In this document: piece by piece, positions 1 to 15,117 of the stretch
How positions within the stretch are numbered: position 1 is the first letter of the stretch
How the letters are laid out: each line of letters opens with the position of its first letter
Virus genome (UHGV): UHGV-1727645
DNA: 15,117 nucleotides
Origin: a virus
Direction: 5' to 3' (one strand)
Program-made: the position numbers and the translations under genes
Notes under the pieces: generated by a model
Told to the model about the DNA's origin: nothing
Database searches by the model: none
Seen by the model: the letters and a program-made list of their open reading frames with translations, nothing else

Positions 1-1260
1 CGTTCTTCCGTTCCTCAGCCTGTGCAGTATCAGCAGCAGCCAAACGTAGGTTTAATGGCGCTACAGGGGCTAAGAGGCGTTGCTGAGATTAATCAGCAGG
101 CGCAAATTTCCCAGCAGCTAAAAGAATATCAGGCACGGTTGGGTAGTGCGGTAGCTAATAATGATCGTGTTGGCGTGCAGAAGTTAATGGCCCAGTATCC
201 CCAGTTTATAGCTGATTCTCAAAAACAGATGGGATTCATTGATGCTGAGCAAAATCGACAGACCGCTGACGCTGCCATGAATCTGCGTCTTGCGTCACAA
301 ACTGGAGATCCACTGACCATGCAGAAGGCCATTCAGCAGGCAAATCCAGTATTACAGCAATTTGGTCTTCCTGCTGAAGAGGTTTATCAGTCTTGGCAGA
401 ATGACCCACAGGAATTCAACAGAATCACTGACCTCATCCATCTCCATGCTGATCCAAATAGTTACTTTAGTGTTCAAGAGAAGCAGCAAGGGCAGAGCAT
501 TGCACAGCAGAACGCAGATACATCTGCATATAATGCTCAGGTTAATGCGGAACAGGGTAATCGGCGTCTCGATATGGAGCAGTTCAAAGTCCTATCCGAT
601 AACCAACTACGCACGAGAGAAATGGTTCTGAAAGCACGACTTGGACGTGCTCAAAATGATATCGAGAGAGACAAGCTCAATGCTGAACTGAGCAAGGTAC
701 AGCAGGCGAAAGTGGAGAAGATGAACGATAAAATTAATACTGTTGCAGGTAACATCGACTCCTTGAACTCTGCGCTTGAAGTGGGTCATGAACTGGCGGG
801 AATTGTAGGGAAACATCCTTCGGCCGTTACCCGCTCGCAGAACTATAACCCCCTGACGCTGGGGTTTGGATTCCTTCCTGATGTAGCAGAAGACACACGA
901 AGCCTGCGCGCCAAAGCTGATGAATACAACCTAAAGGTTATTCTGCCTAGCCTCAAAGGGACTTTTGGCTCTAACCCAACCGAAGGGGAAAGGGCTGCCC
1001 TTATGCAATCTCAAAATGGCATTAAGTCAGCAACCAGCAATGAGGCCTTTTTGCGAGAGTTGAATAAAGCGCAGGACGTAATTATTCGAATGCAGAAACG
1101 ACAGATTGCCGGGCTCGGTATTCCTGTAACCAAATCAAAGGACGAAGAAACTGATACCAAAATGCTGTTGCAGGATCCTTCACTGGTTAAGGATTATGTG
1201 ACCGCACATGGCTATCTGCCGGAAAGTTACTATCAGGCAAAACTTAAGGGATGGCAATGA
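1..1260 (+). CDS. Gln/Ala-rich protein, 5' end outside window; probable virion/ejection-type structural protein of a phage-like element (function inferred, not recognised)
   Basis: Frame is open from base 1 to TGA at 1258-1260; the first in-window start is GTG at 22 with no Shine-Dalgarno before it, so the gene probably begins upstream. Its stop overlaps the start region of the next gene (ATG at 1251/1257/1260), implying translational coupling. No catalytic motif recognised. Confidence 0.6.
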   Translation, partial: RSSVPQPVQYQQQPNVGLMALQGLRGVAEINQQAQISQQLKEYQARLGSAVANNDRVGVQKLMAQYPQFIADSQKQMGFIDAEQNRQTADAAMNLRLASQTGDPLTMQKAIQQANPVLQQFGLPAEEVYQSWQNDPQEFNRITDLIHLHADPNSYFSVQEKQQGQSIAQQNADTSAYNAQVNAEQGNRRLDMEQFKVLSDNQLRTREMVLKARLGRAQNDIERDKLNAELSKVQQAKVEKMNDKINTVAGNIDSLNSALEVGHELAGIVGKHPSAVTRSQNYNPLTLGFGFLPDVAEDTRSLRAKADEYNLKVILPSLKGTFGSNPTEGERAALMQSQNGIKSATSNEAFLRELNKAQDVIIRMQKRQIAGLGIPVTKSKDEETDTKMLLQDPSLVKDYVTAHGYLPESYYQAKLKGWQ

Positions 1261-3977
1261 TGGCACAACTGACAGAAAAACAGAAAGCCTATTCCCGTCA
1301 TCTCGATGAAAAATATGGTTTCCCATCAGGGACGATGGAAACATTAGTTGGCAATGAATCTAGTGGTAACGGAAGTGCCGAGTCACCGAAAGGAGCTAGA
1401 GGATTTGCTCAACTGATGCCCTCAGTAATGAGTGATGCTGGTTATCGTGGAACTGATCCGCGCTCACTGCCATTTGAAAAGCAAATGGATATCGCAGCAA
1501 ACCATCTCAATAAAGGAATGAAGCGATTTGGTGATATAGGTATGGCATTGGCTGGGTATAATTCTGGCTATGCTCGTATTAATGCCGTCAGAAACGGTAA
1601 ATCTACACTGCCAGATGAAACGGCTAATTACGTAAGTAAATTTGCAGATGCCGGAATAATCCCTGATGACAGTGAAATCTTGCAGTTTGCACAAACCAGT
1701 CAACATCGCAATCTTCAGCAGCCTGACTACTCAGAGCTTGATAAAGAAATCTCTCAGGTGGGAGATATTTCTGCATGGGAAGCAAAACGTCAGCAATTTA
1801 AGAACATAGAAGCAGGACTACCAACAGCCAGTTCATGGGAGCAGAAAAGAGCTCAGTTTCTCGCCGATGAAAATGCCGGGGAACCGCAGCAGCAAGTAGC
1901 CAAGTCTAACCTTAATCCTGAGATGGAATATCTTTCGCCAGGACTGAAAGCTGCGCCAGAGCAGATGGCCAGAGGGATTGCTAATATACCGTTTGATGTA
2001 ATGGACGCAGGCGTGGGGGTAGTCAATGCGGCGCAATCAGCCGGAGCATGGGCAGCTCAGAAGCTTGGTGTGGGTGATGGCACATACACGCCCATATCAC
2101 CTGTCTTTCGCCCAGTAGACCAACCTACAGATCCATACGCGCAGGCTGGTGAGCAGCTAGCACCTTACCTTATTACAGGATTAGGTGCAGGAAAGGCAGC
2201 TACCGCAGCTTCTTCAGTTGCCAACGCTCCACGTGCTGAACGTGCGGCCACAAAGGTGGCTAGTATGTTGGCAGAAAACCTGCCAGGTACATTGGTGAAC
2301 GCCCAAAAGAACGGGCAGATCAGCCCAGAAGACCTAGCAAAAGAGACAGGTATTGGCCTAGCAGGATCGCTAGGAGCACGCGCTTTAATAAAGAGCGGAC
2401 AGACAGCCAGTGACGTAATGCGAGATGTATTGCGGAGTAATACAAATCAATCAGGCCATGTGTTAGGGGCAGCAAATACTCTGGAAACCGCCAATGATGT
2501 ATCGAAAGCAGCGCGTTCTGCCGTAGGCCGAGAGCATATCGCATCGCAGGCATCAAACGTCAGAGATGATGTCGCTAAGGCGGCGAAAATCACTGGTATT
2601 AATATCAACACCCTGACGCCTGGAATGCGCTCAGGTAGTCGTGGAATTGCCCAAGCAGAAGGTGTTCTGGCATCAACTCCTGGGAATGTTCAGGATGCTC
2701 ACCTTACGGCCTTCAATGAAATATCCTCAAAGTTGAATAAGCAGTTGTCTGATTTCGGTGCTGAGTCTGGAAGCGCATCAGAAAAAAGCGCAGCAATTAA
2801 AGAGCGCATCATCGCGAGCCTCAGTGATATGAAAACAGCAGAGAATATGGCATGGGCAGAACTGCGAAGCACGATGCCACGCGAAAGGATGAAAATGAGT
2901 AATGGGATGGCTGTCGTCCAAGCAGAAAAAGCAGCCAATGTTCCACTCAGCCCGGAGATGAAACAGTTTCAGGCTGCCAACAACCAAGGTGGCGGCATAA
3001 CCTTCGACGGGATGAAGGCATGGCGTGCTAAGTTTGCTGATGCTGAACAAGCAAACACCCGGGCAGGTAAGGCCAATGCTGCCCGGATTGCCGGAGAAAT
3101 GCGCAGAGCTATCACTGATGACATGCGCATCATGGCTGAAAAAGGAAACTTCCTCACAGAATGGCAGAAAGCTAACGATCTCTCTAAAAGTTACATTATC
3201 GCCAAACAAAATGCCGAATCTGTTTTTGGTCGAGAACTCGCATCAGACGCTATGGTAAGAAAAGGTGCCGATACGCTTAAGGCATCCGCAAACACTGGAA
3301 CGGGAGCTTTTCACCGCCTTATCTCCGCGCTGCCGGAAGCAGAACGCCAACCAGCAATAGCATCTATTCTTCAGCATGTTGTGGCGCAGGGAGAGAAGGG
3401 AGGAATCGGTGAAGAGTCTGGTATCCAGTATTTTGCCAAGCTCATGACCCAGCAGAATGTAAACGCCATCAGTCGTCATGCGCCAGATCTCGGTAGAATG
3501 ATGAAAGAGTTCGGTGTACTCGCTAAAGCCAGCACCAGACCGCAGCGATACGTAGAGCGCACGGGAAGAACAACTGAGGCTCTCAAAACGCTCGATTCAG
3601 GCCTTCCAAAGATCGTCGGTGTGATTATGAACGGAGTTCAACAGTCAGGTGCGATCGCTGGAGGCTTTGGCGGTGGTGTAATTGGTTCGATTAGTGGTTT
3701 GGTTGCTGGTGGCGCACTGAGAAATACTGTGGCTAAGATTGGGGCGACAAGAAGTGGTCGATATGCGATAGAGAAAGCCGTTCAGGAAGCTACAAAAGCA
3801 GTGCGCGCAGGGGCATCACCAGCAGCGATCGCCGCAGCAGAGAAACGATTTTCGGCCAATAAAATTGCCATGAAAGCAATTCGTGATGCCGTTGGGGCTG
3901 AAGAATTCGTGAAACTGACAAGGGCCGGGATTGTAGCTACCCTCAGTGGCATGAAAGATGTTAGCGAATGGGAATAG
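1251..3977 (+). CDS. Large (908 aa) protein with N-terminal family-1 lytic transglycosylase (SLT) domain and C-terminal Gly-rich hydrophobic segment; phage internal-virion/ejection-like or tape-measure-like
   Basis: Translated N-terminus carries the three SLT signature motifs: E-S (E36-S37), G-A-x-G-F-A-Q-L-M (res 48-56) and A-G-Y-N-S-G (res 101-106), about nt 1356-1570. C-terminal segment GAIAGGFGGGVIGSISGLVAGGAL (about nt 3650-3720) looks like a glycine-zipper membrane helix. True start may be ATG 1257 or 1260 (better spacing from AAGGGA at 1246-1251). Confidence 0.8.
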   Translation: MAMMAQLTEKQKAYSRHLDEKYGFPSGTMETLVGNESSGNGSAESPKGARGFAQLMPSVMSDAGYRGTDPRSLPFEKQMDIAANHLNKGMKRFGDIGMALAGYNSGYARINAVRNGKSTLPDETANYVSKFADAGIIPDDSEILQFAQTSQHRNLQQPDYSELDKEISQVGDISAWEAKRQQFKNIEAGLPTASSWEQKRAQFLADENAGEPQQQVAKSNLNPEMEYLSPGLKAAPEQMARGIANIPFDVMDAGVGVVNAAQSAGAWAAQKLGVGDGTYTPISPVFRPVDQPTDPYAQAGEQLAPYLITGLGAGKAATAASSVANAPRAERAATKVASMLAENLPGTLVNAQKNGQISPEDLAKETGIGLAGSLGARALIKSGQTASDVMRDVLRSNTNQSGHVLGAANTLETANDVSKAARSAVGREHIASQASNVRDDVAKAAKITGININTLTPGMRSGSRGIAQAEGVLASTPGNVQDAHLTAFNEISSKLNKQLSDFGAESGSASEKSAAIKERIIASLSDMKTAENMAWAELRSTMPRERMKMSNGMAVVQAEKAANVPLSPEMKQFQAANNQGGGITFDGMKAWRAKFADAEQANTRAGKANAARIAGEMRRAITDDMRIMAEKGNFLTEWQKANDLSKSYIIAKQNAESVFGRELASDAMVRKGADTLKASANTGTGAFHRLISALPEAERQPAIASILQHVVAQGEKGGIGEESGIQYFAKLMTQQNVNAISRHAPDLGRMMKEFGVLAKASTRPQRYVERTGRTTEALKTLDSGLPKIVGVIMNGVQQSGAIAGGFGGGVIGSISGLVAGGALRNTVAKIGATRSGRYAIEKAVQEATKAVRAGASPAAIAAAEKRFSANKIAMKAIRDAVGAEEFVKLTRAGIVATLSGMKDVSEWE

Positions 3978-4127
3978 ACGCTCTAACTAACAAAACCATA
4001 ATAGCCAAGGACGGCATACTGATATTGAGCCAACTATAAAAATTCCATATCACATTACGAGCCTGTGGCTTACATTCGCTTACAGTGATGATAATTTATA
4101 ACCACGCAATTCTTAGGTGAGATTATC

Positions 4128-4826
4128 ATGATTAAAAATCTTCTTTTAATATTATCCCTGTCATTATTGGCTGGATGCGTACAAAAACCGTTAGTAACGG
4201 TCAATGCTTTATCCTCCGGGCAATCTGTCGGCAAGAAGTTCTTGATCATCCCCGCAAGCCAAGAACTTTGGAACACCAAACAGATTGAATACACTCAAAT
4301 AGCTACGGTAGTAGCCGCCAGTTTATCAAGCCAAGGATATACACAAGTTAAAGATGAAAAATTGGCTGACCAGGTAATTCTCTTGAACTTTTTGAGAAGC
4401 GGGGCCATTTCAAATACTCGTAATGTAACCATCCCAATATACGGGCAAACTGGTGTGAGCTCAGCAACAACGTACGGAAACTCGAACACCACGTTCAATA
4501 GTTATGGTGGTGGCTACGGTACAGCTAATACCACTGGAACGGCAACAACAGTTTATACGCCTACTTATGGAATTACTGGCGCGTATAACACAACTGTGAC
4601 GGACACGTTCTACGGCGCAGGGGTGATACTCCAGTCGTTTGATGCCAAGGCTTATCTCAATAATAGGCAGATTAATATGTTATGGAAAGTTGGTAGCTCA
4701 GTCGTCTCGCAACAGTCTGATGGAATTGCTGATTACAAAGGTTTGGCGAGAATAGCCGCTAGCTATGCCGGGAAAAATACAGAAGGTGATATAACTTTTA
4801 ATGTTGACCCTAAAGCACCAAATTAA
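4128..4826 (+). CDS. Lipoprotein (lipobox L-A-G-C, Cys17) with Thr/Gly/Tyr/Asn-rich low-complexity region
   Basis: SD GGTGAG 7 nt upstream of ATG 4128; N-terminus MIKNLLLILSLSLLAGC is a classical signal peptidase II signal with lipobox; residue after Cys is Val (not Asp), suggesting outer-membrane sorting. Residues ~110-165 are low complexity (TTYGNSNTTFNSYGGGYGTANTTGTATT...). Confidence 0.7.
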   Translation: MIKNLLLILSLSLLAGCVQKPLVTVNALSSGQSVGKKFLIIPASQELWNTKQIEYTQIATVVAASLSSQGYTQVKDEKLADQVILLNFLRSGAISNTRNVTIPIYGQTGVSSATTYGNSNTTFNSYGGGYGTANTTGTATTVYTPTYGITGAYNTTVTDTFYGAGVILQSFDAKAYLNNRQINMLWKVGSSVVSQQSDGIADYKGLARIAASYAGKNTEGDITFNVDPKAPN

Positions 4827-4833
4827 CTAATAA

Positions 4834-4849
4834 GCCCGGTACGCCGGGC
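4834..4849 (+). terminator. GC-rich hairpin (GCCCGG-TACG-CCGGGC) 8 nt after lipoprotein stop; putative terminator
   Basis: 6-bp perfect GC stem with 4-nt loop directly downstream of TAA 4824-4826; no strong U-tract follows, so confidence is limited. Confidence 0.4.
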
Positions 4850-5046
4850 ATTCATGCCCCTATTATTCATGAATCGCTTTTTCTGGAAGGTATGCGACAA
4901 ACGTTAAGTGACATTGCCTACACATTCGGGGCGGGATTTCAAATCCGCTCCCAGTTGATGGGGCCGTTACAGTACGCGCATATCCGCTTTATGTGAAACA
5001 GGAAGATTTTTCTGATATCACTGCCACAGCAAAACACCAATTTTGA

Positions 5047-5062
5047 GACAAGTACGCGCGCG
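5047..5062 (+). repeat. Copy A of 3-copy repeat, core GACAAGTACGCGCGCG
   Basis: Exact 16-nt core shared with 5335-5350 and 7089-7104; this copy has an imperfect palindrome (TACGCGCGCGAG). Confidence 0.7.
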
Positions 5063-5072
5063 AGGGGTATCA

Positions 5073-5092
5073 GTTGCAAAAAATTTTGCAAC
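5073..5092. repeat. Near-perfect palindrome GTTGCAAAAAATTTTGCAAC
   Basis: Inverted repeat GTTGCAAAA / TTTTGCAAC read directly; 10 nt downstream of repeat copy A. Confidence 0.5.
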
Positions 5093-5311
5093 TACGTCCG
5101 ACCAGTATGCACACGATGGCGGGGGGGATACCATAAAACTGTTCTCTACATGAGACAGAGTGGTGGTGATGTGTTGATTATCGGCGTATATGCGCACAGG
5201 ACGCGCTATGACGATGTTTTATGCGGGTACACCAATCACATGTATCTGGTGTGATAAATCGCGTTACATGACCTCTCATGTTGTGCTGGTGGTTATCACG
5301 ACGTTCTGAAT

Positions 5312-5370
5312 CTGGCCTTTGCCTGGTATTTTGCGACAAGTACGCGCGCGTAGCATCGAAATAATCGGAT
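5312..5370 (+). repeat. Copy B of 3-copy repeat (about 55 bp, CTGGC..TGGTATTT.G.GACAAGTACGCGCGCG-TAGCA), palindromic core TACGCGCGCGTA at 5341-5352
   Basis: Aligns over about 55 bp with copy C (7063-7120) at roughly 80 percent identity by eye; core is a perfect 12-bp alternating-CG palindrome. Confidence 0.7.
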
Positions 5371-5611
5371 GGCGTATGCTGCTGGTAATATGAAGACCGA
5401 TAGCATTAACCGTAAGGAGAAAGACTTCTCGATAACGGCAAGGGGGCTGAATTGCGAGGCGAGATTAAGCAACTGTCTTGAACGTAAAAATCATGGAGCA
5501 ACATGATGGTACGATTCATTCCATTCTTCGTTCTTTCTGAGCATTGCGTTCAGGCTTAGTCAAAATTAGTGTTGCGAGCGGACCTATTAGTAATTGTTAG
5601 TGCGATGCGCC

Positions 5612-5641
5612 TGTTATGGATTGTTATGGATTGTTATGGTT
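5612..5641 (+). repeat. Tandem decamer array: TGTTATGGAT x2 + TGTTATGGTT
   Basis: Three head-to-tail 10-bp units read directly from sequence; about 260 bp beyond the AlpA-like gene 3' end. Confidence 0.7.
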
Positions 5642-5897
5642 GTGGCAGGCCTGATTAATATCCAGTATGACCACCAGCTATGAGAGGCCACCTCAGTGGT
5701 TCGCAGTTGCAGGTTTGCACTCAGGTTCGCAGGGTTTTGGCTACTTTCACGTGCGAACCTGCAGAATTGCAAAGGACAACTAAGTCTTCTGGCCAACTCC
5801 CGGTTTATGAGCGACACAGTCCGCCTGGCGCATCGTTTTCGTCGAGTGCGCCCATCAGCTTGTCCATGGACTATCCACCACTCGATATTAAAGCTAA

Positions 5898-6083
5898 TCA
5901 TTGGTTGCCAGCCCGCGAATCAAGTTTGTTCTGGATCCAAGCTTCAACCTCCTCAAGCGACCATCTAGCTGATCTACCAATTTTAACTGGCTGTGGAAAC
6001 GTGCCCGTCTTAACCCATGAGTAGATTGCCGTTTTCTTGAAGCCCGTTCTGAGCATGACTTCGCTTAATTTGATAAGGCGCAT
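5898..6083 (-). CDS. alpA: AlpA-family phage/integrative-element transcriptional regulator (excisionase-like HTH), 61 aa
   Basis: Translated product MRLIKLSEVMLRTGFKKTAIYSWVKTGTFPQPVKIGRSARWSLEEVEAWI matches the AlpA (Phage_AlpA) pattern: HTH, G-x-FP-x-P-x-K-I-G, R-W-x-x-x-E-V-x-x-W. Strong SD AGGAG 5 nt upstream of ATG on the minus strand. Confidence 0.85.
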   Translation of the reverse strand: MRLIKLSEVMLRTGFKKTAIYSWVKTGTFPQPVKIGRSARWSLEEVEAWIQNKLDSRAGNQ

Positions 6084-6132
6084 AGAGGCTCCTCTGCTTT
6101 AGATTAAGCATAGTGACAATCTGGCTTTGGGT

Positions 6133-6167
6133 GGTATCCAAAAGCGAGGTATCCATGTTGGTATCCA
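6133..6167. promoter_or_regulatory. Three direct repeats of GGTATCCA (6133, 6148, 6160) in the alpA / small-protein divergent intergenic region; candidate operator
   Basis: Exact 8-mers at 15- and 12-bp spacing, 50-85 bp upstream of the alpA start codon. Confidence 0.45.
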
Positions 6168-6304
6168 CCAAAACGCTGTTTACCAAAAAAGTTACCACCG
6201 GAACAGGACATTTTGAGCTGTAACTTAACACATAGCATATGGAGTTCACGCATAGACTTCACGCACAACGGCTCTGGCCAGTGAAGAATCACCCTGGCTA
6301 GCAA

Positions 6305-6310
6305 TATAAT
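6305..6310 (+). promoter_or_regulatory. Consensus -10 hexamer TATAAT upstream of small-protein gene 6336..6527
   Basis: Perfect TATAAT 26 bp upstream of ATG 6336, leaving a leader that contains the SD AGAGGGG; -35 region is weak (TGAAGA). Confidence 0.3.
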
Positions 6311-6335
6311 GCCGATCACCATCAGAGGGGAATCC

Positions 6336-6527
6336 ATGACACCACGAGAAATCGAGCTGCTGACCATTGCCAAGCTGGAGCATGGCGGCCACCAGCTCAG
6401 CCCGGCAGAACTGCGGGAATTAAGGCGCCAGCTGGCAGAGGGCCCTGTAATAGCCAGGCGGTACCGCGAAATGATGACCAGCCCCGCATATCGCTGGAGC
6501 AAACCAGCGCCGCTCCGTGCGCGGTGA
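6336..6527 (+). CDS. Small conserved protein (63 aa), paralog of 7338..7523; possibly Icd-like (tentative)
   Basis: Start chosen at ATG 6336 (SD AGAGGGG 5 nt upstream) rather than ORF-track ATG 6309 because the paralog starts with the same MTPREI..LLTIAKLEHGGHQL sequence. The Icd-like label is from memory of annotations of similar small genes next to alpA/perC, not verified. Confidence 0.65.
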   Translation: MTPREIELLTIAKLEHGGHQLSPAELRELRRQLAEGPVIARRYREMMTSPAYRWSKPAPLRAR

Positions 6528-6600
6528 GCAGCACCTAACCAGCACTAGACAAGCCCTGTGCTGGTGGATGTCCCTCATAATTAGCGGTTTTTAAACGGCG

Positions 6601-6723
6601 TGTTGGTTCACGGCCTCTTTTTGTTGGTTCAAAAATGGGGTGTGTTGGTTCACTTTTTGCGAATAATTCTTTTAAAAACAATACTCTTTACAAATTGAAC
6701 CAACTGAACCAACTGAACCAACA
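6601..6723. repeat. Iteron-like array: TGTTGGTTCA x3 direct at 21-bp phasing (6601, 6622, 6643) plus three tandem inverted copies TGAACCAAC (6696-6723)
   Basis: Read directly; the inverted units are the exact reverse complement of the direct units; array sits immediately upstream of the PerC-like gene. Confidence 0.75.
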
Positions 6724-6758
6724 CCTTTTTGCTTATCTATATAATCTGAGAGGCAGAA

Positions 6759-7040
6759 ATGATAAGGGACAGGAAAGCTGAAGAGCTGGAGTCAAAAGGG
6801 CTATACCGGAGAGCTGCCGCACGATGGATGGAAGTCATGCTGTTATGCACCGAGGACGATGATCGGGAATGGATAAAGCGCCGCCGTGAAACGTGTCTGG
6901 AGAACGTGAAGCGCCCGCCCGTGAAGGTTGAGGAATTTGGCGACCTGCATAAAGCTGTTACCGAAACGCAACACCGCATGGGGATAGCGCAACCGAACGG
7001 TAACGCCTTCCGGTTAAATGGCGGCAAGAGGCAAAGGTAG
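6759..7040 (+). CDS. PerC-family transcriptional regulator (93 aa)
   Basis: N-terminus MIRDRKAEELESKGLYRRAAARWMEVM resembles the PerC/Pch family as I remember it; SD GAGAGG 5 nt upstream of ATG 6759. Family call from memory. Confidence 0.6.
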   Translation: MIRDRKAEELESKGLYRRAAARWMEVMLLCTEDDDREWIKRRRETCLENVKRPPVKVEEFGDLHKAVTETQHRMGIAQPNGNAFRLNGGKRQR

Positions 7041-7044
7041 ACCA

Positions 7045-7066
7045 CCAGAGGGAAATCATCCTCTGG
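7045..7066 (+). terminator. Hairpin CCAGAGG-(8 nt)-CCTCTGG 4 nt after PerC-like stop
   Basis: 7-bp perfect stem, followed by a moderately T-containing stretch that merges into repeat copy C. Confidence 0.4.
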
Positions 7067-7120
7067 CTGGCGGTTTCTGGTATTTCGGGACAAGTACGCG
7101 CGCGCGTAGCACCCAATCGG
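7063..7120 (+). repeat. Copy C of 3-copy repeat, palindromic core TACGCGCGCGCGTA at 7095-7108
   Basis: Same orientation as copies A and B; lies immediately after the hairpin that follows the PerC-like gene; 14-bp perfect palindrome. Confidence 0.7.
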
Positions 7121-7337
7121 TGAGGAAATAGCGGCGACCTGAATGGTCAAAATCACAACGCAGCTATCCCCGTAAGCAGCGCTTAACGGAATAGCAGTAA
7201 CCTGAATCCAGTGGGGAGGGGGTAGTCAAATCTCTACAGCCCTGACTATCCGGGACTGCCCGCCCCATCGTTTTTTTATACCCGCGAAAAATGAAATTTA
7301 ATCCGGGCGTGTTTCATCCTTCCAGAGGGTATGACGT

Positions 7338-7523
7338 ATGACACCACGCGAAATAGCCTTATTGACCATCGCCAAACTTGAGCACGGAGGCCACCAGCTT
7401 ACACAGGCAGATCAACGGGAGATAGAACGATCAGTTAATGCCGATATAGCCCGGCGCGACAGGTTCCGCGAAATGATGCGAGCACCTGCCTACCAGTGGA
7501 AGAAGCCAGCGCCGCGCAGGTAG
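7338..7523 (+). CDS. Small conserved protein (61 aa), paralog of 6336..6527; possibly Icd-like (tentative)
   Basis: About 65 percent identical by eye to the 6336 product; SD GAGGG upstream of the ATG. Confidence 0.65.
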   Translation: MTPREIALLTIAKLEHGGHQLTQADQREIERSVNADIARRDRFREMMRAPAYQWKKPAPRR

Positions 7524-7643
7524 ATATGGGATTATTCCACATGTAACTTATGCGTATTAAGCAAATTTCCTTTATTCACCTTTACAGAATTGTGAGTACG
7601 TCAGTATCGTTATCCTTCCGATTCGCATTTATTCAGGATTTGC

Positions 7644-8186
7644 ATGTACCAGCTAAAGATAACCATCCGAGACAGCAAACCACCTATATGGCGGCGTGTG
7701 CTGGTTCCAGAGCAAATCCCCTTTAGTAAACTTCATGCCGTGATCCAGTTAGCTTTTGGCTGGAATGACGAACACCTGTATATGTTCGAGAAAGGGCGTA
7801 AAGGTGATCCAGGTAGCGAGTATCGCGTATGGGGTGAGGATGAAAGCATGGGTAACGCGGCAATCACGCCACTATGGGCGGCGCTCCAGAATGAGGGTGA
7901 CAAGCTGGTTTACACGTATGACTTTGGCGACTGGTGGGATTGCGTCATTGTGCTGGAGAAGCAAACACACGATACGAGTAATCAGCCCATTAGCTGCCTG
8001 CGTGGGAAAGGCACCACCCCGGCGGAAAACTCAGGCGGCTTGCATGGTTACAATGAATTGCTATTACAGGCCAGAGAGTCTGATAATCCTGAGCAGGCCG
8101 AGATCCACAATTTCCTGATGCTGGATATTGAACGCCGGGTTTACGACCTGAGCCGCATCAACGACAGATTGCAGGCTATTAACTGA
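7644..8186 (+). CDS. pRiA4b ORF3-family protein (PF07929-like), 180 aa
   Basis: N-terminus YQLKITIRDSKPPIWRRVLVPEQIPFSKLHAVIQLAFGWNDEHLYMF and later YDFGDWWD match the characteristic pRiA4b ORF-3 motifs (Y-x-L-K, P-P-I-W-R-R, L-H-x-x-I-Q-x-A-x-G-W, H-L-x-x-F, YDFGD-W). SD CAGGA 5 nt upstream. Confidence 0.8.
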   Translation: MYQLKITIRDSKPPIWRRVLVPEQIPFSKLHAVIQLAFGWNDEHLYMFEKGRKGDPGSEYRVWGEDESMGNAAITPLWAALQNEGDKLVYTYDFGDWWDCVIVLEKQTHDTSNQPISCLRGKGTTPAENSGGLHGYNELLLQARESDNPEQAEIHNFLMLDIERRVYDLSRINDRLQAIN

Positions 8187-8538
8187 CCCGCATGTATTCA
8201 CCTGATATTGCGTTGTCAGCGCCGCCAGTATCGCGCATAACAGCGCACTGACCGGGTAAACCGTAGCGCACGACCGTTGCGTTAGTATCACCGCCACGCT
8301 TTACCTGCCGCGATTCATACACTGTCACCCGCTCAAGCAGTCCACCAGCAACCATGCTTTCCAGTGTGCGCCGGGTTGATTCGAGCTGGTGACGCTTATC
8401 GAACGACACCATGCCATGAAGCAGGTAGGCCACACCCGACACATCGAACGGCGGCGCACCAATCTCACCAGTCACCCATTCGAGGTTATCCGGTTCAAAG
8501 TAGCTAAGTATCTCTTTTTTGCGACTGGTCATTCTCAT
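8179..8538 (-). CDS. Hypothetical protein (119 aa), convergent with and overlapping the pRiA4b ORF3 gene by 8 bp
   Basis: Uninterrupted ORF with plausible composition and SD-like AAGGAA upstream; no motif recognised. Confidence 0.55.
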   Translation of the reverse strand: MRMTSRKKEILSYFEPDNLEWVTGEIGAPPFDVSGVAYLLHGMVSFDKRHQLESTRRTLESMVAGGLLERVTVYESRQVKRGGDTNATVVRYGLPGQCAVMRDTGGADNAISGEYMRVS

Positions 8539-9065
8539 GGCTGGCTGATTCCTTATTGTGGGATAGCACTATCATACAATAAGTGGGTTAAAGGGAGAGC
8601 GTTACCGCCTGATATGCTGTATGAATAACAACCAAATTTCAGGTGCGGAAAAAGATATGGGGGTACTTTTGGGGGTATCTATAAAAAATGAACAATAAAA
8701 AAGGCAACAAAAACAAAGCTTATCGCCTATGTGTATTGTTCCTATTATCGCACCATTTAAATCAATAAGTTAGATAAGTGTGTGCCTAGATTTTCTTGCA
8801 GTTTGTCATTTGGGTACACACAGGGGACACAAAGCACAAAAGTGTGTACATTTGGTTTTGGTGTCCTCGTGTTTACTTCTTACCGTTGATATAAATTCAC
8901 TTTCTTGTTGACAAAAATTGTAAGCATGTCGAATGGCAATGTAGACATCGCTATTAGTTGTTTGGTAAGGTATTTATTGAGTGTAAACATAAAAACTTTA
9001 TCAATATATGCTCAGACTGATGAGGTCAGTATTGATACTGATGTTTTCAAATTTTAGGCCATAAA

Positions 9066-9662
9066 ATGGCTGTCATTCCAATGTCTTACTCCCCTGCTAC
9101 TGTAGCTCGTCGTTTTTCGATACTGGATGGAGTAACTATTCAGGGTGTACTTTACCAGATCATCTGGGATCCAAAGACTCCGTTCGCTGCGGTAATCGAA
9201 GCTGCACCTTCTGTTATTGATGGTGATATTCGCCATAAGGTTGTTGCCACTCTGGAGCTTCAGCGTCGTTCACAGCTTGAAGGGGTGTTTGTCCGGAAAT
9301 TCTGGGAAGAACAGGACGTTGCTCAGATTGAAGGGATTGTTGTCGATGGTGCTGTACGTGATGTTAGCCTTGCTACGTTTGTTTATGAAACAATAGCCAC
9401 AAAAGCAGGCGTTATACTATTAAGTGATAACGAGCAATATGAAGGAGGTAAAGCCCTCTGGCAGCATATAGCGCGTCGTTCAACGAATCTTAAGGTGTTT
9501 ATCTTAGATACAGATTCCGCACGGTATTATCCGTTTGATGGTGATCGGATCTGCTATGATGGGGAAAGTATTCCTGAATCAGAAATCTGGAGTGAACATC
9601 CTGATCGAAACAAACACGGTGTTGTTCTTGTGGCCGAATCTGTTAATGGAAAAGCCGCATAA
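9066..9662 (+). CDS. Hypothetical protein (198 aa), function unknown
   Basis: Longest ORF in this interval, preceded by a 527-bp AT-rich intergenic region; weak SD; no motif recognised. Confidence 0.55.
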   Translation: MAVIPMSYSPATVARRFSILDGVTIQGVLYQIIWDPKTPFAAVIEAAPSVIDGDIRHKVVATLELQRRSQLEGVFVRKFWEEQDVAQIEGIVVDGAVRDVSLATFVYETIATKAGVILLSDNEQYEGGKALWQHIARRSTNLKVFILDTDSARYYPFDGDRICYDGESIPESEIWSEHPDRNKHGVVLVAESVNGKAA

Positions 9663-9721
9663 TTTGCCAGCCGCATCGTGTTCTTGGAACTCTGACAGAC
9701 CTGAGAGTTGGCAGAATAAAC

Positions 9722-9747
9722 AGGGGATAACAGAACGGTTATCCCCT
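9722..9747. terminator. Perfect 10-bp stem hairpin (AGGGGATAAC-agaacg-GTTATCCCCT) between convergent genes; likely bidirectional terminator
   Basis: Lies between the stop of the 198-aa gene (9662) and the stop of the minus-strand gene (9755); on the minus strand it is followed by GTTTATTCTG. Confidence 0.55.
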
Positions 9748-9754
9748 CAGTACT

Positions 9755-10807
9755 CTACTGCTCGATCAAACATTTGCTCCATAAAGGTTGGATCGCATGT
9801 CGATCTTTGCTGTAGGGGAATCTTTTATTTTTTTTCTTCTGTTCCATCAGTAATGTGTCGATTTCGTTGTTGACAATGCGCGTCACAGCGTGACGATAAC
9901 GGTTTAGCGATGTATCACTGATATCCTGAGGCAGGCATAAACTGGTATCGGTTTTGATGCGTTCATTTATGCCATCTTTAACTTTCCATTTCAGACCATC
10001 CGGAACCCCTTCCTGCAAATCATAGGCTTTCAGTCCCGCAAGTCGTACAACAACGTCAATCTTCTCTGTTCGTATTTTTTTATTACTTACCAACAAAACT
10101 TTATTAGTTTCATACCATTTTTCAAATGATTCCAGCCGTTTTACTGCATTTATGATGTTATTCCGAATTCCAGAAAATTCAATAGAATCTGTGTGTTTCA
10201 TTTTCTTTTCTTCAGCATTAGGGGCTATTCCTGGATAGTCAATATCATGCTTTACTGACTCCAGATATGCATATTGCAGGCAGCCTGAAAGATGAATTGC
10301 GGCATCCTGCAGAGTATTAGTGCGAATCAATCTAAGGAGTTCATCTCGTTGTATGGTTATCTGACAATAATCCCTTTCCCATGCGGTCGTATTCTCGGTT
10401 TTTTCATCTTTATCCGGAGTAACTGTTGCGAATTTCCATGTGTACTGGATGAAATCTGTTGGTTTAAAATACGCCATGCTTGTTTTTACCCAACCACAGA
10501 TTTCAGCTGCATAAATATGGACATAAATATTGTACATTGTCTGTATTTCACGCTGACTGGCGACTGAAAACATATTTTTTACGAATTCTGTACATCCGAT
10601 TATCGATAGTCGTTCTCTCAGTCTGTGCACATCTTCAGTATCTGACTTCCTGCAGTCCCAGGGCCATTTGTTCTTATTCTCAAAACAGGAAAGCCATTCT
10701 GGAATATTTTGCTTATTCTGGTAGAATTCGTTAACCGCCAGACCAATGGTTATGGCAAGTATTGTTGATTCATCTATTTCATGATACTGCTTCAGGTGTG
10801 CCAGCAA
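9755..10807 (-). CDS. Hypothetical Lys/Asn/Ile-rich protein; C-terminal 350 codons of a ~543-codon reading frame interrupted by one in-frame TAA (probable pseudogene or base-call error)
   Basis: ORF-track start is TTG 10807 with no SD; the frame is open upstream through 10808-11002 (65 codons, no stop, no start codon) to the TAA at 11003-11005 that ends the 127-aa ORF, which is in the same frame. Confidence 0.6.
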   Translation of the reverse strand: MLAHLKQYHEIDESTILAITIGLAVNEFYQNKQNIPEWLSCFENKNKWPWDCRKSDTEDVHRLRERLSIIGCTEFVKNMFSVASQREIQTMYNIYVHIYAAEICGWVKTSMAYFKPTDFIQYTWKFATVTPDKDEKTENTTAWERDYCQITIQRDELLRLIRTNTLQDAAIHLSGCLQYAYLESVKHDIDYPGIAPNAEEKKMKHTDSIEFSGIRNNIINAVKRLESFEKWYETNKVLLVSNKKIRTEKIDVVVRLAGLKAYDLQEGVPDGLKWKVKDGINERIKTDTSLCLPQDISDTSLNRYRHAVTRIVNNEIDTLLMEQKKKNKRFPYSKDRHAIQPLWSKCLIEQ

Positions 10808-11002
10808 CTCTGAGGTGCAGGAGTGCGCAACAGACAGATCCTGATGGCAATACCCCTGCCGGGCTTCTGCTGGAATTGGTGAACTCCAAGCTTTACATTC
10901 AGTCAGAATATTAAATAAATCATCTCCTACAAACTTTGCCAGTTCAGGTGTTTTCCAGGTTCTCGGTCCTGGGCTGATAAAGGTTGATGTTGTCTGTACC
11001 TC

Positions 11003-11386
11003 TTACATCGCCCCCCAGGTTTTCAGACTGATATTTCCTTCATCAAAACCATTGTATAAATGGCACATCACATTAAGCGCATCTGTAAGAGCAGAAGGAG
11101 TGGGTTGGGGGGAGGTAGACTCTTCAATAGTAAGCTTTGGTTCTTCAGCGCTTCTTTGTTCTCTAAAGATTCTCAGGAGCTCTGTATTGGCACGTAATGC
11201 AGAGAGTACTCTGTGCTGTTCTTCAAACCAGGGGCGATATTCTGGATCCTGATATAGTTGACGTGCTTTAAAAATGAGCAAAAGGATTTGTTCGGAAACC
11301 GCCTCGTATATGCCAGGGAAAGGGTGGAGTTCGCCGGATAAAACACGATCATACTGATACTTTTGTTGCATTGTCCGAGTTACCAT
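11003..11386 (-). CDS. N-terminal 127 codons of the same interrupted ~543-codon reading frame; function unknown
   Basis: Ends at TAA (plus 11003-11005), in frame with the downstream 350-codon ORF; upstream is a 690-bp AT-rich divergent intergenic region. Confidence 0.55.
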   Translation of the reverse strand: MVTRTMQQKYQYDRVLSGELHPFPGIYEAVSEQILLLIFKARQLYQDPEYRPWFEEQHRVLSALRANTELLRIFREQRSAEEPKLTIEESTSPQPTPSALTDALNVMCHLYNGFDEGNISLKTWGAM

Positions 11387-11689
11387 GATGTCAGAAGTTT
11401 CTGCTTGCTACATATTGGTCCGCTGTCAGACAGAATCGATGTTGTCCACTGAAATGAAACGTTAATCCTGAGCCAGCCGCTGATTACGTGGATAGCTTGT
11501 GTACATTTGTTTATATCCTGAGATTTTATACATTATTTACGATAATTTTCTCCTGATTGTGATTGTCTCCGTCAGTTACCTCTGCGTCTTCTGTATAAGC
11601 GTATTTGCTTCATTTTCCGATCATTCGTAGCCTGCTTCTGTCTGTTCAGCAACAGATTGTCTTTTCCTCCGCTTGTTGTAGCTTATTTT

Positions 11690-11705
11690 TGTGATGATTA
11701 TCACA
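11690..11705. promoter_or_regulatory. Perfect CRP-type consensus TGTGA-N6-TCACA (TGTGATGATTATCACA)
   Basis: Both half-sites match the cAMP receptor protein consensus exactly, with the canonical 6-bp spacer, flanked by AT-rich DNA, in the divergent intergenic region between the interrupted gene and the second alpA-like gene. Confidence 0.45.
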
Positions 11706-12076
11706 AATTAGATGGAAATATTTCACCTTCCTGCGACTCCTCCATGCTTTGTTTGAATTTTACATGGATTTATTTATATATCCCAACCTAATTTTAGTCA
11801 ACAAAAATCGTCATAATGGATTTTTAATATTAATTTTTGTTTTTATTGGTCGCGGCTTGTTTTTATTTGGTTCTATATGTCTTTATTTTTTCTATTAAAA
11901 GCCATTTTAACATTGCAATTCAGTATTTTGACCTATAAAAATCATAGTATTACATTTTATTTGTAAGGTGTTGACTGGATGAATGATAGTGACTTTCACT
12001 CATTGTTTATCCGGGAAACTTAGTCATTTCATGCTCATGCCGGAAATAAAAAGTATTGATATATCAGGAGGGTAGT

Positions 12077-12304
12077 ATGTGGCTTCCATTAACAGATGAA
12101 CAGCGTCTGGTCATTTTGAAAGCTTATGGGATTGAATGCGACAGACTGGTACGTGAAAAGGAACGATATGAGATCACGTCAATTTCTCGTACACAAGCGT
12201 GGAAACTTGAACGGGAGGGAACATTTCCACCACGTAAGTCTATCGGAAAGAAATCTTGCGGATGGTTGTTAAGTGACCTTCTCTGCTGGATACAGACCAG
12301 ATGA
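12077..12304 (+). CDS. AlpA-family regulator with about 30-aa N-terminal extension (75 aa from ATG 12077)
   Basis: C-terminal half ITSISRTQAWKLEREGTFPPRKSIGKKSCGWLLSDLLCWI fits the AlpA HTH pattern; SD AGGAGG 5 nt before ATG 12077 (ORF-track start TTG 12056 lies upstream of the SD). Confidence 0.7.
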   Translation: MWLPLTDEQRLVILKAYGIECDRLVREKERYEITSISRTQAWKLEREGTFPPRKSIGKKSCGWLLSDLLCWIQTR

Positions 12305-12334
12305 ACTGTCTGTATTTTCAGTATATCCAGTCTG

Positions 12335-12377
12335 TATAGCAGCTATTGTTGCTATTGTAGCGGAAATAGCTGCTATA
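12335..12377. promoter_or_regulatory. Inverted repeat TATAGCAGCTATT-(17 nt)-AATAGCTGCTATA in the leader of the YfjI-like gene fragment
   Basis: 13-bp perfect arms; a weaker AGCAGC...GCTGCT counterpart is seen at the equivalent position upstream of the full copy (about 12805-12850). Confidence 0.45.
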
Positions 12378-12409
12378 ACCGAAAGTTATTACGAAAAAAG
12401 GAAATATTT

Positions 12410-12637
12410 ATGTCTTACATCAAACCGGATACTCCGCATCCAGTATATGCGCAACCATCAATGACTGGAAATGCAATAATTGAAACTCAACACAATGAAA
12501 AAGCATCTCTGGCTATGACTACAACATCATTATTAACAGCGATGTCAATTGCCTGTCAGAATCAGATTGAGGTGTGCAACCCCGGAAATTTACGTGGGCC
12601 CGTTAATATTTACACTATGGTTCTGGCTGATTCCTGA
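12410..12637 (+). pseudogene. Truncated duplicate of the 5' end of the YfjI/DUF3987-like gene (75 codons)
   Basis: Product aligns by eye with the N-terminus of the 12886 gene (NAIIETQ..LAM..TS.LTA.SIACQNQI.VC.PGNLRGPVN.Y...LADS), then hits a stop where the full copy continues (GATTCCTGAGAAAGG versus GATTCTGGTGAAAGG). Confidence 0.6.
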
Positions 12638-12885
12638 GAAAGGTAAAAGACCGGGGGGAAGGTGTTAGTGAAATAATTTTAGGAGGTGTTAAGAATGAGA
12701 AACATGAATGATATTTCGTGGTAAATAACACAGTATGAACTGAATTAACCTTATCGGTTTATTAAACATCAGATCTACAGATATTCTGTATTTCTCAGAA
12801 CATTAGGTCTGAACAGCAGCTATTTCGCTATTATAGCGGGAGTTGCTGCTACTTTACTAACCCATTAATGAAAAGAGAGGCTTTT

Positions 12886-13890
12886 ATGTGCTTACTTGCA
12901 CCAGAAAATCCTTATCCGATATATGCACTACCACCGCTGGTGAGAAATGCAATAATTGAAACTCAAAAAAATACACAGGCACCTTTGGCTATGGTGGCGA
13001 CATCCGCATTAACAGCGATCTCAATTGCCTGTCAGAATCAGATTGACGTGTGCAGACCTGGAAATTTACGTGGGCCTGTTAATCTTTACTCTCTGATTCT
13101 GGCTGATTCTGGTGAAAGGAAAACGACCGTGGATAAAGTGTTTATGAAAGCATTTTATCTCAGCGATGAAGCCCTCGCGGAAGAATACGCGAAACTGGTT
13201 GAGAATTACAGCACAGAAAAGGCAATATGGGAGCAAAAACAAAAAGCGCTGGAATCAAAATTTCATAAAGAGATTCGTGCCGGTAAAGATTACAAGGCAA
13301 CAGAATCAGAGCTTGAAACGCATCTGAATAAGTCTCCTGTTCCGCCGCAGATACGTCGAACAATTTTTAATGAGACAACTATAGAGGGAATGTTAAAATA
13401 TTACTCCGATAGCAATCGTTCTTTTGCTCTTGTATCCAGTGAAGGGGGGGTAATTTTTGACAGCCGGGCCATGAGTAAACTGGGAATTATTAACACTTTG
13501 TGGGATGGAGGTTCTCTTTTCATCGACAGGAAATCATCTCCCGGAATTAATTTGAAGGAGCCAAGACTGACGATGTCGGCGATGATTCAGCCTGATGTTT
13601 ACCACAAAGGTTTTTGTACGCGAAAAAAAGAACTTGTGAAAACGTCAGGACATCATGCAAGGTTTTTGATGTGTCAACCAACATCAACGCAGGGGACAAG
13701 GATAATAACCGGAGATAATTATTCATCACAGTATCAGGATTTGTTTGAACAGAGGATCAATGAGCTTATTGATGAAAGTCTGGCGATGAGTGGTGAACGA
13801 CGTTGCCTTCACTTTTCTCCTCAGGCTGCCAGAATCTGGACGGATTATTACAATGATGTGGAATCGAGCTGGGGGGATTGGGGCCTTTAA
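12886..13890 (+). CDS. YfjI/DUF3987-like protein, N-terminal part (frameshifted gene); family name tentative
   Basis: Start set at ATG 12886 (SD AGAGAGG 5 nt upstream; matches the start of the duplicated fragment) rather than ORF-track ATG 12868. The gene follows an AlpA gene, as in CP4-57-type elements. Frame ends at TAA 13888-13890, just after a G6 run. Confidence 0.65.
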   Translation: MCLLAPENPYPIYALPPLVRNAIIETQKNTQAPLAMVATSALTAISIACQNQIDVCRPGNLRGPVNLYSLILADSGERKTTVDKVFMKAFYLSDEALAEEYAKLVENYSTEKAIWEQKQKALESKFHKEIRAGKDYKATESELETHLNKSPVPPQIRRTIFNETTIEGMLKYYSDSNRSFALVSSEGGVIFDSRAMSKLGIINTLWDGGSLFIDRKSSPGINLKEPRLTMSAMIQPDVYHKGFCTRKKELVKTSGHHARFLMCQPTSTQGTRIITGDNYSSQYQDLFEQRINELIDESLAMSGERRCLHFSPQAARIWTDYYNDVESSWGDWGL

Positions 13891-14318
13891 GACATTGCCG
13901 GGAATATGCTGCTAAAAATGCAGAGTATATGGCAAGACTGGCAGGACTTATTTACCATTCGAGCGGTGAGGAGGGGGAGATTTCCCCTTACATTGCAGAA
14001 ATGGCGAGAGAATTAGCAATATGGTACGGTAATGAGTATGTGCGGTTGTCTAATCCGTTAACTTTTGACAACCCTGCCCTGACCGTACCTGTGCGACTCA
14101 TTCCAGAGGAGCTTGAACTTTTCAACTGGATAAAAAGCTATTGCATTGAGAAGGGGATCCTCTGTATGAAAAAAAATGACATTTTACAGCGTGGTCCGAA
14201 CCGTTTCCGGAAAAAGGATAAAATCAACTGGTTACTGGATTTACTGTATGAACAAAACAGAGTTGTACCGGTTATTGAGGGAAAAACGTTGTGTGTCGCA
14301 CCTAACTTTGACCTCTGA
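13878..14318 (+). CDS. C-terminal part of the same YfjI/DUF3987-like gene in the +1 frame (146 codons)
   Basis: Overlaps the upstream ORF by 13 nt; one extra G in the G6 run at 13871-13876 would fuse both ORFs into one frame of about 486 codons. Confidence 0.6.
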   Translation: MGPLRHCREYAAKNAEYMARLAGLIYHSSGEEGEISPYIAEMARELAIWYGNEYVRLSNPLTFDNPALTVPVRLIPEELELFNWIKSYCIEKGILCMKKNDILQRGPNRFRKKDKINWLLDLLYEQNRVVPVIEGKTLCVAPNFDL

Positions 14319-14342
14319 ACAACTTAATCGTTGACTAACATA

Positions 14343-14373
14343 TAGTCTCCTCTGCTACTTGCGGAGGAGACTA
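14343..14373 (+). terminator. Hairpin TAGTCTCCTC-(11 nt)-GAGGAGACTA about 25 nt after the YfjI-like stop
   Basis: 10-bp perfect stem; no clear U-tract, so the terminator assignment is tentative. Confidence 0.4.
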
Positions 14374-14579
14374 ATGCCTTTACCATGTCAGCGTTGTATT
14401 AGAAAACTCTGGTACAGGTCAGTCAGTAAATATAACTGGTGTAACCACTATTTACTATTGGATATCCTGTTGCTCAGGATATTGTCGGCTTTAGTCTGAG
14501 GTGAGGTGGGGCCTTCATTGTTTTCGTGTTCAATAAATAATTTAGGTTAATTAGTATTATTAATGGGAGTTATGGTATT

Positions 14580-14669
14580 GTGTGGTGGTATCTGTGGTAT
14601 AACTTATCTCTTTTTATCGTAATGTCTCCCCATATACTAACTACAGTGTGGTGGTGTATGTGGTGTAAA
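14580..14669 (+). repeat. Two imperfect direct repeats GTGTGGTGGTATCTGTGGTATAA / GTGTGGTGGTGTATGTGGTGTAAA (14580-14602, 14646-14669)
   Basis: About 20 of 23 positions identical, each followed by a related ..CGTAAT.. segment; in AT-rich non-coding DNA. Confidence 0.6.
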
Positions 14670-15043
14670 TTATGTTACTACACTCATAGCGTAATATTGA
14701 GAAAATTAATCCATAGAATGTATGTCTGGTTCGTATTTAACACTGGTTAGGTACCAGAACTCTATTAGAGTGTAGTGTCTTTAGTTCGTACGTCATAGCT
14801 CCGTTACAGTTTATAAGTATGGGTAAATATAATTTTTTCTGTATGGAATAATCTTCTTATGGTGTGTGGGGTATCAATAGCGGTGTTGCCTGTGGCTATT
14901 CGATAGCTGACTTTTGTGAAGATCAGATTACTTCCTGTAAGTGATTGAATGGTACTTCCTTAAACTTAATTCTATGAGGTGTGTTTTTGCCATTGTAATT
15001 CTTACTAGTCCTCTGTTTAAGAGAGCCTCACTGTATTCTGAAG

Positions 15044-15069
15044 TATTACCTCATTGTAATGAGGTAATA
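15044..15069. repeat. 26-bp palindrome TATTACCTCATT-GT-AATGAGGTAATA
   Basis: 12-bp perfect inverted arms with 2-bp centre, read directly. Confidence 0.6.
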
Positions 15070-15117
15070 CAAAACAGTTTTATCAGGGTGTCTGTGCTGC
15101 TGGTTTACTTCGTTTAT

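What the first reader, a model, noticed from the sequence alone, without database searches (positions are those of the whole stretch)
5898..12304. Two AlpA-family genes in opposite orientations with no integrase in 15 kb
AlpA-type regulators normally control an adjacent P4-type integrase and are followed by yfjI-like or primase genes. Here alpA at 5898-6083 (minus) is followed only by about 1 kb of repeat-rich non-coding DNA, while the second alpA-like gene at 12077 (plus, with a 30-aa N-terminal extension) is followed by a decayed and a frameshifted yfjI-like gene. This looks like a composite of two degraded integrative elements, or a PICI/P4-like satellite, that has lost or relocated its integrase.
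Basis: partly seen in the sequence, partly recalled or inferred. Interest (0 to 1): 0.45.

Follow-up and report, generated by a model that had tools for sequence, protein, structure and literature searches.

The report
Known PICI EcCIMP1 beside integrase-less island
The two AlpA-type genes belong to two different mobile elements sitting side by side at the E. coli tRNA-Thr (thrW) site. The left one is the right-hand end of the published phage satellite EcCIMP1, whose integrase lies outside the window, so the "missing integrase" is mostly an effect of where the window was cut.

Summary
Both genes are AlpA-family (Pfam E about 2e-13), the window holds no integrase, about 1 kb after the first gene has no gene, and the second is followed by a yfjI fragment and a frameshifted yfjI.

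Window 1-8749 is the right 8.75 kb of EcCIMP1, a 19,963-bp phage-inducible chromosomal island described by Pick et al. (ISME J 2025). It differs from the E. coli MP1 copy at 7 positions. Its attR, a partial thrW 3' end, is at 8740-8758.

The alpA at 5898-6083 is identical to the published "alpA_1". That gene is known to sit at the far end on the opposite strand, to be dispensable for island excision, and to act as an Xis-like helper of phage Kapi1. In the complete copies I inspected, EcCIMP1's integrase and its canonical alpA lie 10-11 kb left of the window.

Window 8759-15117 is the start of a separate CP4-57-type thrW island. Its relatives at other chromosomal sites carry int-198aa-543aa-alpA-yfjI-yfjJ. 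Here the integrase is absent, and homology to those relatives begins 4 nt before the 198-aa gene.

Verdict: a tandem array of one known, apparently intact satellite and one integrase-less island. Already known; low interest.

The parts
1..1260 (+). EcCIMP1 P22 gp20-like DNA ejection protein. The gene starts about 60 nt left of the window.
   Evidence: PHROG 2534/917, 'released from the phage upon host infection'. RefSeq 'phage DNA ejection protein' and Pfam Inj_translocase in identical copies.
1257..3977 (+). EcCIMP1 906-aa protein: an SLT lytic transglycosylase fused to a P22 gp16-like DNA transfer protein.
   Evidence: PHROG 770 E=4e-120. Pfam SLT + Phage_P22_gp16 in identical copies. RefSeq WP_000968283.1.
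4128..4826 (+). 232-aa protein in the variable cargo slot. Its N-terminus looks like a lipoprotein signal peptide with a Cys (by eye). It is followed by a bidirectional hairpin at 4834-4859.
   Evidence: No family hits. Replaced by 129/145-aa genes or an Abi gene in other EcCIMP1-like copies. Hairpin.
4928..5897 (.). Conserved block of about 970 nt downstream of alpA_1 with no detectable gene. It contains the 28-nt repeats (5035, 5323) and a 10-nt unit repeated 3.3 times (5612-5643).
   Evidence: 97-99% identical in all 10 alpA_1-bearing contexts, with a breakpoint at 4928. No convincing ORF, Rfam hit or strong fold signal.
5466..5562 (-). Relic of about 95 nt from the right end of an IS110-family element (the last codons of the transposase gene plus the terminus).
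   Evidence: 94-96% match to the 3' end of genes annotated as IS110-family transposases in most of the 2,571 matching E. coli genomes.
5898..6083 (-). alpA_1 (EcCIMP1_023): the second, Xis-like AlpA-family gene of EcCIMP1.
   Evidence: Pfam Phage_AlpA E=1.9e-13. DNA and protein identical to the MP1 copy. Best solved relative is TorI excisionase 1Z4H, E=1e-5. Function from PMC11773190.
6336..6527 (+). 63-aa small gene, divergent from alpA_1. It is a paralogue of 7338-7523.
   Evidence: 62% aa identity to the 61-aa gene (tblastx E=6e-22). Called as a 63-aa gene in several assemblies.
6602..6722 (.). Iteron-like cluster just upstream of perC: 3 x GTTGGTTCA (21-nt spacing), an AT-rich spacer, then 3 x TGAACCAAC (9-nt spacing).
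   Evidence: An inverted twin lies directly after the primase gene of EcCIMP1 (L021 11062-11182).
6759..7040 (+). PerC-family regulator (EcCIMP1_025).
   Evidence: PHROG 994 E=1e-37. Pfam PerC in identical copies. Shown to repress LEE1 in C. rodentium (PMC11773190).
7338..7523 (+). 61-aa small gene.
   Evidence: PHROG 7271. RefSeq WP_000188903.1.
7644..8186 (+). pRiA4b ORF-3 family protein.
   Evidence: Pfam PRiA4_ORF3 E=1e-42.
8179..8538 (-). 119-aa hypothetical protein, the last gene of EcCIMP1.
   Evidence: RefSeq WP_001350215.1. No family hit.
8740..8758 (+). attR of EcCIMP1: a partial 3' end of thrW (TCCTATTATC-GCACCATT, one G missing).
   Evidence: Alignment with thrW/attL and with the EcCIMP1-free locus. 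Unique in the window. The published att core is TCCTATTATC.
8759..9061 (.). AT-rich DNA that follows thrW in EcCIMP1-free genomes. It occupies the place where related islands carry their integrase.
   Evidence: Identical to the DNA after thrW in strain 205. Homology to integrase-bearing relatives starts only at 9062.
9066..9662 (+). 198-aa conserved hypothetical, first gene of island 2.
   Evidence: PHROG 7522 E=1e-126. Lies directly after the integrase in relatives.
9755..11386 (-). 543-aa hypothetical gene, broken by a nonsense codon at 11003-11005.
   Evidence: Intact in strain 205; a single G>A change at 11005. The same allele occurs in gut-metagenome contigs.
12077..12304 (+). alpA2: the AlpA-family gene of island 2 (CP4-57-type alpA-yfjI module).
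   Evidence: Pfam E=2e-13. PHROG 2790 E=8e-23. dN/dS 0.15 against the O103:H2 orthologue.
12410..12637 (+). 5' fragment of a second, diverged yfjI (75 codons): a recombination scar.
   Evidence: DUF3987 positions 2-45. 12309-12681 is about 77% identical to 12785-13157. Absent from the O103:H2 island.
12886..14318 (+). yfjI (DUF3987), frameshifted by a 1-nt deletion at 13866/7.
   Evidence: Pfam DUF3987 E=4e-71. Intact 477 aa in strain 205.

Best explanation
The window spans the junction of two unrelated integrative elements stacked at the thrW (tRNA-Thr) attachment site of E. coli.

**Left element (1-8749).** This is the right 44% of the phage-inducible chromosomal island EcCIMP1. The full element runs thrW | int - alpA - antirepressor - ash - TOPRIM/DUF927 primase - P22-like ejection genes - cargo - alpA_1 (opposite strand) - perC - pRiA4 ORF3 | attR.
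- Its integrase and its master regulator alpA are simply outside the window.
- The alpA in the window is alpA_1. It is an excisionase-like paralogue that does not drive excision of the island. According to published genetics, it can substitute for the Xis of the helper phage Kapi1.

**Right element (8759-15117).** This is the thrW-proximal end of a CP4-57-type genomic island. Its ancestral order was int - 198aa - 543aa - alpA - yfjI - yfjJ.
- The integrase has been lost at this locus.
- alpA2 is therefore an orphan regulator/excisionase still under purifying selection. It is followed by a recombination scar (a yfjI 5' fragment) and a yfjI copy carrying a 1-nt deletion.

**Shown:** the identity to EcCIMP1, the att repeat, the gene orders in relatives, and the absence of an integrase.
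**Taken from the literature:** the function of alpA_1.
**Inferred:** that the source genome carries the left half of EcCIMP1, and what alpA2 does.
For: 1. Window 1-8760 differs from the MP1 EcCIMP1 copy at 9 positions, 7 of them inside the element. alpA_1 is identical.
2. The paper reports a 19,963-bp element at tRNA-Thr with att core TCCTATTATC. It has two AlpA genes; alpA_1 lies at the far end on the opposite strand, is dispensable for excision and transfer, and supports Kapi1 excision in a delta-xis background (PMC11773190).
3. The thrW 3' end (TCCTATTATCGGCACCATT) recurs at window 8740-8758. The DNA after it is what follows thrW in EcCIMP1-free strain 205.
4. Strain 200164 shows the whole tandem: proA - thrW - int - ... 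- pRiA4 - 119aa | 198aa - 543aa - alpA2 - yfjI' - yfjI - yfjJ. The junction is complete in 11 complete genomes.
5. The exact alpA_1 protein sits in the same backbone in all 10 contexts read.
6. Integrase-bearing relatives of island 2 have a 438-aa integrase about 130 nt upstream of the 198-aa gene. Window homology starts at 9062.
7. tblastn finds no integrase remnant in the window.
Against: - The source of the window is not among the complete genomes. No record covers 80% or more of it.
- The closest contigs are gut-metagenome scaffolds that end in the ejection genes. So the presence of int and alpA upstream in this particular genome is inferred, not seen.
- Some genomes carry internally deleted EcCIMP1-like remnants, for example strain 2 HS-C.
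- The function of alpA_1 rests on one paper and on a phenotype seen only in a delta-xis background.
- alpA2 has not been studied.
Confidence: 0.9

Rival explanations
1. One reading: one composite or satellite element that has lost or relocated its integrase, with both alpA genes being leftover integrase regulators.
For: There is no integrase in the 15 kb. Island 2 does lack the integrase that its relatives have.
Against: - An att repeat splits the region into two elements.
- The left one is 99.9% identical to an experimentally mobile PICI. That element's integrase lies outside the window in the complete copies I inspected.
- alpA_1 is not the integrase-linked regulator.
Confidence: 0.05
2. In the source genome the EcCIMP1 copy is itself truncated or internally deleted left of the window. 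It would then be a non-mobile remnant, even though its right end is intact.
For: Deleted EcCIMP1-like remnants exist at the same junction (strain 2 HS-C). 103 complete genomes hold 80% or more of the right end, but only 52 hold 80% or more of the whole element. The matching metagenome contigs stop in the ejection genes.
Against: - All 10 contexts of the exact alpA_1 protein that reach far enough show the ejection genes and the primase.
- Even the deleted remnant keeps int and alpA.
- The window part has no disruptions: it differs from the functional copy at 7 positions in 8.75 kb.
Confidence: 0.12
3. alpA_1 is the remnant of an xis-int pair, and the roughly 1-kb 'non-coding' block downstream is the decayed integrase.
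For: alpA_1 is Xis/TorI-like. An ORF at 5614-5901 overlaps its stop codon by ATGA. The block is conserved.
Against: - tblastn with four tyrosine integrases gives only E=0.48, and on the wrong strand.
- The stop-free pieces show no protein-like sequence.
- No phage homology was found.
- The block holds an IS110 relic instead.
Confidence: 0.05

Closest known systems
EcCIMP1, phage-inducible chromosomal island of E. coli MP1 (Pick, Stadel & Raivio, ISME J 2025; GenBank OR778291 / CP139039)
   Same: Window 1-8749 equals EcCIMP1 positions 11215-19963, with 7 mismatches. It shares the thrW site, the att core, alpA_1, perC, the pRiA4 ORF3 gene and the ejection genes.
   Different: Only the right 44% is in the window. 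In MP1 the neighbouring island is a roughly 7-kb MarR/vat remnant; here it is a CP4-57-type alpA-yfjI island.
CP4-57 cryptic prophage of E. coli K-12 (ssrA | intA - yfjH - alpA - yfjI - yfjJ ...). AlpA activates intA and excision (own knowledge: Kirby, Trempy & Gottesman 1994).
   Same: Island 2 has the alpA - yfjI(DUF3987) - yfjJ/Gp2 order. Its integrase-bearing relatives have int upstream.
   Different: There is no integrase at this locus. Two extra genes (198 aa, 543 aa) lie between the int position and alpA. alpA2 has a conserved N-terminal extension of about 21 aa. The site is thrW, not ssrA.
CP4-6 / thrW islands of E. coli (K-12 thrW ... intF - ptwF; PAI-thrW of ExPEC)
   Same: Same attachment locus between proA and yagP/pao. 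As in K-12 (own knowledge), the only integrase of the roughly 45-kb island in strain 205 sits at the far, pao-proximal end. thrW is a known integration hotspot (PMC7545054).
   Different: The cargo differs between strains. The window shows only the first 6.4 kb of the island.
TorI / KplE1 excisionase (PDB 1Z4H) and phage Kapi1 Xis
   Same: alpA_1 is the same small winged-helix excisionase type: phmmer E=1e-5 over 57 residues. Genetic complementation of Kapi1 delta-xis is reported.
   Different: The similarity is low. alpA_1 has no adjacent integrase and is not needed by its own element.

Membership tests
AlpA family (Pfam PF05930) | Match to the Phage_AlpA HTH profile above the gathering score | tested here: met
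   Both genes score about 50 bits against a cutoff of 21.
EcCIMP1 (specific PICI) | Near-identity of sequence and gene order to the reference element | tested here: met
   7 mismatches in 8,749 nt against MP1, with the same genes in the same order.
EcCIMP1 (specific PICI) | Flanking direct repeat with core TCCTATTATC at thrW | tested here: met
   attR is at 8740-8758. attL lies outside the window and was seen only in relatives.
PICI (Gram-negative type) | Integrase next to the att site, followed by the alpA master regulator and a primase/replicase | not testable with these tools
   These genes lie left of the window. They are present in the complete near-identical copies, but the source contig could not be recovered.
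PICI (Gram-negative type) | Helper-phage-dependent excision, packaging and transfer | not testable with these tools
   Shown experimentally for the MP1 copy with phage Kapi1 (PMC11773190), not for this copy.
P4-like satellite | Core genes psu, delta, sid, epsilon and an alpha primase-helicase | tested here: not met
   No such families appear among the window ORFs scanned (Pfam and PHROG) or in the RefSeq annotation of complete copies.
CP4-57-type island (int-alpA-yfjI-yfjJ module) | alpA immediately followed by a DUF3987/YfjI gene | tested here: met
   alpA2 at 12077-12304, then the yfjI fragment and yfjI. yfjJ/Gp2 follows in relatives.
CP4-57-type island (int-alpA-yfjI-yfjJ module) | P4-type tyrosine integrase at the tRNA-proximal end, upstream of alpA | tested here: not met
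   No integrase lies between attR (8758) and alpA2. Relatives at other sites have it about 130 nt before the 198-aa gene, and homology starts at 9062.

The most novel reading that the evidence does not exclude
The iteron-like array just upstream of perC (6602-6722) is an inverted twin of the array directly after the EcCIMP1 primase gene. It may be a functional second binding site for the island's replication initiator. In that case it would be either a second origin or a replication-coupled switch for the accessory alpA_1/perC end. The conserved, gene-less 970-nt block behind alpA_1 would then be part of that regulatory region, for example a long 3' UTR or a non-coding RNA. The EcCIMP1 paper mentions neither feature.
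Probability: 0.2. Interest if true: 0.4.

Novelty: already known. Interest (0 to 1): 0.12.

Why it matters
It matters mainly as a caution. An "orphan" AlpA gene in a short window or metagenome contig does not mean an element has lost its integrase. Here one alpA is the published second, Xis-like copy of a known satellite, and the other belongs to a neighbouring island. The result gives exact coordinates for the EcCIMP1 attR and for the deletion point of the island-2 integrase. It also shows that thrW can hold two or three stacked elements. The only possibly new observations are side issues: the duplicated iteron array and the conserved gene-less block.

Tried and rejected
- **Recovering the source contig failed.**
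  - An exact 42-mer across the yfjI frameshift found nothing in genome contigs.
  - The 340-aa frameshift product is not on record.
  - The 127-aa nonsense product found gut-metagenome scaffolds that are 99.9% identical, but they end inside the ejection genes.
- **A decayed gene or RNA in 4827-5897 was not found.**
  - Stop-free pieces from the six frames look non-protein.
  - Distant blastn against phages gave only a spurious 72-nt hit.
  - Rfam at E of 1 or less gave nothing relevant.
  - Sliding-window fold z-scores were never below -2.8.
  - The consensus scan found no promoter there.
- **Defence-system and NCBIfam profiles** for the 198-aa, 543-aa, 232-aa, 119-aa and YfjI proteins gave no hits.
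- **Close phage homologues of alpA_1:** none above 50% identity.
- **A third att copy in the window:** none.
- **P4-like satellite:** rejected, because no P4 core genes are present.


Full report
**1. The observation**

Both AlpA calls hold.
- The ORF at 5898-6083 (-) encodes 61 aa and matches Pfam Phage_AlpA at E=1.9e-13.
- The ORF ending at 12304 (+) matches the same family at E=2.1e-13.
- RefSeq starts the second gene at 12077, giving 75 aa. The AlpA domain then begins at about residue 22, so the extension is about 21 aa, not 30.
- That extension is a real, conserved part of the protein. PHROG 2790 aligns residues 2-73. It is kept in an orthologue that is 80% identical at the DNA level, with dN/dS 0.15.

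The window contains no tRNA. None of the ORFs I scanned hits an integrase family. tblastn with four relevant tyrosine integrases finds nothing better than E=0.48.

The 1,071 nt between the 232-aa gene and alpA (4827-5897) carry no believable ORF, no Rfam match and no RefSeq gene. They hold two copies of a 28-nt repeat and a short 10-nt tandem. "Repeat-rich" is therefore an overstatement.

Downstream of the second alpA there is a 75-codon DUF3987 fragment (12410-12637). After it comes a yfjI gene split by a 1-nt deletion at 13866/7, relative to an intact 477-aa copy.

**2. What the left part is**

Megablast against complete E. coli genomes splits the window in two.
- Window 1-8772 matches many chromosomes at 99.8-99.9%.
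- Window 8740-15117 matches a different set at up to 99.6%.
- No record holds both at 80% or more.

One of the 99.9% matches is E. coli MP1 (H9). A literature search led to Pick, Stadel & Raivio (ISME J 2025, PMC11773190). They describe EcCIMP1 in MP1 as a 19,963-bp phage-inducible chromosomal island. It is integrated in tRNA-Thr between proA and yagU and is flanked by the repeat TCCTATTATC. Phage Kapi1 induces and transduces it.

Mapping their coordinates onto the MP1 locus shows that window 1-8749 equals EcCIMP1 positions 11215-19963. There are 7 mismatches, and the alpA gene is identical.

The paper notes that EcCIMP1 has two AlpA-family genes.
- alpA (EcCIMP1_003) lies just after the integrase. 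It is required for excision and transfer.
[quoted passage not shown] It is dispensable for the island, resembles Kapi1 Xis, and supports Kapi1 production in a delta-xis lysogen.

My own check agrees with that family placement. The best solved relative of the window protein is the KplE1 excisionase TorI (1Z4H, E=1e-5).

The exact alpA_1 protein is very common (12,839 index blocks). In all 10 contexts read it sits in the same backbone: primase - DUF2824 - P22 gp7 - gp20 - gp16 - variable slot - alpA_1 (opposite strand) - 63aa - PerC - 61aa - PRiA4_ORF3 - 119aa.

**3. The boundary**

I aligned thrW and its flank with the window junction and with the loci of strains 200164, 205 and EH09-18-41.
- The thrW 3' end is TCCTATTATCGGCACCATT.
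- It recurs at window 8740-8758 with one G missing.
- The DNA after the repeat is exactly what follows thrW in strain 205, which lacks EcCIMP1.

This repeat is therefore the attR of EcCIMP1.

Strain 200164 shows the full arrangement: proA - thrW - int - alpA - ... - primase - ejection genes - ... - PerC - PRiA4 - 119aa | 198aa - 543aa - alpA2 - yfjI' - yfjI - yfjJ. In that copy the alpA_1 slot holds an Abi gene and IS421.

The junction itself (8450-9060) is complete in 11 of 5,426 complete genomes. One of them, strain 2 HS-C, has three stacked elements and an internally deleted EcCIMP1-like remnant that still keeps int and alpA.

**4. What the right part is**

In strain 205 the island starts directly at thrW and runs about 45 kb to the yagP/pao side.
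- It begins 198aa - 543aa(-) - alpA2 - yfjI' - yfjI - yagK/yfjJ.
- Sugar-utilisation cargo follows.
- It ends with a module of GTPase, Ag43-like protein, antirestriction protein, RadC and the YeeU/CbtA pair.
- Its only integrase is at the far end. From my own knowledge, this resembles intF/ptwF of K-12 CP4-6.

Relatives at other chromosomal sites show the ancestral left end.
- In O103:H2 12009 and YZ22PE106 (98% identical around alpA2), a 438-aa integrase sits about 130 nt upstream of the 198-aa gene.
- Homology of the window to these loci begins at 9062, 4 nt before that gene.
- At thrW the integrase and its upstream DNA are therefore absent. Their place is taken by 303 nt of AT-rich thrW-proximal sequence (8759-9061).

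The "decayed yfjI" is a recombination scar.
- Window 12309-12681 is about 77% identical to 12785-13157.
- The alpA2 + fragment part aligns at 80% to the O103 island.
- The full yfjI aligns at 93% to the same island.

Two diverged alpA-yfjI modules were therefore joined. The scar is present in 337 complete genomes.

The window lineage adds two lesions. One is a nonsense codon in the 543-aa gene (G>A at 11005), shared with gut-metagenome contigs. The other is the yfjI frameshift. A near-identical metagenome scaffold loses alignment at exactly the frameshift site, so an assembly artefact cannot be excluded.

**5. How it works**

Shown:
- There are two elements in tandem.
- The left one is sequence-identical to a PICI that is known to be mobile.
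- The right one lacks its integrase.

From the literature:
- EcCIMP1 excision needs its own int and the canonical alpA, both outside the window.
- alpA_1 acts as a spare recombination directionality factor for the helper phage.
- The PerC-family protein represses LEE1 in C. rodentium.

Inferred:
- alpA2 is an orphan AlpA-type regulator/excisionase, kept by selection (dN/dS 0.15).
- It may control the yfjI operon, or cross-talk with integrases elsewhere, as the MP1 work showed for other AlpA paralogues.

**6. What remains uncertain**

The source sequence could not be recovered. The presence of the left half of EcCIMP1 in this genome is therefore an inference from near-identical copies.

Only 52 complete genomes hold 80% or more of the whole element, against 103 for the right end. 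A left-truncated copy is therefore possible, at roughly 10%.

**7. Comparison and novelty**

The finding is explained by a published element plus an ordinary integrase-less tRNA island. It is not a P4-like satellite, because it has no P4 core genes.

The unusual position of alpA_1 is already described and functionally probed. Nothing categorically new attaches to the finding as stated.

Two side observations are not in the paper.
- **An inverted twin of the putative origin iterons just upstream of perC.** The array is 3 x GTTGGTTCA, an AT-rich spacer, then 3 x TGAACCAAC at 6602-6722. Its twin lies right after the primase gene.
- **A 970-nt gene-less block behind alpA_1.** It is conserved in all alpA_1 variants and contains a relic of an IS110-family end.

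**Verdict.** The finding is already known. Interest is 0.12.

Noticed in passing
window 6602-6722; twin at L021 11062-11182 (EcCIMP1, just after the primase gene): An iteron-like array (3 x GTTGGTTCA at 21-nt spacing, an AT-rich spacer, 3 x TGAACCAAC at 9-nt spacing) lies immediately upstream of perC. It is an inverted duplicate of the array directly downstream of the TOPRIM/DUF927 primase gene. Both copies are conserved in all EcCIMP1-like variants read. The EcCIMP1 paper does not mention an origin or iterons.
   Followed up: partly
window 4928-5897: The roughly 970 nt downstream of alpA_1 are 97-99% conserved in every alpA_1-bearing variant, with a sharp breakpoint at 4928. I could detect no gene, RNA family or strong structure. 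A hairpin at 4834-4849 on the minus strand could terminate a long alpA_1 transcript.
   Followed up: partly
window 5466-5562: A segment of about 95 nt is 94-96% identical to the 3' end of IS110-family transposase genes plus the element terminus, as found in most of the 2,571 matching E. coli genomes. It is an IS relic inside the non-coding block. The 200164 variant loses homology nearby, at 5412.
   Followed up: partly
window 5035-5062, 5323-5360, 7077-7116: There are three copies of a 28-38-nt repeat (CTGGTATTTTGCGACAAGTACGCGCGCG...). Two lie in the block behind alpA_1 and one lies just after the perC stop codon. Its function is unknown.
   Followed up: no
window 6336-6527 and 7338-7523: Two paralogous small genes (63 and 61 aa, 62% identical) flank perC, 1,002 nt apart. 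RefSeq leaves the first one unannotated in strains EH09-18-41 and MP1, but other assemblies call it.
   Followed up: partly
window 5614-5901 (-): A 95-codon ORF overlaps the alpA_1 stop codon by ATGA. At least one assembly calls it (111 aa in L013). Its Arg/Trp-rich sequence has no homologues among the integrases I tested, and it looks spurious.
   Followed up: partly
window 11003-11005: A nonsense codon (G>A at 11005) splits the 543-aa hypothetical gene of island 2. The same allele and the same tandem arrangement occur in human-gut metagenome scaffolds (L004-L009). The window therefore probably comes from such an assembly.
   Followed up: yes
window 13866/13867: The yfjI frameshift is the loss of one A in GAATCGA[A]GCTGG. 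This is not a long homopolymer. A 99.9%-identical metagenome scaffold (L004) loses alignment between 13801 and 13867, so an assembly artefact is possible.
   Followed up: partly
window 12309-12681 vs 12785-13157: This is a partial tandem duplication at about 77% identity. alpA2 plus the yfjI 5' fragment come from a lineage 80% identical to the O103:H2 island, while the full yfjI is 93% identical to it. It is a recombination joint between two diverged alpA-yfjI modules, and it is present in 337 complete genomes.
   Followed up: yes
window 1-3977 and loci L010-L019: EcCIMP1 carries a P22-like set of ejection genes (DUF2824/gp14-like, gp7, gp20, gp16). In this variant the gp16-like protein is 906 aa with an N-terminal SLT transglycosylase domain. 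Other variants have a 701-aa form without SLT.
   Followed up: no
window 3978-4927: The slot between the gp16-like gene and the conserved block is variable cargo. Here it holds a 232-aa putative lipoprotein with no family hit. Other copies hold 129/145-aa genes, or an Abi protein plus IS421.
   Followed up: partly
window 8750; L026 (strain 2 HS-C): The attR copy lacks one G of the thrW 3' end, in the window and in strains 200164 and EH09-18-41. The thrW locus can hold three stacked elements, each with its own integrase or integrase fragment.
   Followed up: partly

What the first reader, a model, noticed from the sequence alone, without database searches (positions are those of the whole stretch)
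6601..6723. Iteron-like array with helical phasing and a mirrored triplet, upstream of the PerC-like gene
Three copies of TGTTGGTTCA spaced exactly 21 bp apart (two helical turns) are followed about 45 bp later by three head-to-tail copies of the reverse complement TGAACCAAC(A). Phased direct repeats plus an inverted cluster are the hallmark of replication-origin iterons (P4 ori/crr carries repeated octamers bound by the alpha primase) or of a multi-site operator. No primase gene lies in the window, so this may be an orphaned origin or a binding array for the adjacent PerC-like or small proteins.
Basis: partly seen in the sequence, partly recalled or inferred. Interest (0 to 1): 0.55.

Follow-up and report, generated by a model that had tools for sequence, protein, structure and literature searches.

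The report
Detached half of a satellite origin
The repeat array is real and is most likely one of two mirror-image binding-site modules of the replication origin of a phage satellite (the PICI EcCIMP1); here it sits 8.5 kb from the primase-helicase gene it belongs to, with cargo genes in between, an origin layout like that of phage P4.

Summary
GTTGGTTCA occurs three times at 21-bp spacing (6601-6652), then a 43-bp, 79% A+T spacer, then three head-to-tail inverted copies (6696-6722). Chance does not explain this.

Window 1-8750 is 99.9% identical to the published E. coli PICI EcCIMP1, whose paper never mentions an origin. In complete copies of the element, a twin array of the same 9-mer starts 26 nt after the stop codon of the TOPRIM-DUF927 primase-helicase gene, about 1.9 kb left of the window. 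The array in the window is an inverted copy of that twin.

Across about 60 relatives in Enterobacterales the two units are either adjacent (about 300 bp in all, right after the primase-helicase gene) or split by 0.4-10 kb of variable cargo. The iteron sequence changes between lineages together with the last ~55 residues of the primase-helicase. It does not follow the integrase, AlpA or PerC.

The layout (opposed iteron sets around an A+T-rich centre) is the described SaPI/PICI origin plan. The two-site arrangement parallels P4 ori/crr. So the array is an initiator-binding origin unit, not a PerC operator. It looks orphaned only because the window is cut. Whether it fires, assists the proximal unit or also controls perC is untested.

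The parts
6601..6652 (+). Spaced iteron set of origin unit B: three TGTTGGTTCA copies at 6601, 6622 and 6643, 21 bp apart (two helical turns)
   Evidence: In 13 loci from different genera the iteron columns have a mean majority-base frequency of 0.85, against 0.62 for the spacers between iterons.
6653..6695 (.). Central A+T-rich spacer (79% A+T, local G+C minimum), the presumed melting site. It contains the conserved blocks AAAAACAAT (6674-6682) and CTCTTTACAAAT (6684-6695).
   Evidence: The spacer is nearly identical to that of the twin unit A in complete elements, and its variable triplet matches between A and B in three of five split elements (alignment A1).
6696..6722 (-). Tandem iteron set of unit B: three head-to-tail TGAACCAAC copies (GTTGGTTCA on the minus strand) at 9-bp spacing
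   Evidence: Majority-base frequency is 0.96 across 13 loci. An exact 27-mer scan of IMG/VR found 61 stretches.
6723..6758 (+). Right flank ACCTTTTTGCTTATCTATATAATCTGAGAGGCAGAA, with a TATAAT hexamer at 6740-6745. A TTTTGCTTATATATA-like motif follows unit B in many genera. It may be a promoter for the distal genes (inferred only).
   Evidence: The sigma-70 consensus scan found no promoter here.
6759..7040 (+). PerC-family gene (EcCIMP1_025). It is the gene downstream of unit B in this element but is not part of the origin.
   Evidence: Pfam PerC, E = 3.7e-30. Pick et al. 2025 show that it represses LEE1.
5898..6083 (-). alpA_1 (EcCIMP1_023), the last annotated cargo gene between units A and B, on the opposite strand
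   Evidence: Pfam Phage_AlpA, E = 1.9e-13; paper text.
1..6600 (+). Right-hand 6.6 kb of the cargo segment that separates unit A (outside the window) from unit B. It holds P22-type ejection-protein homologues (22-1260, 1251-3977), a 232-aa ORF, alpA_1 and a 72-aa ORF.
   Evidence: The cargo between the units differs among split loci.
8741..8750 (+). TCCTATTATC, the att core that marks the right end of the EcCIMP1-type satellite carrying the array
   Evidence: The core sequence and the element boundaries come from Pick et al. 2025.

Best explanation
The array is the distal unit (here called unit B) of a two-unit replication origin of an EcCIMP1-type phage-inducible chromosomal island (PICI). 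Each 9-bp iteron would be bound by the C-terminal domain of the island's own TOPRIM-DUF927 primase-helicase. That gene ends about 1.9 kb left of the window and is followed at once by the twin unit A. Two opposed iteron sets (three phased copies and three tandem copies) would place initiator molecules on either side of a 43-bp A+T-rich stretch, which would melt so that the helicase can load itself, as described for SaPI/PICI origins. After the helper phage Kapi1 induces excision, unit B would act in cis on the 20-kb circle. It could be a second initiation site, or a P4 crr-like partner that loops to unit A. Shown here: the anatomy, the homology of B to A, the position of the array next to the initiator gene in relatives, conservation of the iterons over their spacers, and co-variation of the iteron with the initiator's C-terminus. 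Inferred: binding, melting, the role in replication, and any effect on perC transcription.
For: (1) Window 1-8772 is 99.8-99.9% identical to EcCIMP1-type elements, including strain MP1. The att core sits where the paper places the element's end. (2) In complete elements the same 9-mer forms a second cluster 26 nt after the primase-helicase stop codon. Unit B aligns to the reverse complement of that cluster over about 65 nt, spacer included. (3) In a 16-kb circular Klebsiella capsid-encoding satellite and about 25 other loci, both units sit side by side directly after the DUF927 gene. In 12 further loci of those calls and in 8 IMG/VR contigs they are 0.4-10.4 kb apart. In the 8 IMG/VR contigs and the two complete E. 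coli elements they are in mirror order. (4) Seven iteron classes share one geometry. (5) Of all windows along the protein, the last ~55 residues separate same-iteron from different-iteron pairs best (identity 0.80 against 0.55). The motif QRKSPRIxGRQ goes with GAACCAAC, and QGRVRExGRQ goes with AGACAACA in proteins otherwise mostly at least 90% identical over residues 426-815. (6) Integrase (26-28% identity) and AlpA (25%) differ between elements that share the iteron, while the helicase plus C-terminal region is 71% identical. (7) The helicase part matches a solved chain deposited as 'Pathogenicity island protein' (8tch, E = 1e-11). SaPI Rep proteins read iterons with a C-terminal winged helix, and their origins have opposed iterons around an A+T-rich centre (PMC9371898). 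Gram-negative PICI origins share this plan, and the EcCICFT073 origin was shown to work (PMC6092414). That validated origin also has 9-bp tandem pairs in inverted orientation at both ends. (8) The annotated P4 record places crr 46 nt after the alpha gene and ori about 4.5 kb away, both with the same iteron.
Against: No experiment links this array to replication, and the EcCIMP1 paper does not address an origin. The array is not immediately 3' of the initiator gene, which is the textbook position of a PICI origin. Unit A alone already has the full plan, so B could be redundant. The AlphaFold model of the C-terminal region was too poor to confirm a winged helix (pLDDT below 50 there). O111 strains keep unit B without any primase gene, or have lost it to an IS element, so in remnants it is not maintained by function. 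The co-variation is partly confounded by shared ancestry. The initiator gene is not in the window, so its presence in the source genome is inferred from near-identical genomes.
Confidence: 0.8

Rival explanations
1. The array is a multi-site transcriptional operator for perC and the distal genes. It would be read by PerC itself, by AlpA_1 or by the small flanking proteins, with no role in replication.
For: The array ends 36 nt before perC, and a TATAAT hexamer lies 17 nt after the last iteron. A TTTTGCTTATATATA-like motif follows unit B in many genera. Iteron arrays of plasmids often double as operators (general knowledge).
Against: The same unit precedes SSB genes or unrelated genes, or no PerC at all, in other elements. 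Compact elements lack alpA_1 and the small ORFs but keep the unit. The iteron co-varies with the primase-helicase C-terminus. An identical array follows the primase gene, where there is no promoter to control. The consensus scan found no sigma-70 promoter.
Confidence: 0.05
2. The array is a non-functional leftover: a duplicated or displaced origin half created when cargo was inserted, and now merely tolerated.
For: Unit A alone already shows the complete described origin plan. Orphan copies persist in O111 chromosomes without a primase gene, and one was removed by IS1203. EcCIMP1 still transfers with a kan cassette inserted between the units, so the exact spacing is not critical.
Against: The iterons are nearly invariant across genera while the inter-iteron spacers drift (0.96 and 0.85 against 0.62). 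The mirror unit is present in both compact and split forms and in lineages with other iteron sequences, always matching unit A. The variable spacer triplet is identical in A and B in three of five split elements and nearly so in the other two.
Confidence: 0.1
3. The copies are arm-type sites for the integrase or excisionase, or a DNA hairpin or cruciform signal such as a single-strand initiation or packaging site.
For: Repeated 9-10-mers in both orientations resemble att arm sites; P4 has such repeats. As single-stranded DNA the region folds better than shuffled controls (z = -3.95).
Against: The array lies 2 kb from the att core. Elements with unrelated integrases and AlpA proteins carry the same iteron. 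The fold is a trivial result of the inverted copies, and the unequal spacing (21 against 9 bp) leaves large internal loops. No Rfam family and no tRNA was found.
Confidence: 0.03

Closest known systems
SaPI/PICI replication origins (Ubeda and Novick work as summarised in Qiao et al. 2022, PMC9371898; Gram-negative PICIs in Fillol-Salom et al. 2018, PMC6092414)
   Same: Short iterons in two opposed sets flank an A+T-rich centre. The initiator is a self-loading helicase, fused to a primase as in SaPI5 PriRep5, and its C-terminal domain sets the iteron specificity. The element is a demonstrated PICI. The validated EcCICFT073 origin shows the same outer 9-bp tandem pairs in inverted orientation.
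   Different: The described origins lie immediately 3' of rep. This unit lies 8.5 kb away, behind cargo genes, and is the mirror twin of a unit that does lie there. Iterons are 9 bp, not the 5-6 bp described for SaPIs. Function was not tested for this element.
Phage P4 ori and crr, bound by the alpha primase-helicase (annotated record NC_001609)
   Same: There are two separate cis elements with the same iteron. One follows the primase-helicase gene directly (crr, 46 nt after alpha) and the other lies kilobases away. Each unit combines a 9-bp tandem pair, an A+T-rich stretch and inverted copies. The Zn-ribbon/TOPRIM primase domain is homologous (32% identity, E = 2e-41).
   Different: The iteron sequence differs (GGTGAACA against GTTGGTTCA). 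The helicase and C-terminal domains are not detectably related to alpha (DUF927, SaPI-Rep-like). The P4 crr is a direct duplication of a 120-bp unit, whereas here the two units are mirror images. Whether both units are needed is unknown.
Iteron plasmid origins (for example pPS10, RK2, F)
   Same: Repeated initiator-binding sites sit next to an A+T-rich unwinding region, and arrays can also serve in control by handcuffing or as operators.
   Different: Plasmid iterons are 17-22 bp direct repeats next to DnaA boxes and are read by RepA-type proteins. Here the sites are 9-mers in opposed sets, the window has no DnaA box, and the initiator is a helicase.

Membership tests
SaPI/PICI-type replication origin | At least two short iterons on each side of a central A+T-rich region, with the two sides pointing in opposite directions | tested here: met
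   Three plus three copies flank a 43-bp spacer that is 79% A+T. The definition is taken from PMC9371898 and PMC6092414.
SaPI/PICI-type replication origin | [quoted passage not shown] | tested here: not met
   In complete copies of the element this unit lies 8.5 kb downstream of the primase-helicase stop codon, and that gene is outside the window. The feature is met by the twin unit A (26 nt after the stop) and by the equivalent unit in about 25 compact loci.
SaPI/PICI-type replication origin | Iterons specific to a cognate self-loading helicase-initiator that reads them with its C-terminal domain | tested here: met
   This rests on comparative evidence only. The helicase part matches the solved chain 8tch, deposited as 'Pathogenicity island protein' (E = 1e-11). 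Seven iteron classes co-vary with the last ~55 residues. The iteron is independent of integrase and AlpA. Direct binding was not tested, and the structure model was inconclusive.
SaPI/PICI-type replication origin | Carried by an element that is induced, excised and packaged with the help of a phage | tested here: met
   Window 1-8772 is 99.8-99.9% identical to EcCIMP1-type elements, MP1 included. The att core is at 8741-8750. Induction, excision and transfer by Kapi1 were shown by Pick et al. 2025.
SaPI/PICI-type replication origin | Supports initiator-dependent autonomous replication | not testable with these tools
   This needs a pri-ori plasmid maintenance assay like the one done for EcCICFT073.
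P4 ori/crr system | Alpha-type protein that combines primase, helicase and origin binding | tested here: inconclusive
   The N-terminal 360 residues are 32% identical to P4 alpha (E = 2e-41). The helicase and C-terminus show no detectable similarity; Pfam finds DUF927 rather than a D5-type helicase.
P4 ori/crr system | Type 1 iteron TGTTCACC / GGTGAACA | tested here: not met
   The iteron here is GTTGGTTCA. The P4 repeats were read.
P4 ori/crr system | Two separated cis elements that carry the same iteron, one directly 3' of the primase-helicase gene | tested here: met
   Units A and B are present in complete elements and in 8 IMG/VR contigs. The P4 layout is shown. Unit A itself is outside the window.
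P4 ori/crr system | Both elements required in cis for replication | not testable with these tools
   This needs deletion of A and of B in EcCIMP1 or in a mini-replicon.
Operator of a PerC/AlpA-type regulator | The sites co-occur with the regulator gene across related elements | tested here: not met
   Unit B occurs without PerC, alpA_1 or the small ORFs in most relatives. AlpA is only 25% identical between elements that share the iteron.

The most novel reading that the evidence does not exclude
The origins of this satellite family are bipartite by design: two mirror-image initiator-loading units bounded by outward-facing tandem triplets. The units can be pulled up to 10 kb apart, and the space between them serves as a slot for helper-hijacking and defence cargo. 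The units would keep working together by initiator-mediated looping, as P4 ori and crr are thought to do, and would be kept alike by gene conversion. The distal unit would also place perC and the distal genes under control of the replication initiator. That would link P4 and PICI replication logic and make the interior of an origin a cargo hot spot.
Probability: 0.3. Interest if true: 0.6.

Novelty: new variant of a known kind. Interest (0 to 1): 0.42.

Why it matters
PICI origins are described as lying directly behind the rep gene, and that position is used to recognise them. In this family the origin has two mirror units. In some lineages, including the experimentally studied EcCIMP1, the second unit lies kilobases away with the satellite's accessory genes between the two.

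If both units are needed, satellite replicons must be mapped and engineered with both. The variable cargo region would then lie inside the origin, and PICIs would share the ori/crr logic of P4, whose primase domain they also share.

The work also gives a simple comparative rule that pairs the iteron with the initiator's C-terminal tail. This predicts which satellites are replication-compatible. The family is common: unit A together with the end of the primase gene is present in 365 of 5,426 complete E. coli genomes.

Tried and rejected
- Rfam and a tRNA scan found nothing in the window.
- The sigma-70 promoter and terminator scan found nothing between 5800 and 7400, so the promoter idea for the right flank stays an inference.
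- A literature search for the iteron strings returned only unrelated papers.
- A search for P4 crr literature in the held library gave no primary paper. I used the annotated P4 record instead.
- The AlphaFold2 model of the initiator's C-terminal 217 residues had mean pLDDT 60, and below 50 over the presumed DNA-binding part. I therefore ran no fold search and make no winged-helix claim for this protein.
- The whole-protein PDB sequence search matched only the helicase part.
- No DnaA box was found, which argues against a plasmid-type origin that depends on DnaA.
- Integrase arm sites were rejected on distance from att and lack of co-variation.
- A PerC or AlpA operator was rejected on distribution.
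- A hairpin signal was rejected as a trivial result of the inverted copies.
- I did not test whether the cargo segment between the inverted units is ever inverted by recombination.

Full report
**The observation**

The region was read directly and with the repeat finder.
- TGTTGGTTCA lies at 6601, 6622 and 6643 on the plus strand, exactly 21 bp apart.
- After a 43-bp spacer, TGAACCAAC (the reverse complement of the 9-bp core GTTGGTTCA) lies head to tail at 6696, 6705 and 6714.
- With one mismatch allowed, the decamer has 9 hits in the 15-kb window, six of them here. The expected number is 1.39, and none of 200 shuffles reaches 9.
- The spacer is 79% A+T against 55% for the window and holds the local G+C minimum of 0.20.
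- A PerC-family ORF starts 36 nt to the right.

The description is accurate, apart from the spacer being 43 bp rather than about 45 bp.

**Where the window comes from**

Window 1-8772 is 99.8-99.9% identical to a chromosomal element found in many E. coli genomes, including strain MP1. That element is EcCIMP1, a 19,963-bp phage-inducible chromosomal island. It is integrated at tRNA-Thr and is excised and transduced with the P22-like helper phage Kapi1 (Pick, Stadel and Raivio 2025, PMC11773190).

The att core TCCTATTATC reported in that paper is at window 8741-8750. The rest of the window (8760-15117) is a different, adjacent island with YfjI-family and DUF3987 genes.

Within the satellite part, the window holds:
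- two P22-type ejection-protein homologues and a 232-aa ORF;
- alpA_1 (EcCIMP1_023) on the minus strand at 5898-6083;
- an unannotated 72-aa ORF;
- the array;
- perC (EcCIMP1_025);
- a 61-aa paralogue of the 72-aa ORF, and a PRiA4_ORF3 gene.

The paper never mentions an origin, iterons or repeats in this region.

**The twin array**

In a complete copy of the element (strain EH09-18-41, locus L006) the 9-mer GTTGGTTCA forms two clusters and essentially nothing else.
- One cluster is the array of the finding, at L006 20602-20722.
- The other is at 12072-12182 and starts 26 nt after the stop codon of the 918-aa TOPRIM-DUF927 primase-helicase gene.

That position is about 1.9 kb left of the first base of the window. 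The proximal cluster (unit A) has three tandem copies, a spacer, then three inverted copies at 11 and 21 bp. It is the mirror image of the array in the window (unit B).

Unit A and the reverse complement of unit B align over about 65 nt, including the A+T-rich spacer (alignment A1). A 12-kb circular relative (NZ_CP148430, L004) has the same two units only 1.9 kb apart. The variable triplet inside the spacer is the same in A and B of one element but differs between elements: TAC in EH09, CGA in pZ1323, CAA in L064. This points to gene conversion or joint selection.

**Relatives**

A K. pneumoniae 16-kb circular record has int, alpA, a DUF927 gene and capsid, portal and protease genes, so it looks like a capsid-encoding satellite. 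It carries 11 exact copies of the core directly after the DUF927 stop codon, arranged as unit A followed immediately by unit B.

A scan of one genome per species with the primase-helicase returned 77 loci across Enterobacterales. In nearly all of those with sequence downstream, unit A starts 25-60 nt after the stop codon.
- In about 25 loci unit B follows directly, so the whole structure is about 300 bp.
- In 12 loci unit B lies 0.4-9 kb further on.
- An exact scan of IMG/VR with the tandem triplet found 61 stretches. 26 are compact arrays of 10-12 copies. 8 contigs carry one A-type and one B-type unit; in the four where both lie in one fetched stretch they are 7.4-10.4 kb apart and in the same mirror order.

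The genes between the units differ from locus to locus. They include tape-measure-like or ejection-like proteins, SLT-domain proteins, a Fic-like protein and others. The gene after unit B is perC in three loci, an SSB gene in at least eight, and unrelated ORFs elsewhere. One E. coli variant has unit B with no perC at all.

**Evidence that these are protein-binding sites**

Thirteen unit-B sequences from different genera were compared.

| Part of unit B | Mean majority-base frequency |
|---|---|
| Tandem iterons | 0.96 |
| Spaced iterons | 0.85 |
| Spacers between iterons | 0.62 |

The geometry is kept even where the iteron sequence is different. Tandem copies sit at 8-9 bp, spaced copies at 11 or 21 bp, and 51-55 bp (about five helical turns) lie across the centre.

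**Which protein binds**

Seven iteron classes occur: GAACCAAC, AGACAACA, ACGGGTTA, GAACCGAC, GTCGGGTA, GTGGGTTA and TGGGATAA. In every locus, A and B carry the same class.

Along the primase-helicase alignment, the last ~55 residues separate same-iteron pairs from different-iteron pairs most strongly (identity 0.80 against 0.55).
- All full-length GAACCAAC proteins in that alignment carry G[YF]QRKSPR[IV]xxRQ.
- The five AGACAACA proteins carry GYQGRVRExGRQ. They are mostly at least 90% identical to the EcCIMP1 protein over residues 426-815, yet only 68% identical at the C-terminus.
- The other classes have their own motifs.

By contrast, elements that share the GAACCAAC iteron have integrases only 26-28% identical and AlpA proteins 25% identical. 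The Klebsiella DUF927 protein even lacks the TOPRIM primase part, yet it shares the helicase and C-terminus (71% identity).

The protein has a primase-type Zn-ribbon, Toprim_3 and DUF927 domains, and about 275 C-terminal residues with no Pfam match.
- Its helicase part matches the solved chain 8tch, deposited as 'Pathogenicity island protein' (E = 1e-11), and more weakly 5dgk, 'Active helicase'.
- Its N-terminal 360 residues are 32% identical to the P4 alpha primase domain (E = 2e-41).

An AlphaFold model of the C-terminal region was too uncertain to use.

**Comparison with what is known**

SaPI origins are described as follows: 6-12 iterons immediately downstream of rep, an A+T-rich centre, at least two iterons on each side pointing in opposite directions, read by a winged helix in the Rep C-terminal domain (PMC9371898).

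[quoted passage not shown] The EcCICFT073 pri-ori segment drives plasmid replication (PMC6092414). I read that validated origin in the CFT073 genome. It uses a different iteron (TGTCTACC) and a different primase family, but it also has 9-bp tandem pairs in inverted orientation at its two outer ends, 190 nt apart.

The array in the window therefore fits the plan of this origin class, with one exception: it is not next to the initiator gene.

The separated arrangement has a precedent in P4. In the annotated record, crr lies 46 nt after the alpha gene and ori lies about 4.5 kb away. Both contain the same type 1 repeat, including a 9-bp tandem pair, an A+T-rich stretch and inverted copies. That P4 needs both elements in cis, and that alpha binds both, is from my own knowledge of the P4 literature. 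I could not retrieve the primary papers.

**Most likely mechanism**

After Kapi1 induces the island and it circularises, the primase-helicase binds the six iterons of unit B through its C-terminal domain, as it does at unit A. The phased triplet places three molecules on one face of the helix. The tandem triplet packs three more on the other side of the A+T-rich stretch in the opposite orientation. The stretch between them melts and the helicase loads.

Unit B would then either fire as a second origin or cooperate with unit A by looping, as in P4. Because its tandem triplet lies just upstream of a TATAAT hexamer and perC, initiator binding may also affect transcription of the distal genes.

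The binding partner is supported by co-variation. Melting, firing, looping and promoter control are all inferences.

**Rivals**
- A PerC, AlpA_1 or small-protein operator is contradicted by the distribution of the unit.
- A dead duplicate is contradicted by conservation across genera. It cannot be excluded for function in this particular element, since unit A alone already has the full plan.
- Orphan copies in O111 strains show that the unit can persist, or be lost, without a primase gene.
- Integrase arm sites and hairpin signals fit neither the position nor the co-variation.

**Verdict**

The iteron/origin reading is right and the P4 analogy is useful. The 'orphaned origin' and 'PerC binding array' readings are not supported.

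This is a known kind of element in a published satellite whose paper does not mention an origin. What appears to be undescribed is the two-unit mirror structure and its splitting by cargo. I found no paper that describes it in the library searched.

Noticed in passing
window 6309-6527 and 7338-7523: Two paralogous small ORFs (MTPREIxLLTIAKLEHGGHQL...), about 74% identical over the aligned DNA stretch, bracket unit B plus perC. The upstream one is not annotated in the RefSeq records inspected, and neither has a Pfam match.
   Followed up: partly
window 22-3977: The satellite carries homologues of P22-type DNA-ejection proteins (Pfam Inj_translocase and an SLT-domain 908-aa protein), although it depends on a P22-like helper. 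Other split loci carry tape-measure-like or SLT proteins in the same slot between the two origin units.
   Followed up: partly
window 6723-6745; L003, L008-L066 after unit B: A semi-conserved motif (TTTTGCTTATATATA-like) follows the tandem triplet of unit B in many genera, whatever the iteron class or the next gene. It has no counterpart beside unit A. Its function is unknown; it could be a promoter or a second unwinding element.
   Followed up: partly
L006 12072-12182 vs 20602-20722; L004, L064, L065, L039: The variable triplet in the A+T-rich spacer is identical in units A and B in three of these elements (L006, L004, L064) and differs by one base in L065 and L039, while it differs between elements. 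This suggests concerted evolution (gene conversion) between inverted copies kilobases apart.
   Followed up: partly
L008-L010, L037, L044, L050 (unit B region): A second compact origin type replaces the A+T-rich spacer of unit B with a G+C-rich segment (AAACCCAGTGNTGGCGCGG...) and has only one inward-facing iteron before it.
   Followed up: no
L005 (PQ569648.1, 94.9-106.5 kb): The record named Klebsiella phage P12620-1 (106.5 kb) ends with a segment that looks like the 16-kb K. pneumoniae satellite: a DUF927-like ORF of the same length, the iteron origin, and downstream ORFs of the same sizes and order as that satellite's capsid genes. The record may join a phage and a satellite.
   Followed up: no
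L038 (Yersinia pekkanenii) and L066: L038 shows three origin-like iteron clusters about 4.6 and 1.2 kb apart around an unusually long primase match, and a related hit is annotated as an HNH endonuclease domain protein. In L066, unit A has seven tandem copies instead of three.
   Followed up: no
window 8760-15117: A separate island lies directly after the satellite's att core, with YfjI-family, AlpA-type HTH and DUF3987 genes. No complete E. coli genome in the collection has the two parts of the window joined in this way; the best coverage of the whole window is 58%.
   Followed up: partly
L086 4001-4116 (E. coli O111:H8 99.1145): IS1203 is inserted close to the first iteron of an orphan unit B, and the rest of the array and perC are gone. 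What follows IS1203 is a segment of another satellite in the inverted orientation.
   Followed up: partly

Follow-up and report, generated by a model that had tools for sequence, protein, structure and literature searches.

The cryptic prophage CP4-57 of Escherichia coli K-12, with the gene order intA, yfjH, alpA, yfjI, yfjJ, abpBA, rnlAB and an integration site at ssrA, carries the annotated anti-phage genes abpAB and the toxin-antitoxin pair rnlAB. In phage satellites, defence hotspots take the form of a variable slot near core genes, as described for P4 (int-psu), the PICIs and the PICMIs (prim-fis) (PMC10803314). We describe here a CP4-57-like locus in a 15,117-nt stretch of the viral genome UHGV-1727645 (hereafter, the window), in which such a slot is filled by a relative of phage P1 pmgF and by a gene of an orphan protein family.

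The original prediction had delimited three genes between two AlpA modules, and their placement holds: a 119-aa ORF at 8179-8538 (minus strand), a 198-aa ORF at 9066-9662 (plus strand) and an ORF of 543 codons at 9755-11386 (minus strand) interrupted by one in-frame TAA at codon 128 (11003-11005), flanked by alpA genes at 5898-6083 (minus strand) and 12056-12304 (plus strand). The spacers are AT-rich as reported, with a GC content of 0.359 at 8539-9065 and 0.341 at 11387-12055 versus 0.449 for the whole window; the description of the large protein as Lys/Asn/Ile-rich was overstated (K 7.2%, I 7.4%, N only 4.6%). All three are real genes rather than chance ORFs, the 119-aa one because it has more than 540 homologous clusters and the 198-aa and 543-codon ones because their dN/dS ratios are 0.04-0.31 and 0.22-0.55, respectively. 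Searches of Pfam, NCBIfam and PADLOC returned no match for any of the three proteins (0 families in PADLOC-DB v2 at E values up to 0.1), and the DefensePredictor supplements and papers searched by accession yielded nothing. Of the earlier statement that no motif is recognisable, the lack of a Walker A stands for all three, whereas the 198-aa protein has a PmgF-like N-terminus and a GNAT-like fold and the statement falls in part for the 543-aa protein, which has an invariant R176-x4-H181, as detailed below.

Two islands integrated in tandem at thrW

The three genes do not form the single block that had been proposed. Between the first and the second lies a relic of tRNA-Thr (thrW), comprising its 3'-terminal 16 nt with one nucleotide deleted (8740-8755, plus strand). 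In the alignment with E. coli strain 205, where thrW is intact, identity begins exactly at this point; the match is a single, exact one, against 0.01 expected by chance. The block to its left (1-8772) and the block to its right (from 8740 on) are found separately in other genomes, and the two sides of the junction are distributed independently across hundreds of genomes. Two genomic islands have thus integrated one behind the other at the E. coli tRNA-Thr gene thrW, and the interval is the seam where they meet.

The left island is capsid-less and encodes P22-type ejection proteins together with AlpA, PerC and PRiA4_ORF3. The 119-aa gene, originally counted as cargo, is its conserved last gene and has no connection with the other two. 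Its 3' end overlaps tail-to-tail with that of the PRiA4_ORF3 gene, and it moves together with the left block, a block that other E. coli have on its own. Its homologues, distributed across the Enterobacterales, are all annotated as "hypothetical", and in Klebsiella, Pantoea and Pectobacterium the homologue is the first gene inside elements with P22 gp16/gp20-like genes. No match to the 119-aa protein was found in PHROG or the PDB either.

A convergent gene pair in the variable slot of a CP4-57-like island

The right island shares with CP4-57 its backbone and gene order, an integrase at a tRNA-type site and a slot gene on the opposite strand, while differing in integration site (thrW instead of ssrA). 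In related islands the order is int, the 198-aa gene, the 543-codon gene on the opposite strand, an AT-rich region, alpA, yfjI and yfjJ. In the window, the alpA downstream of the slot (12056-12304; PF05930, E 2e-13) is followed as in K-12 by the DUF3987 gene yfjI (12868-14318, plus strand), which alignment to the intact strain 205 gene reveals to be broken in two by the loss of 1 nt near 13866; the annotations of the related loci L001, L002 and L022 include yfjJ/Gp2. An integrase is kept in E. albertii (L006), Salmonella (L017), E. coli (L022) and IMG/VR (L039-L043) relatives, and the window has the tRNA-Thr relic but no tyrosine integrase, so that its island is a remnant. With the integrase lost, yfjI frameshifted and a nonsense codon in the 543-codon gene, this copy of the right island is decaying.

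The 198-aa gene, first after the lost integrase, and the 543-codon gene constitute a conserved convergent pair that fills the integrase-proximal variable slot, and the accessory location originally suggested holds for these two genes. They are adjacent in all 14 Escherichia/Salmonella loci examined, and on E. coli chromosomes their counts are near 1:1, the 543-codon gene having 718 places and the 198-aa gene 732. A GC-rich, terminator-like hairpin with a 10-bp stem between the two genes (9722-9747, minus strand) is likely their shared terminator. On the other side, the 543-codon gene and alpA diverge from an AT-rich control region (11387-12055) that contains no credible ORF, only short ones of at most 49 aa, and whose minus-strand promoter-like sites at 11786-11757 and 11726-11697 belong to a class of sites whose number there is not above chance.

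Occupancy of the slot varies. K-12 CP4-57 has yfjH (318 aa) in place of the pair, and the O157 and ABU83972 islands have an unrelated 605-aa orphan; the 543-aa protein is itself unrelated to YfjH, AbpA (538 aa) and RnlA (hhalign probability <1%). This arrangement, with a variable slot beside core genes and unrelated genes in related elements, resembles the P4, PICI and PICMI hotspots. The right island is nonetheless not a member of these families as defined: no psu, delta, sid, alpha primase, capsid-redirection or fis genes were seen in relatives (28 kb around the L001, L002 and L022 loci), and the window ORFs tested gave no Pfam match to the P4 core genes psu, delta, sid or alpha primase. Of the "P4/CP4-57-like mosaic" proposed earlier, the CP4-57-like character is therefore retained and the P4-like one is not.

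The 198-aa protein is a long form of PmgF with a predicted GNAT-like fold

We know of no demonstrated function for PmgF, a protein of only 98 aa in phage P1. Residues 4-66 of the 198-aa protein are 45% identical to it (E 2e-7), and the protein matches phrog_7349 (E 1e-11) and is homologous to gp016 of the P1-like phage-plasmids SJ46 and RCS47, sharing 88% identity with that of SJ46, a full-length homologue that occupies the exact pmgF position after genes 22, 21, pmgG and bplB. Far from being unassignable, the 198-aa protein is a long form of PmgF to which, as its structure model indicates, a GNAT-like acyltransferase fold absent from the P1 protein is added. The model, of only moderate confidence, displays the GNAT alpha/beta fold, with the AtaT toxin among its fold matches. 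The acetyl-CoA loop (R/Q-x-x-G-x-G/A) reads R98-D-V-G101-L-A103 in the family; in the window and in the E. coli thrW clade, position 101 is a serine (S101) in place of the loop glycine of the GNAT superfamily, to which the AtaT/TacT toxins and phage Mu Mom belong. Neither a GNAT profile match in Pfam or NCBIfam nor a sequence match in the PDB was obtained; one NCBI record names a member of the cluster "N-acetyltransferase".

In genomic setting the two forms also differ, pmgF lying in a phage tail operon and the 198-aa gene in a chromosomal island beside the integrase slot. On P1-like phage-plasmids the 198-aa gene does occur on its own, at 129 plasmid places that have no 543-codon gene, and the pairing seen in Escherichia could therefore reflect linkage within one island lineage.

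An orphan family with an invariant R-x4-H motif

Profile and fold searches failed to assign the 543-aa protein, which has no match in Pfam, PADLOC, the PDB or among viral folds and only about 40 sequence clusters among 5.8 billion proteins. Its structure model is confident and all-helical, and describes an orphan with no known relatives or fold. The most conserved motif of the family, R176-x-G-Y-C-H181-Q-D-L-S-x-A-H-S-C (10817-10861, minus strand), includes R176, G178, Y179, H181, S185, A187 and S189, all invariant in 40 sequences down to 32% identity, and we regard its R-x4-H core as a candidate active site. R176-QGYC-H181 fits the HEPN-type R-x4-6-H motif, and as in the HEPN abortive-infection RNases (RnlA and the Abi families) the protein is predicted to be all-helical, has R-x4-H at a helix start and is borne by mobile elements; it shows neither the HEPN four-helix fold nor similarity to HEPN profiles. 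Domain searches detected neither an HTH nor any other DNA-binding domain. A SaPI Stl-like master repressor is therefore not supported, the more so as homologues reside in ICEs, on plasmids and between housekeeping genes, away from alpA and yfjI.

The window carries a pseudogene version of this gene. It differs from that of E. coli strain 205 at 3 of 1632 nt, and its premature TAA replaces a CAA (Gln) of intact relatives at the end of the N-terminal helical domain, just ahead of a low-confidence linker in the AF2 model (residues 129-141). Records of the exact truncated product (127 aa) come from 6 contigs and those of the exact intact protein from 529 contigs, which makes the stop a rare allele that has nevertheless been seen repeatedly. 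Since the next in-frame start is a TTG at 10807, a restart product would be devoid of R176-H181. The function of the gene is lost in the window.

Purifying selection acts on the 543-codon gene, which is a recombination mosaic. Compared with the L018 allele, identity falls to 59-88% over the C-terminal part of about 340 codons (9755-10766, minus strand) and is 93-100% on either flank, while the E. albertii allele exhibits the reverse pattern; dS reaches 0.30 for the 543-codon gene against 0.007 for the adjacent 198-aa gene. Positive selection was not seen, overall dN/dS being below 1. The extra DNA in L018 is an IS256-type transposase. Despite the C-terminal mosaic, a polymorphic toxin system is not supported, as no immunity ORF travels along and no secretion-related domain was found.

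The family is found in about 13% of complete E. coli genomes (about one in eight), and its relatives reside on islands, ICEs and plasmids, often close to defence genes and some in IS-flanked plasmid segments or ICE conjugation modules. They include an int-proximal island gene in Vibrio, a copy beside pyocin S/CdiI and an integrase in Aeromonas, one beside type III CBASS, DUF4145 and Fic in Klebsiella, one with Dcm and DUF4145 on an IncFII plasmid, one on an ICE in Proteus, one in a T4SS element in Pectobacterium and one in a Providencia ssrA island that also encodes a PvuRts1I-like enzyme and CDI functions. In Serratia, Citrobacter and Atlantibacter the gene is flanked by housekeeping genes, and no island genes are evident in its vicinity. 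Each clade has its own type of small neighbour: the GNAT/PmgF-like 198-aa protein in Escherichia/Salmonella and, elsewhere, a highly acidic 136-149-aa protein with a poly-D/E tail, a Gly/Ala-rich protein of about 110 aa, or a 118-aa protein (Proteus). The acidic neighbour has no Pfam match and is absent from Escherichia copies; on plasmids it strictly co-occurs with the 540-aa gene, which is present on each of the 10 plasmids where this neighbour is found.

Possible roles of the pair

The explanation that best accounts for the locus as a whole, combining the island seam, the convergent pair and an orphan conflict factor, may hold, and we put it forward tentatively. Its functional component, that the 543-aa family is a mobile-element-borne conflict factor directed against phages or other mobile elements, is possible but open to real doubt, since a role in conflict or defence is suggested by genomic context alone. 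In such a scheme the activity would reside in the conserved N-terminal half with its invariant R-x4-H/QDLS motif, target specificity would come from the roughly 340 residues of the recombining C-terminal part, and the small neighbour typical of each clade would serve as a regulator or an effector. The further step, that the family is the core of an undescribed modular conflict system with a new fold, an R-x4-H/QDLS activity, a recombining C-terminal specificity region and interchangeable partners (GNAT/PmgF-like; acidic 136-149-aa; about 110-aa Gly-zipper membrane protein; 118-aa in Proteus), is rather unlikely as stated. Sensor-effector pairs are not typically arranged outside operons, and here the partner genes are convergent or divergent to the 543-aa gene.

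A different reading places the pair in island housekeeping, the 543-aa protein acting as a regulator or helper-phage sensor, like SaPI Stl, divergent from the alpA-yfjI-yfjJ replication module, and the PmgF-like protein interfering with or exploiting the morphogenesis of P1-like helpers. The divergence from alpA across a 670-bp AT-rich region, the all-helical model with variable regions, the homology of the 198-aa protein to a P1 gene that ends the tail operon and the helper-type (P22) ejection genes of the left island all fit this proposal, which we nevertheless judge improbable: relatives occur in ICEs, plasmids and housekeeping contexts with no alpA or yfjI, no DNA-binding domain was detected, and related islands function with unrelated slot occupants. 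Similarly improbable is a part in counter-defence or competition between elements, where the unit would aid establishment, the acidic neighbour serving for instance as a DNA mimic against restriction and the large protein inhibiting host immunity or rival elements. Its presence on conjugative plasmids and ICEs, the poly-D/E tail and the phage-borne 198-aa gene would suit this role; however, the acidic protein is missing from Escherichia and unmatched in Pfam, and chromosomal copies sit in decayed, non-mobile remnants yet are intact in hundreds of genomes.

Still harder to uphold is an addiction module in which a GNAT (like AtaT/TacT) or a Gly-zipper membrane protein is the toxin and the 543-aa protein the regulator or antidote that stabilises the island. 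The AtaT fold match, the hydrophobic Gly/Ala-rich neighbour of some clades and the stable inheritance of small partners within clades point that way, but the genes are not co-operonic, no RHH/DUF1778-type antitoxin gene or other antitoxin partner accompanies the GNAT-like gene, and the 198-aa gene persists in the window and on P1-like plasmids with no intact 543-codon gene, so that it is not a lethal toxin in need of a 543-aa antidote. Finally, a single three-gene cargo cassette or system between two AlpA modules of one P4/CP4-57-like mosaic is scarcely credible, for although the three genes adjoin in the window and in at least four complete genomes, the att relic parts the 119-aa gene from the other two, each side occurs without the other in hundreds of genomes and the 119-aa gene is never alongside the 543-aa family elsewhere.

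Implications for CP4-57-like islands

The value of the window itself is limited, its key gene being a pseudogene in a decaying island remnant. More generally, "cargo blocks" between duplicated regulatory modules can be seams of tandem islands, and a check for att relics should precede the grouping of their genes. If a defence or conflict function is established for the intact 198/543 pair, or for the 543-aa protein by itself, a system without any recognisable domain or fold would be added, one that about one in eight complete E. coli genomes already have and that also resides on plasmids and ICEs of Klebsiella, Citrobacter, Proteus, Vibrio and Aeromonas. The int-to-alpA slot of CP4-57-like islands, shared by K-12 yfjH and the O157 605-aa orphan, would then be a hotspot.

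The three-gene interval is a seam between two tandem islands

The window DNA is that of E. coli, and none of the complete E. coli genomes spans it whole. Some genomes carry positions 1-8772 at 99.9% identity, and a different set carries the DNA from about 8740 onward, which in them begins directly at the tRNA-Thr gene thrW, downstream of proBA. Window positions 8740-8755 (TCCTATTATC-GCACCA) are a thrW 3' end lacking one base, and it is exactly at this relic that identity to the thrW locus starts; apart from these 16 nt no tRNA gene was detected in the window. In strain EH09-18-41, the left block terminates at the relic position and is followed by yagP'/paoD backbone. Because the two sides occur apart, join at the thrW relic, and the left block stands alone in EH09-18-41, the left island must have integrated at thrW, on the upstream side of an island remnant that was already there, and the same tandem arrangement is present in at least four complete genomes. 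The interval with the 119-aa (8179-8538, minus strand), 198-aa (9066-9662, plus strand) and 543-codon (9755-11386, minus strand) genes, which the original prediction had framed as one cargo block of unassignable genes between two AlpA modules, is therefore a seam of two islands rather than one unit. A single three-gene cassette is highly improbable, as the relic divides the genes, the two sides lie in separate genome sets, and at the other loci examined the 119-aa gene was never seen with either of the other two.

The left island encodes P22-type DNA-ejection proteins (22-1260 and, with a lytic transglycosylase, 1251-3977), a lipoprotein (4128-4826), AlpA (5898-6083), PerC and PRiA4_ORF3, as well as the 119-aa protein, and in its relatives these genes are preceded by TOPRIM-DUF927 primase, ash and antA/B genes. 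This island (window 1-8755) is a capsid-less integrative element and looks like a satellite that provides its own ejection proteins. The 119-aa protein had no match in Pfam, NCBIfam, PADLOC, PHROGs or PDB sequence profiles; its family is highly conserved and numbers over 540 clusters. Elements of Klebsiella, Pantoea and Pectobacterium that bear P22 gp16/gp20-like genes have the homolog as their first gene. The 119-aa gene is a core end gene of this island type and not cargo. Elsewhere in the left island, 4827-5897 (about 1.07 kb, downstream of alpA) has no convincing ORF and no Rfam match and is left unannotated in the RefSeq genome that matches it, and two paralogous small ORFs, 6309-6527 (72 aa) and 7338-7523 (61 aa), flank the PerC gene, both containing MTPREIxLLTIAKLEHGGHQL... 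and neither matching a family.

The 198/543 pair occupies a variable slot of a decaying island

Integrase-bearing copies of the right island (E. albertii L006, Salmonella L017, E. coli 2013C-3277 L022 and IMG/VR loci L039-L043) run from the integrase through the 198-aa gene, the 543-codon gene on the opposite strand and about 700 bp of AT-rich DNA to alpA, yfjI and yfjJ, with a TOTE primase gene added downstream of yfjJ in some. K-12 CP4-57 shares this layout, with yfjH in the slot between integrase and alpA, and the CP4-57-like islands of O157:H7 and ABU83972 hold there an unrelated 605-aa orphan with no Pfam match (3669-5486 in L020, 3671-5488 in L021), itself another candidate cargo gene. 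The slot is thus variable among related islands, being filled by the 198/543 pair, yfjH or the 605-aa orphan. Satellites carry known defence hotspots (PMC10803314). Among the genes of K-12 CP4-57 are the toxin-antitoxin pair rnlAB and abpAB, whose annotation is anti-bacteriophage.

The window copy of the right island is a decaying remnant: its integrase is lost, yfjI (DUF3987, 12868-14318) lacks 1 nt near 13866 when compared with E. coli strain 205, which has intact copies, and is split as a result, and the 543-codon gene carries a nonsense codon. Upstream of yfjI lies an extra N-terminal DUF3987 fragment (12395-12679, 61% identical), annotated as a pseudogene in relatives too. As originally predicted, the large gene is interrupted. 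Its two collinear ORFs (11003-11386 and 9755-10807, minus strand) form a single frame from 11386 to 9755 of 543 codons, in which the sole in-frame stop is the TAA at 11003-11005, codon 128, which is CAA (Gln128) in intact relatives; over 1632 positions, window and strain 205 show 3 differences. Exact matches to the 127-aa truncated product are recorded on 6 contigs, compared with 529 for the intact protein, so the premature stop is a rare but recurrently observed allele. It coincides with the end of the N-terminal domain, and as no in-frame start follows until codon 194, the conserved R176-H181 motif is lost from any product. The spacers are AT-rich, as had been noted (GC 0.359 and 0.341 versus 0.449 for the whole window), and contain no credible ORF, no Rfam family and no more promoter-like sites than expected by chance. 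The large protein had also been called Lys/Asn/Ile-rich, which holds only mildly (K 7.2%, I 7.4%, N 4.6%).

The 543-aa protein is an orphan with a mosaic gene

The large protein stays unassignable, with no match in Pfam, NCBIfam, PADLOC or PHROGs and negative PDB sequence profiles. Among 5.8 billion proteins its family forms 41 clusters at 90% identity, every one annotated as hypothetical and none with a Pfam domain, and the species-representative genomes that contain it number 7 out of 185,579. When 1.84 billion representative proteins were searched with a profile, there were 42 matches, 41 of them family members or fragments; the other, P0318, is a PPR-repeat protein and a spurious match. 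None of 50,697 phage records contains the family, whereas 18 plasmid records do, some of which resemble mis-assigned chromosomal segments. Comparing the protein with YfjH, AbpA (YfjL), RnlA and the 605-aa protein in the O157 slot revealed no relationship. Conservation is strongest in R176-x-G-Y-C-H181-Q-D-L-S-x-A-H-S-C, a motif in which R176 and H181 never vary. It matches the R-x4-H pattern of HEPN proteins, but profiles, fold matches and the RnlA comparison are unsupportive, leaving HEPN as a motif-level lead.

The 543-codon gene is under purifying selection (dN/dS 0.22-0.55) and varies much more than the genes beside it. Its alleles in E. coli group at ≥99%, 94%, 84%, 82% and 70% nucleotide identity, compared with 93-100% for the chromosomal 198-aa gene, and dS reaches 0.30 against 0.007 in the adjacent 198-aa gene. 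Between locus L018 and the window, the flanks are 99-100% identical and the C-terminal ~340 codons only 59-88%; E. albertii shows the reverse pattern. The gene is a mosaic produced by recombination, and its breakpoint falls somewhere from about codon 140 to codon 206. An immunity gene beside the swapped C-terminus was considered and rejected, the extra 1.2 kb of L018 being an IS256-family transposase (7902-9026) that sits in the 3' end of the 198-aa gene in this one allele. The L018 record, labelled 'plasmid B', carries proBA and phoE and is probably a mis-assigned chromosomal segment.

Each clade of the large protein has its own small neighbour

Homologs at about 40% identity are always on mobile or variable DNA. 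The Vibrio homolog adjoins an integrase, that of Providencia an integrase with a PvuRts1I-like enzyme and CDI genes, that of Aeromonas pyocin S/CdiI genes and an integrase, and that of Klebsiella type III CBASS, DUF4145 and Fic; an IncFII plasmid bears a homolog with Dcm and DUF4145, the Proteus and Pectobacterium copies lie within ICE or T4SS modules, and those of Serratia, Citrobacter and Atlantibacter are flanked by housekeeping genes. Each clade has its own small neighbour, the type of which tracks the large-protein phylogeny. In Vibrio, Aeromonas, Klebsiella, Siccibacter, Pectobacterium and Providencia it is an acidic 136-149-aa protein with a poly-D/E tail, whose gene always diverges from that of the 540-aa homolog and lies some 340 bp upstream of it (L003 7246-7656, L013 7203-7652, L014 7215-7664, L032 7208-7657), which strictly co-occurs with the 540-aa gene on plasmids, is not found in Escherichia by tblastn, and might act as a DNA mimic or in regulation. 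The divergent neighbour in Serratia, Citrobacter and Atlantibacter is a Gly/Ala-rich, hydrophobic, glycine-zipper-like protein of about 110 aa (L004 7330-7653, L008 9314-9685, L010 and L012 about 9311-9651), followed in the latter two genera by an 88-93-aa ORF. The Proteus neighbour is a 118-aa protein. In every Escherichia/Salmonella locus examined, the 198-aa protein is the convergent neighbour. On E. coli chromosomes the 543-codon gene was found at 718 places and the 198-aa gene at 732, nearly 1:1, and the latter occurs without its partner at 129 places on P1-like plasmids.

One of the three supposedly unassignable genes proves assignable. The 198-aa protein matches phrog_7522 (E 1e-126) and phrog_7349, both PHROG families without known function; its residues 4-66 share 45% identity with PmgF of phage P1, and over its full length it shares 88% with gp016 of the P1-like phage-plasmids SJ46 and RCS47, encoded at the pmgF position of P1, after genes 22, 21, pmgG and bplB. 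The gene is strongly constrained (dN/dS 0.04-0.31). A moderate-quality model supports a GNAT-like assignment at the level of fold only, so that the protein is termed GNAT-like and not a proven acetyltransferase, and the conserved loop R98-D-V-G-L-A103 is compatible with an acetyl-CoA motif, with Ser replacing the loop Gly in the thrW clade; Pfam, NCBIfam and PDB sequence profiles give no support for GNAT membership.

Possible function and significance

Confidence is high for the two-island seam, the island architecture, the pairing of the 198-aa and 543-codon genes, the kinship with PmgF, the orphan status of the 543-aa protein and the inactivation of its gene in the window. Function is a more tentative matter, for which the leading reading, though short of an even chance, is that the 543-aa family is a mobile-element-borne conflict factor against phages or other elements. 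The conserved half of the large protein would then be the active part and the recombining half the specificity part, and the small neighbour might serve as regulator or effector. Two alternatives, an island regulator or helper-phage sensor and a counter-defence factor, are each rather unlikely, and an addiction module is less likely still. PADLOC matched none of the three proteins, their WP accessions were found in no paper, the DefensePredictor supplements gave no accession or peptide match, and no entry was found in defence databases. That the locus is a new modular conflict system is conceivable, if doubtful. The locus itself is real: its orphan protein family is widespread and sits in an island slot of variable content, the 543-codon gene is dead in the window, and the 198/543 pair constitutes uncharacterised cargo of the integrase-proximal slot.

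What the first reader, a model, noticed from the sequence alone, without database searches (positions are those of the whole stretch)
9755..11386. One in-frame TAA splits a single ~543-codon gene into two apparent ORFs
On the minus strand the 127-codon ORF ends at TAA (plus 11003-11005) and the 350-codon ORF called from TTG 10807 is in the same frame. I translated the 65 intervening codons (plus 10808-11002) and found no stop and no ATG/GTG/TTG, and there is no Shine-Dalgarno before the TTG. This is therefore one gene with a single nonsense codon (recent inactivation) or a sequencing error, not two genes. Recent inactivation would fit a costly or toxic product.
Basis: seen in the sequence. Interest (0 to 1): 0.65.

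Follow-up and report, generated by a model that had tools for sequence, protein, structure and literature searches.

The report
Recent nonsense mutation in island gene
A single C-to-T change has turned a glutamine codon into a stop codon in a 543-codon E. coli island gene of unknown function; it is a real, recent and clone-specific pseudogene, which is an ordinary event.

Summary
On the minus strand, 9755-11386 is one 543-codon reading frame interrupted only by TAA at 11003-11005 (codon 128). The closest complete genome (E. coli strain 205) has an intact 543-aa gene that differs at 3 of 1632 bases: two synonymous changes and CAA(Gln128) to TAA. All intact E. coli alleles examined have Gln there. 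Every full-length homolog (Escherichia, Serratia, Vibrio, Aeromonas, Proteus, Klebsiella and others) is a single chain of about 490-560 aa.

The TAA is not a sequencing error. Four independent metagenome contigs carry the same allele, 100% identical across the gene and in the same prophage-plus-island context. It is absent from 286 complete E. coli genomes that hold the site, so it belongs to one clone and is recent, with no further lesions.

The protein belongs to a small orphan family. It has no Pfam, NCBIfam, PADLOC or PHROG match, and a confident AlphaFold model has no structural neighbour. It sits in the variable slot next to int/alpA of a CP4-57-like island at thrW.

Near-identical alleles elsewhere carry other independent knockouts (two nonsense codons, one frameshift, two IS1 insertions, one other 5' truncation). 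About 97% of recorded copies are intact and dN/dS is below 1, so "costly or toxic" is neither shown nor excluded. Verdict: an ordinary pseudogene of low interest.

The parts
9755..11386 (-). Whole disrupted gene: 543 codons (ATG 11386 to terminal TAG 9755-9757). It is the ortholog of the intact 543-aa hypothetical protein WP_001697685.1.
   Evidence: Translation. 3-nt difference from the strain 205 gene. Family alignment.
11003..11005 (-). Premature stop TAA at codon 128. It is CAA (Gln) in every intact E. coli allele examined. The change is C to T on the coding strand, which is G to A at + strand position 11005.
   Evidence: 0 of 286 complete genomes match the 61-mer exactly.
11003..11386 (-). 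5' fragment, 127 codons plus stop. It would encode the N-terminal helical region, which holds the family's most conserved block (SEQxLLLxxKARxL, WF.EQH).
   Evidence: The same product is called on 6 contigs.
9755..11002 (-). 3' remainder, 415 sense codons, no longer reached by ribosomes that start at the native ATG. It contains the 'apparent' ORFs from TTG 10807 (350 aa) and from ATG 10573 (272 aa, the one called by gene finders on the metagenome contigs).
9722..9747 (-). Terminator-like GC-rich hairpin followed by a T-run, 8 nt after the gene's stop. This is consistent with one transcription unit for the whole 543-codon gene.
   Evidence: consensus scan only.
11387..12076 (.). 690-bp AT-rich (about 34% GC) intergenic region between the gene's ATG and the divergent alpA-like gene. 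It is presumed to be the promoter/regulatory region.
   Evidence: No Rfam match.
12077..12304 (+). AlpA-family helix-turn-helix gene (75 aa), divergent from the disrupted gene.
   Evidence: PGAP annotation of the orthologous position in L001. PF05930 on the same gene in L006. Translation. Weak similarity to K-12 AlpA.
9066..9662 (+). Convergent 198-aa neighbour of unknown function (phrog_7522). It is always next to the gene in Escherichia but not in other genera.
12886..14318 (+). YfjI-family (DUF3987) gene of the same island, split into two pieces by a 1-bp deletion at 13866. It is a second lesion in the island.

Best explanation
Window 9755-11386 (- strand) is a single accessory gene of a CP4-57-like genomic island at thrW. 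It normally encodes a 543-aa, mostly alpha-helical protein of an uncharacterised orphan family. In the E. coli clone sampled here, one G:C to A:T transition changed codon 128 from CAA (Gln) to TAA. Translation from the native ATG now stops after 127 residues, just before a flexible linker. The remaining 415 codons are not translated, because there is no in-frame start for 65 codons and no ribosome-binding site. By inference they are also under-transcribed through Rho-dependent polarity. The gene is therefore a recent loss-of-function pseudogene in one clone. Shown here: one gene, the exact mutation, that the allele is real, its restriction to one clone, and the absence of further decay. Inferred: loss of function of the truncated product, polarity, and that the loss is neutral decay of a degenerating island rather than selected.
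For: One internal stop in an otherwise open 543-codon frame. Strain 205 has an intact 1632-nt CDS differing at 3 nt, namely CCT/CCA (synonymous), TAA/CAA and GAA/GAG (synonymous). Intact single CDSs were found in all 7 complete genomes inspected, across identity bands 83-99.8%, and in 15 of 15 full-length metagenome loci, all with Gln at the site. There are 41 homolog clusters: the full-length ones are 500-561 aa and one is a 405-aa fragment on a short contig. An exhaustive HMMER search gives one full-length matched stretch per full-length hit. Conserved blocks lie on both sides of the stop. dN/dS is 0.25-0.5 for both halves between intact alleles. The identical TAA allele (100% over the gene) is on four independent metagenome contigs with the same prophage and island context. 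None of 286 complete E. coli genomes holding the 61-mer has TAA. The intact exact allele is on 529 contigs, against 6 for the 127-aa product. In the AF2 model (pLDDT 84, pTM 0.86) the stop lies just before the disordered linker at residues 130-141. The island is decaying in other ways too: YfjI frameshift, DUF3987 remnant, no integrase at the thrW copies.
Against: The reads behind this particular window cannot be inspected, so confirmation comes from other assemblies of what looks like the same clone. Some of those metagenome assemblies may derive from the same cohort or even the same sample. No expression data exist, so low-level re-initiation downstream, or an independent role for the 127-aa fragment, cannot be excluded. 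The function of the intact protein is unknown, so 'loss of function' has no phenotype attached to it.
Confidence: 0.9

Rival explanations
1. Adaptive loss: the intact protein is costly or toxic (for example an auto-immune defence or abortive-infection factor), and the TAA was selected because it removes that cost.
For: Alleles at least 99.8% identical to the window's carry other independent knockouts: W144 TGG to TAG (L028), W231 TGG to TGA (L027), a 1-bp deletion in codon 140 (L022), IS1 insertions after gene positions 605 and 684 (L023, L024), and a junction with foreign DNA (IS3-like by my recollection of the IS3 end) near position 541 (L026). There is also an IS1 38 bp upstream of the ATG in the complete genome DETEC-P351. 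The gene sits in an integrase-proximal cargo slot of mobile islands. In related element families such accessory regions often hold immune systems (PMC9122126; bioRxiv 10.64898/2026.01.12.698999).
Against: The knockouts were found by looking up the 272-aa product, which exists only when the gene is broken, so the sample is biased. They amount to 18 contigs against 529 for the exact intact allele, about 3%. Samples not selected for disruption were all intact, 15 of 15 and 7 of 7. dN/dS is below 1, and the family is conserved across genera down to 30-33% identity. There is no PADLOC hit. The DNA is AT-rich, which from general knowledge is a preferred IS1 target. Neighbouring island genes are also decaying. 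No control gene was measured.
Confidence: 0.12
2. Sequencing or assembly error: the true sequence is CAA and the gene is intact.
For: It is a single-base difference from the closest complete genome. The allele is absent from 5,426 complete E. coli genomes. The window also has an unconfirmed 1-bp deletion in YfjI.
Against: Four contigs from independent metagenome assemblies carry exactly TAA, with the gene 100% identical to the window, including its two private synonymous changes. A substitution outside any homopolymer run is not a typical systematic error.
Confidence: 0.03
3. Two genuine genes, or a functional split: a 127-aa protein and a separately initiated C-terminal protein that work as two subunits.
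For: The stop falls at a domain boundary, just before a low-confidence linker. Gene finders call a 272-aa ORF downstream.
Against: No homolog is split at this point. All full-length relatives are single chains. There is no in-frame start for 65 codons and no ribosome-binding site before TTG 10807 or ATG 10573. The split is confined to one clone and derives from CAA. The model's pTM of 0.86 indicates one compact body.
Confidence: 0.03
4. The stop is decoded, by programmed readthrough or by an ochre-suppressor tRNA that inserts Gln, so that full-length protein is still made.
For: The ancestral residue is Gln, which is what known glutamine-inserting ochre suppressors would restore (general knowledge). 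Nothing in the data supports this directly.
Against: The stop is not conserved in any relative. No tRNA gene lies in the window and there is no Rfam element. From general knowledge, UAA followed by G is an efficient terminator context in E. coli, and natural isolates rarely carry ochre suppressors.
Confidence: 0.01

Closest known systems
Ordinary bacterial pseudogene caused by a premature stop (the class that NCBI PGAP flags as 'internal stop')
   Same: A single base substitution converts a sense codon into a stop in a gene that is intact in close relatives. There is no other lesion, and it lies in horizontally acquired, decaying island DNA.
   Different: Nothing essential. The only particular feature is that the affected gene belongs to an uncharacterised orphan family.
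CP4-57 cryptic element of E. coli K-12 (intA - yfjH - alpA - yfjI - yfjJ)
   Same: The backbone and gene order are the same: a leftward cargo gene next to a divergent alpA-like HTH gene, followed by a DUF3987/YfjI gene (42% identity to K-12 YfjI). Strain 205 has a YagK/YfjJ-domain gene further on, and copies at nfeF have a tyrosine integrase just upstream.
   Different: The gene in the yfjH slot is unrelated to YfjH (hhalign probability 0.15%). The thrW copies lack an adjacent integrase. The insertion site is thrW or nfeF rather than ssrA.
Defence and cargo hotspots of P4-like satellites, PICIs and PIMEs
   Same: It is a variable, integrase-proximal accessory gene of int/alpA-bearing mobile islands. 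It is sporadically distributed across genera, AT-rich, and has mosaic alleles.
   Different: No component matches any PADLOC model. No defence phenotype is known. Pseudogenes of recognisable defence genes were reported to be rare in P4 and P2 hotspots (PMC13586616). The resemblance is one of position only.

Membership tests
Pseudogene by premature stop codon | Close orthologs encode one uninterrupted protein spanning both fragments | tested here: met
   Strain 205 has a 543-aa CDS at 99.8% nt identity. 7 of 7 complete genomes and 15 of 15 metagenome loci are intact.
Pseudogene by premature stop codon | The stop replaces a sense codon at an aligned position | tested here: met
   CAA(Gln128) to TAA. 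Gln is present in all intact E. coli alleles examined.
Pseudogene by premature stop codon | The lesion is real and not a sequencing artefact | tested here: met
   The identical TAA allele is in four independent assemblies. The window's own reads are not available.
Pseudogene by premature stop codon | No full-length or compensating product is made | not testable with these tools
   This needs proteomics or ribosome profiling. The sequence shows no start or ribosome-binding site downstream.
Naturally split (two-gene) architecture | Homologs are consistently encoded as two ORFs, with an independent start for the second | tested here: not met
   All full-length homologs are single chains of 492-561 aa. 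There is no in-frame start for 65 codons.
Programmed stop-codon readthrough / recoding | The in-frame stop is conserved among relatives | tested here: not met
   The stop is found in one clone only. All relatives have a sense codon.
CP4-57-like int/alpA/yfjI island | An AlpA-family regulator and a DUF3987 (YfjI) gene downstream of the cargo slot | tested here: met
   PF05930 on the orthologous gene. DUF3987 at 4e-71. 42% identity to K-12 YfjI.
CP4-57-like int/alpA/yfjI island | A tyrosine integrase adjacent to a tRNA or other attachment site | tested here: inconclusive
   An integrase is present in the copies at nfeF. It is absent between thrW and the cargo in the thrW copies and in the window, where a P22-like prophage abuts the thrW fragment.
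Known anti-phage defence systems | A match to a model of a described defence protein | tested here: not met
   No PADLOC hit for the 543-aa protein or its neighbours. No Pfam, NCBIfam or PHROG hit for the 543-aa protein.

The most novel reading that the evidence does not exclude
The 543-aa protein is the founding member of an undescribed single-gene function carried in the integrase-proximal cargo slot of mobile islands, for example a new anti-phage or inter-element competition factor with a novel fold. Its activity carries a cost, so it is repeatedly knocked out (nonsense, frameshift, IS1). The TAA here would be one of those selected losses.
Probability: 0.12. Interest if true: 0.5.

Novelty: new member of a known kind. 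Interest (0 to 1): 0.15.

Why it matters
In itself it matters little. It is a correctly spotted pseudogene that an annotation pipeline should flag as one gene with an internal stop rather than two hypothetical proteins. The modest extra value lies in the gene. It belongs to a rare, uncharacterised, apparently novel-fold family of island cargo genes in Gammaproteobacteria, with mosaic alleles and several independent natural knockouts. That makes it a reasonable candidate for anyone screening int/alpA islands for new functions, and the natural CAA/TAA allele pair offers a near-isogenic comparison.

Tried and rejected
- **Function by sequence:** Pfam, NCBIfam, PADLOC and PHROGs gave no hit for the 543-aa protein. 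Scanning all 38 family members against Pfam at E<=1 gave only scattered noise; the most frequent hit was Arg_decarb_HB in 9 of 38, best E 0.005. A profile search against PDB sequences gave nothing below E=0.3.
- **Remote homologs:** an exhaustive HMMER search of 1.84 billion representatives returned only 42 proteins, all of this same family or fragments of it apart from one marginal hit.
- **Conserved partner gene:** the upstream divergent small genes fall into at least three unrelated types across genera and are absent in E. coli. The 198-aa neighbour is specific to Escherichia.
- **Relation to K-12 YfjH (same slot):** none.
- **ncRNA or tRNA in the window:** none.
- **L010 and L011 as extra TAA carriers:** rejected. 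They end in C/CA at the site, so their 127-aa products are contig-end artefacts.
- **YfjI frameshift shared with L022, which would have dated it before the TAA:** rejected. L022 has a different deletion 16 nt away.
- **Literature:** no paper in the library mentions the protein accessions.

Full report
**1. The observation.** Reading window 9600-11600 on the minus strand and translating 9755-11386 gives 544 codons with exactly one internal stop, at codon 128, plus the terminal stop. The internal stop is TAA at + strand 11003-11005. The mechanical ORF list shows 11003..11386 (-), 127 aa from ATG, and 9755..10807 (-), 350 aa from TTG, in the same frame. That list starts an ORF at the first ATG/GTG/TTG after a stop, so the 65 intervening codons have no in-frame start, and one search shows they have no stop. 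The 20 nt before the TTG contain no Shine-Dalgarno-like motif. The native ATG lacks an obvious one too, so this point carries little weight.

**2. Where the window comes from.** The window is Escherichia coli. Positions 1 to about 8770 match the right end of a P22-like prophage at 99.9% in many genomes. It carries an injectosome translocase, an SLT/gp16 ejection protein, PerC and PRiA4_ORF3. Positions 8740-15117 match, at 99.6%, the island that follows tRNA-Thr (thrW, downstream of proA) in E. coli strain 205. The alignment starts inside the last 17 nt of that tRNA, and ARAGORN finds no complete tRNA in the window. The prophage therefore sits in thrW, directly followed by the island.

The island has the backbone of K-12's CP4-57. 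A leftward cargo gene faces a divergent AlpA-family gene (window 12077-12304). Then comes a DUF3987 remnant (12410-12637) and a YfjI-family gene (12886-14318) that is 42% identical to K-12 YfjI. The gene under study occupies the slot of yfjH but is unrelated to it (hhalign probability 0.15%).

**3. One gene, and the exact mutation.** The 2-kb region occurs in 440 of 5,426 complete E. coli genomes, in identity bands from 83% to 99.8%. In all seven genomes I opened, which together span those bands, PGAP annotates a single CDS of 537-545 aa at this position.

The closest one (strain 205, WP_001697685.1, 543 aa) differs from the window at three of 1632 bases:

| Codon | Window | Strain 205 | Effect |
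|---|---|---|---|
| 22 | CCT | CCA | synonymous |
| 128 | TAA | CAA | Gln to stop |
| 295 | GAA | GAG | synonymous |

The lesion is thus a single C to T transition on the coding strand (G to A at + 11005).

A database search found 41 homolog clusters in Escherichia, Serratia, Vibrio, Dickeya, Proteus, Pectobacterium, Klebsiella, Aeromonas, Providencia and Atlantibacter, down to 33% identity. The full-length ones are 500-561 aa (one cluster is a 405-aa fragment on a short contig), and none has a Pfam domain. In the alignment, conserved blocks lie on both sides of the stop: W124 is invariant and M127 nearly so just before it, and the F..DLF.IL and R.GY.H..L..A.S blocks follow it. An exhaustive HMMER search of 1.84 billion representatives found only 42 proteins. 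Every full-length one (492-548 aa) matched the profile in one end-to-end stretch, and the rest are short fragments. Between intact E. coli alleles, dN/dS is 0.25-0.5 for the part before the stop and for the part after it. Both parts are therefore under purifying selection as coding sequence.

**4. Real mutation or error?** No complete E. coli genome carries the TAA. All 286 that hold the 61-mer centred on the site differ from it by at least one base. However, an exact-product look-up of the 127-aa fragment found contigs from independent metagenome assemblies (ENA ERZ28620926, ERZ1304695, ERZ917471, ERZ27262056). Four of these (L006-L009) carry TAA followed by the same downstream sequence. The gene in these contigs is 100% identical to the window over its whole recovered length, including the two private synonymous changes. 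The surrounding prophage-plus-island context is the same, apart from two short patches of clustered substitutions.

Two further hits (L010, L011) end in C or CA at the site. They are contig-end artefacts, not TAA carriers. The allele is therefore real and heritable, and it marks one clone that has been sequenced several times. Two of the assemblies may come from the same cohort, so I count them as at least three independent data sets, not four biological samples. In the protein collection, the intact exact allele is recorded on 529 contigs and the 127-aa product on 6.

**5. How recent?** There is no second lesion and no non-synonymous change relative to the closest intact allele, and there is no variation among the TAA carriers. 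The inactivation is therefore very recent on the scale of sequence divergence.

**6. Consequence (inferred).** An AlphaFold2 model of the 94%-identical representative, built from the 38-sequence family alignment, is confident (pLDDT 84, pTM 0.86) and mostly helical. The stop falls just before a low-confidence linker at residues 130-141. The truncated product would keep only the first six helices of what the model predicts to be one compact body, so loss of function is the likely result. A terminator-like hairpin lies 8 nt after the normal stop (9747-9722), which suggests one transcription unit. With about 1.25 kb of untranslated mRNA, Rho-dependent polarity is to be expected from general knowledge, but it was not tested.

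**7. What the gene is.** It remains of unknown function:

- There is no Pfam, NCBIfam, PADLOC or PHROG match.
- There is no sequence relative among PDB chains.
- The gene is rare, found in 9 loci among 185,579 species-representative genomes.
- It lies in mobile contexts. In Vibrio parahaemolyticus it sits between an integrase and alpA/repA/trbL. In Aeromonas it is next to an integrase, in an island that also carries a pyocin-S/CdiI pair. In Escherichia it lies between the 198-aa ORF and alpA, with an integrase upstream in the nfeF copies.
- In Atlantibacter no integrase is nearby.
- It has no constant partner. The divergent upstream small gene is an acidic protein of about 140 aa in some genera, a Gly/Ala-rich protein of about 110 aa in others, and absent in E. 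coli.
- E. coli alleles are mosaics. L003 has the N-terminal part of strain 205 but a C-terminal part with dN of 0.20.
- The gene is 40-45% GC and its upstream region is 34% GC.

These traits fit accessory cargo of integrative elements. In P4-like satellites and PIMEs such accessory regions often hold immune systems (PMC9122126; bioRxiv 10.64898/2026.01.12.698999). That is a positional analogy only.

**8. Is the loss selected ('costly or toxic product')?** Looking up the 272-aa downstream product returned 18 contigs. Besides the TAA clone, alleles at least 99.8% identical carry other, independent lesions:

| Locus | Source | Lesion |
|---|---|---|
| L028 | ERR4635643 | W144, TGG to TAG |
| L027 | SRR25281242 | W231, TGG to TGA |
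| L022 | GCA_037023105.1 | 1-bp deletion in codon 140 |
| L023 | GCA_958330615.1 | IS1 insertion after gene position 605 |
| L024 | GCA_002519095.1 | IS1 insertion after gene position 684 |
| L026 | ERZ27277035 | junction with foreign DNA near position 541 (resembles an IS3 end, from memory; not verified) |

A more divergent allele (L025) has two frameshifts, but it comes from an assembly whose integrase is also fragmented, so I do not count it. The complete genome DETEC-P351 has an IS1 38 bp upstream of the ATG.

This shows recurrent loss, but three points limit the inference:

- That look-up can only find broken genes.
- 18 contigs against 529 is about 3%, and I measured no control gene.
- Samples not selected for disruption were all intact: 15 of 15 full-length metagenome loci and 7 of 7 complete genomes.

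Other genes of the island decay as well. YfjI is frameshifted in the window and, independently, in L022, and the 198-aa gene is a pseudogene in DETEC-P351. From general knowledge, AT-rich DNA is a preferred IS1 target.

**9. Rivals.**

- Sequencing error is largely excluded by the independent assemblies.
- A natural two-gene split is contradicted by every homolog.
- Programmed readthrough is contradicted by the stop being confined to one clone.
- An ochre suppressor cannot be excluded, but nothing supports it.

**10. Verdict.** This is one gene with a single, real, recent nonsense mutation. It is an ordinary pseudogene in a decaying island, so interest is low. The residual interest lies in the orphan, apparently novel-fold cargo gene family and in its several natural knockouts.

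Noticed in passing
window 12886-14318 (deletion at 13866): The YfjI-family (DUF3987) gene of the same island is split by a 1-bp deletion (GAAG to GAG) relative to strain 205. I could not confirm this deletion in any other assembly. L022 has a different frameshift 16 nt downstream in a G6 run. L008 has an intact gene but an 11-substitution patch at 13867-13901.
   Followed up: partly
window 8296-8308: Five substitutions within 13 bp, inside the 119-aa ORF at 8179-8538, separate the window from three otherwise identical metagenome contigs (L006, L007, L009). It looks like a short gene-conversion tract and is unexplained.
   Followed up: partly
window ~8740-8772: This is the junction of a P22-like prophage right end with the last 17 nt of tRNA-Thr (thrW), directly followed by an integrase-less CP4-57-like island. 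thrW is therefore occupied in tandem. No complete E. coli genome in the collection has both parts contiguous as in the window.
   Followed up: partly
window 9755-11386 and L001-L005: E. coli alleles of the gene are recombinant mosaics. L003 shares the N-terminal part with strain 205 (0 differences), but its C-terminal part has dN 0.20 and dS 0.43. The switch lies near codon 205.
   Followed up: partly
[not shown]
   Followed up: yes
L012 6246-6656, L013 6203-6652, L047 5179-5640; L015 6346-6669, L048 5314-5667, L054 5262-5603: In other genera a small divergent gene lies about 300 bp upstream of the homolog. It is either an acidic protein of about 140 aa (Vibrio, Aeromonas, Siccibacter, about 70% identical to each other) or a Gly/Ala-rich protein of about 110 aa (Atlantibacter, Citrobacter, Photobacterium), the latter followed in Atlantibacter and Photobacterium by a protein of about 90 aa. 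Neither type is present in E. coli.
   Followed up: partly
L019 4288-5022 (NZ_CP116159.1, strain DETEC-P351): An IS1 sits 38 bp upstream of the intact gene's ATG. The 198-aa neighbour there is a pseudogene, and the rest of the island is replaced by IS and reverse-transcriptase remnants next to an Hhe anti-phage gene.
   Followed up: no
window 11387-12076: A 690-bp intergenic region of only about 34% GC lies between the gene and the divergent alpA. It has no Rfam match and no convincing ORF, and is possibly an H-NS-type silenced regulatory region.
   Followed up: no
window 12410-12637 and 12785-13157: A 75-aa DUF3987 N-terminal remnant precedes the YfjI gene. Window 12785-13157, around the start of the YfjI gene, matches the remnant region of strain 205 (L001 12710-13082) at 77% identity, so the remnant looks like a partial duplicate of the 5' end of YfjI. 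PGAP annotates it as a pseudogene in relatives.
   Followed up: no

What the first reader, a model, noticed from the sequence alone, without database searches (positions are those of the whole stretch)
13866..13890. YfjI/DUF3987-like gene is frameshifted at a G6 homopolymer
The 340-codon ORF ends ...AGC TGG GGG GAT TGG GGC CTT TAA just after GGGGGG (13871-13876); the following 146-codon ORF is in the +1 frame from 13878. Adding one G gives ...TGG GGG GGA TTG GGG CCT TTA AGA CAT..., a continuous frame of about 486 codons. This is either a homopolymer sequencing error, a genuine inactivating slip, or a slippage-prone tract that switches expression.
Basis: seen in the sequence. Interest (0 to 1): 0.45.

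Follow-up and report, generated by a model that had tools for sequence, protein, structure and literature searches.

The report
Frameshifted yfjI helicase gene, misplaced lesion
A helicase gene of a decaying E. coli genomic island is broken by the loss of a single A just upstream of a run of six Gs whose length is normal. It is an ordinary pseudogene or a metagenome assembly error, not a genetic switch.

Summary
The two ORFs, the G6 run at 13871-13876 and the frame offset are all real. The lesion is not in the G run. Intact orthologues are single 477-aa YfjI-family genes, and 912 complete E. coli records carry the exact intact 63-mer. They read GGAATCGAAGCTGGGGGGATT, with G6. The window reads GGAATCGAGCTGGGGGGATT, so one A of GAAG is missing at 13866/13867. 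No complete genome has G7. G5 occurs in 4 complete genomes of one other island lineage, where it is stably inherited and annotated as a pseudogene. The window's deletion is absent from all 5,426 complete E. coli genomes. I found it in only one other sequence, a human-gut metagenome scaffold of the same lineage. A third scaffold has an assembly gap ending exactly at this base. A fourth contig of the lineage has an intact gene carrying a foreign 10-substitution patch that starts there. The window also has private substitution clusters elsewhere. Real mutation versus assembly or sequencing artefact therefore cannot be decided without reads, and I lean slightly to real. The gene encodes a DUF3987 (MCM-like SF6) replicative helicase. 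The break removes the end of the ATPase domain and the C-terminal region. I found no evidence for phase variation or programmed frameshifting. Interest is low.

The parts
12886..14318 (+). yfjI-family gene (DUF3987, putative SF6/MCM-like replicative helicase of the island). In the window it is a pseudogene, split into a 334-codon ORF (12886-13890) and a 146-codon ORF (13878-14318).
   Evidence: It is 99.8% identical to the intact 477-aa WP_064995982 gene of NZ_CP195389, with 3 substitutions and 1 deletion. Pfam PF13148 scores E=1.4e-83 on the intact form and is split at profile position ~300/364 in the window. PHROG 2373 'DNA helicase' scores 6.5e-62.
13866..13867 (+). Site of the 1-nt deletion. 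Orthologues read CGAAGC and the window reads CGAGC. This is the actual cause of the frameshift.
   Evidence: Alignments. It is the only indel inside a gene across 6.4 kb compared with L001.
13871..13876 (+). G6 run, at wild-type length. It encodes Gly-Gly in the intact frame (CTG GGG GGA).
   Evidence: G6 is present in intact L001 and L003 and in 912 records with the exact intact 63-mer. G7 is in 0 records and G5 in 4.
13888..13890 (+). Premature TAA stop reached in the shifted frame, 7 codons after the deletion.
12077..12304 (+). AlpA-family helix-turn-helix regulator gene upstream of yfjI (75 aa in PGAP annotation; the mechanical ORF starts at 12056).
   Evidence: Pfam PF05930 Phage_AlpA, E=2.1e-13. 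Annotated as WP_000266639 in orthologous loci.
12410..12637 (+). 5' remnant of a second DUF3987 gene. The region 12785-13157 is about 77% identical to it, so it forms an intralocus repeat.
   Evidence: Pfam PF13148 profile positions 2-45. PGAP marks it as an incomplete pseudogene. Self-similarity is shown. The end of the homology at 13157 coincides with scaffold gaps in L005 and L011 and with the contig end of L008.
9755..11386 (-). Neighbouring 543-aa hypothetical gene, inactivated by a nonsense codon (TAA at 11003-11005; CAA in L001).
   Evidence: The same 127-aa truncated product is found on 7 metagenome or Logan contigs.
8740..8755 (+). 3' fragment of tRNA-Thr (thrW). It marks the right junction of the phage-like element that fills window 1-8757, and the yfjI island lies beyond it.
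   Evidence: It matches the tRNA-Thr 3' end of L001 minus one G. No complete tRNA is present in the window. The left part is identical to NZ_CP063503 up to 8757.

Best explanation
The finding is a yfjI-family gene, the DUF3987/MCM-like helicase of a degraded CP4-57/CP4-6-type island next to thrW in E. coli. It has lost one A from the sequence GAAG at 13866/13867. The ribosome then reads seven wrong codons (S W G D W G L) and stops at 13888-13890. The product is a 334-aa protein that keeps the Walker A-like (SGERKT, residue 75) and Walker B-like regions. It lacks the last ~60 positions of the ATPase domain and the ~90-residue C-terminal region. The neighbouring G6 run has its normal length and is a bystander. 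I take the lesion to be a genuine, recent, lineage-restricted inactivating deletion in an island that is already decaying. The result is a plain pseudogene with no regulatory role. Shown: the position of the deletion, the intact state of orthologues, and the domain split. Inferred: loss of helicase function, and that the deletion exists in the cell rather than only in the assembly.
For: The deletion was mapped against intact copies. The same deletion is present in a separately assembled gut-metagenome scaffold, L011/L021 (JIEZ17-1 SAMEA104142365). That scaffold lacks the window's private substitutions, so the two are not one sequence. The island is demonstrably decaying in this lineage. The adjacent 543-aa gene has a nonsense substitution seen in 7 contigs from several pipelines. 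A DUF3987 remnant sits upstream. Independent frameshifts in this same gene occur in close relatives at other sites: L002 lost a T after the G7 run, L004 has A8 reduced to A7, and a further lineage has G5. An AA dinucleotide is not a typical homopolymer-error context. The deletion is the only intragenic indel in 6.4 kb. The right-hand contig of sister scaffold L005 begins exactly at AGCTGGGG. That is where an assembly graph would branch if reads with G|AGCT and A|AGCT were both present.
Against: The allele is absent from all 5,426 complete E. coli genomes. It is also absent from JGI metagenome contigs, GTDB representative genomes and IMG/VR, though those three scans had no positive control. The truncated 334/340-aa product is not among ~15 billion proteins. 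The site coincides to the base with a scaffold gap edge in L005. It also coincides with the left edge of a foreign 10-substitution patch in L007, which is the same lineage with an intact gene. The window has other private, clustered differences that look like low-coverage errors: 5 substitutions in 13 nt at 8296-8308, and G-to-C at 13164 and 13176 next to another gap edge. One sister contig reports coverage of 2.6x.
Confidence: 0.52

Rival explanations
1. The deletion is an assembly or sequencing artefact. The strain's gene is intact (GAAG + G6). One base was lost when low-coverage short-read metagenome contigs were joined, or were supported by an erroneous read, at a spot where the assembly graph is tangled. 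The tangling would come from a co-resident allele or paralogue with a divergent 35-nt patch.
For: The allele is known only from metagenome assemblies (the window and L011) and from no isolate or complete genome. Scaffold L005, which uses the same naming scheme as L011, has an N gap whose right edge is exactly the deletion site. L007 of the same lineage switches to another allele for 13869-13901, starting at this site, and is intact. These scaffolds show recurrent trouble at the same coordinates in different samples: a gap at 13086-13157 in both L005 and L011, and a 53-nt indel at 11835-11840 in both. The window itself carries private substitution clusters found in none of 352 genomes or in no genome at all. 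Sister-contig coverage is 2.6x.
Against: Single-base deletions in a non-homopolymer context are rare in Illumina assemblies. The deletion is shared by two non-identical assemblies. I could not derive a concrete assembler mechanism that drops exactly this A from the known alleles. No known allele has a SNP at that A, and the type-1 and type-2 alleles diverge 2 nt further right.
Confidence: 0.4
2. The G6 run is a slippage-prone contingency tract, or a site of translational -1 slippage, that modulates YfjI expression. In the window, a -1 slip on TGG GGG G would restore the frame and compensate the nearby deletion.
For: G6 to G5 has happened at least once and gives the same 334+146 split. A -1 re-pairing of tRNA-Gly on the G run would restore the downstream frame; this is read directly from the sequence.
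Against: The tract length is G6 in 912 records and G7 in none. The four G5 genomes share one island configuration and are annotated as pseudogenes, which indicates one inherited event and not switching. Orthologues are single ORFs. There is no canonical X XXY YYZ heptamer in frame. The downstream 101 nt fold no better than shuffles (z = -0.83). There is no Rfam hit. From general knowledge, known G/C contingency tracts are usually 7-8 nt or longer.
Confidence: 0.03
3. The deletion and the L007 patch are two outcomes of recombination at this spot. One version is that a short-patch gene conversion from a type-2 yfjI allele rescued the frameshift in the L007 strain. The other is that the deletion is a scar at a conversion junction.
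For: L007 shares the lineage's nonsense marker. It is identical to the window over 5.2 kb except for 13867-13901, where it carries exactly the allele found in 140 complete genomes. Its flanks remain window-type at 13841, 13845, 13854 and 13953. A simple k>=21 chimera of the two known alleles cannot produce that pattern; this last point is my inference.
Against: The hybrid allele exists on one metagenome contig only. It is in 0 complete genomes, and two pattern scans found nothing. It may itself be an assembly product.
Confidence: 0.05

Closest known systems
YfjI of E. coli K-12 prophage CP4-57, and 'YfjI family protein' orthologues in thrW-linked and other tRNA-linked islands
   Same: The product name assigned by NCBI annotation is the same. 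It has a full-length Pfam DUF3987 match, a length of about 477 aa, and the same gene order alpA - (DUF3987 remnant) - yfjI - yfjJ/yagK-type Gp2 gene in orthologous loci.
   Different: In the window the gene is interrupted by a 1-nt deletion at codon 328. The allele is not seen in any complete genome. The function of YfjI itself has not been tested experimentally, as far as the library searched shows.
DUF3987 helicases: SF6/MCM-related replicative helicases of phages and mobile elements, e.g. AgaPH (PriCT-DUF3987), shown to be a 5'-to-3' helicase
   Same: It has a DUF3987 ATPase domain with Walker A- and Walker B-like motifs, is encoded on a mobile element, and a C-terminal wHTH is expected (PMC4889955, PMC11724360, PMC5862659).
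   Different: YfjI has no PriCT domain and no adjacent AEP primase in the window, although a TOTE AEP primase remnant lies downstream in relatives. No biochemical data exist for this subfamily. Homology to AgaPH was not tested directly here.
G6-to-G5 pseudogene allele of the same gene in E. coli E686, TW10598, RIVM_C040348, 21437 and DEC10B
   Same: The same gene gives the same 334+146-codon split with the same premature stop.
   Different: That lesion is in the G run itself and keeps GAAG. It sits in a different island configuration (IS1 - alpA - yfjI - yfjJ - TOTE/NERD) and a slightly different allele, with 23 differences.
Homopolymer contingency loci and programmed frameshift sites (e.g. 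dnaX, IS3 transposases)
   Same: Two overlapping ORFs lie next to a G run.
   Different: The orthologues are single ORFs, the tract length is fixed, and there is no slippery heptamer or stimulatory structure.

Membership tests
YfjI family / Pfam DUF3987 (PF13148) | Significant match to the PF13148 profile above the gathering score | tested here: met
   The N-terminal ORF scores 240.5 bits (cut-off 27) over profile positions 1-300. The C-terminal ORF covers 304-363 at 22.2 bits. The repaired or orthologous protein scores 281.5 bits over 1-363.
YfjI family / Pfam DUF3987 (PF13148) | A single uninterrupted ORF of about 470-480 aa | tested here: not met
   The window gene is split at codon 328 by a 1-nt deletion. 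Orthologues are 477 aa. It is therefore a pseudogene member.
YfjI family / Pfam DUF3987 (PF13148) | P-loop ATPase motifs (Walker A and Walker B) as reported for DUF3987 helicases | tested here: inconclusive
   SGERKT at residue 75 and ALVSSEGG at residue 181 were seen by eye. They were not aligned to the characterised AgaPH motifs (PMC11724360).
YfjI family / Pfam DUF3987 (PF13148) | [quoted passage not shown] | not tested
   No structure prediction was run. About 90 residues follow the Pfam domain in the intact protein.
CP4-57/CP4-6-type island replication module (alpA - yfjI - yfjJ/yagK) | An AlpA gene upstream and a Gp2/YfjJ-type gene downstream | tested here: inconclusive
   AlpA is present at 12077-12304. 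The Gp2/YagK gene lies about 900 nt downstream in all orthologous loci but falls beyond the window's end at 15117.
Phase-variable (contingency) homopolymer locus | Tract length varies on and off among closely related genomes | tested here: not met
   G6 in 912 records, G5 in 4 (one island lineage), G7 in 0.
Programmed ribosomal frameshift | Split ORFs conserved in orthologues, with a slippery site and a downstream stimulatory structure | tested here: not met
   Orthologues are single ORFs. Downstream fold z = -0.83. No Rfam family matched.

The most novel reading that the evidence does not exclude
Within one gut E. coli lineage, marked by a shared nonsense mutation next door, the yfjI helicase gene exists as a frameshifted allele (window, L011) and as an in-frame allele (L007). 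In L007 a 35-98-nt patch copied from a divergent yfjI allele begins at the frameshift site. This would be a natural case of short-patch gene conversion rescuing, or creating, a frameshift in a cryptic-island gene.
Probability: 0.06. Interest if true: 0.35.

Novelty: already known. Interest (0 to 1): 0.1.

Why it matters
It matters little biologically. Frameshifted genes in cryptic prophage-like islands of E. coli are routine, and NCBI annotation already flags several independent 'frameshifted' YfjI pseudogenes. The practical value is methodological. A nearby homopolymer is not proof that a frameshift sits in it; here comparison with orthologues moves the lesion 4 nt upstream. A lesion known only from low-coverage metagenome scaffolds, at a base where sister assemblies break, should not be interpreted biologically without reads.

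Tried and rejected
1. G7 as the ancestral state: rejected, with 0 exact G7 matches against 912 for G6.

2. Looking for the window's allele elsewhere:
- Complete E. coli genomes: 0 of 1,260 matching records.
- JGI metagenome contigs, GTDB genomes and IMG/VR: 0 each.
- Exact-protein look-ups of the 340-aa and 334-aa ORFs: absent.

3. Identifying the window's source contig through its private 119-aa protein: not on record.

4. Explaining L007's patch as a simple two-strain chimera: rejected by inference. L007 keeps window-type bases at 13841, 13845 and 13854, only 15 nt from the patch.

5. Looking for the L007 hybrid elsewhere: none found.

6. Programmed frameshift or RNA element: no structure signal and no Rfam hit.

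7. Function of the neighbours: NCBIfam and PADLOC gave nothing for YfjI, the 543-aa protein or the 198-aa protein. The PDB sequence search gave no meaningful hit.

8. Not done, because the answer did not depend on it: the large homologue searches, structure prediction and fold search.

Full report
**Observation**

The window has an ORF at 12868-13890 and an overlapping ORF at 13878-14318 in another frame. It also has a run of six G at 13871-13876 and a TAA at 13888-13890. That part of the finding is correct. Pfam DUF3987 (PF13148) covers profile positions 1-300 in the first ORF and 304-363 in the second, so the two ORFs are halves of one gene.

**Where the lesion really is**

Megablast against 5,426 complete E. 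coli genomes finds about 1,400 copies of this gene, all named 'YfjI family protein'. The closest copies (99.5-99.8% identity) include intact 1,434-nt genes encoding 477 aa (NZ_CP195389 and NZ_AP029605).

Alignment shows that these intact genes also have G6. They read GGAATCGAAGCTGGGGGGATT, whereas the window reads GGAATCGAGCTGGGGGGATT. The window has therefore lost one A of GAAG at 13866/13867, 4 nt upstream of the run.

Orthologues start at the ATG equivalent to 12886, which is preceded by GAGAGG. On that start the halves are 334 and 146 codons and the whole gene is 477.

**Population test of the homopolymer idea**

I ran exact-match counts for 60-64-mers spanning the site in complete genome records:

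| Allele | Records with exact match |
|---|---|
| Intact GAAG + G6 | 912 |
| GAAG + G5 | 4 |
| GAAG + G7 | 0 |
| Window's GAG + G6 | 0 |

The G7 prediction is refuted. The four G5 genomes are E686, TW10598, RIVM_C040348 and 21437. The draft genome DEC10B and several Logan assemblies (L012-L017) carry G5 as well. All share one island layout: IS1, alpA, a DUF3987 remnant, yfjI, yfjJ, and TOTE/NERD genes. All have the same 334+146 split, and PGAP marks them 'frameshifted'.

The tract has therefore slipped at least once, and the product is a stably inherited pseudogene. It is not an on/off polymorphism. Two other close relatives are frameshifted at other sites. L002 lost the T that follows the G7 run, and L004 has A8 shortened to A7. 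The gene contains five homopolymers of six or more bases.

**What the gene is**

DUF3987 proteins are P-loop ATPases distantly related to MCM (helicase superfamily 6). They carry a C-terminal winged helix and are encoded by phages and mobile elements, often next to primases (PMC4889955, PMC5862659). One member, AgaPH, has been shown to be an ATP-dependent 5'-to-3' helicase (PMC11724360). PHROGs places YfjI in a 'DNA helicase' family.

In the window the gene sits in a thrW-linked island. The order is:
- a tRNA-Thr 3' fragment at 8740-8755;
- a 198-aa gene and a 543-aa gene of unknown function;
- alpA at 12077-12304;
- a 5' remnant of a second DUF3987 gene at 12410-12637;
- yfjI.

The Gp2/YfjJ-type gene that follows in all relatives lies just beyond the window's end.

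Window 1-8757 is the right end of a phage-like integrative element. It is identical to NZ_CP063503 except for one small cluster.

The truncated YfjI would retain the Walker A-like SGERKT motif. It would lose the last ~60 domain positions and the C-terminal ~90 residues. Loss of helicase function is inferred, not shown.

**Is the deletion real?**

The neighbouring 543-aa gene has a nonsense substitution, TAA at 11003-11005. The exact truncated product is on 7 metagenome or Logan contigs. This marks a lineage, and the lineage is informative:
- **L011/L021**, a gut-metagenome scaffold from SAMEA104142365, carries the same A deletion. It lacks the window's private substitutions.
- **L005**, another scaffold with the same naming scheme from a different sample, has a run of N whose right edge is exactly the deletion site (...NNNAGCTGGGGGG).
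- **L007**, a contig from run SRR413584, is identical to the window over 5.2 kb except at 13867-13901. There it has GAAG followed by ten substitutions, and its gene is intact at 477 aa.

The L007 patch is the allele found in 140 complete genomes, for example L018 and L019. Those genes are only ~91% identical to the window's gene overall. The hybrid of window-type flanks with this patch occurs in no complete genome and on only one contig.

The window also has private clusters that no other sequence shares:
- five substitutions in 13 nt at 8296-8308, found in 0 of 352 genomes, with all sister contigs disagreeing with the window;
- G-to-C at 13164 and 13176, which lie 7 and 19 nt from a gap edge in the sister scaffolds.

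The sister scaffolds break reproducibly at 13086-13157. That is the end of the homology with the upstream DUF3987 remnant. One sister contig reports 2.6x coverage.

**Weighing**

Three points favour a real mutation:
- two non-identical assemblies share the deletion;
- it is not in a homopolymer;
- the island is visibly decaying, and this gene is frameshifted independently in several relatives.

Three points favour an artefact:
- the allele is known only from metagenome scaffolds;
- it sits at a base where one sister assembly breaks and another switches allele;
- the window shows other error-like private clusters.

I could not derive a specific assembler mechanism that removes exactly this A. 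I put a real lineage-specific pseudogenisation at about 0.5 and an artefact at about 0.4. The remainder goes to recombination-related readings. Only reads can decide.

**Switch or recoding?**

Orthologues are single ORFs and the tract length is fixed. The frame has no canonical slippery heptamer. The 101 nt downstream fold no better than shuffled sequence (z = -0.83), and Rfam finds nothing. A -1 slip of tRNA-Gly on the G run would formally restore the frame in the window allele, but nothing suggests it happens above background.

**Verdict**

The finding is a correctly spotted frameshift in a YfjI/DUF3987 helicase gene, attributed to the wrong nucleotide. It is either an ordinary pseudogene in a degraded island or an assembly error. 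It is not novel and has low interest.

Noticed in passing
window 9755-11386 (minus strand), stop at 11003-11005: The neighbouring 543-aa hypothetical gene has a nonsense codon (TAA; CAA in NZ_CP195389). The exact 127-aa truncated product is on 7 metagenome or Logan contigs, so it serves as a lineage marker. The protein has no Pfam, NCBIfam, PHROG or PADLOC match.
   Followed up: yes
window 8296-8308 (inside the 119-aa ORF 8179-8538, minus strand): Five substitutions in 13 nt are private to the window. None of 352 complete genomes has them. Sister contigs L005, L006, L008 and L021 and genome NZ_CP063503 all agree with each other against the window. The common version contains a CGCGCC...GGCGCG inverted repeat. 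This could be a low-coverage sequencing error or a rare real patch.
   Followed up: partly
window 13164 and 13176: Two private G-to-C substitutions lie inside yfjI, one giving R93S and the other synonymous. They are 7 and 19 nt from the position where sister scaffolds have an assembly gap. No complete genome contains this 61-mer.
   Followed up: partly
L012-L017, L022-L025 (equivalent to window 13871-13876): A G6-to-G5 allele of the same tract occurs in another yfjI island lineage: E. coli E686, TW10598, RIVM_C040348, 21437, DEC10B and Logan assemblies. It gives the same 334+146 split and is annotated as a frameshifted pseudogene.
   Followed up: yes
L007 (reverse strand), equivalent to window 13867-13901: A contig of the same lineage has an intact yfjI with a 10-substitution patch matching a ~91%-identical allele family, set in otherwise window-type sequence. 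The hybrid is unique to that one metagenome contig.
   Followed up: partly
window 12410-12637 versus 12785-13157: A truncated second DUF3987 gene lies upstream of yfjI and is ~77% identical to the yfjI 5' region. The end of the homology (13157) coincides with scaffold gaps in L005 and L011 and with the contig end of L008.
   Followed up: partly
window 8740-8765: A thrW (tRNA-Thr) 3' fragment lacking one G relative to the native tRNA marks the junction between a phage-like integrative element (window 1-8757: P22 gp16-like ejection protein, lytic transglycosylase, PerC, PRiA4_ORF3 genes) and the yfjI island. No complete genome in the collection has the two elements adjacent as in the window.
   Followed up: partly
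window 11835-11840: Scaffolds L005 and L011 carry an extra 53 nt of AT-rich sequence here. It is absent from the window and from NZ_CP195389. Contig L006 diverges entirely from the window at 11847.
   Followed up: no
L002 (equivalent to window ~13451) and L004 (equivalent to window 14169-14176): Two of the closest complete genomes have their own yfjI frameshifts: a T lost immediately after the G7 run, and A8 shortened to A7. Their 543-aa neighbour gene is also annotated as frameshifted.
   Followed up: partly
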